From positions 27,376,150 through 27,440,149 of the forward strand of contig NC_134026.1 of the NCBI RefSeq assembly GCF_964204645.1: a stretch of DNA of 64,000 nt, written 5' to 3'. This DNA comes from Tubulanus polymorphus (taxonomy: Eukaryota; Animalia; Nemertea). Under the pieces are notes generated by a model. It had not been told where the DNA came from. It did no database searches and saw nothing but the letters and a program-made list of their open reading frames with translations. Each line of letters begins with the position of its first letter. The first letter of the stretch is position 1. A program made the position numbers and the translations under genes. Shown piece after piece: positions 1-64,000 of the stretch.

Positions 1-98
1 TCCATTGTATTTGATAATGAATTATACGATTTTTATTCAGTAGTCTGTGTCTATACTGTTAAGTTAGCAATTCATTAAACCTGCTACTTATTTTGTAG

Positions 99-2280
99 TT
101 GGTTATAGAACTGTGGCGTTGGACAATTTTGTTGAAGACCTCATGGCAATGAAGAAGTCTAAAAAGGGCAAAAATGAGGAGGTAATAGTGGTTGGGTAGA
201 CTATCTATCTCTAAAAATAGTAAATAAAAGGATCAAGTCAGGATGACTGGGTCCAGGAAACAATCTGTTAATCAATATGTATTTTTGAAAATGCACTTGT
301 TATGCTTTTGCTTTCTCATAGATCAAAGTAATTGACCCGGAATCACTGAAAATACCAGTTGATAAAGAACTCGAGAAATATTTCAAGGTAATTAATGATA
401 AAAAGACTGATATCGAAACACAACCTTCATCATCAAAAATGATGTATTGATTCCTTTTCAGAGCACAGCTGGAGGCAATGTAAAACAATACACTAGATTA
501 ACCACAGTTCTACATGACCCAGGAGTAAGAAGAAGAATGGTATGAATTCTATTATAGGGTTTACATATACCAGTATATTGAGATTTGATAGTTAATTCCG
601 TCTTGTCTCAAATTATAGCAAAATCCTGATGTGCAAAAGTATGATATCTTAGCTGTTCAGCCTACTGATGACAAAATGTTTTTAGTAAGTGTTCTGGATA
701 AGAATTAACCAAATGATTGTCATTCTTTGAAACATTGTTTTAATTCCATTGTAGTTGGCATGTCAGCAATGTGATGTTGATATCATTTCCCTGAAGCTAA
801 CTTCTAGATTGGATTTTAACGTTAAACGCAAAATAGTTAAATTAGTAAGTTAAAAATTCGTTGAACGTCTAAGACAATGCCTTTAATCATAGTAGTGAGA
901 TTTTGATTATTTGTTCTAGGCTGTGGAAAGAGGAATCCATTTCGAAATAAGTTACAGTCCAATGATTACAGATAGCTCATCTAGGCAACAAGTACTGTCC
1001 AATGCCTTAGAACTCAATAAAGTTTGCAAAGGAAAGGTAGGTCTCTACAACAGATACAATGTACAAATATTTTTGTCTTGAAGAAAAGTTGAGTTTGTAC
1101 ATGGGATTTCCAATTATTTGTATTTTTAGAACATCATAATCTCCAGTCAAAGTGAAAAGGTAAATAATACATGTTTATCAGTTTGCTTAGTTCAGCATTC
1201 TCAGAAAACTACATTGATTATGTAAATCATTGATGTGATTGCCAAACCTGTACTAGTAGCCTAATTGGTAAAGCGGTCTGTAATTTTGCAGAGAGTTGTG
1301 GGTTCAAATCCCACCTGGTATTTGGCTTCACATTCAATGTTTTTTTACTGAAGGACTGAAGCTAGAATTATATTTTGAATAACCATTAAATAATCTAATT
1401 TCAGACATCAGTTTGCCTGTACATAATTTAATTTCTATTTTGCAGTTTATGGGTGTGAGGAGCTACTACGATGTAAAGAATCTGTATCCTTTTAATTTGA
1501 TGAATATTATTATTTTATTCTTTTGTTGTTTGTAATCCTTCATTCATCACAGTTGTTGTCTTTTTGGAATGTCTGAAAAAGAAGCAAAGGATGCTCTCAC
1601 AGTGAACTGTGCTGCAGTGTTAAAACATGCAGGTGAGTACAAATACATGTATTTTAGTCAACTAGAACTAATCTTAAATCCATATCACTCAGTGCCAAGC
1701 TTTTTAGTATGGATTAAGTGATATATGGATTATAGATAATCCATAGTTCTACAAATTTTACCTAATTGGAACTATGATGTTAGCCTATAACCCGTATGAT
1801 AGCCTGTTTGGGTATACTGCAGTGCCTGTCCATACACAGTTACATTTTGAAATTTTGCTGCAAATATATGTTCTAGATTCCAGTGACACATTAATTTGGA
1901 CGAGACAACAACTACAGAATAAGTGATAATAGTACAGATCATCGAGTCTGAATTAGACAGCAACATGGGACCGATTTACCAAGGTTATTAACCCAGTAGT
2001 CAAGCTTTTACTTCATCCATTTTCAGCTATGAGGAAAAACCTTGTTAAAGGCGCTCTTTACGTGAGAAAACTTTCTGAGCCAAGCGTTCGAATGGACACA
2101 GAAAAAATTGATCAGGCAAAAGATTCTAATGACAATAAACAGTCTAATGAAACAAGTTTGTCTCAGAATATGCAAGGACATAAAAGGAAAATGGGTTATG
2201 TTGAGAATGAATTAACTCAGCAGGATAAATCAGTTAAAAATGACGAGGCCAAATTGGCAAAGAAATTAAAGAATGTTTAA
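99..2280 (+). CDS. RPP30: Ribonuclease P/MRP protein subunit p30, 5'-partial, multi-exon
   Basis: GT-AG exons 99-181, 322-387, 462-539, 619-684, 755-844, 920-1036, 1130-1159, 1446-1483, 1553-1632 and 2027-2280 splice in frame. They give GYRTVALD, YTRLT, KYDILAVQP, DVDIISL, AVERGIHFEISYSPMI, KGKNIIISS and RSYYDVKNLCCLFGMSE, all recognisable RPP30 motifs. AATAAA at about 2292. Confidence 0.92.
1251..1320 (+). other. tRNA-like element (pseudo-tRNA or tRNA-derived SINE head) in an RPP30 intron
   Basis: A box TAGCCTAATTGG and B box GGTTCAAATCC. T-arm GTGGG-TTCAAAT-CCCAC. Acceptor-like pairing TACTAG/CTGGTA. Anticodon-like arm TCTGT/GCAGA has a non-canonical 6-nt loop. Confidence 0.75.
1484..1552 (+). 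other. U12-type (minor spliceosome) GT-AG intron in RPP30
   Basis: 5' splice site GTATCCTTT and branch-like TCCTTCAT close to the AG, with no long pyrimidine tract between them. Removing it keeps the frame (VKNL/CCLFG). Confidence 0.8.
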
Positions 2281-3330
2281 TATTTTGTATCAATAAAAGA
2301 TTTATAGTTAATATACTATTTCATTGATGTTGATGAATTTGGCCAGCAGATATTCGACAGACTTCATGCTCCATCTATGACATTTATCCTGACTGATGTA
2401 AAATCCCTTAACACATACAAATTGATAAATAACAACAACTTATATTATAAATATCCTTTCATTTATTTAACAAACATTGAAATCTTTTCAGTTTTTGATC
2501 TAGCCTTGCCACAGAAAGATAGTAAGTAGTACATAATGGATTTAAACAAAAGTGCATTTATAATACATTGACAAGGTACATACACTGATAAAACCCAAGC
2601 TACCTAATAAATACTAATGTTACAATGTGACCATACTTAAATCCATCTTTAATTGTAAAGGATTAATTTATTCTATCGGGTCAAATAAGAAATGATAATT
2701 TATCAAGAGGAGAAATGTAACATAGTTGCGGAATGTCGACAACAAAAGACTTTATATAGATAATAATTATAGACACTTGCATAGCTTGTGGAAGTAGAAT
2801 CCTAATTTCTGCGATACAGCCAATTGATTGGTTTAAATGGATGGTTTGATAGATTCTTGGCGTTTTTGACAAACGTAAAAGGGAATTATGAAGCTACTGA
2901 CTATGTCACACCAGGGACTCATTCAATACTTGGTAGAACATTTTTAAACAAAATGCAAAATCAGAAAATTCTAGTTATTTTAAGACAAAAATTCTCATTA
3001 AGTCATTCAAGTACGGATTTAGATTACTTGCATTATAGATTAAACTATGGATCAAGTGAACTGCAAAAAGTTTTCTGTAATCGAACAGAAATTACCTTTT
3101 TGAATTTTTTGTAGTAAAAATACAGGGAAAATATATTTCAGAAAATTATATCTTGACATCAGATGCATATTACCGGTATGGTACTTTCAAACAGTCATAA
3201 CTTGAGTAGAAAAATATTTTTCATCTATAAAAATCTGTCGTTTAATCCAAAGGGAAAGAGAATAATAACCCAGTAACCCCTTAAGCTTGCAATTATCGTG
3301 TAACTAGTTTGAAATATGCAATGCAGGTTA

Positions 3331-3483
3331 CAGTGGATCCTCGTTATCAATTAACCTGCATATTATGATTTATCATGTATTAAAACAACAATAAATTTTG
3401 ACCCAAATGAAATAAATTGTTATTAATTTAATACTAGACAATAATTATAAGGCCCCAGGGGTTTGTTGTAACGAGGTTCCACT
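3331..3483. mobile_element. Short Tc1/mariner-pogo-type MITE
   Basis: Imperfect terminal inverted repeats TA-CAGTGGATCCTCGTTAT ... GTAACGAGGTTCCACT-TA, with TA flanks. Confidence 0.65.
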
Positions 3484-3537
3484 TACCGGTTACCATATAA
3501 AAGGTTTTTTCCTAAATGTACAAAAATGACCAGACTG

Positions 3538-6029
3538 TTAATAAAACCGTTTACTCCTGTAATCTTGTTTGTTTGAATAGACAAGAAATCCTACCATACC
3601 ACACACACCTACTCCAATAACTGACAGGATTATTATCAAAAGTAGTTTCCAGCCGGTCATTCGTCCACTAAAAAATCCTGGTTCTGGATCATCAGAGTGA
3701 ACTGAAAAAATACACAATTTTTTTCAACATCATTTACTGTTCTGAGTCAACTCATGACTGTCCTTATATCAGTACATTTACCGGTAATTTATTCATCCAG
3801 CTAAATAAAACTTACCCCTGGGAGCGGCAGCTTTGGCTGCTTCAGGAATAATTTTCGAGTAATCAGTTGTATCATCCTTCTGTTTAACAAATGTAAAATG
3901 TCACAAAAATAACCACAATTTTTATCAAGACATCAAAATAGATAGATATATTTACCTTGTGCGTTATATCTAATTCATAAAACTTTACAGACACAATATC
4001 ATGATTATCTGAAATAAAGCATGACATTTTGAAGTGACCCAAATAAGAAGTGAATGCATTATTTATTACGCTAGATTATTGTTCACTAACCAGCCAGTTC
4101 TCCTGTGGCTGCCGATGCTCCAATAAAATATCCAGTAGGTAACTTGATGCCGGAGACTTTAAAACATTCCTTCCAAGTTCCTTTATCATCAACATCCGTT
4201 GAAACCTCAAATAGTATATTGCATATACATGTATATAATGATATATTGCATCAAAAATTGTGGATTGTATTTTCAAGTTGTGCGGCACATGAACTGGATC
4301 AATATAAAATTATATCCTTACTGTGAGCGTGTTATCTGTATATCTCACTGCTAATAGTGTATCATAGTTTTTATTTCTAAATTGCGATTCACAACCATTC
4401 AGTTCTGTGTGCGTCCCATCCCGATCATGATCATAGTGAAGAGAGCCATTATTTATCATAGCCGATATGTACGGGTGTCCATGCTAAAAATATGCATATT
4501 TTATATATCATTCAATTCTAGAGTACCGTACATATAACAGTATTATTGATATGAAGTACTTATGTATTAGTGAAGCACAGCTTATGTTAATAATTTTGAG
4601 GATTTGGGTTGTTTATTTCAACTTACATTATGAGGTCCATTGTGGTTGCTATAGGTATCCAGGAATATTGCCAAACCAGTAAAATAATCTTTGCTTCCGA
4701 AGACATCACCTATTTAATAGGTAATAATTACGAATAACACAAAAGGTACATGTAATAGGGATATGTAAAAATGTAAACCGTGTCTGATAAGCTTGGAGAA
4801 AGCATTACGATCAAAATTATCATACCTTGAGTCAATCTTTCCTTTGTATACCAAAGGGCCATTCCATCACCAAACAATTCCTTCCCTGAACCATGAACTT
4901 TGAAATGAACATGCATTTCCCAGTCACGAACAAATACTGGCTGTAATAAAAATAAAACAACTAATGATAAGACAAGTTGGATGAGTAAGACTTGTTTCAA
5001 AGAAGTAAAATGAGAAAAGTTTTCTTTACTTTATTTCAATTATCTACATCAACACATTAGTTTCACAATTTCTAACCGCAAACCCAAATGATAAAACAGC
5101 AAATATTTTAGATACATGATATTTTAAAGTGACTCAGGTTTAGTGAGTGATTTATTGATTTGAGAAACAGCCAATATCCAATGAAATAAGTCCAACACAT
5201 TGTACAGGTGGCCTGTATTGTGTGGTGGATAAATCAATACTAATAATTGTAATGATGTTGACCATTATTGAATGAATTAAGATACATTTTTACGGCATAT
5301 TCAATGATATTCTGACAATGAAAATTAGAAAATACACATACATGTTTATTCCATAGACCTCCCTGTTTACTCTGATGATCAGGTGTTAGTCGAACATATT
5401 GATTAGTAACCATCGTACTGCCAATAAAATCCCATAAATTATCTGAAAATGTAAGAAATCGGTTTGTTACAAATAATATTTCTTTCAAGAGATTTGTCAT
5501 GTTGCAAACAAATGGCATACTTTAATTGACCTATCAGTCACGACACAGCCCAACAACAAGTTTAAGGAAGAGAACTATTTCCAGTTGACAAGGATTAGGA
5601 ATTTCATTATTGGCACAACTTGGAAGTTGTACTTGTAGTTAAAAAGGGCTGGTTAAAAAGTGTACCTCCTTTGAATAAATGTGAGATAATATAAGCTAAT
5701 TTTATGGAGGAGCATAGAATATAGTTAACATGGTTAATGAATTCAAAAGAAAGAATGAATTGATGCCGGTGTGTGATCAGATGATGAAATGAATTGAATG
5801 TATTGTAATTGTATGGTTGTTGATCGATCGGTCGACGAGTCGAATGGTGTGATCACTGGCGCATACGTTTCATTAAAACCAGTTTGAATATACATCATCT
5901 ACCTTGGTATGGTTTGACAAAAGTATGTTCTCGTTTAAGATAGTCTTTTGTATTCCATGTTCCATAGATGAGGCAGTAATTCGATAAATATAAAAGGAAG
6001 GTGAACAAAAACTCGCACGACGACGCCAT
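3538..6029 (-). CDS. LMAN2: VIP36/VIPL-like L-type lectin (LMAN2/LMAN2L), about 9 coding exons
   Basis: Signal peptide, then YLKREHTFVKPYQ, WDFIGSTMVTNQYVRLTPDHQSKQG, DWEMHVHFKVHGSGKELFGDGMALWY, and a C-terminal TM helix ending RSKRFY-stop (stop at 3538-3540). Confidence 0.93.
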
Positions 6030-6489
6030 TTCTCTCCAACGGTAACACATAAAACTCGGTGATGGCCTCTGGACTGACTCATTCACCCGTGCGGAAATAA
6101 AATCCGGATTAGGACTTTTAATGGAAATTATCAAAAGCCGGATCAGGACTATATTGCATCATCACAAACCCGCCCGTGCCGGACCGCAAGTATCTATCGT
6201 TCTTCGCCTCGAAACGATCGAATAAACAAAAAACACTGAATCTAACACCGTACACTGGCCTTAACATAACTTTATGATTGTGGTTCGTCTGAGAATAAAA
6301 TTCTTGATATTGATGGTCACTGGAGATCAACTTTCAGTTCTGGTTAAGATCAGTTTACGTTAAGATGATAGGGGACTTTCTGATTGGTGAATTTTTGCAC
6401 TCTTGCTTCGATGAGGTTCTTGATTGAAAAAAAATAACTAATGAAAGCATGTTTGGTTTTCTTTTGCGATTGGTTATATTTCATTAAGA

Positions 6490-7218
6490 TTGTACAAAAT
6501 TCACAACCCTAAATAATGCAAAAACTATGATAGTACAAAAAGTTATAGAATGCTAAAAGCCACTGAAAAGTTGCAAAATGCTATCAAAATATCATGCCAT
6601 GCTATGGGCTCAAATTGCCCGATTCTTAGTTTGCCATCGTCTGGCCAACTTGCATGACTTAAACACACATCGTCCAGATTAATCGATCGAATTTGATCGA
6701 TTTGAATTAGAATTCTAAATAAATCACCTTAATTGAAACTGTGTACATCGAATATGATGCCGAAAAACGGTACATTGGGTCCTCTAGTCATGGCCCCGGC
6801 GGACTCCATGATATTTTCTTTCTCCGATTGAATATATTTTATCAAAATTAGTACAAAATTCACTAGCAAACAATATCTATAAACAATGAAAAAACTATGA
6901 TAATAGAAAAAAAATTAAAATGCTAAACGCTATATCAAAAAAGAAACTAAAAGTTGTTAAATGCCATCAAAATATTGATTTTCCAAGCTGGGCTCAAATT
7001 GCCCGATTCTTCGTTTGCCATCGTCTGGCCAACTTGCACAACTTAAACATATCATCATCCAGATTAATCGATTGAATTTCGTCGATTTGAATAAGAATTC
7101 TAAATAAAACAGCTAAATTGAAACTGTGTACATGAATATGATGCCGAAAAAACGGTACATTGGGTCCACTAGGAATGGCTCCGGCCGATCGTGAAACAGC
7201 CTCTGGACTCCATGATGT
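6490..7218. repeat. Diverged direct duplication (about 6490-6813 and 6851-7218)
   Basis: Shared blocks such as GGGCTCAAATTGCCCGATTCTT, GTTTGCCATCGTCTGGCCAACTTGCA, GAATATGATGCCGAAAAA and GGACTCCATGAT occur in both copies. Confidence 0.9.
6610..6813 (-). pseudogene. Degenerate copy of the last exon of the adjacent secreted-protein gene
   Basis: Homologous to 6994-7218, but with an in-frame TAA (VHSFN-stop), indels and no splice acceptor region. Boundaries approximate. Confidence 0.7.
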
Positions 7219-8220
7219 TGGTGAAATGTTGAAGGAATTACGCTGAAAACCAGATATTTACAAAATGAATGAGTATATTGTTAAGAAACACGTATATGAT
7301 ACTACCACATTTTCAAATCATCAACTTTTATATTCACCATTTTTACTAATTTCTCAAGTGTCCAGTTCAGCGCCGTTTTCATTTCTGTTACTTTGTCCAC
7401 TTTTAAGTGATCGGTGCTTCGTTTTTTACGAAATTCTTCGGTCGTTATTTCGAGAAGATATTTATTATGTTGCATAAGTACACTAATTCGACTTACTAGA
7501 GCCTGCACAAAAGGAATAAGATATTCATTGAAATATCCATGTTAAGTCCCAAGTTACAATAATACGTATATCGAATACGAAGATACCTCAATCATCGCTT
7601 CGATGTTGTTGTATCGACTGTATCGTATGGCTGGGAGATCTGGTAGAAAACGGGCATTTTGAGTATTACTGACACTTATTTCTACAGCAGCACATTTAAC
7701 CATATTTCCCGGTAAATAGATTGAAGAACGCCTAGGTTGTATATCGTCTACTTTGTCTCCGTGAAGATTACACTGCAGAGGAAAATCATCATCGTTAATA
7801 AGAAAATCGAGATCTCGAGATCTATTTTTGTAATATCAACGAAAAGAAAATCTACTTACGTAATACTTGAAAGTTTCGTGAATTGATTGACTCAAGTTTT
7901 GCAAACCGATTTCATTCCGAACAGATTCGATGATTTGCTGGTGACATTTTCTGTTTCGTATCGGGCTGTGTTGTTGGTCTAGAACCGCCTGATAGGTACA
8001 CGTTGATGCACACATTACTGGCGGTTGTAGATGGTAGATCAACATTGCGCCGAGTAATAGAAATGATATTGCCCCTAAAACGATCGAAAATAGCATAAAA
8101 TCTTAAACTTTGGCATAAAGTTATGAGTTTAATTCTTATATTTGACGTCTGTATCCAGGCGATATTAAGCCTATAACTTCTGTCAAAACGCATACTGGCC
8201 CTGCTAACCCTACCTTCCAT
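6994..8220 (-). CDS. Predicted 273-aa secreted alpha-helical protein; candidate long-chain class I (IL-6/LIF/CNTF-like) cytokine
   Basis: Exons 8220-8214, 8074-7860, 7772-7587, 7502-7338 and 7242-6994 are separated by GT-AG introns of 139, 87, 84 and 95 nt (phases 1,0,0,0) and splice into one open frame. It starts with the signal-peptide-like MEGAISFLLLGAMLIYHLQPPVMCA. The gene model is well supported; the family assignment is inference. Confidence 0.72.
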
Positions 8221-8276
8221 TTCAGTATATTTGACCAGTATTGCTGAAGTTCTGGATTTGCGAATCATTTGGGCTG

Positions 8277-8284
8277 CTTTTATA
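8277..8284 (-). promoter_or_regulatory. TATA box of the secreted-protein gene
   Basis: TATAAAAG on the minus strand, about 57 nt upstream of the ATG at 8220. Confidence 0.55.
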
Positions 8285-9453
8285 TCATCCCTCCCTCGAT
8301 CATCCAAAATGGGACCTGAATTTCCCGGCTGGGAAACACCGGTCAAATATGTTAATTGTTGTCAGTCACAGTAATAGAAATACTCAGAATGTTTACATGC
8401 GGACGTAGAGTGAGTCCACTCACGGAAACCCCGAATTTCGTTCGGCAAAAGTCGGAAAATAAAAATATAGAACGGAGGTAACTTCAATACCGGATATCAC
8501 TCGTATCAATGGAACAGATTTTTCATTTTGAACGTGTTTCACAATTGAAAAGCATAAAACGATTTTTCGCACGCGGTTAAAAAACCCGCATTGAAATCTA
8601 AGTGACGTTGTGCAAGTTTTTAATTTAAAATGTGGGCCATGATTGAATGAGTTGCAACTGCAATGACTCTATCAATCTGGTTATACAAAACTCAACCACG
8701 TTGAAATAACACATGGATTTCCCCGCAAAATGGATCCATTTTCATGCAAACGATATTTCAAAATTTGACATAATGGAAAATTAATAGATTTCTCAAGAAA
8801 CGACTTGCTTTTGCCAAATGTATCAAAACACAGTGTGCAGATGAGTGGACGATGAGTAGACGAATATTCACAAGATTGAAATAACGCCTACGTTGATATT
8901 ATTGGGCCGGGTTTTCTATAGTACGTACGTAGGAAGATATCGTAGCCCGAAATAATTACCCTGCGCTCTGTTTCAACAGGCTTGTTTTAATTAAGTCAGT
9001 CAATGCAGGAGTACTTTAATGAAAGGGTTTTGCTGAGGCGCAATTGTATGAAAATCTTCAAAAGTCGTTTATAAAGAATTCATTCATGCGTCGTTCGTTT
9101 CATTAAGGCAAGTGTTTGAGCGCCGTTGCTACACTGTGACTATATAGGTGTTTGTGTATTATTCTCGTGCGCAGTACTGTCCTAATCAGAAGTGTATGAC
9201 AGTAAAATGATGATCGATTTAGGATGAATTCGTGGGACGATAGACATTTCCACATCGGGTAGATATCAGCAGGTAAGAATTACTTTTCATAAATGTGTAA
9301 AGTTTGATTCGTTACGAAAAAAATCGTTAGAAAACGCAAATTATTAGGAAGAAAATATTTCACAGTATGTTGTTTGCATTAGGTATATATATATCATATG
9401 ATATGAATTAATTACGAGCTATTCTGATGATGCTATTTTCATTGAAAAGCAAA

Positions 9454-12400
9454 ATGAATGAAGCCGAAGTAGAGCATGAAGGAGAGTTGACAAACGGTGT
9501 GACAAATTTAGCCGCTACATTCGGCGAAGATGTGATAAATAACTCCAATGACACGCAGAATACTATTTTGACCACTGACGAACCGTCATCAACTGTGACA
9601 ACGGTCGAAGAAAATCCAACAGAAACCGCTCCACCTGACCGAAATATCATCGTAACTCCTCTTTTGAATGATGTTCCTGACTTAACAGAAAATTTGCAAG
9701 ATCAAGGAGATAGAGTTAGAGTGAACGCTGCAATGATGGACGTTCCCGATCGACCCGACTCAAGTGCCAGTGTCGAACACGCTATTTCAATAAACGATAG
9801 CGTAGCAATTAACAATACTACTAACGTAGAAAAGGGTCACGATAACGAAATAATTTCCACGGATAAACCTAAAACGAAACTAAAATTCACCTCGAATAAT
9901 GAGGTGCACGCCATGGGACCGGAAACTAAGCGAAGAACAAAAGCACGAACATCGAGGCCGATTTCAGCAAAATCTCGAGCACGAAAGAAATCTCATGCCA
10001 GGCGAAGAACTTCCATTACAGCAGTGAGTGTACAGTTTTACGAGCATTGAATTTAATAATTTAGCAATCGTACGCGCTCACGAGAATTAGACTCGAATGA
10101 ATTATACATACTTAATATATAACAATTCGTATTATGTGAATTGTAGTTGAAACATGATGTAATTGCGGCTTCATTTTCGAGAAAAGAATGCGTTCACTTC
10201 GTTCAAAATGAGAATGCGTACGGAAATTACCCGAGGTAAAGTAACAAAAGTACTCTGGGTAAATTGATATTTGTAATATGTTTCTAACAAGACCAATGCG
10301 ATGCGGGCTCCAAGCAGATAATTATGGTGGCTGATAAGGGCCATAGCGTAAAATTCCTGGTATGTAAATGAGGGCGCCAGAACGCCAGAACGCCAAAACG
10401 AAAAAAAACGTCCAATTTTCTCTAAAAGTTCGTTTTGGCGCGCCAAAACAAAGAAAATTCCGTTTTGGCGCCCCCGCCAAAACGAACTTTCATTTTGGCG
10501 CCCCCGCCAAAACGAACTTTTGTTTTGGCGCCCCCGCCAAAACAACGAAAAACGTCGAAATTTCTCTAAAAGTTCGTTTTGGCGCGCCAAAACAACGAAT
10601 ATTCCGTTTTGGCGCCCCCGCCAAAACGAACTTTCATTTTGGCGCCCCCGCCAAAACGAACTTTCGTTTTGGCGCCCCCGCCAAAACAACGAAAAACGTC
10701 CAATTTTCTCTAAAAGTTCGTTTTGGCGCGCCAAAACAAAGAAAATTCCGTTTTGGCGCCCCGCCAAAACGAACTTTCATTTTGGCGCCCCCGCCAAAAC
10801 GAACTTTCGTTTTGGCGCCCCCGCCAAAACAACGAAAAACGTCGAAATTTCTCTGAAAGTTCGTTTTGGCGCGCCAAAACAAAGAAAAGTTCGTTTTGGC
10901 GCGGTTATTTCCGTTTTGGCGCCCCCGCCAAAACAAGCATTCAACCACAGTAAAATTATTTTTCAAATTGGCGCGTTGATCTTGTGTGTAATTCGGGGGC
11001 GCCAAAATGAAAGTTCGTTTTGGCGGGGGCGCCAAAACGGAATATTCGTTGTTTTGGCGCGCCAAAACGAACTTTAAGAGAAAATTGGACGTTTTTCGTT
11101 GTTTTGGCGGGGGCGCCAAAACGAAAGTTCGTTTTGGCGGGGGCGCCAAAATGAAAGTTCGTTTTGGCGGGGGCGCCAAAACGGAATATTCGTTGTTTTG
11201 GCGCGCCAAAACGAACTTTAAGAGAAAATTGGACGTTTTTCGTTGTTTTGGCGGGGGCGCCAAAACGAAAGTTCGTTTTGGCGGGGGCGCCAAAATGAAA
11301 GTTCGTTTTGGCGGGGGCGCCAAAACGGAATATTCGTTGTTTTGGCGCGCCAAAACGAACTTTAAGAGAAAATTGGACGTTTTTCGTTGTTTTGGCGGGG
11401 GCGCCAAAACGAAAGTTCGTTTTGGCGGGGGCGCCAAAATGAAAGTTCGTTTTGGCGGGGGCGCCAAAACGGAATTTTCTTTGTTTTGGCGCGCCAAAAC
11501 GAACTTTTAGAGAAAATTGGACGTTTTTCGTTGTTTTGGCGGGGGCGCCAAAACGAAAGTTCGTTTTGGCGGGGGCGCCAAAATGAAAGTTCGTTTTGGC
11601 GGGGGCGCCAAAACGGAATATTCGTTGTTTTGGCGCGCCAAAACGAACTTTTAGAGAAAATTGGACGTTTTTCGTTGTTTTGGCGGGGGCGCCAAAACGA
11701 AAGTTCGTTTTGGCGGGGGCGCCAAAATGAAAGTTCGTTTTGGCGGGGGCGCCAAAACGGAATATTCGTTGTTTTGGCGCGCCAAAACGAACTTTTAGAG
11801 AAAATTGGACGTTTTTCGTTGTTTTGGCGGGGGCGCCAAAACGAAAGTTCGTTTTGGCGGGGGCGCCAAAATGAAAGTTCGTTTTGGCGGGGGCGCCAAA
11901 ACGGAATATTCGTTGTTTTGGCGCGCCAAAACGAACTTTAAGAGAAAATTGGACGTTTTTCGTTGTTTTGGCGGGGGCGCCAAAACGAAAGTTCGTTTTG
12001 GCGGGGGCGCCAAAATGAAAGTTCGTTTTGGCGGGGGCGCCAAAACGGAATTTTCTTTGTTTTGGCGCGCCAAAACGAACTTTTAGAGAAAATTGGACGT
12101 TTTTCGTTGTTTTGGCGGGGGCGCCAAAACGAAAGTTCGTTTTGGCGGGGGCGCCAAAATGAAAGTTCGTTTTGGCGGGGGCGCCAAAACGGAATATTCG
12201 TTGTTTTGGCGCGCCAAAACGAACTTTTAGAGAAAATTGGACGTTTTTTTTCGTTTTGGCGTTCTGGCGTTCTGGCGCCCTCATTTACATACCAGGAATT
12301 TTACGCTATGGCCCTTATCAGCCACCATAGATAATGAATGTCATAATATCATTTTTGAGTGATTTCCAACTGATTTCTACCGCTGTAATAATGAGGCGAC

Positions 12401-15400
12401 CCGCTATGAAATACATGAAATTTTCCACCTTGATATCAGCCTAAGTTTTGTCATGGATGCAAAAACTAGGGCTTACACTTCTATATTATGTCAATACTAT
12501 AACTGAACAATCAGTACTAGTGCTAATTGTGAGTGTGGTTAAAAACTTCATTTTATCGATATTTTAAGATGTTTTTGCGGCGGTTCTCTGGAAGAGCATT
12601 ACAGTACAGGTGATTATCCAAACCGGTTGAAAATAGCAAAATCATCGAACGAAGTTTGGGACGCTGCTAAAGATATAAAAACGCTGCCAACTAATACATA
12701 CGGGAAGATCAATTTCACCAATATTGGACTTGAAGGTCGTGCAAATGCTCGGGTAAGATTTCAAAAGAATATAAACATCTGATATTAGAGCCTTATACTT
12801 GTTTTAGAAAATCTTGTAATTATCGTCTGAAATGTAAAATCATTTTTACAGTTTGTTCGGCTCTCAAATGAAACTGACATGGACGATGTGCTTCGTAAAC
12901 TATTACTTAATGTCTGGGGTATGAACTCAGCCCGGAAAGCGAATCTAGTAATATCAATCACTGGTGGTGGACGAAATTTCGAAATGGATCCTCGAGTGTC
13001 CGGAAAATTTGAGACCGGTTTAGTGAAGGTATTTACCAACGTGTCATTGTAAACATCTACGTATTATCTATCAATCGTTTTTCGGCACATTTGATAATTT
13101 TCTATTTCAAAGGCCGCTAGAAGCACGAACGCGTGGATAATGACTGCTGGATTCCACATGGGTATCGTGAAGGCTGTGGGCAGAGCTATCTCTAAAGGGC
13201 AAACCTTTGATTGGGGACCAAATCGTGGTACTATGTCTCTCCAGTGCATCGGTATTTGCCCTTGGGGATACGTAGATGATCGCTATAAATTGACACCGGA
13301 CGGCTCAGATGAAATTCCACTTAGCGTAAGTCAGAAAATGATTATCAGTTTGATAACTGAGTTCATATCCTTACCTTCCTATATGCAAATCTATTCGTGT
13401 CTTTATTCAATGATGTTGTGGTGTTTTAGGAATGGGACCACGAGCAACCTGTGGATTATTACGTGAATAATGTGGTAAGCGGTAAGGACATAGCCCTTGA
13501 TCCAAACCACACCCATTTTATCATGGTAGATGACGGAACGAGGGGAGAATATATGCATCTCAGTGAATTCCGTGCCGCACTCGAGCGCAAGATATCATTG
13601 CCCGACAAACCGATCGGGGATGTTTCAGGTTTGATTCATTTTCATTCGGTCGTTATCGGTTGCAACTTTTGCGAATGTCTCTAATGTATATTGATTCATA
13701 TTTATTCCAGAAACGGGTCTTGGGACACCTATAGTGATGGTAATCGTTGAAGGTGGTCCAGATGCACTGATTGACTGCGCAACCAGTATGAGAAATGGTG
13801 TACCAGTAGTCGTGTGTTCTAATTCTGGACGAGCAGCTGATATTCTCGCTGAAGCGTATGACAAATTTAAAACGCTGGATCAGTTGGACGGGTTAGTGAC
13901 AATGAATGCTGATGTAGAGACACTGTTGTTATTCCTCTCTGTTTGTAACTAAGGGTTTCCATTCAGTGCATTTCTATCCGTGTATCGAAAATAAAGAAGG
14001 GCTTTGAATAGTTGTGATGAATAAATGATTGACCTCAGTTTGCGTGACTTCCTGCACCACGGGAGTCCTACATTACCGCTTATCAAGAATGAAACCAAAA
14101 TTGCCTGTGTCTTATAATGACGTCATAAGTATATATGTATATGAATATATATGAAAAAGGAAACAATTGTTTTTTTAGTCCCCAAAGAGAAAGTGCCCTT
14201 GAACGCATCGAAACAGACATGTGCAACAAAATGAAGGTAGCTTTCAGCAGCAAAAGAACCTGGAGAACGGGAGATGTTGATAGTAAAGCCAAGAAATACT
14301 TCGGCTATCTCAAACAATGTTGCAAAGAACGGCATATGGTAATTCAAAAGGCATTCGTCCTCGTAGATGAAAATATTCGTTGAGAAATCTTCTCCTGACT
14401 TAGATAATTGACAATTCGATGATGATTTTTACCGTTTTCTGTAGATTACAATATTCGACTTGAAAAATGATGAAGATTTCGATAAAGCCATTCTGAAAGC
14501 TTTGCTTACGGGTAATTAATTATGAAATATCTATTACTCAAGATATTCAAACTGTTTTGCATGGCACGTTTTCACGTGGAATGTTCTGCTGCTGTAGGTA
14601 CAGAAATGGGCCATGAACAACAAGAGTTTCGACTCCTTCACCAGCTTCAACTTGCTCTGTTGTGGGATCGAAGTGATGTCGCCCAGGAACAAATATTTTC
14701 TATCAGCTTCGAGTGGAGTGAAGGTAAGCTATCACGTATCCATGAATGACACTAAACGTATTTGGATATGTTATTCAGTATAGATACCTGGTCTTGATAT
14801 CGTAGGTAACTTGGATGCCATGATGACTCGTGCATTGATAGAGAATAAACTTGACTTTGTGGAACTTCTAATGATGAACGGACTGTCATTGAAAGATTAT
14901 CTAACTGTTGAACGACTGACGCATTTGTACAATTCGGTATGTTCGTAATTTCATTGAAATAATGGATTGAATTTTAGATTTGAGTAATTAGAACGAGTAG
15001 GTTCCACTAAAGGTTTAACGTATTTTGGCAATATTTTCAGTTCCCGAAACAAAGTCATGAGTATTTCATTCTTCGGAAGCATGTTATATTCGGAGAACTC
15101 GATAAGAGTCAGATAACACTTCTCGACGTAAGTAAATTGCTCAGGAGATTCATCGGAAAGCACAACGACGCCACATACCTAAATTCGGAACGAACAGATT
15201 TAGTGCCGCCAGATACAACATTCTCAAAACCATACCGAGAATTACTATTTTGGAGTTTGCTCCAAAACAGGTATATAAGCAAATTATCATGACTGCGTAC
15301 TTCCAATTTATAAACTATTATTAATCTATCAATTTTGATGTTCCATATATCTAGAAGCGAAATGGCTTTGATGTTTTGGGAAAATGGCGAAGACAATATA

Positions 15401-17944
15401 AAAATGGCTATTGCGGCAGCACTTGTTTGCACAGAACTTGCTAAAACAACAAGAACATACAAAACTGATCTAAAGAATGAGTTTCTCAGCATTAAGTCGT
15501 GAGTACTAAAGTTTACTTATGAAAAAATGGCTAACTTTTCAGAATTGTTGGCAAATGAATAACGTATCACCATTTTGCAGGAAATTCGAAGAAAGAGCAT
15601 ACACAATATTAGGAGAATGTGAGAAGACTGATCCTATTCTGACTTCACGAATGTTGCTCCAAACACAGATAACCTGGGGTGGTGTTGATTATTTGGAACT
15701 TGCTGCCGAGGCAAACAGCAACCAAATTCTCTCATCAACAGCATGTCAACGAACTGTCAACAACATATGGCGAGGTAGAATCTCATCCCCTACTAAATGG
15801 GTACGTATCAAAAGTTATTTACAATGTTCTTATGAAGATATGCAACACAGTTATATGTTAATTCGTTCTTCGTTGTTTTTATTTTGTATTATAGACGTTT
15901 TTCAGTATATTCATCCCACCATTCATATTTTGCCTGATAAAGTTCAAAGATAGTATTCATCCTTTGCGGAAAATATTCGAATTTTACCGAACGCCTTTGG
16001 TCAAATTTGTTATTTGGCTTGTAAGTATCAATGCATTGCTGTGAAGTCATGAATTATATTGTGAAAATACATCTTGAGATATGTTCCTTTTCAGGTTGTA
16101 TATTCTGGTTTTTTATGTCTTTACACGTACACACTACTGTTCAGACTGAAGCAGCATTATTTCACAGTCGAAGAAATCTTAACTATGACATGGCTTTCGA
16201 CGATGTTATTTGACGAATTTCGAGAGGTAAATATTCGATGTTTGTGTATCAATGGATTGTTTATAGAAACGATGGAATTTTTAGAATCTAACTATTGTTT
16301 TCTTTACATTAAAGGTATTTGTGTCGGGTAATGGATCGGGCACGACTAAACTAAAGAAGTGGTGGTCAGGGACGTCAAATAAGCTTGATTTTGTTATCTA
16401 CGTTGTTGCCATCATTTCATTTGGTTTACGTGCTTCGTCGAGCGACACGGTTTACCAGTGGGCTAGGCATTTTTACGCCATCAACTGCGTGTTTCTGTAT
16501 TGCCGAATACTGTCATTCTACTCAGCTAACAGTAAGCTTGGTCCTCGTCTAGTTGTTATCAAACGAGTAGTAAGTTTATATTTGTTGTATATTCAACTTA
16601 AAACTGAATGATATTCGTTAACAATCACTTTGTTTTATAGCTTTCAGAGTTGGTTGTATTCATGGCTATCATGTTAGTGTTCATGTTGGCATATGGTGTC
16701 ACTGTTCAATCCCTCCTTTACCCGACGATGACACCACACATTGGCATCATGAAGGAAATTGTAGCTGTCCCATACTGGCAAATCTACGGCGAGATCTTTC
16801 TCGAGGAGCTCTCCGTCGGTATGATATCAACTCCAATTTACAGGGACATGTATTTATAGGTTCAGCGGATCCTATTCCAAAGAAATGATGGACTGAGAAT
16901 AAATGTTGATGAATTGTTTTCTATTTGCAGAAGGCCAAAATTGTACTCCAAGTGGATTTGTTCATGGTACCACTAAGTTCTGTCGTGCTGACTCGTGGCT
17001 TGCCTATGTCCTCCTAGCTCTTTACTTACTCATTGGAAACGTGTTACTGCTCAATCTGTTGATTGCTATATACAAGTAAGACTAATGAATAGCTCTACTG
17101 AAAGGCTGTGTCTCTGGGCTTCTGTTTTCAACGGTTTCGTAATTTTTTTTCAGCAATGTCTTCCAAGAGGTTGAAGACAATGCTTTGGACGTCTGGAAAT
17201 TTGATAGATACGGTCTGGTGAAAGAATACCAAGAAAAACCAGCTCTTCCTCCACCACTCGTTATATTCGAAGATATTGTTATATTCATTCTTTCGATCAT
17301 CGAAAAATGTAAAAAACGAAAAAAACGCAAGAAACATAGTAAGTTATTTGCTTTCGGATTTTGTAGACCACAGGCGATATGGAAATCTCCTATAAATATA
17401 AGCATTGAAATGTAATTGCTACTTTTTGCAGTACTTGACGATGATGAGATTGACGCAGAGCTGGAACTGTTTGAAAATATAATGTCGTCGAAATATTCTG
17501 CGAGCATAAAACGAAAAAATGCTGAAACAGTTGACGAAAGAGTTAAAACCATGAAAAAACAGTGCGTAAAAATTCTCTAAAAAATTAAGTTTTATAGCAA
17601 AAAAGTTACTAATTATTTTTTCTTGTATTCAGAATGGATGACTTGAATAAAAAGATGGACCTAAACACTGATATGATGCACGAGAGTGCATCCTTTCAGC
17701 AGGTACTAATCACCTACAGAGCATTACGTGAAATTATTGAAGTAAGCTTTCAAACGAGGAAAGATATATATGATATATTTTTCAGATGCGAGCAAATACA
17801 AATGCTGCTCCGGATGACATGGCATCTTCTATAAGAAACCTGGGACAGCATAATAACGAAGTTTTGGATAAACTTCAGAAACAGAATACAGAGTTACAGA
17901 AATTACTTGAACGCACCTTGGGAGAATTATCGAAGACAAAATGA
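9454..17944 (+). CDS. TRPM-family cation channel, more than 20 exons, no C-terminal enzyme domain
   Basis: MHR motifs RKECVHF, CFCGG, ISITGGGRNF, AWIMTAGFHMG, CIGICPWG, LDPNHTHFIMVDDG, VEGGP, LALLWDRSDVA. TM region includes SKLGPRLVVI and pore PYWQIYGEIFLEEL. S6 NVLLLNLLIA, TRP box VWKFDRY, then a coiled coil to TGA 17942-17944. A probable non-coding 5' exon ends at about 9272. Confidence 0.92.
10323..12329. mobile_element. Non-autonomous foldback DNA transposon, IS3EU-like, in a TRPM intron
   Basis: Long matching inverted termini TATGGTGGCTGATAAGGGCCATAGCG.../...CGCTATGGCCCTTATCAGCCACCATA. 6-bp target duplication GATAAT at 10317-10322 and 12330-12335. TAY..RTA ends with a 6-bp TSD fit IS3EU. 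No transposase is encoded. Confidence 0.85.
10385..12267. repeat. Inverted arrays of a 144-bp minisatellite made of about 30-bp subunits
   Basis: Period 144 (e.g. GGACGTTTTT at 11087, 11231, 11375). About 4 units in the left arm and about 9 in the right arm, in opposite orientation, with a short unique spacer near 10935-10995. Confidence 0.95.
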
Positions 17945-20900
17945 TCGGAATGATTTAATGCAGAATTTGTGCAAAAAGCTGGTTTAACGTACACATCAAT
18001 CAAAAAAGTGAACCGTCCGTTAAGTACATCCAGTACCTAATTTAGTCAATTTATGTCAATTGAAACATCCGTTACGAAGCCTCTGGTGATATTATACCTA
18101 AAGTTTATAGATCTGTTGATAAGTTTTACATAACAAGGCAATGTAATATTTGCAATGATAAGTTGATGGAATTTTTTATACTATGATTTACATGAACTGT
18201 TATCATTATACAATAAATTTAAGTTATTTTATTGAATTGTTGGCTTTTTCTACACGATACCAAAATCTGAGCGACTGTAAGACTATATGCTTTATGCGCC
18301 GCCAAACTATCATCTGGATCATAGATAGCTGGAGATACGGAGAAATAAAGTGCAATAGAATTTCTGATGAACACATCAGTGTGCACCAAGAATGAATCAA
18401 GATTACAGATTATTCGACCGAATTGGAATTTCATTACATTAGATGAAAGATTCCGATCACTGGGATAGATTTATTTTTTATTTTGGTTGTTTATGAATAA
18501 CAGCTATGCATGCACTGATTTGCAATACTTTGATGGAGGTGTTTATTTCTTTCTGATTTAGTCTAATCTAACGGCATTAAATTACCATTACAATTTACTT
18601 GCCGTCGATATAATCCGGTTTACACGCCCGTTTACCATCTGCGTGCGAACGTTTGCGTCATGCATTTTTTCAGGTATCTCCCTCATTTAAAACTTGCAAC
18701 GATTACTTTCAATTATCCGTGAATAAATAAAGCCCACGGATATGAAAAAACCCATAATTGCATCCGCCATTTTATCCTAGACTAGCCTCTAGTATCAGAG
18801 TCAAGTGCTATTGATCACACAAGCGAAACATTTTTACCGCAGATTCGACTCCCGGCAATATTGATAAAAGATGATGCCAGGTGGTTCGAATAATAAACAG
18901 TTCATGTTTTAGGGTGATTTATATGATCGTTTGTTTACCTAATTTTCCTACTTTTCCATTATCAATTTGACGGGTTTGCTCACCGTCCAGGGATTGTCAT
19001 GGGAGCCGTGCTGCAGCATCGGAGGATGGTGTCGTTGTTTGCTCAAAGTATCAAGCGTAATGAGAATCAACTCTCATTATTCATGACAGTCGGGAATTCT
19101 ATAAGCTTCGGTAAACAAAAATTTTGCCGGATAAATCATCAGAATCCAGCGAATTTGTAATCGGGATTCAAGTTAATCCTTCACGCGGTGTCAAGAGTCA
19201 ACTCATATCATTGACTGTCTTCGTAACTGACTTAATCTATCACTTTGTTCAGTTTATCGAGGTTTTAATTTTGAATGCAACTACATCATCGCGAGATTTC
19301 ACGCTCGTCTGTCATATCATTTACGTTACAACGATAACTGCGAATGTGCACGAATGTTCAAACCAGCTTCTAATCACGCCCTGCTTAGCGCACAGGACAA
19401 GATACGACAAGATACTTTTCGATGTAGCAACAACACATTCATTCTTGATGAATGTTAAGTCTTTGATAATTTGTTACATTTTGCCGCCGAGGGCCAGTCA
19501 CTTGTGGCCTAAGAGAAATGGTGCGTACACCATTAAAGAAAATTAATATTCTTATTTCCATTCATTGTTATAAGTGTAAATGACTTGTGATATGGCTTAT
19601 AAATCGTTTTCCTTCGAATAATAACAGCGCACGAATGATTAAAGCTATCCAGCCAAGTAAGATTAAGCGTTACCTGCGGCAATACGAAATGTATTTTCAA
19701 TGATTGATCTCTTGGTTTTCATATCTTACCTAACGCTGCACCTTGTGCTAATGCTCTTTATAGTAGCAGATGCAGCAATTAAAACGTTCATATCTTTTCG
19801 AAATGATTTTAGTTTAATCGGCTTTTGTTATCAACTCTCCACCATATTGTATTTGCTATTGTGTAATAAAAAGCAACGTCTTTAAAAGTAGATAGGTGAA
19901 ATATAAAAGCATTTATTCATACATCAAAGCTATACGTATTTTGTAGATTCTTCAAAGAAATGATAGTGATTAGCTGTACTTTTTGTGTGAGAAATTTACA
20001 ATATGGAATGCATTACAGTAAGATTTCACGTAATGTCTTCGTTTGGTATCTTTACACATAGATAAGTACTTCATTCAAACATTAAGCCCGCAAGACGCTT
20101 CAATCAACAAATAAATTGCTGGTGTTAGACCAATGCATAAGGAACATGTTAGCCATTAAATGTTGGTTTAAGTTATGATACAGTGGTGGGTGATAATGTC
20201 ACCAGTGGTATTACCAGTGTCTTCAATCACTTAGATATGCATCAAGACGGTGAAGCCCTTAATCAAACGAATTGCTGGTAATCGGCGACATTTGTGTCAA
20301 TGTGGCTATTTACTCCAAACTAGCATTTACAGTCTATATTCTTTATGATTTACGGCCTTCAATTTGCCACCCGAATGACTATCTATACCACGCAGATGTC
20401 CGCTAGAAAAAAGTCTTAAATTATGTCAAAATTCATAGGCCGAAGATACGCCCTTTTGTCGGCGTTTGCGAAAAGGGCCAGTGTGCCGTTCTCAAGCTAA
20501 AATTCTGGATGAGAGAGTTCGAATGCCAAGGCATTGGTTTATGTCGTGGTGCATGATCTACACAATAAAACTGTAACCAACAATTCCCAACATAACTCGC
20601 CCATATAGAACCTTAAACAAAACTTAAACGTGCCTTTTATTGGCCTCATCAAAACCTCGACAACGATCCTTCACCGCACCACGGCGAAAGAATGTGTTGG
20701 GGGAGGGCGGATTTTCCACCTGAATATCCCCAAGGCTTTTGATACGAAACAGTGTTATGACCATATTTTATGACGTTCCAATAGAAATCTTAAGTTGCCG
20801 TTATTCTAACAACCGGCACGCATAATGAATAGTTTGAACCAAATCACAAACCCAAGGGAAACACATTTGTTATCGTTTTTGATAGTGTTTAGATCCTTGT

Positions 20901-23900
20901 TTGAATGATATTGTAACCTGATAACAATTGGGATTTATTTACTTCATTTTGATATCAAAGGTACCGACTGAATTGTTAATTTGACTCAAGAAATGGACAC
21001 AATTTGACAGCTGGACTGAAAATGAAATGCTTCCTCAACAATAACAAAATCAAATGGACCGTATTGACAATCTATTTATGATAAGTAGTTTTCGACGTTA
21101 TTCACACCCTGGGCTAATGATTTCTATGCCAGGGTGCCAAAAATGTCCATGCGGCTCTGGTTAAATTTCTTTTTAAATCGCTATGTAATTCACATTATAG
21201 TGATTGCCAATTCGAGACACTTTGTAAAGAACCGCGGCTACAATAGACGTTGTCACGGTCGTAATCGCAAATGATCAAAATACGATAATTATCGAAACCA
21301 GTTGCTTAGTGAAAATAAATGGAGTAAAAATTGGCTTGACATTCAAGTTCCCACAACATTCACCAATTGACTTTATCGAAATTCTTGCTCGATGAAATCA
21401 TAGTTATGCTTTGAGAACCGAAAAACACTTTTTTAATGAGTTTAGATGAACGTTATTTTGAATTCGTTTACAAAGTTTCATCTGATGAATTCTTTACGCT
21501 GCTCGTTAAAAAACACGTTTGAAACAATTTTTACATCATTTGCGATGGTGATGATTTTTGATTTTTATTTAATTTCGAGCGGCTGGTGTAGCGTGCATAT
21601 CATAACTCGTTCAATAATGAATCAGCGGTGATATTGTGGAACAAAATTTACAATTAATCAATCATTGTGCGCTGTTAATCTCCGTTAATGATGTCTAAGT
21701 GTATTTTGAAAGCATCCCAGCAAAGTCAATGTCTATGAGCGCATGCCGCTACATTAATAAGCAATTCTGGACGATTTATTTTCTCGTTTTGACGACGCGT
21801 TATTCCAAAAGTGTCAACATTGCGAGTAAAGGTGTTCAATGCCCTGTACGCCAAACCACCGTTCGATGCCGTTACTAAAACACCGATATTGCTTACATTT
21901 CCTGCAATTAGAGCCAGTGAGAAATGCTCGACTAATCAAGCGAAAACTGTCTCGATTTTTGCACTTCTTATTTGACATGAAAAATTAGTTTCCGAGATTC
22001 GCCGGTGTTAATAAAGTACGGTATATTTTTAGTTTATTAGTTCCGTACAGATTCCCGAATGAACGCTTCGTGTGTACGATGCCTGTTTAGAAATAGCAAA
22101 AATCTTTTGATTGCGTGGCTTTCTAATATGTCGGTTTTATAAAACCGTGTATAGTTGCTTTAAAAAAAGATTGCGCCTCGTTCGAATGCGTTTATTCAAC
22201 GTCATAAGCCGACAATATTTGTTTACAACGAAGAAAACTCAGGCGGACTAGTCACAGAGAATGGACCTGACGGATTCAGGAAGTCATTCATAAGTCTAAC
22301 GTGTCTACCCATGCAAAATTGAAACTTTATACGTCGCGTTGTATAAACAGTTAGCACTGTATGATATTCAATTATTTCTCGTGTAGTGGTTGTTTTTCAT
22401 CCATCTAACTCACCCGTTCATAAACATATGTAACCGCGCGTTTATTTGAAAGTTGATGATTTATCTACTCAGTTATTTTCCGGTCTCAATCACGCCAAGT
22501 TTAACGAACCGTGAATTTTGCGATTAATAAGAAAACTATAGAGCGATCGGCGACTTGACGGCGTTAATGGCGGTATAAAGAAAACTCAGACGCAGGTGAT
22601 GAAGACAAACGATTGATTAACGATAAACAATTTCATACGATTTCAAAAAGTAGGAAAAAACTGTTCTAAATTCAAGCGTCAATCTTGAGATTTTATTACA
22701 TCATTCCTGTCAGGCGAGAAATCTGGTTGTAATTTCGGAATTTATCTGCAAATCAGTAGCCTACCCGATACGCATACCAGAACGATGGAAAACGATTATC
22801 ATCACTCGAACTCGGCCGTCCCTAAACTCAACATCGTGATCCCTGGCGTCGCCTTGTCTCACTTCAAGACAGATCTGTATCAGAAAACGTTGGAACGGGA
22901 GTATAGATTCCACCGTTGTCAAAAATATAAGGATATGTTTTTGTGAAATAATGTTCTTGACATTCCAGGATAAGCGTTGAATTCACTCTTTGATTTATCG
23001 ACGTAGTTTTAAAATATTAATTGCAGCAAATCTAAAGCTGGAAACAAATTGCCAATCATTTCAGAAGATAATATCATGACGTAGCACGATTAAGCTGTTA
23101 TCAAAGTCGTTCTAATGGAGGGTTTAACGCTTAAGTATGGCTGTTCATCTGTAACCATAATGATGTCTACTTAAACGATACAGCACGAGAGATGGATGAC
23201 ACTGGTATCCAGAAAGGATTGAAAATGAATTAGTAGGGAATTTACCAATATATCGACGCAAAGACACCGAAAAGAAAAGGAACCCGCGTCGATTCTGCGA
23301 CTAATATGAATAAATGATCGGCTGTCAGACCAGGAGAAGTATCAAAAGAAACTACTCAAATACTAGTTAGCGGATAAATGCTGATTAAAGTGTTCTCGTC
23401 TTTGCCGCCACCAAAGTTAAATCACAAACGTAGTTTTAAACGATATCGAAATATCGCCGGAATATCCTAGTAAAACATCTGATCACCTAAACTTTGATGA
23501 ACAAGATAACCAATCCGAATTTCTCCAGGCCCGGTCGGATTTTAGACTCATCGGTGTGCTCAAACGTATTCGTACTGAACAATGGTATGAACTGTTTCTG
23601 TCCTTCCTATATTTTCACTACCCAAAAGTGTACCGAATGACACTTTTTAACTGTGTAATCCTTTATGAGAATTTTGGGAACGAGGGAATATTCAACGAGA
23701 AGCATTTTACTATAGCTCTCTGTATGTCATCAAATCCGAAATACGTGATGTCCTTAAAAACCACAGTTTATTGCTGTATAAGTCACATAAACTTGTCATT
23801 GAGCACCTGGCAGTAAAATATTATTCAATTGTGAAGAACTAATGACGTTTAACGGTCGGTCAAAGTTGCCGTACATTGATTCTCACTTTGTGTCATTGTC

Positions 23901-25781
23901 GCAATTTGCCAACGAATCATACGTATTTAATTATCTACAGCCACATCATCAAAACCGCTTACATGTTAATTGCATTTTTACGATCAACAACTGCTTGGAA
24001 TCCGCAAAAACTTCCCATTGTAAAACTTTTATTCTTTTCTTACTGGAATGCCTGTTCAGTTATACCCAACCTCAAGTCAAGTCAACAGATCACAAAATAA
24101 ATTTCGAAATTTCGGGCACGAACCCAACTGCGATAATTCCTCCTTCTTTCTGTATGTTGTTTTGTTTGCTCCCTCCTCAATCACACCATGAATGTCACTT
24201 TTGCTGCAGCTTCTCTTCGAACTGTTTCAATGTTCAAGTTGATATAAACCAAAACAAACAAAGTAGGAAATATAATTTCCACACAATTTATTCACCATTT
24301 TATCTTATATTCCACTAGAAACAAATTTTACATGATTATTGTACATCTTTTTATATACAACTTATAGTTATATTTACAAGAACTTAAATTAACATTTCAT
24401 ACCAGTTCGAATAATATTGAAATACGACTAGCCAAGTTTCCCTGGTGTCATGTTACTAGGAAGCCGTCACAGAACTTCCTTTTGTAACCTATACATAATA
24501 TGATAGTAATACAGTGCCAGTTATTTGTGTCATTACAATCATTTTTAGATAAATGTTATCCTTATCAATTCATAATGCACCTCCGAAAGACTAGTTTAAA
24601 CTCAACCCTTGTTCAGTACCTGTCCCTACAATTTTATGAAGCTACGATAGGTACGATGGTCTGCACATGCGGCTTAGCTTAAGATGCATCTAAAAGCCTT
24701 TTAAACAAAGAACTGAATATGATTCAGAGAAAGTAAGGATGATAAGCCAATTGCATCTAGTTATCTTCTGTTATTTCATATTTCCATAATCAATGATATT
24801 TCATATCCAAAACGATGGTATAGAATCAATTCAGCCAGGATATGCCCAATATCGAGAAACAATCAGCCTGGTTAGATAATCCTCAATAACCTTATACATA
24901 CGTCGATGCTATAAGTCATTGCAGCTAAAGGTTACGTGTCTGTTTATTAATCGAGTTGGATTCTGATAACGGTTTCATAATCAAAATTCATCGTAATTTA
25001 ATCCGCTGCTAATCCCCCCGTGATAACCGCTTTGATATGGAGGATTATCCATCTGATACTAATTACAATAGATACAACCTGATTTGAAAACCTTCCGTTA
25101 TTCAACGGCGATAAAAAATGTACATGCTAATTGAGATCCCAAAAGATCGCATCATGGCCGCCATTGTCAATGGTTCTTATGGGAATAGGTAGATTATTGC
25201 CTTGAACGAAGTGCCAGCAGTTGGGGTTTTACGAATCATTCGCTTGCCTGACTTTCAATAAACTCAATCAAGAAATAGGGGATAATTCATATAAAGTATA
25301 TCTCGGTGTATTAAATTTGGTATTCAAATCCGGTATCGTTGTCGCGAGTCTTTGTTGTTCTTAATGTCTCCGAGATTCACGGATCATTAACGGCAATGTT
25401 TCAGGCGCTTTCTGTTCATCATTATCAAATTTGCGACCAGATTGGCGAATAGACGCTTGGCTGAAACTTGTCGTGAGCGTATACGAAAACACTCACTGAC
25501 CCAGACATTTTCAACTGAAAAAGGTGTCAATGATGATCAGCGATTCAAAGCTATGTAATAACCATGGGAAATCATCGATAACAATAGAATTTTCTAATTA
25601 AATAAACGCGAGAAAAACTGCTAGACAATTGATGCATGCAGATATTGACATCCATGCCGAGATACCCGCATCACTGAATCATGTCTGCTAGGTCCGATGG
25701 TTGCATTCGATTCGGGAATTCGGTTTTCCAAGGCAGCTTGAAATAATTTATTGAGACACTATTTTCCGAATGTTGTATGCC

Positions 25782-28700
25782 CTATAACATAGGTCGATTA
25801 CTCGATGTTAGTTCATCGTCCTCCATATCTGAGTTATCGGCACTCATTTGTTCCGATTCTTCTTGTTTTTTCTTAGCTGTTGCCATTTCAGCCGCGTGTC
25901 TTTTTCGCCATTTTGTTCGTCGATTTTGAAACCACACCTGAAAGATAAGAGTACGCGGTCTGATAAAAATAAACCGAGAACTTTTAATTCATGCTATCAA
26001 TTATTTCCATATCTGATCGAAAACTCAACAAATTTGATGAAATTTTGCAAGTGTAATGAACAACAGATAATTATGGCAGAAGAATTCCATCGTCTTACTC
26101 GTACAAAAGCAGTATGGAGATAAGAATGATAATTTTGCGGCCGGCTTAGCTGGAGGCAATCCGGGCAATGTTCCGATAAGGTTGTAACAATGTCTAATTA
26201 TTGCCGATTCATGCTATACTCAGTAGCTACAAATCCGCGTTTCGTTTACTATTAACGTTATCAACAACGATCTACTGTTGACACGACGGGCAAAATTGCA
26301 GCAAATTTCTATTGTTATGTGTCATCTCGTTTTCCATTCGCAAATGGGCTGCTAACTATCGCGGGATTCAAGATGCATATCGGACCGCCATGGACGACAC
26401 GGCATAATCCCACAATACCATCAATCAAGTCAAACAAACTAAACGACATGCGAGTCCTAAATAAATCCGACCAAATGCTTACTGGGCACGATTTCGGTTT
26501 CTAAATTAGTTATAAAAAGATATAGCCTTGTCTATTCATTTAGAATTTGGCTTGACCTTTATGGCACGACACCATAATAACAAATTTCTCATCCAAAGTA
26601 ATTGATCTTTAATGACCTAGGATGAATGATTCCAACTGTTTGAAAATGTCCTGATCAATACACGGCACCAATGTGGTGATAGACGTTGTCGATAATTTGC
26701 AAAACGAGGAAACAGCAAAACAGCATTTTTAGGAGTAAATATGAGTAAATCTGTAACTGGGTGGAATTTGAGTTTGCAGTAGGGTTGGTACTAGTGATTT
26801 TTATCCAGTCTGCTATGTAATAGGTGATATAATATGCGATTGATCGTCACCGTTTTACATTGCATTTGTTTTTTAAAATTAATTTTTGATCCCTAATAAT
26901 CGAAGAAGCAATAACTGGGTAACATGACTCGAGAGATCGGGGCGTATACAAGGCAATTCGGAATTGAATTTATAGTTCCCCACACAGGTGTCAAGAGTGA
27001 AACATTGGGGAGCAAATTAAATTTGCCAGTGCTGTGACGGGAACGCAATTATTGCCAATAATCCCGGAATTAGACAAATTGTAGATTCAAGCTCAGTTAC
27101 TAATACCAAATTTCATGAGATGCGTCGTTCGTGGCACCAGATAATAAAAGACTTTGATAATGGCTCGAGATAAGACTTAATCCGAGAAAAGGAAACAAGA
27201 AAGCGACGTGCATGGTATTGGGCTGGCAGATGAGGGGAGGAAGCAAACGGATCAGAGTGATGAATTGATATCTAATGAAGCGTAAAATAACTGAACACGA
27301 AGCTGTCTGTAAAGAAAGCAAAATGAGGTTCCAATCTTGGCGCTGTTAGAGTAATATGCATTATTAGTGAAGTGAGAGACAATAAAATCTACATGAAGAA
27401 TACCGAACTCTCAGTAAGCTGTAATTATTTCACACTGGAACTATACGTCAGCATTAGACATGAATTATCAACGAATGCGCTTTAAGTTAGGTTGGCATGA
27501 TCGACCACCACCGAAGTTGTACAAACAATGACTTGCTAAGTGTTCAGATGTGGAATGACTTACGTCTTCAAAAAAGAAGAACATGGTGTTCAGCTGTTCG
27601 GATAAAAATTCCAGATCCGATGCAGATGGATGAACAACGGGTTCCCACCTGTCTGTGGTTGTAAGGGCCCCTTGCTACTCCCAACCGATTTCCATCAATA
27701 ACACGTGATGGGCTTGTTTAGATACATCGCCCAGTTAAAAGGGTTTTTATTTCGATGAGAATGCTCTTATTGCGTGTTGTTTATTATGCCAGGCGCGAGG
27801 AAAAATGATGTTTGTTGCCAACTAAGCGAGATGTTAATGAAGTCTCTTCTTGAGTGTTTGCGTTCAAATGTCAGCCGAATATATTCATCACAGATGGCAT
27901 AAAATGAAGTAATCTCTGTTCTATTCAACATCATATAATATCTAACAATGATAAGTTATCGTTTGTTGAAATCGAGTGTTCCATTCTCAACATGATACAA
28001 ATCATAATGAACCAGAAAGTTATCCCTTATCATCTTGTATTTACAGTTTGATAATGCAACAAATATTGGGAATTTTGTTCGCTTGAGTTAGTCGATTTGA
28101 ATACAAAACAGCGTATCAACTGCTCTAGGAGACTTTGAAACCGATTACATTTAAAAACTTGTAGGCGGGTTACTTCAAAGCGTTTGACCATGAATTTGAT
28201 CCCAATATATGTCAGTTGTACACGGGGTCAAGGGTGCTTCAGAGTAAGTGAAAGAAGACATCGTCACAACTGATAAATCGTCCAAGCGACTTATCTACTT
28301 AAACCTCAGTGGCGCCACAATATTTCAAAAGAATTAAAGGTATCTACATCACGAAACAAGCGGCGTGGCAAAATATTCTTCATACACACCTTAACTTGAC
28401 TTTCAGACATGCCTAATGCATATGCCAATCTGGCTCTTTCCGGTCCAGCCAAATATTTCGTCTGTTCAAATGTCTTTTCTAATGCAAATATCTGCTGACC
28501 AGAAAATGTCGGTCTCGTGTGTTTCCGTTTACCATCTTTATCAATCGTTACGTTGTTTTGTGAATCTATAAAGAAAAATTTGAAAATATTCAAAAAGAAA
28601 TATTCTACAAAAAACCAATCATCTTTAAATAACCTAGAATAGTTCAAGAAGCGCTAAACTCGGGTCCAATACTAGCTATCAAGTTATTATCAGTAAAATC

Positions 28701-31700
28701 GTTGTTTCTGTGATTCATGTTAACTAAACTTTGTTTTTATGCTTGTCCTGAAAGCTTCGATTTTTCCATCAAATGTCGTATTACAAATAATTTGCGACAA
28801 TGTTTTCGCGTTCTTCGATCATTGGAAAAGTGACAGGCCTTCGCTGATAATTGTATTCCAGTGATTAGTGCAGAATCATACCCTTATGCCTTCGATTCGA
28901 TATGAAATTGGTTTTTCGATTATAGACAGAAAGATAGTGTTACGCCGATGTCAATCTTATCATTGGCAGTATTTCGAACGTAATTTTCCCAGCATATGAT
29001 CATTGGTTGGATATTCACTTCTGGTAATTTGCAGCTATGATTGTAAGCGAAAGTCGATCTAACTGTGACTTGTGACGAGATTGGTTTCAAATAAGCAGAT
29101 CAACAAGACGAATTGGATTCGTGGATTTAGCGTTTGAAAACCGATCGGTTTGACATCGACCTGCCTGCCCTCCGTACATTTTACTGTCACAATTCATACA
29201 TTATCTAATCGAGACTCGTCAAATTCAAAATTTGACGAGAACCCGTGGAATTAGGTTGAGCCAAGGCTTACAATGCGTGAAAAATGTTACACCCGACAAT
29301 GATGACGAAGCAAGCTGCGAACATATTGTCGAAATTAAAACGACACATTATCAATCATCATACACAGAAAACGCTAAAGACACATTCTGTTTTATAAGAT
29401 GCAAAACGAACGCCATTTATCCGTAATCCGATAAATTAGCCTGACTGATCATTAATTTGATTCGTAAGTACATTACACATTCAAATACCGAATTATTTTT
29501 CCGATCCTGGCAGCCTAAAACAGATGCATGTATAGCTATCAGTAATCCCCAAACAGCAATCAATTGAACGACTGAATAAGAACATTAAAGCACCAACAAC
29601 TGCATAATGTCGTCGACCATTTTACAGAGAGGCAGACATGAATATCAAGTATTTCATCAGACTTCGCTCAGAGTCACGGGTTAAAAATACGAATTCGTCA
29701 TGTTCATCCTCGCCGATTTTTATTCATTGTTTAGTAAACCACGACTCATACGGTGTTATCAAAAGAAAAGTAAATTGATATCTTAATGGCAAATTAATTC
29801 AATAACCGGCCTAAAAATCATGAAATAAAGGTTTTTGATATAATGGAAACAGCTAAGAATATTCATCTATGATTATCTTCAATCATCATTAATAAGAATT
29901 AACGATTTGTGTTTAAATGTATTTTTCATTTCGTTTCAAAAATATATACCATGATGCATTATACCATGTTGAAAAGGTTGAAAAGCAAAATTCTTTGCAC
30001 TAATATTTCATTAATCCTCTTTCCTTTGCAATTTAGCTTTACTATAATGGCTTTATATTTGTCTTATAGCAGTAACACATGTTGCTATCGTGCCAATTGG
30101 CTAAATTGAGCCAGCTCCTTTTCGCGGTGGTACATGAACATAGTAAAAAATAATCGTCTCTTGAAAACGTTTGATGCTCACTTCTTCCGGCGTCGGGTCT
30201 ACTTCTTCAAATTCTCGGTCAAGCCTGCTTTGTTTAGTGGGCACTGATTAAACTAATAAATTAGTAATCCACAGTTAGAAGCAGCCGATTTATTGTAAAC
30301 ACTCCCAACAAGATCGTCCGACATAGCAAAAAACGAGAGGACTTCGCGCTAAATATTATATCGAGTCAACCTTTTTAAACCTTACAAAAAGAAATACGGT
30401 TGATTCGAATTCGAAGTATTTCTGTGAGTTGTAATATTCTGGTATACTTTCATTTGTTTTGACTGGAGTTTAAAAGAAGATCGAGCCTCGTGCGGAATCA
30501 ATGATATTTATATCATCGACTTTATTAAGCCACTTTACGTCATTATTTCGTTGAAATCGGTCAATCATCAGTCGAAAAAATAGGTGGCATATACAATATC
30601 GCCTGAATACGATCTAGATGAATTTAAATTCGAAAAGTATCGAAGAAAATATTCGCCACTGAAAAATGTAAATGGCAGGATATTTCATTAAAATAGTCTC
30701 GTAAGAACATTTATTTCCAAGGAGATTTTAGAAAGCAATTCATTTGATCGTCATACGGGACACGTTTAAATGCGGTAATATACATTGTTTCCATTGAGAT
30801 ACCGAGTCAAATTGAACGCCATTTGATATAAAGATATATGTATTTCCTACTTAACGGTACAATTACGCGAAAATTCGCAAATGTCCAATTTTATGCCTCT
30901 ATGAACAAATGGTCTTCCATAGATGGAACAGAAAGAAGGAAAGGTGAACGAGCGCTATTGTAATAAAGGATTGACAGCTTTAATCGTGTGACTTATGAAG
31001 ATTTATGGTTGTTTAATGTCCCTTATATTGTGCTTATGTTACTCTAATACATGCAGGTCAATTCCTACGCTTAATACGTCCATTTTGTTTGTCACTTTAA
31101 TTTATGAATCGTTTATACGTATTTTGTATTCAGAAATTTTCACGTTTGAGAAAAAATTAATCACTTACTTAAAGGCACCCCCGTATCATGACTGGGTGAA
31201 TTAACGGTACAAATCTATTTCAAGTTAAGTAGATATTGGCTACAGTTTTTTTTAAAATATAATCATAGGGATATAACCGCAGATCTTGTATGTATTGTGG
31301 AAGAAAGGAGCTTTTTACTTAATTTGCCTCATGTCTGGGTTCTCTCTCTGGACCAGTCATACTTTGAAACTTTAAAGTGTTGTCGGTCTGACACAAAACA
31401 TTTACCGGCGTGCCGTGCCATTCATCGACGAAAATTTAAACGGCCAAATTACACCAGCTTTTTCAGAATTTTTTCCAAGGTGCGACAATGACCCATTCTA
31501 CGTGAGCTGTCGAGCTCGGATAATAAACGAGCGACGCTTTCAGAAGCTTCAGGTGTTTTTAGAAGTCTATTCCGGACATTCCTTTATAACCCAGGTTCCC
31601 ATTGTGTTACTGAACATCTTTCATAATTCTTCCCCTCTAAGACACCTTGTCGCCTATGATAAATGACTCGTCCTAATGAAGCCGTGTCTTTTCTGCTTAC

Positions 31701-32805
31701 ATGCAAAACATGTAGCGACGAATCAGATGAGTAGATGCCGTTCTGCGAGGCAGTATCAATCATCAGGTAATTGACATGATTAAATGGGTCTTCCTGAGAA
31801 CCAACAATACACACAAAACCGTTAAACTACATTAATTGTTTTTACACCATTTCGGTTATCTTCATGAAATATATGAATCTTTTTACTAATGGTTAATTTT
31901 TTTCAAAGATATACTTCAAATATAATCATCGTACAATAGTGACTTCCTGAAGATTCTGAAGAAATTTGAGTCAAACTCTATGAGTTCTTTTTATTTGATG
32001 AATACTATTAACATTCCACGATTAATATGGTTATCAAAAAGAATATATATCTAAATGAAGTATGTTTAAGAATATTAAATTAAGTATGTTTACCATGTTT
32101 AAGAATGCATCAAACTTTAAAGAAAGTGACCCAGATGATATATTTATCAAACTCAATTTTTGTTGAAAATTCGGATTCAACACGATCAAAGAAAAAATGA
32201 TATGTTTATTCTTATGCCCAAAAATAAACACGTTCTGCTGGTTTATTTCTAAGTGCGAAAAATGAAACATTATTAGGCAAGTCAGTGTTACATTATTAAT
32301 TCTTTGTTTACTTACACTGACTCTGCGGTCTCCACGTACCCTGTACAAGTCCTGGCCAGTATATGGGCGTCCTTCCTGGTAAATCTGCCAACGGCTTTGG
32401 AAATCTTGCTTGCGGGTTGAAATACATTCCAGCGTTGATCCTCGGAAGTCCAGTAAATTGTCCCATATGTCCGGCGAGGTGCGGAAAATTGAGGTACGGT
32501 TTATTGAGAATGTCGGATATACCATGTGGTGTGGAAGGAATGCTATTTAAGTTAATGGGAGACATAGATGATTTCAGAGACGCCGCAGACTGCGAATATG
32601 ACGGTACCGAAGTTCCAGGTATTTTCGTTTCAGTCATGTTATGTAACGCCGCCAGTGGGGGGTTACTTAAAACAAATGCACTTTGGCGCGAAGCCGCGTC
32701 CATATTTGACAGCAGTGAGGCCATAGTCGTCGGACTGGGGTTTTGGTAGCCCCCTGAACTAGTATTCGACGCGCCTTCCGACGTCACGGCGCAGTAATCC
32801 AACAT
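25782..32805 (-). CDS. Nkx6: NK6-class homeobox transcription factor, 3 exons
   Basis: Exons 32805-32316, 28565-28390 and 25937-25782. Motifs [11 protein letters not shown], eh1/TN motif [15 protein letters not shown], and homeodomain [64 protein letters not shown]. Confidence 0.97.
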
Positions 32806-34143
32806 GAGTGTTTTTCCAGTTAGTACCAGGCGGATAACAGCTGTAAGGAAGACAGGTCACCAATGTGCAAGAACTTAAGATGAGAGTGCCATTTGAACGA
32901 TCTTGTTTTAGTGGCTTGTTCGCCTGATTGACGATACTCATTCATCATTTTGCTATTCCGATTGACGACACATTGATATGGCGAACCTAAACGACCTGTC
33001 GCAGGGAACGGCAATTTCATTGGTCGGCAGTGGCGGGGTTGGAACTTAAGATGTGTTAAACACTCTGCAATTGGTCGAAATCAATACGCGCGATAACGAT
33101 AATAATGAAACTTATTTAGTGGAAAAGGCATGTGGCTTGTGAATCATTAGTGCCGTTTTAGTATTCATTGCTACGTTAAACCACCAACAAAATAGTCATT
33201 CTACGAATCTGAAAGCATAAAAATGGCATACTTTACATCGAACCGCCTGAAGAATATCAATAAGTCGCCGTTGATCCGACGAAATATTCAGCGTCCGGTG
33301 CATACTTACATCGGTGTCTGAAACTGTTAATTTTCGGAAAATTGAAACACGTCGAGCCCCACGCCCCGATCTATAAACCTGTCACAAAAACTTTAATGGA
33401 TCACCGATTAATTCTTCTTATACATAACGACTATCAGTGGCAATTAAACTAAACAGGCTTTCTTTTTACGGTATCATCGATGCCATTGTCGATGTGCATT
33501 TCACTTAGAATTCATTTTCTCGAAATTTTATCAATCGTGCATCATTCAATAACATCTTATTCTAAAGTAAAATTGTCAACCCTTTCCTTCGTATTCCCCG
33601 TGTAGCGCCAAACATCTAATGAAAGAGTCCATCATAACCCACGTGGTATACAATAAAATTTTGGGAACTTTTTGGCATTTATTATCATACAGTTTAGAAC
33701 GCCAATAAAAAAGCTTACGATTATTTTTACAATCCGTTATACCACTATTTTATAAGGCTAGATGAACCTATTCAAGTAAGTACATCGCATTAAGTGTGTG
33801 AATTTCCCCGGTTTAATGACACTCCAATTAATTCGATAGGCTTTATTACCAGTAACTCCTGCTCGTCCCGTATTTTAATCAAGGCCTACTTTGCCAATGG
33901 GAAATTTAATTCAAAACCATCTTACCAAAGTAGCGTACTCTCTGGCGGCCAGAATATAGCGACCTTTTATGTTTTGGATATTCTTTTGGGAGTAAGATGT
34001 CTGCAAGTGAAATCCGAATAGTCCATTGACAAATAATGACGTCAATGCCCACTCGACAAACTATAGCATAGACCAGTAAGAAATCAGGCGAGTCATGTCG
34101 AAACTGTGTAACTTTTTGATGATGCTTTTAAGTGAGGGTTGAC

Positions 34144-34187
34144 AGCAGCAGCAACAGCAGCAGCAGTAGCGGCAGCAGCAGCAGCAG
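34144..34187. repeat. Imperfect (CAG)n microsatellite upstream of Nkx6
   Basis: CAGCAGCAGCAACAGCAGCAGCAGTAGCGGCAGCAGCAGCAGCA, not in any supported exon. Confidence 0.9.
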
Positions 34188-37100
34188 ATGTGCATCACCT
34201 GTTTTTTTTTGTAACCTCGTGAACCACCTTTTCCCGATACGTCATCATTCCTCGATCATTCGATCACCTGTTTAAAACTGAGTCTGTTATTGCATAGATT
34301 TGCCATTAATGCGCAATATCTTAAAAGGAATCGCGTGGAATTCTGAATACCTGTCTTCGTGGAGAAAGTTCTTTCCGCGTTAATTCTGTCTCACGATTTA
34401 AAATCCGCACGATGACGTCGTATCATTGCAAATCTATAGATTTTCAAGAAAAGAAATCAATTTCGATAAGTTTATTGATTCTTTAGAATAAACTTTCGCT
34501 AGAGAATTCGACAACTATCGACTTATGATGTGAAAATAATGTAATAGTATTCTCAACTTGATATTGGTCGAATGAAACGAGAAAAAAAATAGTTATGGAT
34601 ATTGGCATAAAACTCAACTGTACCAAAAAATTCATTGTCCGGGAAAGAACGTTACTAAATACGACGCTTAGTGTCTTCCGCTGCGATGAATTGTAACTGA
34701 TTCAATTAAGCGGCCTTTGTAAAACCTCATCACATGAAACTGCACATTAGCCGTCCATCTAAACCGTTTTGTGGGAATCACCAATAATAGACTGCACCGA
34801 TTTAGTTTTTCATTCAATTACTATGACTTATAATTAATAACTTTCATCATCATCAAAAGGCACAATTATAATCGGTTATTATAGTAAAATGTATTTATGG
34901 AGAGATTTTCCACACGGATGCAAACCATTGTAACTCATCAACTATCATTAACAAGCGTCACGTGTTTGCCTATCACACAATAATTGCATCAAGCGATCAA
35001 ATTTAACTTGGATTTTATTATTGCATGTACAATTGATGGAATTACACCCTACATCGTAGACCATTACGATATCGTCATGGGAAAATTCCGGCGTAATTGA
35101 TATTTTCGCTAATGAAATTGATACCTTCGCGAAACCGCGCATCCTGGTCTAATTGGTTCGCATATACCACTCATCATACCACAATGATATTTTGATAGGA
35201 AATCACAAGTACCATCGCTGTATTTGTTTTGATTTCATTGCTCACTTTATTGATAGAAAAAACACCGGATTCAACGTAGCGATGTTGCCTCGTTCCCGCC
35301 ATTATAGTTGTTCTCGATGTGAAATGATAATGGTAAATTTTATCGCATTATTTTATTGCCGTTATTTATTCGATGAGAAAACGTTTGATGATTTGCTGAA
35401 AATTACGCGGACATTAAAACTAACGCGGACAGTGTGTAATCGATGTATTCAATGTCCTGTATCGAGGCACGTCTTCCGCGTTCGAATTGAAACGGACGCG
35501 ATCGACAAAACTGAGGGGTTTCAGTTTAATTACGAGAATCATATTACCCGGCGTATATAGGAAACTATTCTGTAGACAATTCACTGACAGGATGATGCAT
35601 ATAATTAGGACGATTAATTCATATTTCTGGTCCTGGTGGATTCCCCGTTGAACGGTTTACAAAGATACTTTTAATCCCGTCGAATGATGGGATATAGCGA
35701 ACGATGGTTAGGTCTCTGACCCAAGTCATTAATAACTCGCACATAAATATTTTGTCGCAGATCTTAAGCCATCAAATCGGGACACAGAGGGACAGTGATG
35801 ATCGATATAGAACTATAAGTGTCAAACGGATGAAAATTAATGTTCAACCAGATGGGTCATCAATCGCCTATGTATACACGTTCATTATCTGGTAATATTG
35901 AGGGATTTACGCCATATTTCCATAGATTATTTTGCGGTTATACTTAGACAACAAGGATAATGGGATAGTGGCTGTGATTGCCACGAGGCTGTAGTTATTT
36001 TGATTATATATTATCCCCTAACGCTGGCTAGCGATCACTCGGGGATCAGAGACTTAACGCTTTCTGTAATTTGGCTGCTTCTATAAACACATGGACGGTG
36101 ATGATACTAACGATGAAATTGCTTTCATGACTGGATTTTAAATGCGTAAGAGGCTTTCAAATAGGCTACGAATTGAAAGTCGACTTAGTAGAAGACATAT
36201 ATGCTAGCAATCTATTCAAAGTCTATTTCTGTATCTATAGCAGGTGGAATACATGATTCCATTTCGTGAAAATCGTTGAATTGACGATTAAGCTGAAATA
36301 ATTTTGATACTGAATTATGTAACCCATATTATGTCATTTCTTGGCAGCACGTTTTCGCTTTTGTCTTGATGATTTATGAAATACATCGTTCAATTGTTTT
36401 CAAAGATACACATGATCTACGCTGTCATTACATTTTGTTACCAAATATTTTAATAAATTTCAAAAGATAAATGGAAAGAGATTCCATTAATCTTGTATAT
36501 GACAGGTCAGAGAAGGAAATACAATTTATCAAAAGTATACCAGCTCAAAGATAAGGGATTTAAATTTAAGATCTGCGTTCTGTGACTTTGACAAATTTGA
36601 TTCGAAATCATGGCTTTTAAAAGATGAGAAATCAATAATAGGCAGTATTTCGAACTTTTTAATGACGTCACTATCCCAACTGTCCCATATGCAATCGAAT
36701 TATTATACGAATTTCTTTAATCCAATTCTTCTGACGTTTTTGCGAACGATACTCATCGATTCCGCTATACCATCAGATCGGAAATCAAGGCAGAAAAACA
36801 GCTTGAAGTTGTGTGATGCAATAAAGAACGATATATTTTGTTTAATTCACGCGATGGTCATAAGTGTTCCCACCTGAGAACGCCAGTATGTTGATTAAAC
36901 CATCGCAGATGAGATTAATCGCGTTCTTTAGATAAATCAGACGGTGTCCCTGGGTAGCGACATCAATCTTCCGGCTCATCCATCACCCCACTACGTCAGA
37001 ATGCCGCGCCCCATCGATACGACCCGGCACCGCTTCGTAATTATATTCCGTATCGTTGTGTCCATCTAACTACTCATTTAGATTGCTTGTAACTTCCGGC

Positions 37101-40100
37101 AATCTAACGACAATCATTCATCATTATCTGCGTAATATCTCGCTTATGACTGACCACCATAATGACCATCTTATGCGTCCAACATCAAGAACATAAATTC
37201 TTTGAAACAGTTTTTCTAAATGGCGTGCGTGTGTGTATGTATGATCTGATTACTCGGTGCTTAAGCGTCCGAAAAAGCGATGCACGCATCACTGAAATAA
37301 AGTGTCAGAATTTGTTACAAATGGCTCAAAGGCTACACGACACCATATGGATTCGGCACAGTCGTATGACAGGTCCAATACCAACCTAATGAATGTCCAC
37401 TGATTGAGAACTACGATTGCGCCAAACACATAAGCCAGAAAAATGACCGATGGTTTCGAGTAAGTTTTTCCACTTATCCCCATGTGTCAAAAGTTACAAA
37501 TAAGTTAACTCTGAGCTCTGTGCATAATTGATATCGTGATCAGCGGGCCACGTGTAAACTCATCTTCCCAATATGATAGATTATACATCCGAAAAATTAT
37601 AGTAATTTTTTCAGAATCTCATCCAAAAACAAAAAATCTTATAGGTTTAATTCTTACTGACACAGATAGATACCACGGTTTGTATTAATCACCTGCTAAC
37701 TGCTATCATAATCTCAGAAGCTGGTTAACGAGTTACAAATGCCATTTAAGAATGATTTCTGTCGGTCACGTACGTTCATTACATATTACTTTAAGGCACA
37801 TGAAAGTTAGAAAAAACACTTTTACCTAATAAATATGGAGATAAGCGAGTGTATATTTATACTCCTCATCGCTAGCAAATGTTGTTTAAGCAGTTAGAAT
37901 AGCTAACTTATTTCTCGTGAGTAGTATTTAACACATTTATCTTGTCCGTGGTGAAGGCCACCAATATAGTAACTTGCTATGATATCAATTTCAGTCATCA
38001 TCATTATCATTGACCGAAATATCTCCTTAAAGCAAACTCCCCAGTATGAGAGATGAAGAAGCTTCGGAATTGGTTTTTATTATGTTTCTTGAATAGGAGC
38101 TATACTCGATTACTTTGCCGAACAGTTTTTCTTTCTTTTCGTATGATTTATTTTCTAACTATACTATTATTCCTCGCGTCATATCGCTTCCTAGAGTTAC
38201 GATAAACCAATCCAAACTTCCCTTTCGGGGGATACTCATGTACCCATGTCATGTCCAACCGTTTTAATGAACAACAGTTTCCCAAAAATGGTTTAAACCA
38301 AAAATGGCCAATCGTTCTTCTGCAGTGCCGTATATAACAACATTATTGCATCAATTTTGTGAGCATGAAGCGCTATTATTATGATTAAATGTACAAACGG
38401 CATTTGATCAAGTGATTGCTCTATTGTATTTGATCCCTTGGTACAAGCTATTTCGATGAGAAATAATCTGCGCTAGTTGGTTTAATCAAGGCTTTATTGC
38501 CTCGAAGCGTCAAAATGGCAACGCTAGGGCAAATTTATTCGGGGCTAACGCAGGGCGAACAGATTTTGCCGCCACTTTGCACATTGTCTTCGATATAAAC
38601 GGCGGCAATACAAGCTACCAGAAGTGCTCCAGCGCAAATAAAGACTCATCGGAAATGTGTATCCTACTTCTGATGGAGATAAATAGAGGAATTCATTAGA
38701 CAATCATTGCCAGCACCGAGAAGTTAGAATTCTTAGATATACAGTAGCAATTTTCGGTAGTTAATTATTTCAGCGTATTGTATAGCGGCAATGTTCTTTA
38801 GTAATATGTTAAGCTACGAATTTGAAAATTGAGAAATATCTCATCGAATTGATATCGAACATACATTTTAGGTATAAGCGCCATTTTTCGAATAAGTTTT
38901 TCCAAGTGTATTTTGCTTTTGAAAATATTCAAATCATTAGTTTACCATCTCCATTATAAATGTATGATACACTGAATATTCTGCATTTTTGGGCAGATTA
39001 TACGTTTTGCATTTTCTTCTAATTTCACATCTTAATTTTACTTTTTTCATGTTCATACAACTCTTTTTATTGTAAACTTTCAAGAAGTGCACCGAATAAT
39101 CACATTAAGTGATTCTTTTCTGATCAACATCCCGAATGCACGTGGTTAAGAAAGATTGAAATGATGACAGAGCGTACCGAAACGGTGGATAAACAGATTT
39201 CTGCTCGATTGGGTCCCACTCGTAATTTGCTCTCGCTTGGAAATTGCCTTAAGATATTGAAATATGGGATGATATATGGGTTTCATCAGCGTTCGAAAAT
39301 CAGGCGTGAAATCAGCTAAATTATCCAATTAAACATGAAGTGGAAGACAAGTACAGAAACAAAGTGACAGAGTACCGGTAATTAATACTGTGTAGACACT
39401 TGCAATCTTTGCATTATAACGTTGTCATGATGTCGTCAAAAATTCTATAAAGAATTTAGTCAGGCAGCCAAATCCTGGATAATATCCACACTTTCGAGCG
39501 TATACAACGAATTGTGATAACTTTTAGATTCGATGAAAACACATCAACCAGTATAATCTTTGGAATCTCTCAACAAAAAGGTCATTTTCAACCATTTGAA
39601 ACTAACTGTTGACAAGATAATCGCGATCGTGACGTATTCAATTTTTGAACTGAAAATACACTCACAGTTATCACACCAGCAAGGTATCGGGTTTTAGTTG
39701 ATTAACAAAACCGTGCTACGGTTTATTCAAGAGGCTAGTCGTCATAAAAAAGTGAAGTAAGCAGTAAATCAGTATGGTCGAGTGTTTAGTGGACGATAAG
39801 ATAATGCAATGTTTAGATACATTGGCTAGTGTCATTTGTTAGTCTCGACTACATCGAGTGTTATTGTGATTAATACTGTAACTATGCCTTGCTAATACCA
39901 TCATATTCTGAAGAGGTTTCCATGTCAACAAAAGATATTAGTGGATAAATTGCAATAAAGCCGAAAAAGGTGACAAGCCAACGCGGCCCGAACAAGAAAA
40001 TAAATATAGTTATAACCCAATTATATGAGCCATTCATTACAGTGACGTTTTATAAGGATATTTTCTGGTAGGGTATCGTTGCGTTAGTTGGCCTGCCGGC

Positions 40101-43100
40101 TGTCACACGAAAACGGCTTATTCCATTAAGCGTAGTTTGTTTCAATTAATTTCAGTCCGGGATGCAAGATAATTCAATTCCCGAATGATTTATAATATTT
40201 GCGCTTGCGCAGTTTTTATCATCGTTCGCGTATGACACCGAAATTAATTACAAGTTGGAACCGAGAAGAGCCTCGAGATTACAACGAATAGCCATAAAAC
40301 TGTAGAAACATCGCCATCGTTTCTTGATTCGATTATTGTTTTCGATTTTATCAAAGTTAAGAACGCATTTGCAGTGCGTCAAACTGTACTCGTTTGCAAA
40401 CCTTGAAGTGTTCGAGTCGTGCTCTGCATGATCCAGCCAGTTATTCTCAAGACATAATTTCGACGAATTCCAAAATACATGGCAAAGTACTTGCCAGATA
40501 TGTCACCGATAAAATTTATAGAAGCGATTAGAATGATTTAAAAATCAGAAAGATCAGAAAGCCTTTTAAAGAAATGAAAAAGACGAAATAGTGATATATC
40601 TGATATATCGTGGTTATCTGATTCAGTACGACGGGTCAGAAAATGCATCTCCGTGAAATTAGTCTTTATAATGCGGACCTCAGCCGTCACAATTGATTGT
40701 TTTCAGAAAGTCAAACAAGTAATCCGTCGAAATAGTTTAATCTTTGATTAGTTTACATTTCTGATAAGGATACAGCAATTCAATTTAGAACAAGTCGAGT
40801 TTTAATGTTGTAGATTTAACTGTCATAGATTTACATCTTAGAAAAACATAATCGCTGGAATATTTCGAAATCTCAAAATCCTAATAAAACTAGGCAAAAT
40901 ACTGCATTGATAATACCGAAAAGATAGTAATAAAGACGATCCATTCCAAAAACCGAGAGTTCTCATTCGATCGTTTTCCTTTTAGCTTTCAGACATACAC
41001 ACATTTTCTCTGGTGACTAATTTGTAACTATCTTTTTTTAATGAAATAGTTTAAGACTGGTCTTTGCCGAACCTTGGGCAATCAATGCTGAGTCTTATTA
41101 AAGTAAACGCCTCTGTCAAACGCAATAGATAGATGGTCGATTCATGATGTTTATTCGCATAAGTTTGTACCCATGATAGAACATCATTTGCCCTGAAACA
41201 GTGGATTGAAACGGCCCCCGATCTCCCGGCGGAGGAGATTGAATAATAAAACTGACGGCCAGTAACGCCACGACCTATCAACTGAGACGGGTCTCCAACG
41301 TTGATTAAAGATTCTTTCATTCTCCGGAGAAAATAAGATTGATTCGTAAATCATAGAGGCCAAATATCACAAAACGTCGTACAATAGCTCAATATTAGCC
41401 CATTTGTTCTGTAAGAAAGTTTTGAATTAACTGTACTGTTTGACAAAGCCTGTGAAACGGGAGTAAATTAACGCTGATATTTGCACTAGAGATGAAAAAC
41501 GATCATCCTTCCAGACTTTTACCCCGGCACGAACGCCGAGCGAAATGACTGAGCATAAAACTGGCAAAGAAGGCAAACATGAACACAGAGGAGACCAGAC
41601 AATGATACAGTTGATGTCTACTGACAGCGACTTATCACTTTCATTGTTCATGTGGTCACGGAACGCGTGAGGACAATACCTGATTTTTGGCAAATTCTCT
41701 GACGACCGGAAAGCATCACCCCGTTACTTTATAATCGTATTAAATGATTAAACCGCGCAATTGAGAAAGTTGATTGCTATTTCATCGAATCTCTTCACGC
41801 TTAATCATCTTGGCTATAAAAAATTACGATAAGAATACCTTCATTAATTTTAGCAAACATTCCGCACGCCCGCATGATCGAGAAATATGGCGACATTATT
41901 TCTCTGTTTAGAAGGGGTGATCTTTGAACTTTCACAAAATGTTTTTTTTTCGGTAATATTTTCACAAAAGCATTTAAGCCGATACTGTTGGAGATCAGTC
42001 TGTTTACTTACGGAAACTGGCGACACATTTGTAAATATTCGCAAAACAGATTTGAAAATAGAATGCTTAACGGCCACCGTTCAGTGTCTATGGCCAGTTG
42101 TTGTATCGTTAAATGCTCCCAGTTGGACACTTTCTCTTCCGTGTGCTAATTGAAACACTTTTATTGCCTTATTATTATTCTAGCTTACTGCAAAACCAAT
42201 GGCCATCGTTTGGCGAAAGAAAATATTCTTGGGAATGTTTACTGCGAATATCAAACAGCAAGTTTGTTATTACAGTCACGCGGTATATGAGGCATGTGGG
42301 GGACAGACACAGGCATTTGGGGGTTTTAATGAGCGGTGATATTCAACTGAAACATGAACGGGCGGGCAGAAGGTTGTTAAACGCTATCAACTGAAGTGGA
42401 AGCCCTTATTATGAACAACAAGATCTGGCTAATTCGCGTTCTTTTACTCGATTATTTCATTGCCGAGAAACAGCTTTTGTTCCCATGAAAACTTTCTTCA
42501 ATGATTGATATAAATTTCGGTAGAATGATGCACCCATCTGTCAGCCGAACCAACTGTACACGAGTGTCCAAACGATAACGCTATCTGCTCACTGGATATT
42601 ACCCTTTGAATAGATTTTATTTGATTTCATTCGATATTATTTGATTTAGCTCCATCTTTAATCCCAGCCATGATCACATTTAGGCAATACCATTTATTTC
42701 AGAATCGCTCATTTCTTTGTCGGTTCCATTTGCGGAGACGATGCGCGGGGAATGGAATATAAACTGTACGGCTATTTATTATCCTCCATAGAAAGTAATA
42801 ATGTCTTCTGCCGAATCAATCAAATGCTTGGGAATCATTTTGAGAGAGGTTACTGCTCTTCCCATTGAGAGCTCGGTTACAAAAGTCACTTTAGGCAATC
42901 TATCACCGGAAACGGTAATTAGACTTGGCCAAACGTCTGATGAATTCTGACTTAACGACGTCTGATGGGGCTCGTTCGCTCATCTGACTGATTAAAACGC
43001 ATCATCCAGTCATGTTAATTCGACAAAAGTAAATACATTCAGTTCAGCCTTTCAATTTAATCAACTTCCATAAAATGATCCAAAATCTCATCTTGATTAA

Positions 43101-44776
43101 ATCGTTTATGTTTTTGTAAATTCAGCACGCGTTTCTCGCAGGGCGCGGATCGGCCCGGCGGGGTCGGCCAGATTTTGGGCTGCCAACGATGAAAATGCGA
43201 AGCATATAATCATACGAAAACTTTTGAAAAAAAGTATTTCAGGCATTTTCGTTATAATAACCGAGCAGAATTAGTGAAATTTTTCATCGTGTCTAAACGG
43301 TAGAAAAATATCATCTCAGTCGAACAAGAAAAAGTGTCAAAAATTGATTATCGCCGGCAAGCGATGAATTATTGCTATGTCAAATGTCACGTAGGTCAAA
43401 CGCAAAGATTTCATTTGCCAATCGCTTTTGTGTTTGAGAAGCAATCGCCGAGTGCAATTATTATTCCGTCTCGTATACCGATGATGCAGATGCAGGTCGC
43501 AAAAAAGCGCATAAAGCGGGCTATTTTTCCATTCGAGTATTGTAACTGTGTCGTCGTAGAGACCCTCATTCGTCATCGGGACTGACGTTTATAGCGGGGA
43601 ATTCTGCCTCCCATTTCTCGTACCCTCTGTATGCCCGTGAAGGCAAAGTCTTTGTGGTGTACTGTTATTGATGAGTTCTGAGGCCATATAAGTGCGTAAC
43701 TGTGACATCGATGATTTAACTAGACATTCATTTAATCATGACACAATGACGGATCGACGACGGCGCCCGATTGAAACGTTTACGTGTCCCATCTTCATCA
43801 CCAGACGAAAGGTTCTCTACACCGTAGAATGACGTGAATATGAAATGAATTAACCCACGATGAAATATGACAACAGTTCTTTTTTCAATTTTCTTTCAAA
43901 CAAGCGACAAAAAGTATCCTCAATCTTAGGAACGTAGAGCAAATCGTCCTTGATTGAGATAACCATAGTTGCTGAATATCGAAGCAAAAATTTTTGTAAA
44001 CTATTTCAATGGGGTTAAGAATGTTCAGCATGAAGACGGGGAAGCTATTTCAGTTTATGGTAGTCGTTGCCCAGCGATGACTTCGTCAAATCGTCCGCCA
44101 TCTATCGCATTTTATGCTTAAACTTCAAGTCATCGCGCTATGTTTGGTACGCAAATACAGTTACTCAAGCATGCCGAATTCTATAAATGCCTTCATTCCC
44201 AGAGGAGCGAGGGCCACTTTGCCTATTGATAAACAATTTCATAAACACCTCATTTTCATTGCTGAAGTTAGAATCGTATGATTAATCCATCACAGCTTAT
44301 TCAGTGTAGGAATCATTTTCAAAACCACAACATAAAGCAGATGTAAGATGAGCGGTCCCTCCCTTTAATTATATAAACTGCATTGATGTATGTTTTTCTT
44401 TTTTCTTTTACTATATACGACTGATCAGGTAACATTGACAACGAGTGACTGGTAACATGAGCTGGTTGACGAATCGTGTAACATGTAAAATGTTGTTCAT
44501 ATGAAACAGTAATGAATTAACTGATTGATCTATAATATGTTCTGCATTTCTTGGTAGGAATAATGTATATCACGCCATGTTTTTTATTTGTTATATGGTA
44601 TTCAGGTTATGGATTTGTGTTTAATCACGAAAACCTAATCATATTCAGTACGTGTTATAAAACGCCGAAAATAACGACAAAGCGGAAAGGTTTCTTAAGC
44701 TCCTTATGGAATCTGTCGCGCAAGGAAATCTCTCCCGGTTAAAGAAAGGAGTTTGCAAAACGTCACGGCAGCGGGT

Positions 44777-46918
44777 ATGCGGCTAGTTGATAAGAATATG
44801 GCAATGGTGTATTTTCGTGAAATATGGAAAGTTTTAGTTTTATTGCTATTGATGATTTTGCTCGTGGATTATTCGAAGGAAATCATCATACCAGACGTCA
44901 CCGATGAACCGTTTACGATTGCGGGTGATTTGATTTTAGGAGTTGTAAAATCAATTGGGCAAAATGATAAGAGAACGTCCGCGTGTAATGGAAAGGTCTC
45001 TATAGGAGGAGTGATAACTGTTGAAATGTTTTCATTCGCCATTGCTCAAGTAAACGCTAACAAGTCGTTGCTTCCTGGTATCAAATTAGGTATGCGTTTT
45101 TTCGATACTTGTGGTAGTGAACGTATGGCTGTTGCTCGGCCGATGCAGCTACTTGATGCGATGTGCCCGCAAAATAATGCCCGAACATACGGTCAACTCG
45201 TGGGCGCTATCGGAGATGGCCGATCCAAATATGTGGTCCACGAAGCGCGAATATTGCGGCAATTTTCTTTACCAGTGATGTCCACAGCGGCAACATCCGA
45301 CGAATTAAGCGACCAAAAAGCATTTCCATATTTCTTGAGAACAGCTCCTCCCGATGAATTTCAGACAACTGTTATGGTAGATATCTTGACGCAGTTCAAC
45401 TGGAGTTACTTTTCTATGTTGTATGTCGATGATTCCTACGGTATTTTTGCCTTGAATAATCTTTACCATCGTTCGAAACAAAAAGGTATCTGCATGGCCT
45501 ACAGTAAATCGATTGGTGATCTGACAACAGACGATGAATACGAAGATATCATAAAAACTCTTTGGAAACAAAAACGGGCAAGAGTGATAATCTCGTTTCT
45601 TTCTGGAAAGCACTTGTTTCGCCTTCTGCATAAACTAAAAAAATTCTTGGAAGTCAAGAAGGCAGAAAGCAATCATTTCATTTGGATTGGTAGTGATGCA
45701 TTCAGAAGTCCCTCTTCATGGGAGGATAAAGAAATGGGCGTCGGTTCCATTTATATCGATCTTGATTTTAAGACTATACACGAGAAATCGTTCTACCATT
45801 ATTTCGGACTACTGACTTATGAAAATATCACAAATCCGTGGAAGGATATTTTAGTTGAATATTTGTTCAATTGTACGTGGAACTCGTCTCCAAACTGGAG
45901 ATATTTACACTGTGAAAAATTCCAGAACGTGTCTTTTAATGAAAGCGAACGATTTAAAGATATAGCGAACGATGCGAGTTCGAAATTTGCCACGACACAT
46001 GATTGCATTTTTGCATTCGCATTTGCAATCCAAGAAATGATTTCGCAAAGATGTCCCAATGTATCGTCGGGTGACACGAACACGCTTGAGGTCTGCATCC
46101 ACGGTCACTTATTGTACGACTATCTCTTAAATGTATCATTTACGGGTTTAGCTGGACCGATTGCGTTTGACAGTGTTGGTAATGGAATGACTGGTTATAA
46201 GATATCTCAGTTTCAATACAACCCCGCTGATGGATTCCGCCATGTTGTTATCGGTAACTGGGATCGGGCACGCGAAAGTATTCATATAGAAATGAATAAG
46301 ATGAATTGGAACGCAATAACAAATACAGCCCCGCGGTCTTACTGTTCAGAACCATGTCCACCGGGGCATTACAGTATAACACTTGACGTTCACTGTTGTT
46401 GGAAATGTCAGCCTTGTCGTAGTAACGAAATCACTAACTTCAATAAAACTGATTGTGTCCAATGCAAAGAATTTAGCTGGCCTGACCAAAATACATTTCT
46501 AGATTGCGTGGAGATTGCAGCCGTGGCACTGAATGTCAGTCATCCAGTGGGTATCACTCTGATCGTCCTAGTGACTGCTGGACTAGTGATTGATATATTG
46601 ATAGTATCAGTATATATAAGATACAGGCACGAGCGTTTGATTAAGGCGGCAAGTCGTGAACTCAGTTTTGTGACGCTTTTCGGAACATCTATTAGTTTTC
46701 TACTGGTGTTGGTTCTTCTTGCTAAACCGAGCAGTATCACCTGTAGTATCCATAGAATCGGTTTCAACGTCAGCTATTCGATCATTTACTGCCCTTTACT
46801 CGTAAAAACCAATAGAATATATCGCATATTTTCGGCTGGAAAACGGGGTTTGTCCCAGATTCGATACATTAGTGGAAACTTCCAGATGTTCGCTACAACA
46901 GCACTCATTACCATACAG
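44777..46918 (+). CDS. Class C GPCR (mGluR-like) 5' exon A: signal peptide, Venus flytrap, Cys-rich domain, TM1 to mid-TM4; no private terminal exon
   Basis: Uninterrupted ORF with LLPGIKLG..DTC, ATSDELSD..FPYFLRTAPPD, WIGSDA, CSEPC..CCWKC, LIKAASRELS and LLVKTNRIYRIF. It ends at a phase-0 donor ATACAG/GTAATG. The start could be a nearby downstream ATG. Confidence 0.85.
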
Positions 46919-47843
46919 GTAATGCATGTCATCAATCGCATGTCTTCTTCTCTGCCATTACAGATTTAACAATGTCTATTTTACGTTATGAAAGGAAATT
47001 TAGCATTCATTAATGTTTCATTTCACGAATATCAACCATAAAGCGTGGAGTTAAAAATGGCAACAGATTTGGCAATTAGATTAATTCCATCGGCACACAT
47101 CATACGTGTTGTTCAATATTGCATTATGTTAGGATGTAGATTTGTCGCTGTGTTCAGTGGTCTGGGTGCTGCTTTTCCTGTTTTTGTTACATACAAAGGC
47201 CTTTATATAAGATGATATTTATGAAATGACATTTTCTAGTTTGGACGTTGAAATCGACGAAACAAATAGTACAACATGATACGTATAACGCCTTTTTTGT
47301 TAAATTTTCTTTGTCACATTAAGAGATAATTTAGATAAGCCTTAAGGAGGAAAATCGGATTTTCGCCCGTGTTTAGTTGTTTTTAGGTAATTTGCATGAA
47401 ACACTAATTATAGACGGAACTAACTAAAATGAAAAAGGAATTCCTGTTCGAAAACTCGACCATCTTCAATTAGCTTAGACGCCTCCGTACGAAATATAAT
47501 CATTCCAATGGTGCTAAAAAATGCTTTGAACAGCGAGATAAAATGTATCAGTGACAAGTTCATTACTGAGAATTACTGAGGAAAAGAAAGTTTATCTTTT
47601 CGACTTTCATTAGCGAGGTGACACTGATCGAATATTTCTTTATTGTATCCCCGAGATATTCATGTGATCTGCAAATTCATCTAATTAGGCGAAAAACCGT
47701 TGGGTATCTTACGCGCATTTAGAAACAAAAGTCTTTGATTGGCCACACCCGTATTGACATTTTCTGACGCAATCGAACGAGCGCTGATTTTATAAATCAG
47801 GAATCCACCTGATACCGGTAGTTGCATTTGCAGCAAGCTTACA

Positions 47844-50800
47844 ATGGAACAGTTAGTTTTGCTTCTAACCATTGTATTAGTTTTTTTATTTAGTGACGTA
47901 ACATGTATCTATGTTCCTGATGTCGGTAATGACACATTCGAAATAAATGGTGACGTTATTTTGGGTGTCGTTAAATCTATCGGCCGATCAAAAAATACAT
48001 CCACGAATTTATGTACAGGAGATTATTCGTTACGACGCTTGATTGAGTTAGAACAAATTGTATTCATGGTCGACAACATAAACAAAGATCCATCGATGCT
48101 CCACGGACTTAGTCTTGGCTTACGAATTCTCGATACGTGCAGGAGCGAAAGACTTGCTGTTTCTAGATCCTTACAGGCTGTCAATACGGAATATTTTAGC
48201 AGTGGAATGGACCTACTGGCACCTTTGATCGGGGTACTAGGAGATAGTTGGTCTCGATATGTAGTTCTCGAATCTCGTATTTTACAGCAATATTACGTTC
48301 CGGTTATTAGTTCATCCGCGACATCCGATGAATTGAGCGATCGAAATGATTTTCCTTTCTTTATAAGACCGGTTCCACCGGATAAATATCAAACCGAAGC
48401 AATGTTGGATATTATGGAATATTTCAACTGGACGTATGTATCGATGTTGTACGAGAGTGATACGTATGGCATAAACGCAATGACCCATGTTTACCGTCAG
48501 ACTAAGAAAAGAGGGATGTGCCTAGCGTATGTGAAGGCAATAAGTTCATCGGATATGACTGATGATGAATATGAAGACATAGCTAAAGGTCTATATGACA
48601 AAAAGGAAGCATCAATCATAATTTCATTTTTGCCCAATTCGGCCGCTAACAAAGTCATTGAAAAACTCCAAGCGTATACATTAGGCAGGAATCATTTTGT
48701 ATGGCTTGGAAGCGACGCTTTTTCCATCTGGAGACAGTTCTCCTCGATATCCATGGGGTCAGTTTATATCCGGCTTGATTTGAATTCGGCTTCACGGGAT
48801 AGCTTTGGTGAGTACTTTCTTTCGCGGACTTATGGTGATCTGACCAGCCCCTGGAAAGAAGCCTTAACGGAACTGGCATTCAATTGCAGTTTTCAAGCCA
48901 ATACCTGCAATAATCATAAAGATAGAAAATACAACGAAAGCATATTAAATCTTGACCAAACAAGCTACAGACTTAAGGGTAATTCCACCCGGTATGCTAA
49001 AACGTACGATGAGATATATACATTTGCACGTGCATTGCATCGCCTTTTAGAGGATAAGTGTAAAAACATTACCGATAAAAACCTCTTGATGAAATGCACC
49101 AGAGAACATCTAAAACGTGGTGGTATCTACGACTTCCTACTCACGACGTCGTTTCAGGGTCTCGCTGAAAAAGTAACGTTTGACAGCAACGGAGATGGCA
49201 TGGCAAATTATAAGATATTACAATATACGGAAAACGGTTCGACAAGGATTGGTACTTGGAATAGAAAAACTAGGAAACTGACAATAGACAAAATTGCAAT
49301 ATTTTGGAATAGAACTAATACTCCAGAGTCAGTTTGCACTAATTATTTGTGTGGAGCAAACCAATATAAGATAACATTACAGGTTCCATGTTGTTGGAAA
49401 TGTCATACTTGCCGAAATAACGAATATGTCAACGGATCCGAATGCATCCCATGTGATGTTTTTACCTGGCCTCACCAAGTAACGTTCAAATTTTGTGTTC
49501 CGATTCAACCGACATATTTGAATATTTTCCATACCGTTGGCGCAACTTTGATATTCATTTCAGTGATAGGATTCATAGGAAACGTGTCTATATTTGCAAT
49601 TTATGTTAAATATCGTGCAGAACGCCTGGTCAAAGCATCCAGCAAGGAACTTAGCTTTATAACTTTGGCCGGGTGTTTGTTTAGCTTCTTGGTCACAGTA
49701 CTAATGGTTTTGCGACCGAATCGCGCCCTGTGTTACTCACAAAGACTGTCGTTTAATACAATTTACACAGTTATATATGCGCCGTTATTAACGAAAACAA
49801 TGCGTATTTATCGTATTTTCTCTGGAAGTAAAAGGGGAACCGCGAAATTAAGGTTTATCCGTACAAAGCATCAGTTGATCATTACTGGAATAATGATAAC
49901 CATACAGGTAAGCTCTTCGTAAAATCATTAATCAAGGATTACCAAAATTAGCAATTTTCAATTGGTAATTTCGTTAATTTTTGCTGATTTTTTCATTTTC
50001 CCTCAGCCTTTCAGCCTCCGGCATGAAAACCCACTTTTACCAATTCTCCGTGGATTTTACGTTCGAAAATTAGCCATTTATTTACATCGATTAATTGATG
50101 TTCAAATTACCTCCGTTAGCCATTCCATCAAAATAGAAACGAACCTAACTAAAAGAGTAAAGGCCGCATTTCTTTTGATCATGAAGTTTTTGTGCGAATA
50201 TGTTTTCAATCGTTAGAGCATTCATGGAATGATAGAAAGGAACGCGATGACATTTTGTGACATCAAAGCAACCGGAGGCTTGTTGTAATTCACGTTAACC
50301 ATGTACTTCGATACATTTATATATATATATATATATATATATACGTAAAAAGTTGGGTTTTTTCTCGAGGCATCAAAACATAGTCAACAGAAAATGTCTT
50401 GTTTACGGGGATTTCAAATGTTTTAGCTAGGTTTCATCGATCTTTTTTTTGAATCTAGATAAAATGTCATTATTTTACGCTGTTTTTACCCTGGTGAATT
50501 TTCGATCATCAAATGTAAAAAGATACCCAATTTTCAAAGCTATGAAGCGCGAAGTACCCCCATCATCTCAAACATTTCATATTGATTGTGCCGCTATTTT
50601 CTAGCTATTTTCGTCAGAAATCATTCGAATGTAATATCTACAGATAAAAAGTTAATACCAGCTATAAAACATATTTCATTCTAGGCGAACGTACCAAAAA
50701 AACAACAATTTTACCCTTATGATATTTTATGATCAGAGGGATTTGTATACAATTAATCAAACGTAAGCCGATATCACGAGTATAAGACCTTGTTGTTCTT

Positions 50801-51835
50801 GTTACAAACATCAATGGTCTTAGTAAAGTCAGAAGCTCTTGTCATCTTTGAGAAGTGTTTTCGAAAACCGCCTCATTCAATCGCGGTGTTTTTCATTCGT
50901 TCTTTAAGATGATTTAGATGATGATCGGCTCGTACCAACATTTTAATACCTTTTTTATATGTATATAATATACAATATTGTTTTTGAGTAAAGTTGGGGA
51001 CATTGATTAGATTCATAGTACGCCTTTTAACTCCGGGCAAATATGGACATATGCACTCTGTTGTGTTGTTATTGTTTGAAGACGAATCTATTCCATTATT
51101 TTACATTAGAACATTATTGAACACCTTCAATATTAGAATTGGAACATAATGGATATCTTTATCTTTTTGTCCGAATATACGGCTGGGAGTGATCTCTAAA
51201 AAAATGTGAACGGCGCGTACGTTTATCTAAATTAATCGATGTTCTTTACAAAGAAAAGTTATTGATCATCGATCATGTTTATGTTTTAGGTAATCATAAC
51301 AGCGATTACAGCCATTTATTATCCGCCGAGAGAGAAACTGGAGATGCCCGTGAGGACGGAGCCATACGTTGAATTGCTGTGTGACCTTCCCGTCGTGGCG
51401 TTAACAGCGCCACTTTCCTATAATATACTGCTCGTCTTTATTTCGGCGATCTACGGCTATTTGACAAGACGTTTGCCAGAAAACTTTAACGAGTCACGTT
51501 ACATATTCCTGTCAGTCTGTTCAACATTATTCATCTGGATCGCATTTCTGCCGACTTATTTTTCAGCCGCAACAGCGATCCACCAAACGATGCTTTTGGC
51601 GTTATCCTTGCTTTTAAACTCGTTTGTAATTTTATTGTGTATATTTGTGACACGGGTTTATGCTTTATTATGCGTTGATACTTCAAATTTGTCTTATTTC
51701 AACACGATGACCACCGCTACGACGTCGAGGCGTTTTCCAACTAACGTCGTAGAACCAAGTGAATCTTTAAATGGAGAACGGTCTGGAATTTTTAACTTAT
51801 CGAGTTCATTAAACCAGTCCTCCAATGTAGAATGA
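47844..51835 (+). CDS. Class C GPCR (mGluR-like): 5' exon B (47844-49907) plus terminal exon (51290-51835, TM4 end to TM7 and tail)
   Basis: Same domain motifs as exon A. Phase-0 donor ATACAG/GTAAGC and acceptor TTTTAG/GTAATC. The terminal exon encodes VELLC, YNILL and TRRLPENFNESRYIF..IWIAFLPTYF. Confidence 0.92.
50319..50343. repeat. (TA)n microsatellite
   Basis: About 12 TA units read directly. Confidence 0.9.
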
Positions 51836-53328
51836 GATTTAAAGCAATAATTTTGAGAAAAAAAACTTAATTCAAAACAGACAGATAGTGCCTGTACCTT
51901 CGAGTCTGAGAATGTCATCCAATAAGCTGTTCCATACAAGTGTTATAGGCAGTAGTTTATCGTTAGATATAAATTTGTGCATTAGAATTAATACTATACT
52001 TGCGGCTCGCTAGTAAATTGCACCAAGAATTCTGTATTTTAGCATCGATTGTTGTTTAGGAACTGGTGTATCATATATCTGAATGTTTTGGATCGTCCGT
52101 AAACAGTGTATTTTGAAATTAAATCTAGTCATGTCAACGTATATTAATTACACGTTTCCATTATTTCGCCAGAAGGGCTTCGGTCGTTTCAGGAGGAACA
52201 TGGTTTATCTTGCGGCAATGAACTGACATTTTGCTCTGTACAATACGCTGAAGGCAACCATCAGAAATGTGTAATATATATAAATATATAAAACCAACAC
52301 GACGCTATAATCTAATATATCAAAGATTTATTCAGTATATACACGTAATTGTAAATCATTATAATTTTAAGTTGAAAGACTTTTCGAACAGTTTACATAT
52401 CTTTGATATTAAATCGCAGTCATTCCCGTATAACCAACAATAACCTGCATCATATAAGTAGTTGACCTCGTGCATAACTGCACCTACATCCGATGTAAAC
52501 TTAAAACTACTATCAGATTTTTGAAGCCACGATCAGATGTAGATTTACCGGTACTTCTTTGTAAGTAAGTCATATTGTGGCAGTGATAAGTTCAGAGCAG
52601 CCGAACTGGGTTAAGACATCAACAAATAAGTCGTCATATTACCTACGTACGTGGTCAGTAATTTTAGTCCAAATTTGTGCACTTCCAACATTTCCAACTT
52701 AAATTTTTTAGGGCAAGTCATCATTTGGATAAGATGTACACAAAATGATCGCCCAAGCTGTAACAAATTAAGCTAGTTCGACTGGACTTGGAAGATAATA
52801 GTGTCTTGAGATCATAAGGCATTTCTGGTTATGTGGAATGAATATCATTTGAAAAGATTCACCAAGTTGATATGTCATTTGGCTAACAATCAACTCGCAT
52901 TTTCTTATACTACATAATTTAGCACCTTAAATGATACATCGAATAAATACAAATAAGCCCATTCATTACTAATTAGAAGAAATAACAATTATCATCTAAG
53001 ATTTAATCAAATATTTGAAATAAAAAGACAAAATAGAAATAAAATGAAGACTTATCAGAATTCAGCTCATCTAGCAGTTAGCTTCATTGATATTATCTAA
53101 GAACACGAAAAATAAATGTAGTGTACAACTTTAACAAAGAAAATGTCAAACAATACCAATAATTTCCTAAGAGAATATAATGGAAATCAATGAAAATAAT
53201 CTTATGATTAAAAATAGACCATGCAAAGGAGGAAAAAGATGAACACAAAGAATGTGAATTGTCACAGGGAGAAATATCAGGGTTTTAAGAAATGAAGACT
53301 CAAACTGGAAGATTCTGCTGCCTCGTTA

Positions 53329-56300
53329 TCAGGTATAGCTGTGCACGTTGAGGAATTGAGATTTTTCCAATTCATCAATTCTCGATGATGAAGGAACACG
53401 ACTTAATGAAGGTCCCGGTATCATATGTATACGCTGTAGTCTGTGTAAATGTAATATAGTCGCAACAACAACCATAACAAAACATAGAAGCAGTACGTAT
53501 TGGTTCAAATATAAGGTTTTACTTTTCCATACTGACTTAGCATGTTGAAATTTTTGCTGCTGAATCTCCCTAATGAAAATAAACAAAACACATTAAGAAG
53601 GCGATTAAGTGGTAGATTGAAGAAACGACTGAAACTTATGAGATCATTTACCTGAGAGGAAAGTACCTAGTTCTGTAAAGAAGAGCACCGAGAGTCCACT
53701 GAACTTCTTTGCCATCAATAAGTTGCACTGAATTGAATTTATTGTAATTCCGTGGAAATTTAAAGCCCCCATGTAACACCTGGACTATCCATGCAGACTT
53801 GAAACATTGGAACCTGAAAAATGTTGACAAATAAAAAAAATAGTAAAAGCAAATAGTCTAATGAAGCTTATCCAACACCTGTGCAATATATCATTAACAA
53901 CACCTGTACAAACTGCCGCCACCCGAAGCCAGTTTCACTGTAGTAGGTTTATAATGATTACGAGTTCTAATTTTCTCAAAAATGGAAACCCAACACTACA
54001 TCATTTCATTGAAATATGAACTGTCAATGAATACGCCTATCCCAGTGAAACAATTAATGTGAGGAATGTTAAAAAAATATAATGTGCATTAGCAGTGAAC
54101 ATGTCATTGCATTTCTAATATATGATACAAATGATCAGTTCGGTCTTGAATTTAGTTTTGTGGAAGACAAAAAATCAACATGCAAATCTTTCTGATACCT
54201 TTTTAAGGTTATATAATGCTCATTAAAATGCTTCTCAATAGACTTGCGAAACCAATTTTCATTGTCCCTTGAAATTCATGAAATTATCCTCAATTACCGT
54301 ACGATTCATTACTGGACCCATCTCTATTTCTAATTCTAACACCATATTCAGGAGATTGAGAATATCGGTAAATACAATTCAAATTCTTATTCACTTAAAC
54401 AAAATTTTATTTGCACAAGGTACAGTACTGGTTAGTCTGCTTTTGTGAATATATAAATGATTGATAAATTACTTACTGAAACCTAGCTGTATCAGCCTTC
54501 GGAAACAACCGTTTCCTATACCAGGCCTCTAGCACTGGCCACTTTGTAGTGCAATAATCCTTAAAAGGCAAACTAAGTACATGTACATACCAATAAAAAT
54601 TTAATTTGATTCAATTTCAATTTTGAACACTCTCTACTAACTTTAGCTGATTTGATAAATTTAGCATAATTGTAATGCCCAGCCATACGTAAGAGATCAT
54701 CCATTGTGTAGAAGTATTCTGAAAATCCATAGAATTCTGTAGATTCAAAGTCAATCTCAGGCTGATACACTCCATTCATAGAACAGATATTCGACGAGCA
54801 AGTTCCTGTGCTATTCAATAAAGGTCTCAATTTTTGTTGGCAACTGATGTAATCTCCAGAGCCTTTTAAATGGTAGATTTTTCTTTTGAGATTCACCACT
54901 TGCTCCAAGTTGACTGGGAGACATGGATCAAATATTGGGGAGCTTCTGGAGCTACCAATGAATACACGTGTGCCATTTTCAATTACTGTCAATCTACAAA
55001 TAGATAAATAAATGTACATTGTCACCTGTATTTGCAAATTCATCAGCAATCCATATCAAAGCTTACTTTGCTTGAACAGCTTCATTGATGATCAGTTCTT
55101 CATATCTCTGTCTGGCCGAATTGGCACCAAACCCCAAGAAAGTAGTTACATACACCCTGTAGTTGTGGTCATCATCAGAATTTTTACAGCCCAAATTGAA
55201 ATCTGCTATGAGGTTCTTGTTTACAATGGGCTAAAAAAGAATTCGTATATTTCATAGCAAAGAAAATACTAGAATATGCAAAAGGTATAAAATAAACCGG
55301 TTATCGAACAAACCTGGTCAGATCCAACTGATTTTGGAATTTCAAAAGCTATCTGGACTGATCCTCCACCCATGTCAATAATGCCAACAGTTCTTTTGCG
55401 TCTGTGTTTACCAGTGTCAGGTGAGTGCATCATAACTTCAGTTTCTGAAATTGAAATTTTTAATGTTGGTTTAGATGTGTTTGTTAAGTACGAAAATATT
55501 ACAAAACTTATTTCACTGAATCAAGCGAATCAAGTCTCAATATCAAATGTTGATCAAAGGTTAAGGATAAATCCATGCGTTTAAAAGCCATAATTCCAGA
55601 TACAATAGCAAAATACAGTCAACCCTGCAAAAGTCATCATCGAATTAATCGTATCATCACATCTCTCGAATGATTATTTTGGTCCCCATTTTTTTCTTCT
55701 TTAAACCTTATCAAATTAAAAATTATGCTTATAACTTGTACTTCATGAGTCCTATTTTCACTTAAGTCGTATGAATTTTAGAAGCCAAATCTTCTGATTC
55801 CATTCATAAAACCTCGCGTAAGTCGTAGCCCGTATCCCAGCAGCAGATAAAAATACACTAAAATATTGTCTGAGTAAGTGTTTAAACAATAACAATGTAA
55901 CATTTTCGTGATGTTGTCTGCGTGGTGCACATGGCAGCTTTAATTGATTGATTGAGGCTAGATTTCAGCGATATAGGATCTGCACTGTCAGCTCAGTATA
56001 CGACCGGGAACATGGTGAACCATGCTGGAATCTGAGCGTCGTATATATTGTATTTTCACGGGTTATTCGTATAAAACCACAACTTATAGATAACTCATAA
56101 AAATAAGACTTACACGTGACTCGTACAACAACACGTAAGTCGTAGAAAAATCGTCAGTCCCGAGGGCTACGACTTATGCAGGGTTGACTGTATGAGTGCA
56201 TTGATTTTTGGAGAGAAGTGCTGCATAAGTATAGGTTTTAGCAGAAAAGTGTTTACTGTCAGCTGTGATACACGTAACTGAAGTAGGCCTAACAGGTTAA

Positions 56301-57744
56301 TCAACTCGACACAGAACACGATCAGTTGTCAATACAGTATGATAACAGTCATAACAGCCACAGCAATAGACAAAAGAATACCAGTAAGTTGAGTTCATAA
56401 TAAAAGTTTAAATCAAAATCATCCTGATATCTATAGCTGATCCTTAGCAAACAGAAATTAGGTCTATAGTGACCAAGAGTAAAAAACCTTCTTGCACATA
56501 GAAACAAAAAAGTTTTTTATGATTCTTACCATTTTCCTCAGTACTACATGGTTCTGAAGAAAAAAATCATTTAAAAAATCTTACCAGTTACAATGATTAA
56601 ACACGATAAGAAATCAATCACCAAGCAAGCAAGTGGATTGAAACAGATAGCTTAAACATGCCACTATTTCATTTCATACATTACCATGTTCAGGTCGTGA
56701 GCCTAAGGTGGATTTAACATGCTATTAACTAGTAGTTTGAAATCTGATATCAAAGATTCATTGCCTTATGAAGGGAAAAAACGTAAGGATAAGGAAATTT
56801 TCTTAAAGTTAAAAAGATTACAAATATGACCACAAAATTTAACTCACCTCCTTCATGATGAAATCGACCTAGAACATTATTTGTAGCAATCCACGCATAA
56901 ACTCCTTCCTGTTTACCACTAATAATCTCTACATGTTCATCGGTAAAAAGGAAATCAAAATTCATCTTAATTTCCAGTCGAACATTTTCCATTATTTTCT
57001 GCTGAGCACTGAAATAATAGAGAAATCCCATTACAAGTGACAGTATGTATGTATCATTTCTATCATTACTAAGCACATTTTTGATAGAATATTTGTATTC
57101 GAACTTACCTCTCTGAGATCATTCTCATACCAGCAGTAGCCAGCACATAAACTGGTGTTTCCCTATGCTTAGATTTAGGTACATGATTCGCAGCGTAAGT
57201 GAGCAATGGGCGAATATATTGACCGACTTCTGCGGGATTCTTGCTGAAACTAGATAGTCCTACAAAACAGACACCACATTTTCCTTAAAACATGTTTTTG
57301 TTTTCCAGTGAGAATACCAACAGCTATTATAGGCTACAAACCTGGGTTCACTTTTTTCACTACAGGCTGGAAGTCTTTATCTACTACTTGGTCAATATTT
57401 AATAAATCCTTAGGATTTCCATCATGTGTAGGCCAGAAATAGACAAAGATTCTACTACCACTGCTCCCAGCATCGACAACAATTCCATAATGCTGATTAG
57501 GATTATCAAGGTCAGTTGGCCGAAGTGTTCCTGTCTTTTTCTTATATGAATGTTTATGGCCTGGAGCCAAGTGTTTGAATTGAGCCGTAAAATCAAATCT
57601 GTAGATGACGATCATGAATAAGACCATGCCCATAGCTACTGTAGCCAAGAAGACTATTGGCGTCCTACCGTTACATCTCCAACCATTCATTATTGAAGAA
57701 CATCGAATATACCATGACTCCGATAACAATTTCTTATCAACCAT
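53329..57744 (-). CDS. ENTPD4: Ectonucleoside triphosphate diphosphohydrolase 4/7-like (Golgi/lysosomal apyrase), multi-exon
   Basis: N-terminal TM, ACR1 YGIVVDAGSSGSR, ATAGMR, IISGKQEGVYAW, DMGGGSVQ, LGFGAN, FYGFSEYFY, QWTLGALLYRTRYFPLR and a C-terminal TM. ENTPD4 versus ENTPD7 cannot be resolved. Confidence 0.92.
55616..56190. mobile_element. Tc1/mariner-pogo-type MITE in an ENTPD4 intron
   Basis: TA-CAGTCAACCCTGCA(A)AAGTC ... GACTT(A)TGCAGGGTTGACTG-TA. TA target duplication and internal TAAGTCGTA repeats. Confidence 0.85.
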
Positions 57745-58371
57745 GGATCTGAAACATTTGTCAGATGACATTCAATCAGACATATAAGAACAATAGGTCC
57801 TACCTTCATTGAAATAAATTAAAATGAATGGTAGAGAGCCTTGAGTGGCTAATCTACTACAATGACTATGACAAATATTCACCGTGTTGAAGGAAGCATG
57901 TTGTTCTTATTAAATCAGACTTCTTCAAAATCAATCATGAGATTCGGGTTAGGACAGGGGCAGGGGGACGCGATGCTTCGATACTCAAACGAAATCGATC
58001 GTGTCGTAGTAGTAGTAAGGCCAACCTTAAAACCTTCTCCTCAGTCGAATCCAGCTGCTGATGAATCTCCTGCCCTCATTTTGACACCTTAACAACCAAA
58101 CACTACACTGTCACCACATTTTCATTCATCGTGCCGTGTTGATCCTTGGTTTCAAGTTAAAACTTGACGTGTACCCGGAAGTAAATTGGTGTCGTAAATC
58201 AATGGGAAAATATAAGATTTTCTACAGTAATTTGAAAACAATCGAAATTTTTATTCAATAAATTGTATCTATCTTTAAAGAATGTTATATATGCATTATG
58301 AATTTTTGAAAAATTAATATTTCTCAAAGATTTGTCCATTAATAACGTAAAGTGGTCGGTGTAATTCAATC

Positions 58372-59791
58372 ATGGCGGCTGAAGATGTCCAAGTAAAGCT
58401 TTGCATACAAGAATTAGTCAAATTAGATCTCCAATTAAAGGCTGTCATTCAGGTGAGTAAAACCTATTTAAGGGAATCAGTAGATATATCAATTTATTCC
58501 TAAACTGAGTTGTTTTGAATCATAATGTCTACTCTATCGATGAATTACTTTGCTCAGACTAGTCGCCCCAGTAGATGGCGCCATCAGCTGGAGTCCTCAT
58601 TGTCGGGCTTTAATCTTATTGTCGGTTAATCGCTATTTATTGCAGGATATCCGAGACTGCCCTGGACCAACTGATCAGTTAAATAAATTGAACGACAATG
58701 CACGGGAAAGAATGCAAGCACTGCGTAACAGAATTATCGTAAGAATGATATGTTGACAACCTTATTTACTCGCGACACTGCTCTCTCTTCCTGTGAAGTG
58801 ATTTTTTATTGAATTTTCTTTTTAAGGAACTTGAGTATATGGGTAAAGAACAAGAAAGAGAAACCGAAAAAATTGCAATTCTCAAGAATGCAGAAAACTA
58901 TAAGAAACAACTGTCTAGGTAAGGTGACATACTAAGATGATCTCCGCCAATTTTTTTTCTTTCTATTGTCTCTTCATTTTTTAAATAACTTGTGAATTTG
59001 ATTCCTTCCTTTTTCAAAGCATGCAGGTGTCGCTGAGAAAAGCAAATCTCACTGCTCAACTAACAATTGACAAACAAGAAAAAAATGAACTGATAACATT
59101 GAGCGATGGAGCACGAAACAGGTATTAGTTAGTCTCTTGAAACTTAGCCTTCTCTTTGATTTCTTCATCAATTTGACATATGTCAACCAAAGCCTTGACT
59201 TCTTTCGCAATTTGTGTTTATCACCTTTTTAGGCAGAAGTCAAACAAAGAAGGTCTTGCAAAAAGGGCGAATGATATAACCGAAAATTTAATGAGCTTAA
59301 GTCGTACAATGTCATCACAGGTGAAGCGGAGTGAAAATACAATGGGAACGCTGTGTATGTATTTTATATGTCAATTCCCATTAATGAAATCTCAGTAGAG
59401 CAAATATATCTAGTGTATATGAATGATGTGCCATCGCAGTCAATGATTTTCAATGTTCATATCACTTATACCTGTTACTTAGTTACAGCAGGAAAGCCTT
59501 TTGAATTAATTGCGTAGTGTCATTGGCTTGTAGTAACTGTACGAGTCAAGTACTGTAGTGTCGAGTAAAATGATGGAATTGTGTTTCTGTTTTGTAGTGA
59601 CTTCATCGAGGCAAATAACCGATACACATGAGGAATTTAAAGGAATGGGCGGACACGTGACTCAATCTCGTAAATTACTCACTAAATACAATAGGAGAGA
59701 ATTTACCGATAAATTGTTGATTTTTTTGGCTCTTGTTTTCTTTTTCTCAACTGTTTTATACATTATGAAGAAGCGACTATGGCCGTCTTGA
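58372..59791 (+). CDS. BNIP1: Vesicle transport protein SEC20/BNIP1, 6 exons
   Basis: MAAEDVQVKLCIQELVKLDLQLKAVIQ/DIRDCPGP, SLRKANL, ITENLMSLSRTMSSQV and SRKLLTKYNRREFTDKLLIFLALVFFFSTVLYIMKKRL. Confidence 0.95.
58568..58581 (+). promoter_or_regulatory. CTCF-like motif in BNIP1 intron 1
   Basis: CCAGTAGATGGCGC matches the CTCF core CCASYAGRKGGCRS. Confidence 0.5.
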
Positions 59792-61182
59792 TATCGCGAA
59801 TGAATGTTTTTGTTCGTTTATGTCTGATGTTCGAGTTGCTTGTATGTGCTGATTGATTGTGCAATAAAAGATCGTTCTATGTTCATGTATAATGTATTCG
59901 GTGTTGTTTTTATCGGCGGAATTATACTGAGCTCCAAAATGAACCCTCTCTCAAATAAGATGACTGAACGAACTATTGAACAAGCAAAAGATTTATTTAA
60001 ATCATTTCGACAAAAAGAATCAAATACATGTACATATATAAAAGATAGTTGGATCGTGCGTCGAGTAATGCAGAATCGGAAATTTATTCGTTATAAATCT
60101 GGCCACGAAAATCAGTTTGGGGCTGTCCATAAAGACGTCGAAACGAGGGGGTTAGTGTGTGGACATGGGGAGGGGTCAACATTTTGTGTAGACGGCCTTG
60201 GTGAACAGCTTTCGCTGTGCATATGTATATATATACATTATGTAATGACCGTTCGAACTTTCTCATGGAGAAAATCTATTCATATAAAAAATACCACTAC
60301 TGATGAACGATGCTAACTATATATAGTTGACGAACTAATGAGGTCCCTAATAATACCAACGCACGCACGCACTGCACTCTTACACACCATCTATATTTGC
60401 ACCAACATTCAGGCGTCGTTATTCGAAATGTATGCAGATTTATACTTCAAAAAACATCCAATGCATGTATATATGTAAAATGCAAGTGATTTGGTCTAGT
60501 GCAATGAATAATACATTTATTGCTCTTCACGTGATAAACGAGAGGTATTCATCTATTGGATTATACACAGATGTCTCATAAAAATCAGAGCTACATTTGC
60601 TTAAGCCGCATTATAGTTGGTACTCAAGGCAAAATCTATCAAAAAAACTATATGAAGTCGAATAAAGATAGAAATCATATCAGTGTAAAGAAATATACAT
60701 ATAAACGTATGTACTAATACATAATTAATGATAGACATTTCCTTAGTTAGATGTCCATAAGATAAATCTTTATTGGATCCATATCGCAATTACTTCGTTT
60801 ACATGTCACTAGACACGATGCCATCGATATACGTGTACGTGTTACTATTAATCAGTCAGCTTTTTTTCCAGGTGGGATTACAATATTATGGGTATCAGGA
60901 TGATACATAACAAGGAAATACAAACATTTCATCATAAAGAAAAATTACAAAATATATAACACGCGCCGAAAAAAAATCAGTCTGAATCATGGTGGGCGGT
61001 CGTCTAATTCCAATAGTTGTTCACCGGTTAAACTTATAAACTACATGCCAGGCAACGGCTACGCTGAGTTCATCACTTTTTACTGCGCTGGACTCAAGTT
61101 CAGGTGGTTTAGAACCATCGTCATCATCAGTTTCAAATTGTTCGCGAGAAGGAACCGGTGGCGGCCCATTCCCTAACTCTAG

Positions 61183-62178
61183 TCAGCTATTTTTCGGTTC
61201 ATTCAATTCTGGCTGCGTTGATTCGTTTATGGAATGTAAGCCAACATGGTTCTCAGAAACAGAATTCTTCAAATGGTTTCCACCGGATTCTGTTTCTTTG
61301 ACGTCTATGACATGAATTCGGTTTCGTCCCCTGCGGGCCTGTTTCACGGTTCCAGAAGTGGGTTGTCTCGGAAGACTCTGAGCTTCGCTTTGTTCTACCT
61401 CCAGGCGTTTTTCCTTCAGTTTAGCAGTGGATTGGGCGTACGAGTAAAATAGAGCGAAATTATTCACTATAATGGGAACAGTTAATGCTATGATAAGCAC
61501 ACCAGAACCAGCGCATAGGGCGCCGACCAATTTTCCGTAAGCAGTAACCGGGGTAACATCTCCGTACCCGACCGTTGTTATTGTAATCAATGCCCACCAA
61601 AATGCTGCCGGTATACTCGAGTACTTAGGGTTATATTTGTGTTCCGCATAAAATCCCAGGGAGGCAAATATAACAACGGCTATCACTAATATCACGACCA
61701 ATAATAGTAATTCTCTCAGACTTGCCCCGAGAGTGTGTAGCAAAATCTTTAAAGCCCTGAACTGTTTAGCCAACGAAAATATCCGCAAAATACGAGACAC
61801 TTTGAATACCAGGAGTATATCAATGATAGTTGGTGTCACTGTTTTATTGGGACACTGAACTAGGAGCACCAGTCCCAAATAGTAAGGTACTATCGACAGA
61901 GCTTCGATAATACCAAACGGTGATATGATATACTTGAGCCGATGCGGCGCCACCACAATCTTTGTCACAAATTCTATCAAGAAGATTACGTTAACCAAAT
62001 TATCAATGATAAACAGTGCCTTCATTGGTACCGTATCATCTAAGATATGTATATCTCCACAACTTCCTCCACCGTCCGTTGAGTTTTTATCGTATGTTAC
62101 TCCCAGCTCAGGTACTGTCTCCAGACAAAATACGATTATGGAAATCGTGATCAGTACGATAGTCAGCCAGGCATAAGC
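61183..62178 (-). CDS. Voltage-gated K+ channel, Shaw/Kv3-like; last coding exon only (S1-S6 and tail)
   Basis: Acceptor TTTTTCAG at 62179, then ISIIVFCLET, S4 FKVSRILRIF, ASLREL, pore FWWALITITTVGYGD and S6 ALTVPIIVNNFALFY. T1-domain exons were not found in the window. Confidence 0.9.
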   Translation of the reverse strand, partial: AYAWLTIVLITISIIVFCLETVPELGVTYDKNSTDGGGSCGDIHILDDTVPMKALFIIDNLVNVIFLIEFVTKIVVAPHRLKYIISPFGIIEALSIVPYYLGLVLLVQCPNKTVTPTIIDILLVFKVSRILRIFSLAKQFRALKILLHTLGASLRELLLLVVILVIAVVIFASLGFYAEHKYNPKYSSIPAAFWWALITITTVGYGDVTPVTAYGKLVGALCAGSGVLIIALTVPIIVNNFALFYSYAQSTAKLKEKRLEVEQSEAQSLPRQPTSGTVKQARRGRNRIHVIDVKETESGGNHLKNSVSENHVGLHSINESTQPELNEPKNS

Positions 62179-63861
62179 CTGAAAAATAAATCACACAAAA
62201 TCATAATCTGAAAATACAATGTATACCGGTATATGAAAATACAAAATTACCAATTGGAAAATAATCGCAAACAGAATAATTAACTGTGGCATTTTTTTCA
62301 AGATTAGTACGCTATAAATATAATGAGGGATTTTGGATTATTCAAATTCGACCTAAGTATGAATCATTTATGAATATAAACTGTATCTAGACCGCATTTA
62401 AACAATCATTCAGATAAAGTATGAAGTCGCACATGTTATACGACTCTGAACTCAAAAATGAGAGGACTTGAGAGAATCAACCATTTTGTAGTTTTCACCA
62501 GGTTTATTGACCAGTGAAAGTTGAATACCGCTTTGGATTTTTCTTCCAAGTTTTTCATTGATTGTTATGTTTTCGTGTATTTCACCTGGGCGACGGTACG
62601 CGATATATTGACAAAAATTCAGTTTTTCTATCGATTCTCCCAACGTAATAAGATATCATTTGAATATTCATAAGAACTTATAGCACAAATTCCATATCGA
62701 CATGTGTATATTCGAACAGACTGGATGGAGTTGATAAGGTATTACAGAGTTTTGCTGACTGTGTAGCTATGGCAACTTTCATCCTACCCGATACAACGTT
62801 GTCAAGTTGAAGCTTCAATTATAGCTATGTTTTGAATCACTTCAAATGTTTAAAATAACTGAAGAACTCGATAAGAGGGTACATTGAGAGACGCCTTCTT
62901 GAATGTCTATATTTAATACAGCACTCTATGCGGGACATCATCGGGATTTCCGGTGAAATTTCCATCAATAATATATGATTAAGCCAATTTCTTTTTTCTG
63001 AGGTGAAACATCGGCCGTTGTTCCATTGAACTATATACTTTTTCACACAAGTGAATCATTTTATGTTAATAGTTTCACGCATTTCTCATTTCGTCAATGA
63101 TACATATCGAAACATTTTCATAATTTATGCGAACGTAAACGTGATTCGGGCCATTTACATTTTAGAATCCCACTTATCATGAATTGTCTATTTTTGTTGG
63201 TCTCTTATCGAGAGGAGGGGTAGCCTTGTGCTACTTATCTTTTAGCTTTTTGACACCAAACCACATTACCAAGACAACATAATTACGGCACGAGCGTTTT
63301 CTGATGAAATCGGAAAAGTTATTGATCGCACATACGTTATGTATCGAAACAAATGGTGCTAATGCCACGCCACTTACACTGAATTTTCTAGTGGGTAGTT
63401 TTTTAAAACGTGTTTGTGAAGACATTGGTTATGTAAATGGCGTGACAGGATGAGCTTTTCATCTTTAGTTTCGCGATTTCACCCGAATCAAAATTAGATA
63501 GGTATTTTTGCGCACATATGAAGCTATCCGAATAATGAAAAAATACATGCTGCACAGAAAAAACTGCAAGTTTAAACTTGTGCAAAGAGCTCACGGCAAT
63601 TCTCACATGGTTTTTCTTTTTAAATTTTCTATAAGAAAAGATAAAGATGATTCCATGTAGAACAGAAGTTACATGCATTTAAAAATGTGCGAGCCAACGC
63701 CATTTAAAAGCAGTCAAGGTCAAGCTTAGATACATACCTTCGCCAATTTACTCATCTGGAAAATCAGAGGGATTTGTTTTTTGTGAGATGTTTTTATGAT
63801 ATTTAGAAAGTTCAAAAATTACAACATTTCCATCTTGATACTGATTTTTTGTTCGGTCGAG

Positions 63862-63887
63862 TTATATATATATATATATATATATAT
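63862..63887. repeat. (TA)n microsatellite
   Basis: About 12 TA units read directly. Confidence 0.9.
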
Positions 63888-64000
63888 CAAAAAATCATTA
63901 AAATACATTCGCATGTGACTGAAACCATTCAGCAATAGAAGACCATGGTATCAATTTAATTATTTATGCGAAAACAGCTCATAGTTACTCAATATGTACG

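What the first reader, a model, noticed from the sequence alone, without database searches (positions are those of the whole stretch)
6994..8220. Hidden 5-exon gene for a secreted protein resembling IL-6/LIF/CNTF-family helical cytokines in an invertebrate
Seen: five exons, only partly visible in the ORF track, splice into 273 aa: MEGAISFLLLGAMLIYHLQPPVMCASTCTYQAVLDQQHSPIRNRKCHQQIIESVRNEIGLQNLSQSIHETFKYY/CNLHGDKVDDIQPRRSSIYLPGNMVKCAAVEISVSNTQNARFLPDLPAIRYSRYNNIEAMIE/ALVSRISVLMQHNKYLLEITTEEFRKKRSTDHLKVDKVTEMKTALNWTLEKLVKM/RNSFNISPTSWSPEAVSRSAGAIPSGPNVPFFRHHIHVHSFNLAVLFRILIQIDEIQSINLDDDMFKLCKLARRWQTKNRAI. It has a signal peptide, two N-glycosylation sequons (NLS, NIS), five Cys after the signal, a 7-nt first coding exon and intron phases 1,0,0,0. 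Known: IL-6, IL-11 and G-CSF genes have five exons with a tiny first exon and phases 1,0,0,0. Long-chain cytokines have helix A, long AB loop, helix B, short BC loop, helix C, long CD loop, helix D. Inference: four amphipathic segments fall in that order here. By eye, the end of helix A (ETFKYYCNLHGD) resembles LIF ALFILYYTAQGE and CT-1 QLLQEYVQLQGD. This could be a ligand for a gp130/Domeless-type JAK-STAT receptor, a class poorly described in invertebrates outside insect Unpaired.
Basis: partly seen in the sequence, partly recalled or inferred. Interest (0 to 1): 0.9.

Follow-up and report, generated by a model that had tools for sequence, protein, structure and literature searches.

The report
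Candidate invertebrate IL-6-like cytokine gene
An unannotated five-exon gene of a non-vertebrate animal, one intron of which is seen spliced out in a public sequencing run, encodes a probably secreted protein whose exon layout and predicted helices suggest an IL-6/LIF-type cytokine, a likely but unproven candidate for the JAK-STAT signal not yet found in most invertebrates.

Summary
The gene is real. Five minus-strand exons with GT-AG introns (phases 1,0,0,0) give one 273-aa frame. A contig of run X4 skips intron 2 exactly, and 0 of 1000 shuffles give such an exon chain. Corrections: three sequons, not two; exon 1 may be 25 nt rather than 7; amphipathicity does not beat shuffles.

The cytokine reading is plausible but unproven. 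For it: a signal-like N-terminus, prolines confined to two long linkers, and single-exon AlphaFold models giving helix, 4-residue loop, helix (exon 4) and long loop, then helix (exon 5). Against or open: no Pfam, PDB or protein-database relative was found for any exon searched; the IL-6 cysteine pattern and the LIF FXXK motif are absent; the spliced chain was not folded, so the topology is untested.

I give about 0.63 to a class-I four-helix fold and 0.5 to a gp130/Domeless-type ligand. A 2026 survey found the receptor, JAK and STAT but no IL-6-like ligand in molluscs. The scan noted similar five-exon genes before, in octopus genomes (unchecked notes).

The parts
8715..8724 (-). NF-kB-like site (distal); may belong to the divergent + strand gene instead
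   Evidence: consensus match only; GGGRNWWYYC reached in 210 of 2000 shuffles
8318..8326 (-). NF-kB/Rel-like site about 40 nt upstream of the TATA box
   Evidence: two GGGRAWWTY matches in 8221-9170, reached in 56 of 2000 shuffles; one of 11 motifs tried, uncorrected
8277..8284 (-). TATA box, 64 nt upstream of the ATG at 8220
   Evidence: consensus match (1 found, 1.48 expected in the region); only its position is suggestive
8214..8220 (-). Coding exon 1, 7-nt form (donor at 8213)
   Evidence: inferred, no spliced read seen
8196..8220 (-). Coding exon 1, alternative 25-nt form (donor at 8195, phase 1; adds six residues, three of them Arg, before the hydrophobic stretch; 279 aa)
   Evidence: inferred from the X4 contig starting exactly at 8074
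7860..8074 (-). Exon 2: signal peptide, N-terminal linker, putative helix A (about residues 46-76)
   Evidence: covered end to end by the spliced X4 contig; helix A not modelled
7773..7859 (-). Intron 2, phase 0, 87 nt
   Evidence: shown: skipped in X4 record 20, ends CT..AC on +
7587..7772 (-). Exon 3: long proline-containing linker (putative AB loop) and start of putative helix B
   Evidence: first 62 nt in the spliced X4 contig
7503..7586 (-). Intron 3, phase 0, 84 nt
   Evidence: GT-AG, in-frame stops; inferred
7338..7502 (-). Exon 4: predicted helix, 4-residue loop, helix (putative B and C); RKKR at 161-164
   Evidence: pLDDT 77.2, pTM 0.43, no alignment
7243..7337 (-). Intron 4, phase 0, 95 nt
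   Evidence: GT-AG; inferred
6994..7242 (-). Exon 5: proline-rich linker (putative CD loop), putative helix D, further C-terminal helix with Cys260, stop
   Evidence: pLDDT 61.3, pTM 0.27, no alignment; an X4 contig covers 6896-7080
6815..6993 (-). Putative 3' UTR, U-rich, one ATTTA, no AATAAA or ATTAAA
   Evidence: the end is not mapped
6457..6803 (-). Degenerate tandem copy of most of exon 5 and the 3' UTR, with frameshifts and a stop, no acceptor
   Evidence: 299 of 379 columns identical (79%) to 6814-7188

Best explanation
A spliced five-exon gene encodes a probably secreted protein of about 250 residues that likely folds as a long-chain four-helix (class-I) cytokine and would signal through a gp130/Domeless-type receptor and JAK-STAT. 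Shown: the reading frame, the splice signals, and splicing of intron 2. Predicted: signal peptide cleaved after residue 24 or 26; helices B and C joined by a short loop; a long proline-rich loop before helix D. Inferred: helix A at about 46-76; up-up-down-down packing with the two proline-bearing linkers as the AB and CD crossovers; disulfides among Cys28, 46, 75, 101 and 260; N-glycosylation; matrix binding by the basic C-terminus (mature pI 9.4); induction through kB-like sites after infection or injury; receptor dimerisation and STAT phosphorylation.
For: Gene real and spliced. Hydrophobic stretch at residues 5-15 (KD11 2.68) and no later transmembrane-like segment (max KD19 1.25). [quoted passage not shown] Proline-free runs of 46, 77 and 52 residues separated by two proline clusters; third-longest run reached in 3662 of 100000 shuffles, post hoc. 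AlphaFold2 on exon 4 alone: helix 138-163, loop, helix 168-190; on exon 5 alone: helices 234-248 and 252-271, none of the 5 prolines of exons 4-5 inside them. Length lies within the 150-280 aa used to find lamprey IL-6, which BLAST also missed. TATA box and two Rel-like sites upstream (weak).
Against: No sequence relative: Pfam per exon, word searches with exons 5 and 2, HMMER with exon 5 against 1.84 billion representatives, 0 hits at E 0.001, PDB sequences per exon. None of the four segments is more amphipathic than its shuffles (heptad contrast reached in 412 to 1893 of 2000). FXXK is absent at the start of helix D; its only match is at 160-163. Cysteine spacing is not IL-6's. The putative AB loop (about 53 aa) and the extra C-terminal helix are longer than I recall for vertebrate members. 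The best PDB sequence match of exon 5 is an unrelated putative protein kinase chain (8a0k, E 0.0067). Three of four introns are unseen in reads. No receptor could be checked, as no genome is held.
Confidence: 0.5

Rival explanations
1. A lineage-specific secreted helical protein unrelated to cytokines (mucus, matrix or gamete-recognition protein, or a precursor cut by furin at RKKR 161-164 into disulfide-linked chains).
For: No detectable relative; amphipathicity not above shuffles and a furin-type motif present; phase-1 introns in signal peptides and phase-0 introns are common by themselves (recalled); basic pI.
Against: The order long linker, helix, short loop, helix, long linker, helix together with the exon phases fits class-I cytokines in several independent respects; one R-x-K/R-R motif in 273 residues is not rare at this composition (my estimate, about 0.14 expected).
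Confidence: 0.27
2. The same class-I four-helix fold, but a hormone-like ligand of the GH/prolactin/EPO type acting on a single-chain receptor such as CRLF3.
For: CRLF3 is the one group-1 type I receptor present in eumetazoan invertebrates and responds to vertebrate EPO and TPO (PMC12409108 passages). GH, prolactin and EPO genes share the five-exon layout, and EPO links its N- and C-terminal helices by a disulfide, as Cys46 and Cys260 might (both recalled, untested).
Against: No Pfam hit to these hormone families in any exon. Rel-like sites and a TATA box lean weakly to an inducible immune gene.
Confidence: 0.13
3. A class-II (interferon/IL-10-like) helical cytokine, like the oyster IFN-like protein CgIFNLP.
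For: Five exons and possibly five helices, counting the C-terminal one; an IFN-like protein is reported in oyster (PMC9756803 passage).
Against: Interferon genes have phases 0-0-0-0 (bioRxiv 2026.05.30.728932 passages; PMC4929537 passages); here the first intron is phase 1 under either donor. No interferon Pfam hit.
Confidence: 0.07
4. A chance chain of open frames or a decayed gene with no protein product.
For: Codon usage does not separate the exons from background; only one junction seen, in one contig of depth about 8; a broken copy lies next door.
Against: The junction falls exactly at the predicted sites and keeps the frame; 0 of 1000 shuffles give such a chain; the frame is intact over 273 codons and begins with a signal-like stretch.
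Confidence: 0.03

Closest known systems
Vertebrate IL-6/gp130-family cytokines (IL-6, IL-11, LIF, OSM, CNTF, CT-1, CLCF1)
   Same: Signal peptide; five exons with the first intron in the signal peptide (IL-6; IL-11 first intron 7 bp from the start); predicted helix, short loop, helix core flanked by long linkers as the up-up-down-down fold needs; sequence too divergent for BLAST, as for lamprey IL-6.
   Different: No detectable sequence similarity; no IL-6 cysteine pattern; no FXXK at helix D; longer mature chain (about 247 aa) with a long AB linker and an extra predicted C-terminal helix; fold and receptor untested.
Drosophila Unpaired (Upd1-3), ligands of Domeless
   Same: Secreted invertebrate JAK-STAT ligand; Upd3 is mostly helical by circular dichroism (PMC7378365 passage).
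   Different: No hit to any Pfam model of this kind in the four exons; reported from insects; the window's animal did not group with the arthropod rows with support.
GH/prolactin/EPO-type class-I hormones and the invertebrate receptor CRLF3
   Same: Same fold class; same five-exon layout (recalled).
   Different: No Pfam hit; cysteine pattern not matched; receptor untested.
Oyster CgIFNLP and lamprey/lancelet interferons (class II)
   Same: Secreted helical cytokine in or near invertebrates; five exons in interferons.
   Different: Interferon phases are 0-0-0-0; here 1-0-0-0.
Octopus five-exon IL-6-like gene arrays
   Same: Five-exon secreted candidates read as IL-6-like.
   Different: No look-alike by shared words with exon 5 or exon 2; arrays of about 25-30 copies there, one intact copy plus a broken fragment in this window.

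Membership tests
Class-I long-chain helical cytokines | N-terminal signal peptide, no transmembrane segment | tested here: met
   Hydropathy and the -3/-1 rule only; SignalP not available
Class-I long-chain helical cytokines | Up-up-down-down four-helix bundle of the whole chain | not testable with these tools
   The spliced chain is not a contiguous stretch of the window and no full-length relative was found to fold
Class-I long-chain helical cytokines | Long AB and CD loops, short BC loop | tested here: inconclusive
   BC loop of 4 residues and a long loop before D in single-exon models; proline pattern 3662 of 100000 shuffles; helix A not modelled; amphipathicity not above shuffles
Class-I long-chain helical cytokines | Structural match to solved cytokines | tested here: inconclusive
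IL-6/IL-11/G-CSF genes | Five exons, first intron in the signal peptide, phases 1,0,0,0 | tested here: met
   intron 2 shown in reads; layout; phase 0 of the last three vertebrate introns is recalled
IL-6 proper | Four cysteines spaced as human C44-C50 and C73-C83 | tested here: not met
   Cys at 24, 28, 46, 75, 101, 260; reference positions; some fish and hagfish IL-6 keep only two
LIF/OSM/CT-1 (LIFR binders) | FXXK at the N-terminus of helix D | tested here: not met
   Only F-x-x-K/R match is at 160-163, in the B-C region; motif defined in PMC9601804
IL-6/gp130 family | Profile match to family models | tested here: inconclusive
   No cytokine family at E up to 1 for 4 of 4 coding exons of 55-82 aa; pieces this short have little power
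IL-6/gp130 family | Binds a gp130-type receptor and activates JAK-STAT | not testable with these tools
   No genome held, no receptor sequence, no assay
Type I interferons / class II | Intron phases 0-0-0-0 | tested here: not met
   First intron phase 1 under either donor; reference
Insect Unpaired | Profile match | tested here: inconclusive
   No hit per exon

The most novel reading that the evidence does not exclude
A new family of long-chain class-I cytokines in a non-vertebrate, non-insect animal that keeps the vertebrate five-exon 1-0-0-0 gene layout. It would be the missing ligand for the orphan IL6R/gp130/Domeless-type receptors of such animals and would date the IL-6-type gene, introns included, to before vertebrates, possibly to the bilaterian ancestor.
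Probability: 0.4. Interest if true: 0.8.

Novelty: new variant of a known kind. Interest (0 to 1): 0.6.

Why it matters
A 2026 survey of 18 animal phyla or subphyla found IL-6 only in vertebrates, although an IL6R-type receptor, JAK and STAT coexist in molluscs; it names insect Upd and a shrimp lectin as the invertebrate ligands known (PMC13203501 abstract and passages). A concrete gene with a spliced transcript makes that gap testable: fold it, express it and assay STAT. It also gives a search recipe (small secreted five-exon 1-0-0-0 genes, then structure) like those that found lamprey IL-6 and lancelet interferon. If the fold fails, it is an ordinary lineage-specific secreted orphan.

Full report
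Observation. The model lies on the minus strand: exons 8220-8214, 8074-7860, 7772-7587, 7502-7338 and 7242-6994. They give 822 nt, 273 codons and one terminal stop; the introns are 139, 87, 84 and 95 nt, all GT-AG, phases 1,0,0,0. There are three sequons (62, 182, 196), not two, and six cysteines (24, 28, 46, 75, 101, 260).

Is it more than chance? A search for four exons of at least 100 nt joined by 70-150 nt introns in one frame scores 810 nt here; 0 of 1000 dinucleotide shuffles gave any full chain. Across the window 9 of 358 tile-strands had one: 7 over the TRPM-like channel gene and 2 at this locus. The limits were set after seeing the gene. Codon usage gave no support, but it barely separates known genes from background in this window.

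Transcript evidence. Five public runs were listed, none on record as RNA. Laying 4 of them showed one X4 contig that skips 7773-7859 exactly (intron 2), and another that skips an intron of the + strand neighbour near 9271-9447; X1 spans the stretch unspliced. Two GT-AG skips in different genes make spliced RNA the simplest reading of X4. X2 and X3 have short repeated loose ends that I recall as a proximity-ligation adapter and cover introns, so I treat them as DNA. Introns 1, 3 and 4 were not seen. All this is one study and contigs only.

Exon 1. The spliced contig begins at 8074, the first base of exon 2. That form is also phase 1 and adds six residues, three of them Arg, giving a more usual basic start to the signal peptide. 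This is inference from one contig end; the 8213 donor fits the consensus better (5 against 3 of 7 positions), and both may be used.

Protein anatomy. Residues 5-15 are hydrophobic, -3/-1 sites fall after 24, 26 or 28, and no later segment reaches transmembrane hydropathy. After residue 40 the prolines sit only at 87-121 and 199-221, leaving proline-free runs of 46, 77 and 52 residues; a third-longest run of 46 arose in 3662 of 100000 shuffles and the summed runs in 6333 (post hoc). AlphaFold2 on exon 4 alone gave helix 138-163, a 4-residue loop and helix 168-190 (pLDDT 77.2, pTM 0.43). On exon 5 alone it gave a low-confidence loop, then helices 234-248 and 252-271 (pLDDT 61.3, pTM 0.27). Both ran without alignments and say nothing on packing. 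Helix A and the whole chain were not modelled.

Relatives. None was found: Pfam, protein word searches with exons 5 and 2, full HMMER with exon 5 against 1.84 billion representatives, PDB sequences, ESM Atlas, metagenome contigs. All queries were single exons of 55-82 residues, so power is low. The lineage is also thinly sampled: the best long Nkx6 match to the window's Nkx6 exon is 53% identical and unnamed, the best named one Lingula at 49%. The tree places the animal outside vertebrates but no further.

Surroundings. An LMAN2/VIP36-like lectin gene follows on the same strand; a TRPM-like channel, Nkx6, two class C GPCRs, an NTPDase and a potassium channel lie further on. A TATA box is 64 nt above the ATG; two Rel-like sites occur in 8221-9170 (56 of 2000 shuffles, one of 11 motifs tried, and the region is shared with the divergent gene). 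A frameshifted tandem copy of most of exon 5 and the 3' UTR lies at 6457-6803 (79% identical). X1 differs from the window at 10 positions in 6103-6798 and at none in the exons; the other sample shows one replacement (residue 39) and one silent change.

Mechanism. Most likely the protein is secreted, glycosylated and folded as a long-chain four-helix bundle, with the two proline-bearing linkers as the crossovers that this topology needs (PMC7378365 passages). It would dimerise a gp130/Domeless-type receptor and activate JAK-STAT after infection or injury. Only the gene and one splice are shown; secondary structure is predicted for two exons; fold, receptor and induction are inferred. I give 0.63 to the class-I fold, split 0.5 for a gp130/Domeless-type receptor and 0.13 for CRLF3 or a similar single-chain receptor (PMC12409108 passages), 0.07 to a class-II cytokine, 0.27 to an unrelated secreted protein and 0.03 to no protein.

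Comparison with known families. Works like: IL-6/IL-11/LIF-type cytokines and insect Upd. Membership: the gene layout test is met (IL-6: PMC13081863 passages; IL-11: PMC3271213 passages) and the interferon layout is not. [quoted passage not shown] The defining fold is untested.

Literature and earlier notes. PMC13203501 (abstract and passages) reports IL-6 only in vertebrates, with receptor, JAK and STAT in molluscs. PMC9756803 (passages) lists an oyster IFN-like protein and no IL-6-like one. PMC12162339 (passages) added nothing decisive. Nine searches listed no paper on such a gene; the library lacks most subscription journals and I read no supplements. Three earlier notes of this scan describe five-exon IL-6-like arrays in octopus, and a fourth rejected a similar first reading. 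I could not check them, and they share no words with exons 2 or 5.

Verdict. A real, spliced, probably secreted orphan with several independent features of a long-chain class-I cytokine and no proof of the fold. Interest 0.6; 0.8 if the fold and receptor are confirmed.

Noticed in passing
window 6457-6803 (-): Broken tandem copy of exon 5 and 3' UTR of the gene; run X1 carries several differences and an 8-nt deletion in it.
   Followed up: partly
window about 3600-6030 (-): Multi-exon LMAN2/VIP36-like legume-lectin gene starting about 800 nt below the cytokine-like gene.
   Followed up: partly
window 9172-10050 (+): Divergent gene with a spliced 5' exon seen in X4 (joint near 9270-9448) and an acidic low-complexity frame; may be the 5' end of the TRPM-like channel at 14300-18200.
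   Followed up: no
window 10391-12261: GC-rich 144-nt tandem repeat in two blocks of opposite orientation (3.6 and 8.8 copies, 94-98% alike) with internal 30-nt units.
   Followed up: no
window 28306-32856 (-): Nkx6 homeobox gene; its first exon's nearest named match is Lingula at 49%.
   Followed up: partly
window 44699-51835 (+): Two tandem class C GPCR genes, each with most of the ectodomain and first helices in one long exon.
   Followed up: no
window 54573-57771 and 61183-62190 (-): GDA1/CD39 NTPDase gene and a voltage-gated potassium-channel-like gene.
   Followed up: no
window 130-2280 (+): Last exons of an unidentified gene ending in a 107-aa lysine-rich frame with no Pfam hit.
   Followed up: no

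Follow-up and report, generated by a model that had tools for sequence, protein, structure and literature searches.

A Tubulanus polymorphus locus in which two class C GPCR first exons may share a single terminal exon

The joining of variable first exons to a constant tail is an established means by which receptor specificities are multiplied. In a 64,000-nucleotide stretch of the Tubulanus polymorphus genome (GCF_964204645.1 NC_134026.1:27376150-27440149; hereafter, the window), two class C GPCR first exons, A and B, stand in tandem ahead of one terminal exon, C, raising the question of what completes the receptor encoded by exon A. An earlier note on this DNA proposed that A and B are both spliced to C, giving two receptors with different ligand-binding domains and one signalling module. 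Here we assess that proposal from the exon anatomy, a search for a second terminal exon, the evolution of exon A, related loci and a second Tubulanus locus, and conclude that the two first exons, each with a putative promoter of its own, likely have a common terminal exon, an arrangement known from insect Gr39a and from UGT1A. The locus is organized as follows.

44656..44661, plus strand: TATAAA, putative core promoter of exon A by motif match, with ACGTG just 5' of it at 44650
44706..44786, plus strand: out-of-frame upstream open reading frame (26 codons), presumably within the leader of A, ending 5' of the ATG at 44798
44777..46918, plus strand: first exon A, encoding signal peptide, Venus flytrap, cysteine-rich domain and TM1 to mid-TM4; in-frame ATGs at 44777 and 44798; ends CAG/GTAATG
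46919..47843, plus strand: A-B gap of 925 bp, with an in-frame stop at 46967 and the promoter-like stretch of B at its 3' end
47738..47797, plus strand: putative promoter of B, with reverse CCAAT (47738), CACCC (47746), TGACG (47765) and TATAAAT (47791)
47844..49907, plus strand: first exon B, with the domain order of A and 42-44% identical to it; ends CAG/GTAAGC
49908..51289, plus strand: B-to-C intron of 1382 bp, GT..AG, with a TA microsatellite at 50318-50343
51290..51835, plus strand: sole terminal exon C, encoding the rest of TM4, ECL2 (Cys31), TM5-7 (NES at 67) and the C-tail

Exons A (714 codons) and B (688 codons) are open throughout, with no stop or frameshift in either, and end in ALITIQ and IMITIQ at phase-0 donors, ATACAG/GTAATG and ATACAG/GTAAGC, respectively. 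Exon C begins after TTTTAG at a phase-0 acceptor and closes with a stop at 51835, the nearest poly(A)-like signal being ATTAAA at 52118. The Pfam 7tm_3 domain is covered from position 1 to 129 by exon A, from 5 to 129 by exon B and from 130 to 249 by exon C; the segments in the first exons and in exon C are thus an exact complement in the same phase, and a complete seven-helix domain in a single polypeptide would arise only if the predicted A-C and B-C splices occur. Both first exons carry further attributes of a class C GPCR, with a Venus flytrap (ANF_receptor, 205 and 209 bits), a cysteine-rich domain (NCD3G; 49.3 bits in A, above the cut-off, and 31 bits with E 2e-7 in B, under the cut-off of 38.9) and an N-terminal hydrophobic stretch that, by hydropathy only, is a putative signal peptide (residues 20-38 in A, 4-22 in B). 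The nearest solved relatives are mGlu3/4/7/8 (E about 1e-90). Tandem paralogous first exons with same-phase donors lie before a single 3' exon, and no 3' exon is private to A, as in known variable-first-exon genes. The diverged first exons of the earlier note are confirmed, with their coordinates, common ATACAG/GTAA donor and, for exon A, an open frame despite its divergence.

The TATA-like elements of that note, at 44656 and 47791, are likewise present as motif matches; TATAAA occurs by chance in 10% of random 150-bp windows, or about 1% for both exons together. The element of exon B lies 53 bp 5' of its ATG, within the 110 bp upstream that also hold CCAAT-, CACCC- and TGACG-like motifs, these being motif matches only.

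The locus forms an island between two minus-strand genes, a homeodomain gene at 28309-32856, presumably Nkx6-like, and a GDA1/CD39 NTPDase gene at 54576-57771, with a voltage-gated potassium channel gene at 61186-62190 (minus strand). An intron of the NTPDase gene contains, at 55600-56200, a high-copy short repeat (summed depth 500-1400 versus about 35) that is probably a small mobile element. Elsewhere in the window, at 10391-12261, a 144-bp GC-rich tandem repeat in two opposite-orientation blocks (3.6 and 8.8 copies, 94-98% alike) yields long spurious open reading frames and apparently lies inside a TRPM-like channel gene (Pfam match at 15510-15950, under the cut-off).

A terminal exon belonging to A would be expected in the 925 bp between A and B, where tblastn found no TM4b-7 remnant (best E 1.4). 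A six-frame HMM search with stops read as X found none elsewhere in the 64-kb window (next-best iE 0.34), in agreement with the earlier claim that the gap is free of TM5-7 coding sequence and that exon C is the only terminal exon. A 21-nt match at 42767 (TAIYYPP), considered as a remnant of exon C, does not extend and is ascribed to chance. The gap also contains no AATAAA or ATTAAA, which is weak evidence, as 17% of 925-bp windows have neither, and no long inverted or direct repeats able to guide splicing were found. The possibility that an exon had been collapsed out of 46919-47843, which the earlier note wished to see excluded, was addressed with the public run X1, in which a single contig covers 44333-50306 at depth 36 with four substitutions and one 1-bp gap. 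Across the A-B gap this contig has no insertion, no joint and no listed loose end, and its depth equals that of the flanks, so that a collapsed exon is unlikely; the missing terminal exon was not recovered. X1 may be the source sample of the window, its contigs being a separate assembly, and the runs X2 and X3 carry X1 alleles; the three are therefore probably not independent sampling.

The position of the common donor, which the earlier note pointed out, is real but is the ancestral intron of the family rather than a peculiarity of this locus. More than half of the stored related proteins (93 of 174) are open reading frames that stop just after mid-TM4, in 92 of these 93 the next residue is Val, as expected from a GT donor, and metagenome loci show the mid-TM4 intron directly; a common donor is thus expected of any two paralogues. 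The donor 9-mer of A is identical to the mid-TM4 donor of a related locus (L005) and is without the +5 G that the donor of B has. Of 38 loci in related animals, 18 contain both halves, and a pair of first exons ahead of one second exon occurs in none. A spare first exon is present in none of the three loci that have at least 4 kb upstream. The single tandem pair among these loci (L020, 7878-18405) consists of two complete class C genes, each with its second exon; neither has a cysteine-rich domain match. First and second exons are thus paired one to one in the sampled related animals, and the feature that needs explanation is an exon A without one. Some stored proteins of 1800-2800 residues (P0034, P0053, P0067, P0076, P0109, P0123, P0127 and P0171) have three to five tandem flytraps before a single helix domain and no cysteine-rich domain. 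We rejected the idea that the multi-flytrap giants are fused exon arrays, given that nearly all are without a repeated TM1-4a, P0108 having three partial ones.

Exon A is old and strongly constrained. It is a sister of exon B (support 0.99) in a FastTree phylogeny of 136 first-exon sequences, comprising the two window exons and 134 of the 174 stored proteins, with partial, multi-flytrap and duplicate rows excluded. Between the two exons pS is 0.82 and pN 0.38, and four-fold sites are 29% identical (n=93), values at which silent sites are saturated and the exons anciently diverged. Exon A evolves no faster than exon B against any of seven outgroups, and retains 84 of 85 family-conserved residues, compared with 80 in B and a family median of 78. 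All 18 conserved TM1-4a positions are kept, including Cys656 of TM3, Lys677 and Arg680, the partners of which we take, from mGluR structure, to lie in the part encoded by exon C (TM5-7/ECL2). In neutral simulations (1000 runs per divergence, assuming 0.08 indels per substitution), the frame of exon A stays open in 32%, 9.6% and 0.6% of runs at divergences of 0.5%, 1% and 2%, respectively. The three substitutions that separate X1 from the window in exon A are all silent (p about 0.04). The conserved residues, open frame and silent polymorphisms together argue that exon A has functioned with a TM4b-7 half up to the present or to a very recent date.

In the main rival reading, A is a fresh orphan: an ordinary two-exon gene, the own terminal exon and poly(A) site of which were deleted very recently, and which is now silent, degraded by NMD or incidentally spliced to C, and will decay. 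We regard this as possible but rather unlikely. Every constraint signal in A, the three silent polymorphisms included, could predate such a deletion; in relatives each first exon retains a second exon, which also seems to hold at the second Tubulanus locus described below; and the NCBI model of A is truncated. The TM1-4a halves of A and B are 46% alike, against 43 +/- 6% expected from 227 pairs of like flytrap identity (68th percentile), so that nothing points to a prolonged co-adaptation with a single tail. X1 and the window have no substitutions over 45662-52097 (6.4 kb), compared with 10 in the 1277 bp upstream and 12 in the 1665 bp downstream (about 0.7-0.8%); within the tract there are a 1-bp gap at 50696 in X1 and one difference at 51255 in X2/X3. 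Either a deletion allele that spread recently or a coalescence that happens to be recent would produce this low diversity; the three silent polymorphisms of exon A lie 5' of the tract. Against an orphan, the deletion would have to be clean and remnant-free and to be as recent as about the last 1% of neutral divergence, in a pair whose silent sites are saturated. Furthermore, both haplotypes of the X1 sample appear to have the short gap and no exon in it, as the gap is at full depth whereas a bubble nearby splits to depths of 17.7 and 18.5.

The protein records raise another reading, that A is itself a truncated receptor of 723-730 residues made by read-through, with flytrap, cysteine-rich domain and three to four helices, which modulates or dimerizes with the B-C product in the manner of truncated GABAB1. 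It matches the only NCBI record of exon A, a 723-residue intron read-through protein at 44798-46966 that starts at the second ATG and was the single match when eight window sequences were looked up exactly. Class C truncated isoforms with dominant effects exist, as with GABAB1e (PMC2987798), and the AATAAA/ATTAAA hexamers of exon B (47942 and 48944) could terminate transcripts from A. However, A keeps its exact donor and the residues with presumed partners in TM5-7/ECL2, 92 of 93 related open reading frames carry the same kind of read-through tail as a by-product of gene calling, and the 16-residue tail of A is unrelated to that of B; we consider this reading improbable. The record could be explained by a lack of data or by intron retention like that of chelicerate sDscam, whose constant exon also receives splices from downstream cassettes, leaving upstream introns retained (PMC4835542). 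Protein searches, which are lossy, returned no A+C or B+C protein; one of them, made with a five-sequence alignment, gave seven proteins and no new nemertean paralogue, and missed P0028 and P0029 (below) although both were in its query. The RNA-like run X4 gave nothing on the receptor exons and matched the NTPDase gene only at under about 90% identity, and does not bear on expression.

A second locus on the same contig, outside the window, bears on how heads and tails are paired in this lineage. Its proteins P0028 and P0029 (XP_074640212.1 and XP_074640213.1, consecutive RefSeq accessions of T. polymorphus) have first exons that are 33% identical and second exons that are alike at 44 of 47 residues (94%), differing only at residues 4, 8 and 10; the P0029 record ends after residue 47 of the second exon. 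The first exons are not sisters, P0029 falling outside A, B, P0028 and P0036 in the tree. Among the 1596 pairs formed by 57 full-length relatives this is the only one with near-identical tails and divergent heads, in a library whose clustering at 50% would conceal many others. Residues 11-109 of this second exon are covered by a 297-base X1 contig at depth 76.6, about twice single-copy, which suggests two homogenized copies. Conversion or duplication of the tail exon alone is suggested by these data, very different TM1-4a halves appear, from their sequences, to be paired with one TM4b-7 sequence, and an exchange of tails among heads in the Tubulanus lineage is indicated. Each head seems to keep a tail at this locus. 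We propose that such a state offers a route to the A-B-C locus, by homogenization of tails and then loss of one copy.

The same locus lends something to the two weakest alternatives. A trans or long-distance junction of exon A with the terminal exon of another paralogous locus draws on the apparent interchangeability of second exons at the P0028/P0029 locus and on the trans-splicing reported for chelicerate sDscam (PMC9258826), but is very improbable with a suitable acceptor 4.4 kb downstream in cis and no other class C exon in the 64-kb window. An assembly artefact, by which the A-B gap lost a second, near-identical exon C through collapse, is just as hard to credit: near-identical second exons do occur in this genome and collapse in Logan contigs, as the 297-bp contig at depth 76.6 illustrates, but the X1 contig, at depth 36.3, spans the gap with nothing inserted, and exon C is covered by a contig of single-copy depth (32.2).

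We therefore favour, as the likely reading, two promoters and two first exons that share exon C. Promoter choice would determine which first exon is transcribed: transcripts from the putative promoter of A would run through exon B to the poly(A) site of C, and the cap-proximal donor of A would join the acceptor of C across a 4371-nt intron, while promoter B would give a B-C transcript. Counting against this scheme are the missing +5 G in the donor of A, the hexamers within exon B and the one-to-one pairing of exons in related animals. The predicted products are two mGluR-like class C receptors binding different amino acids. The arrangement could have originated by tandem duplication of a promoter together with the first exon behind it or, once the last exon belonging to A had become redundant, through loss of that exon. 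The anatomy, the constraint on A and the absence of a hidden exon all fit the earlier proposal; its notion of one signalling module is only partly right. TM5-7 and the C-tail would be common to both receptors, but ICL1, ICL2 and TM3 are encoded by the variable exons, so that coupling need not be identical. ICL2 is one of the principal sites at which mGluRs contact G proteins, and it is not the same in A and B.

The flytraps of A and B differ at the side-chain pocket and both keep the grip on the amino-acid backbone. In an alignment-based mapping through catfish mGlu1 (P0007), with mGlu1 residue numbers, all five backbone-binding residues (S165, T188, D208, Y236 and D318) are kept in A and B; K409 is lysine in A and arginine in B; and R78, the arginine that contacts the distal carboxylate and marks a glutamate receptor, is threonine in A and glutamate in B. 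With the backbone residues kept and the distal arginine replaced, A and B are predicted to be amino-acid sensors and not classic glutamate receptors. A comparable pattern has been reported for class IV mGluRs (PMC6307864).

More speculatively, and here we are tentative, the mid-TM4 intron of these ribbon-worm class C receptors may be a working hinge at which heads, each a flytrap with half a helix bundle, diversify while TM4b-7 tails are shared, as at the window locus, or homogenized, as for P0028/P0029. Such loci would belong to an old, selected system of amino-acid chemoreception by variable heads on a constant tail, convergent with insect Gr/Or genes; the helix bundles would be chimeric, and A and B might form heterodimers. 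Should the A-C splice prove real, nature would here have made a domain swap, showing that two TM1-4a halves with only 46% likeness can each fold and signal alongside a single TM4b-7 half. It would then also follow that gene prediction renders receptors of this kind as truncated proteins, and that first exons in excess within the class C clusters of invertebrates are worth counting again.

A class C GPCR that swaps its whole ligand-binding domain by variable first exons was not found in the literature searched, which covered few subscription papers, and searches for papers on this Tubulanus locus, on sharing in V2Rs and on conversion of TM exons found nothing on the A-B-C locus. Within class C, intron-poor mGluR-like GPCRs of marine invertebrates have the same domain order, two coding exons and a phase-0 TM4 intron; the relatives sampled have one terminal exon per first exon, in contrast to two first exons for one here. 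UGT1A, protocadherin and sDscam clusters contain nine or more variable exons each, unlike the two in Tubulanus, where, again unlike those systems, the split runs through a transmembrane helix and would give a chimeric helix bundle. They resemble the Tubulanus locus in that promoter-linked paralogous first exons set specificity ahead of a common 3' part (PMC3325998, PMC4835542). GABAB1a and GABAB1b are also two N-terminal forms of one class C gene made from separate promoters (PMC2987798); they differ only by sushi domains and the flytrap is common, whereas the Tubulanus locus would swap flytrap, cysteine-rich domain and TM1-4a.

The closest analogues are insect chemoreceptor genes with long alternative first exons. 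They stand nearer than the UGT1A and protocadherin genes to which the earlier note likened the locus, a looser likeness that partly holds, given two variable exons here and not an array. Insect chemoreceptors are ion channels, not class C GPCRs, and have no flytrap; their splicing has been shown and compared across species, whereas that of the Tubulanus locus is predicted. Long alternative first exons occur in Drosophila Gr23a, Gr28b, Gr39a, Or46a and Or69a and in Blattella Gr60a-m, as large tandem exons that have a donor only, the first acceptor being that of the shared 3' exon or exons (PMC2204066, PMC6175461). As described there, the shared 3' exons encode the conserved end of the helix bundle, as exon C does, and Gr23a, like the Tubulanus locus, has two large first exons.
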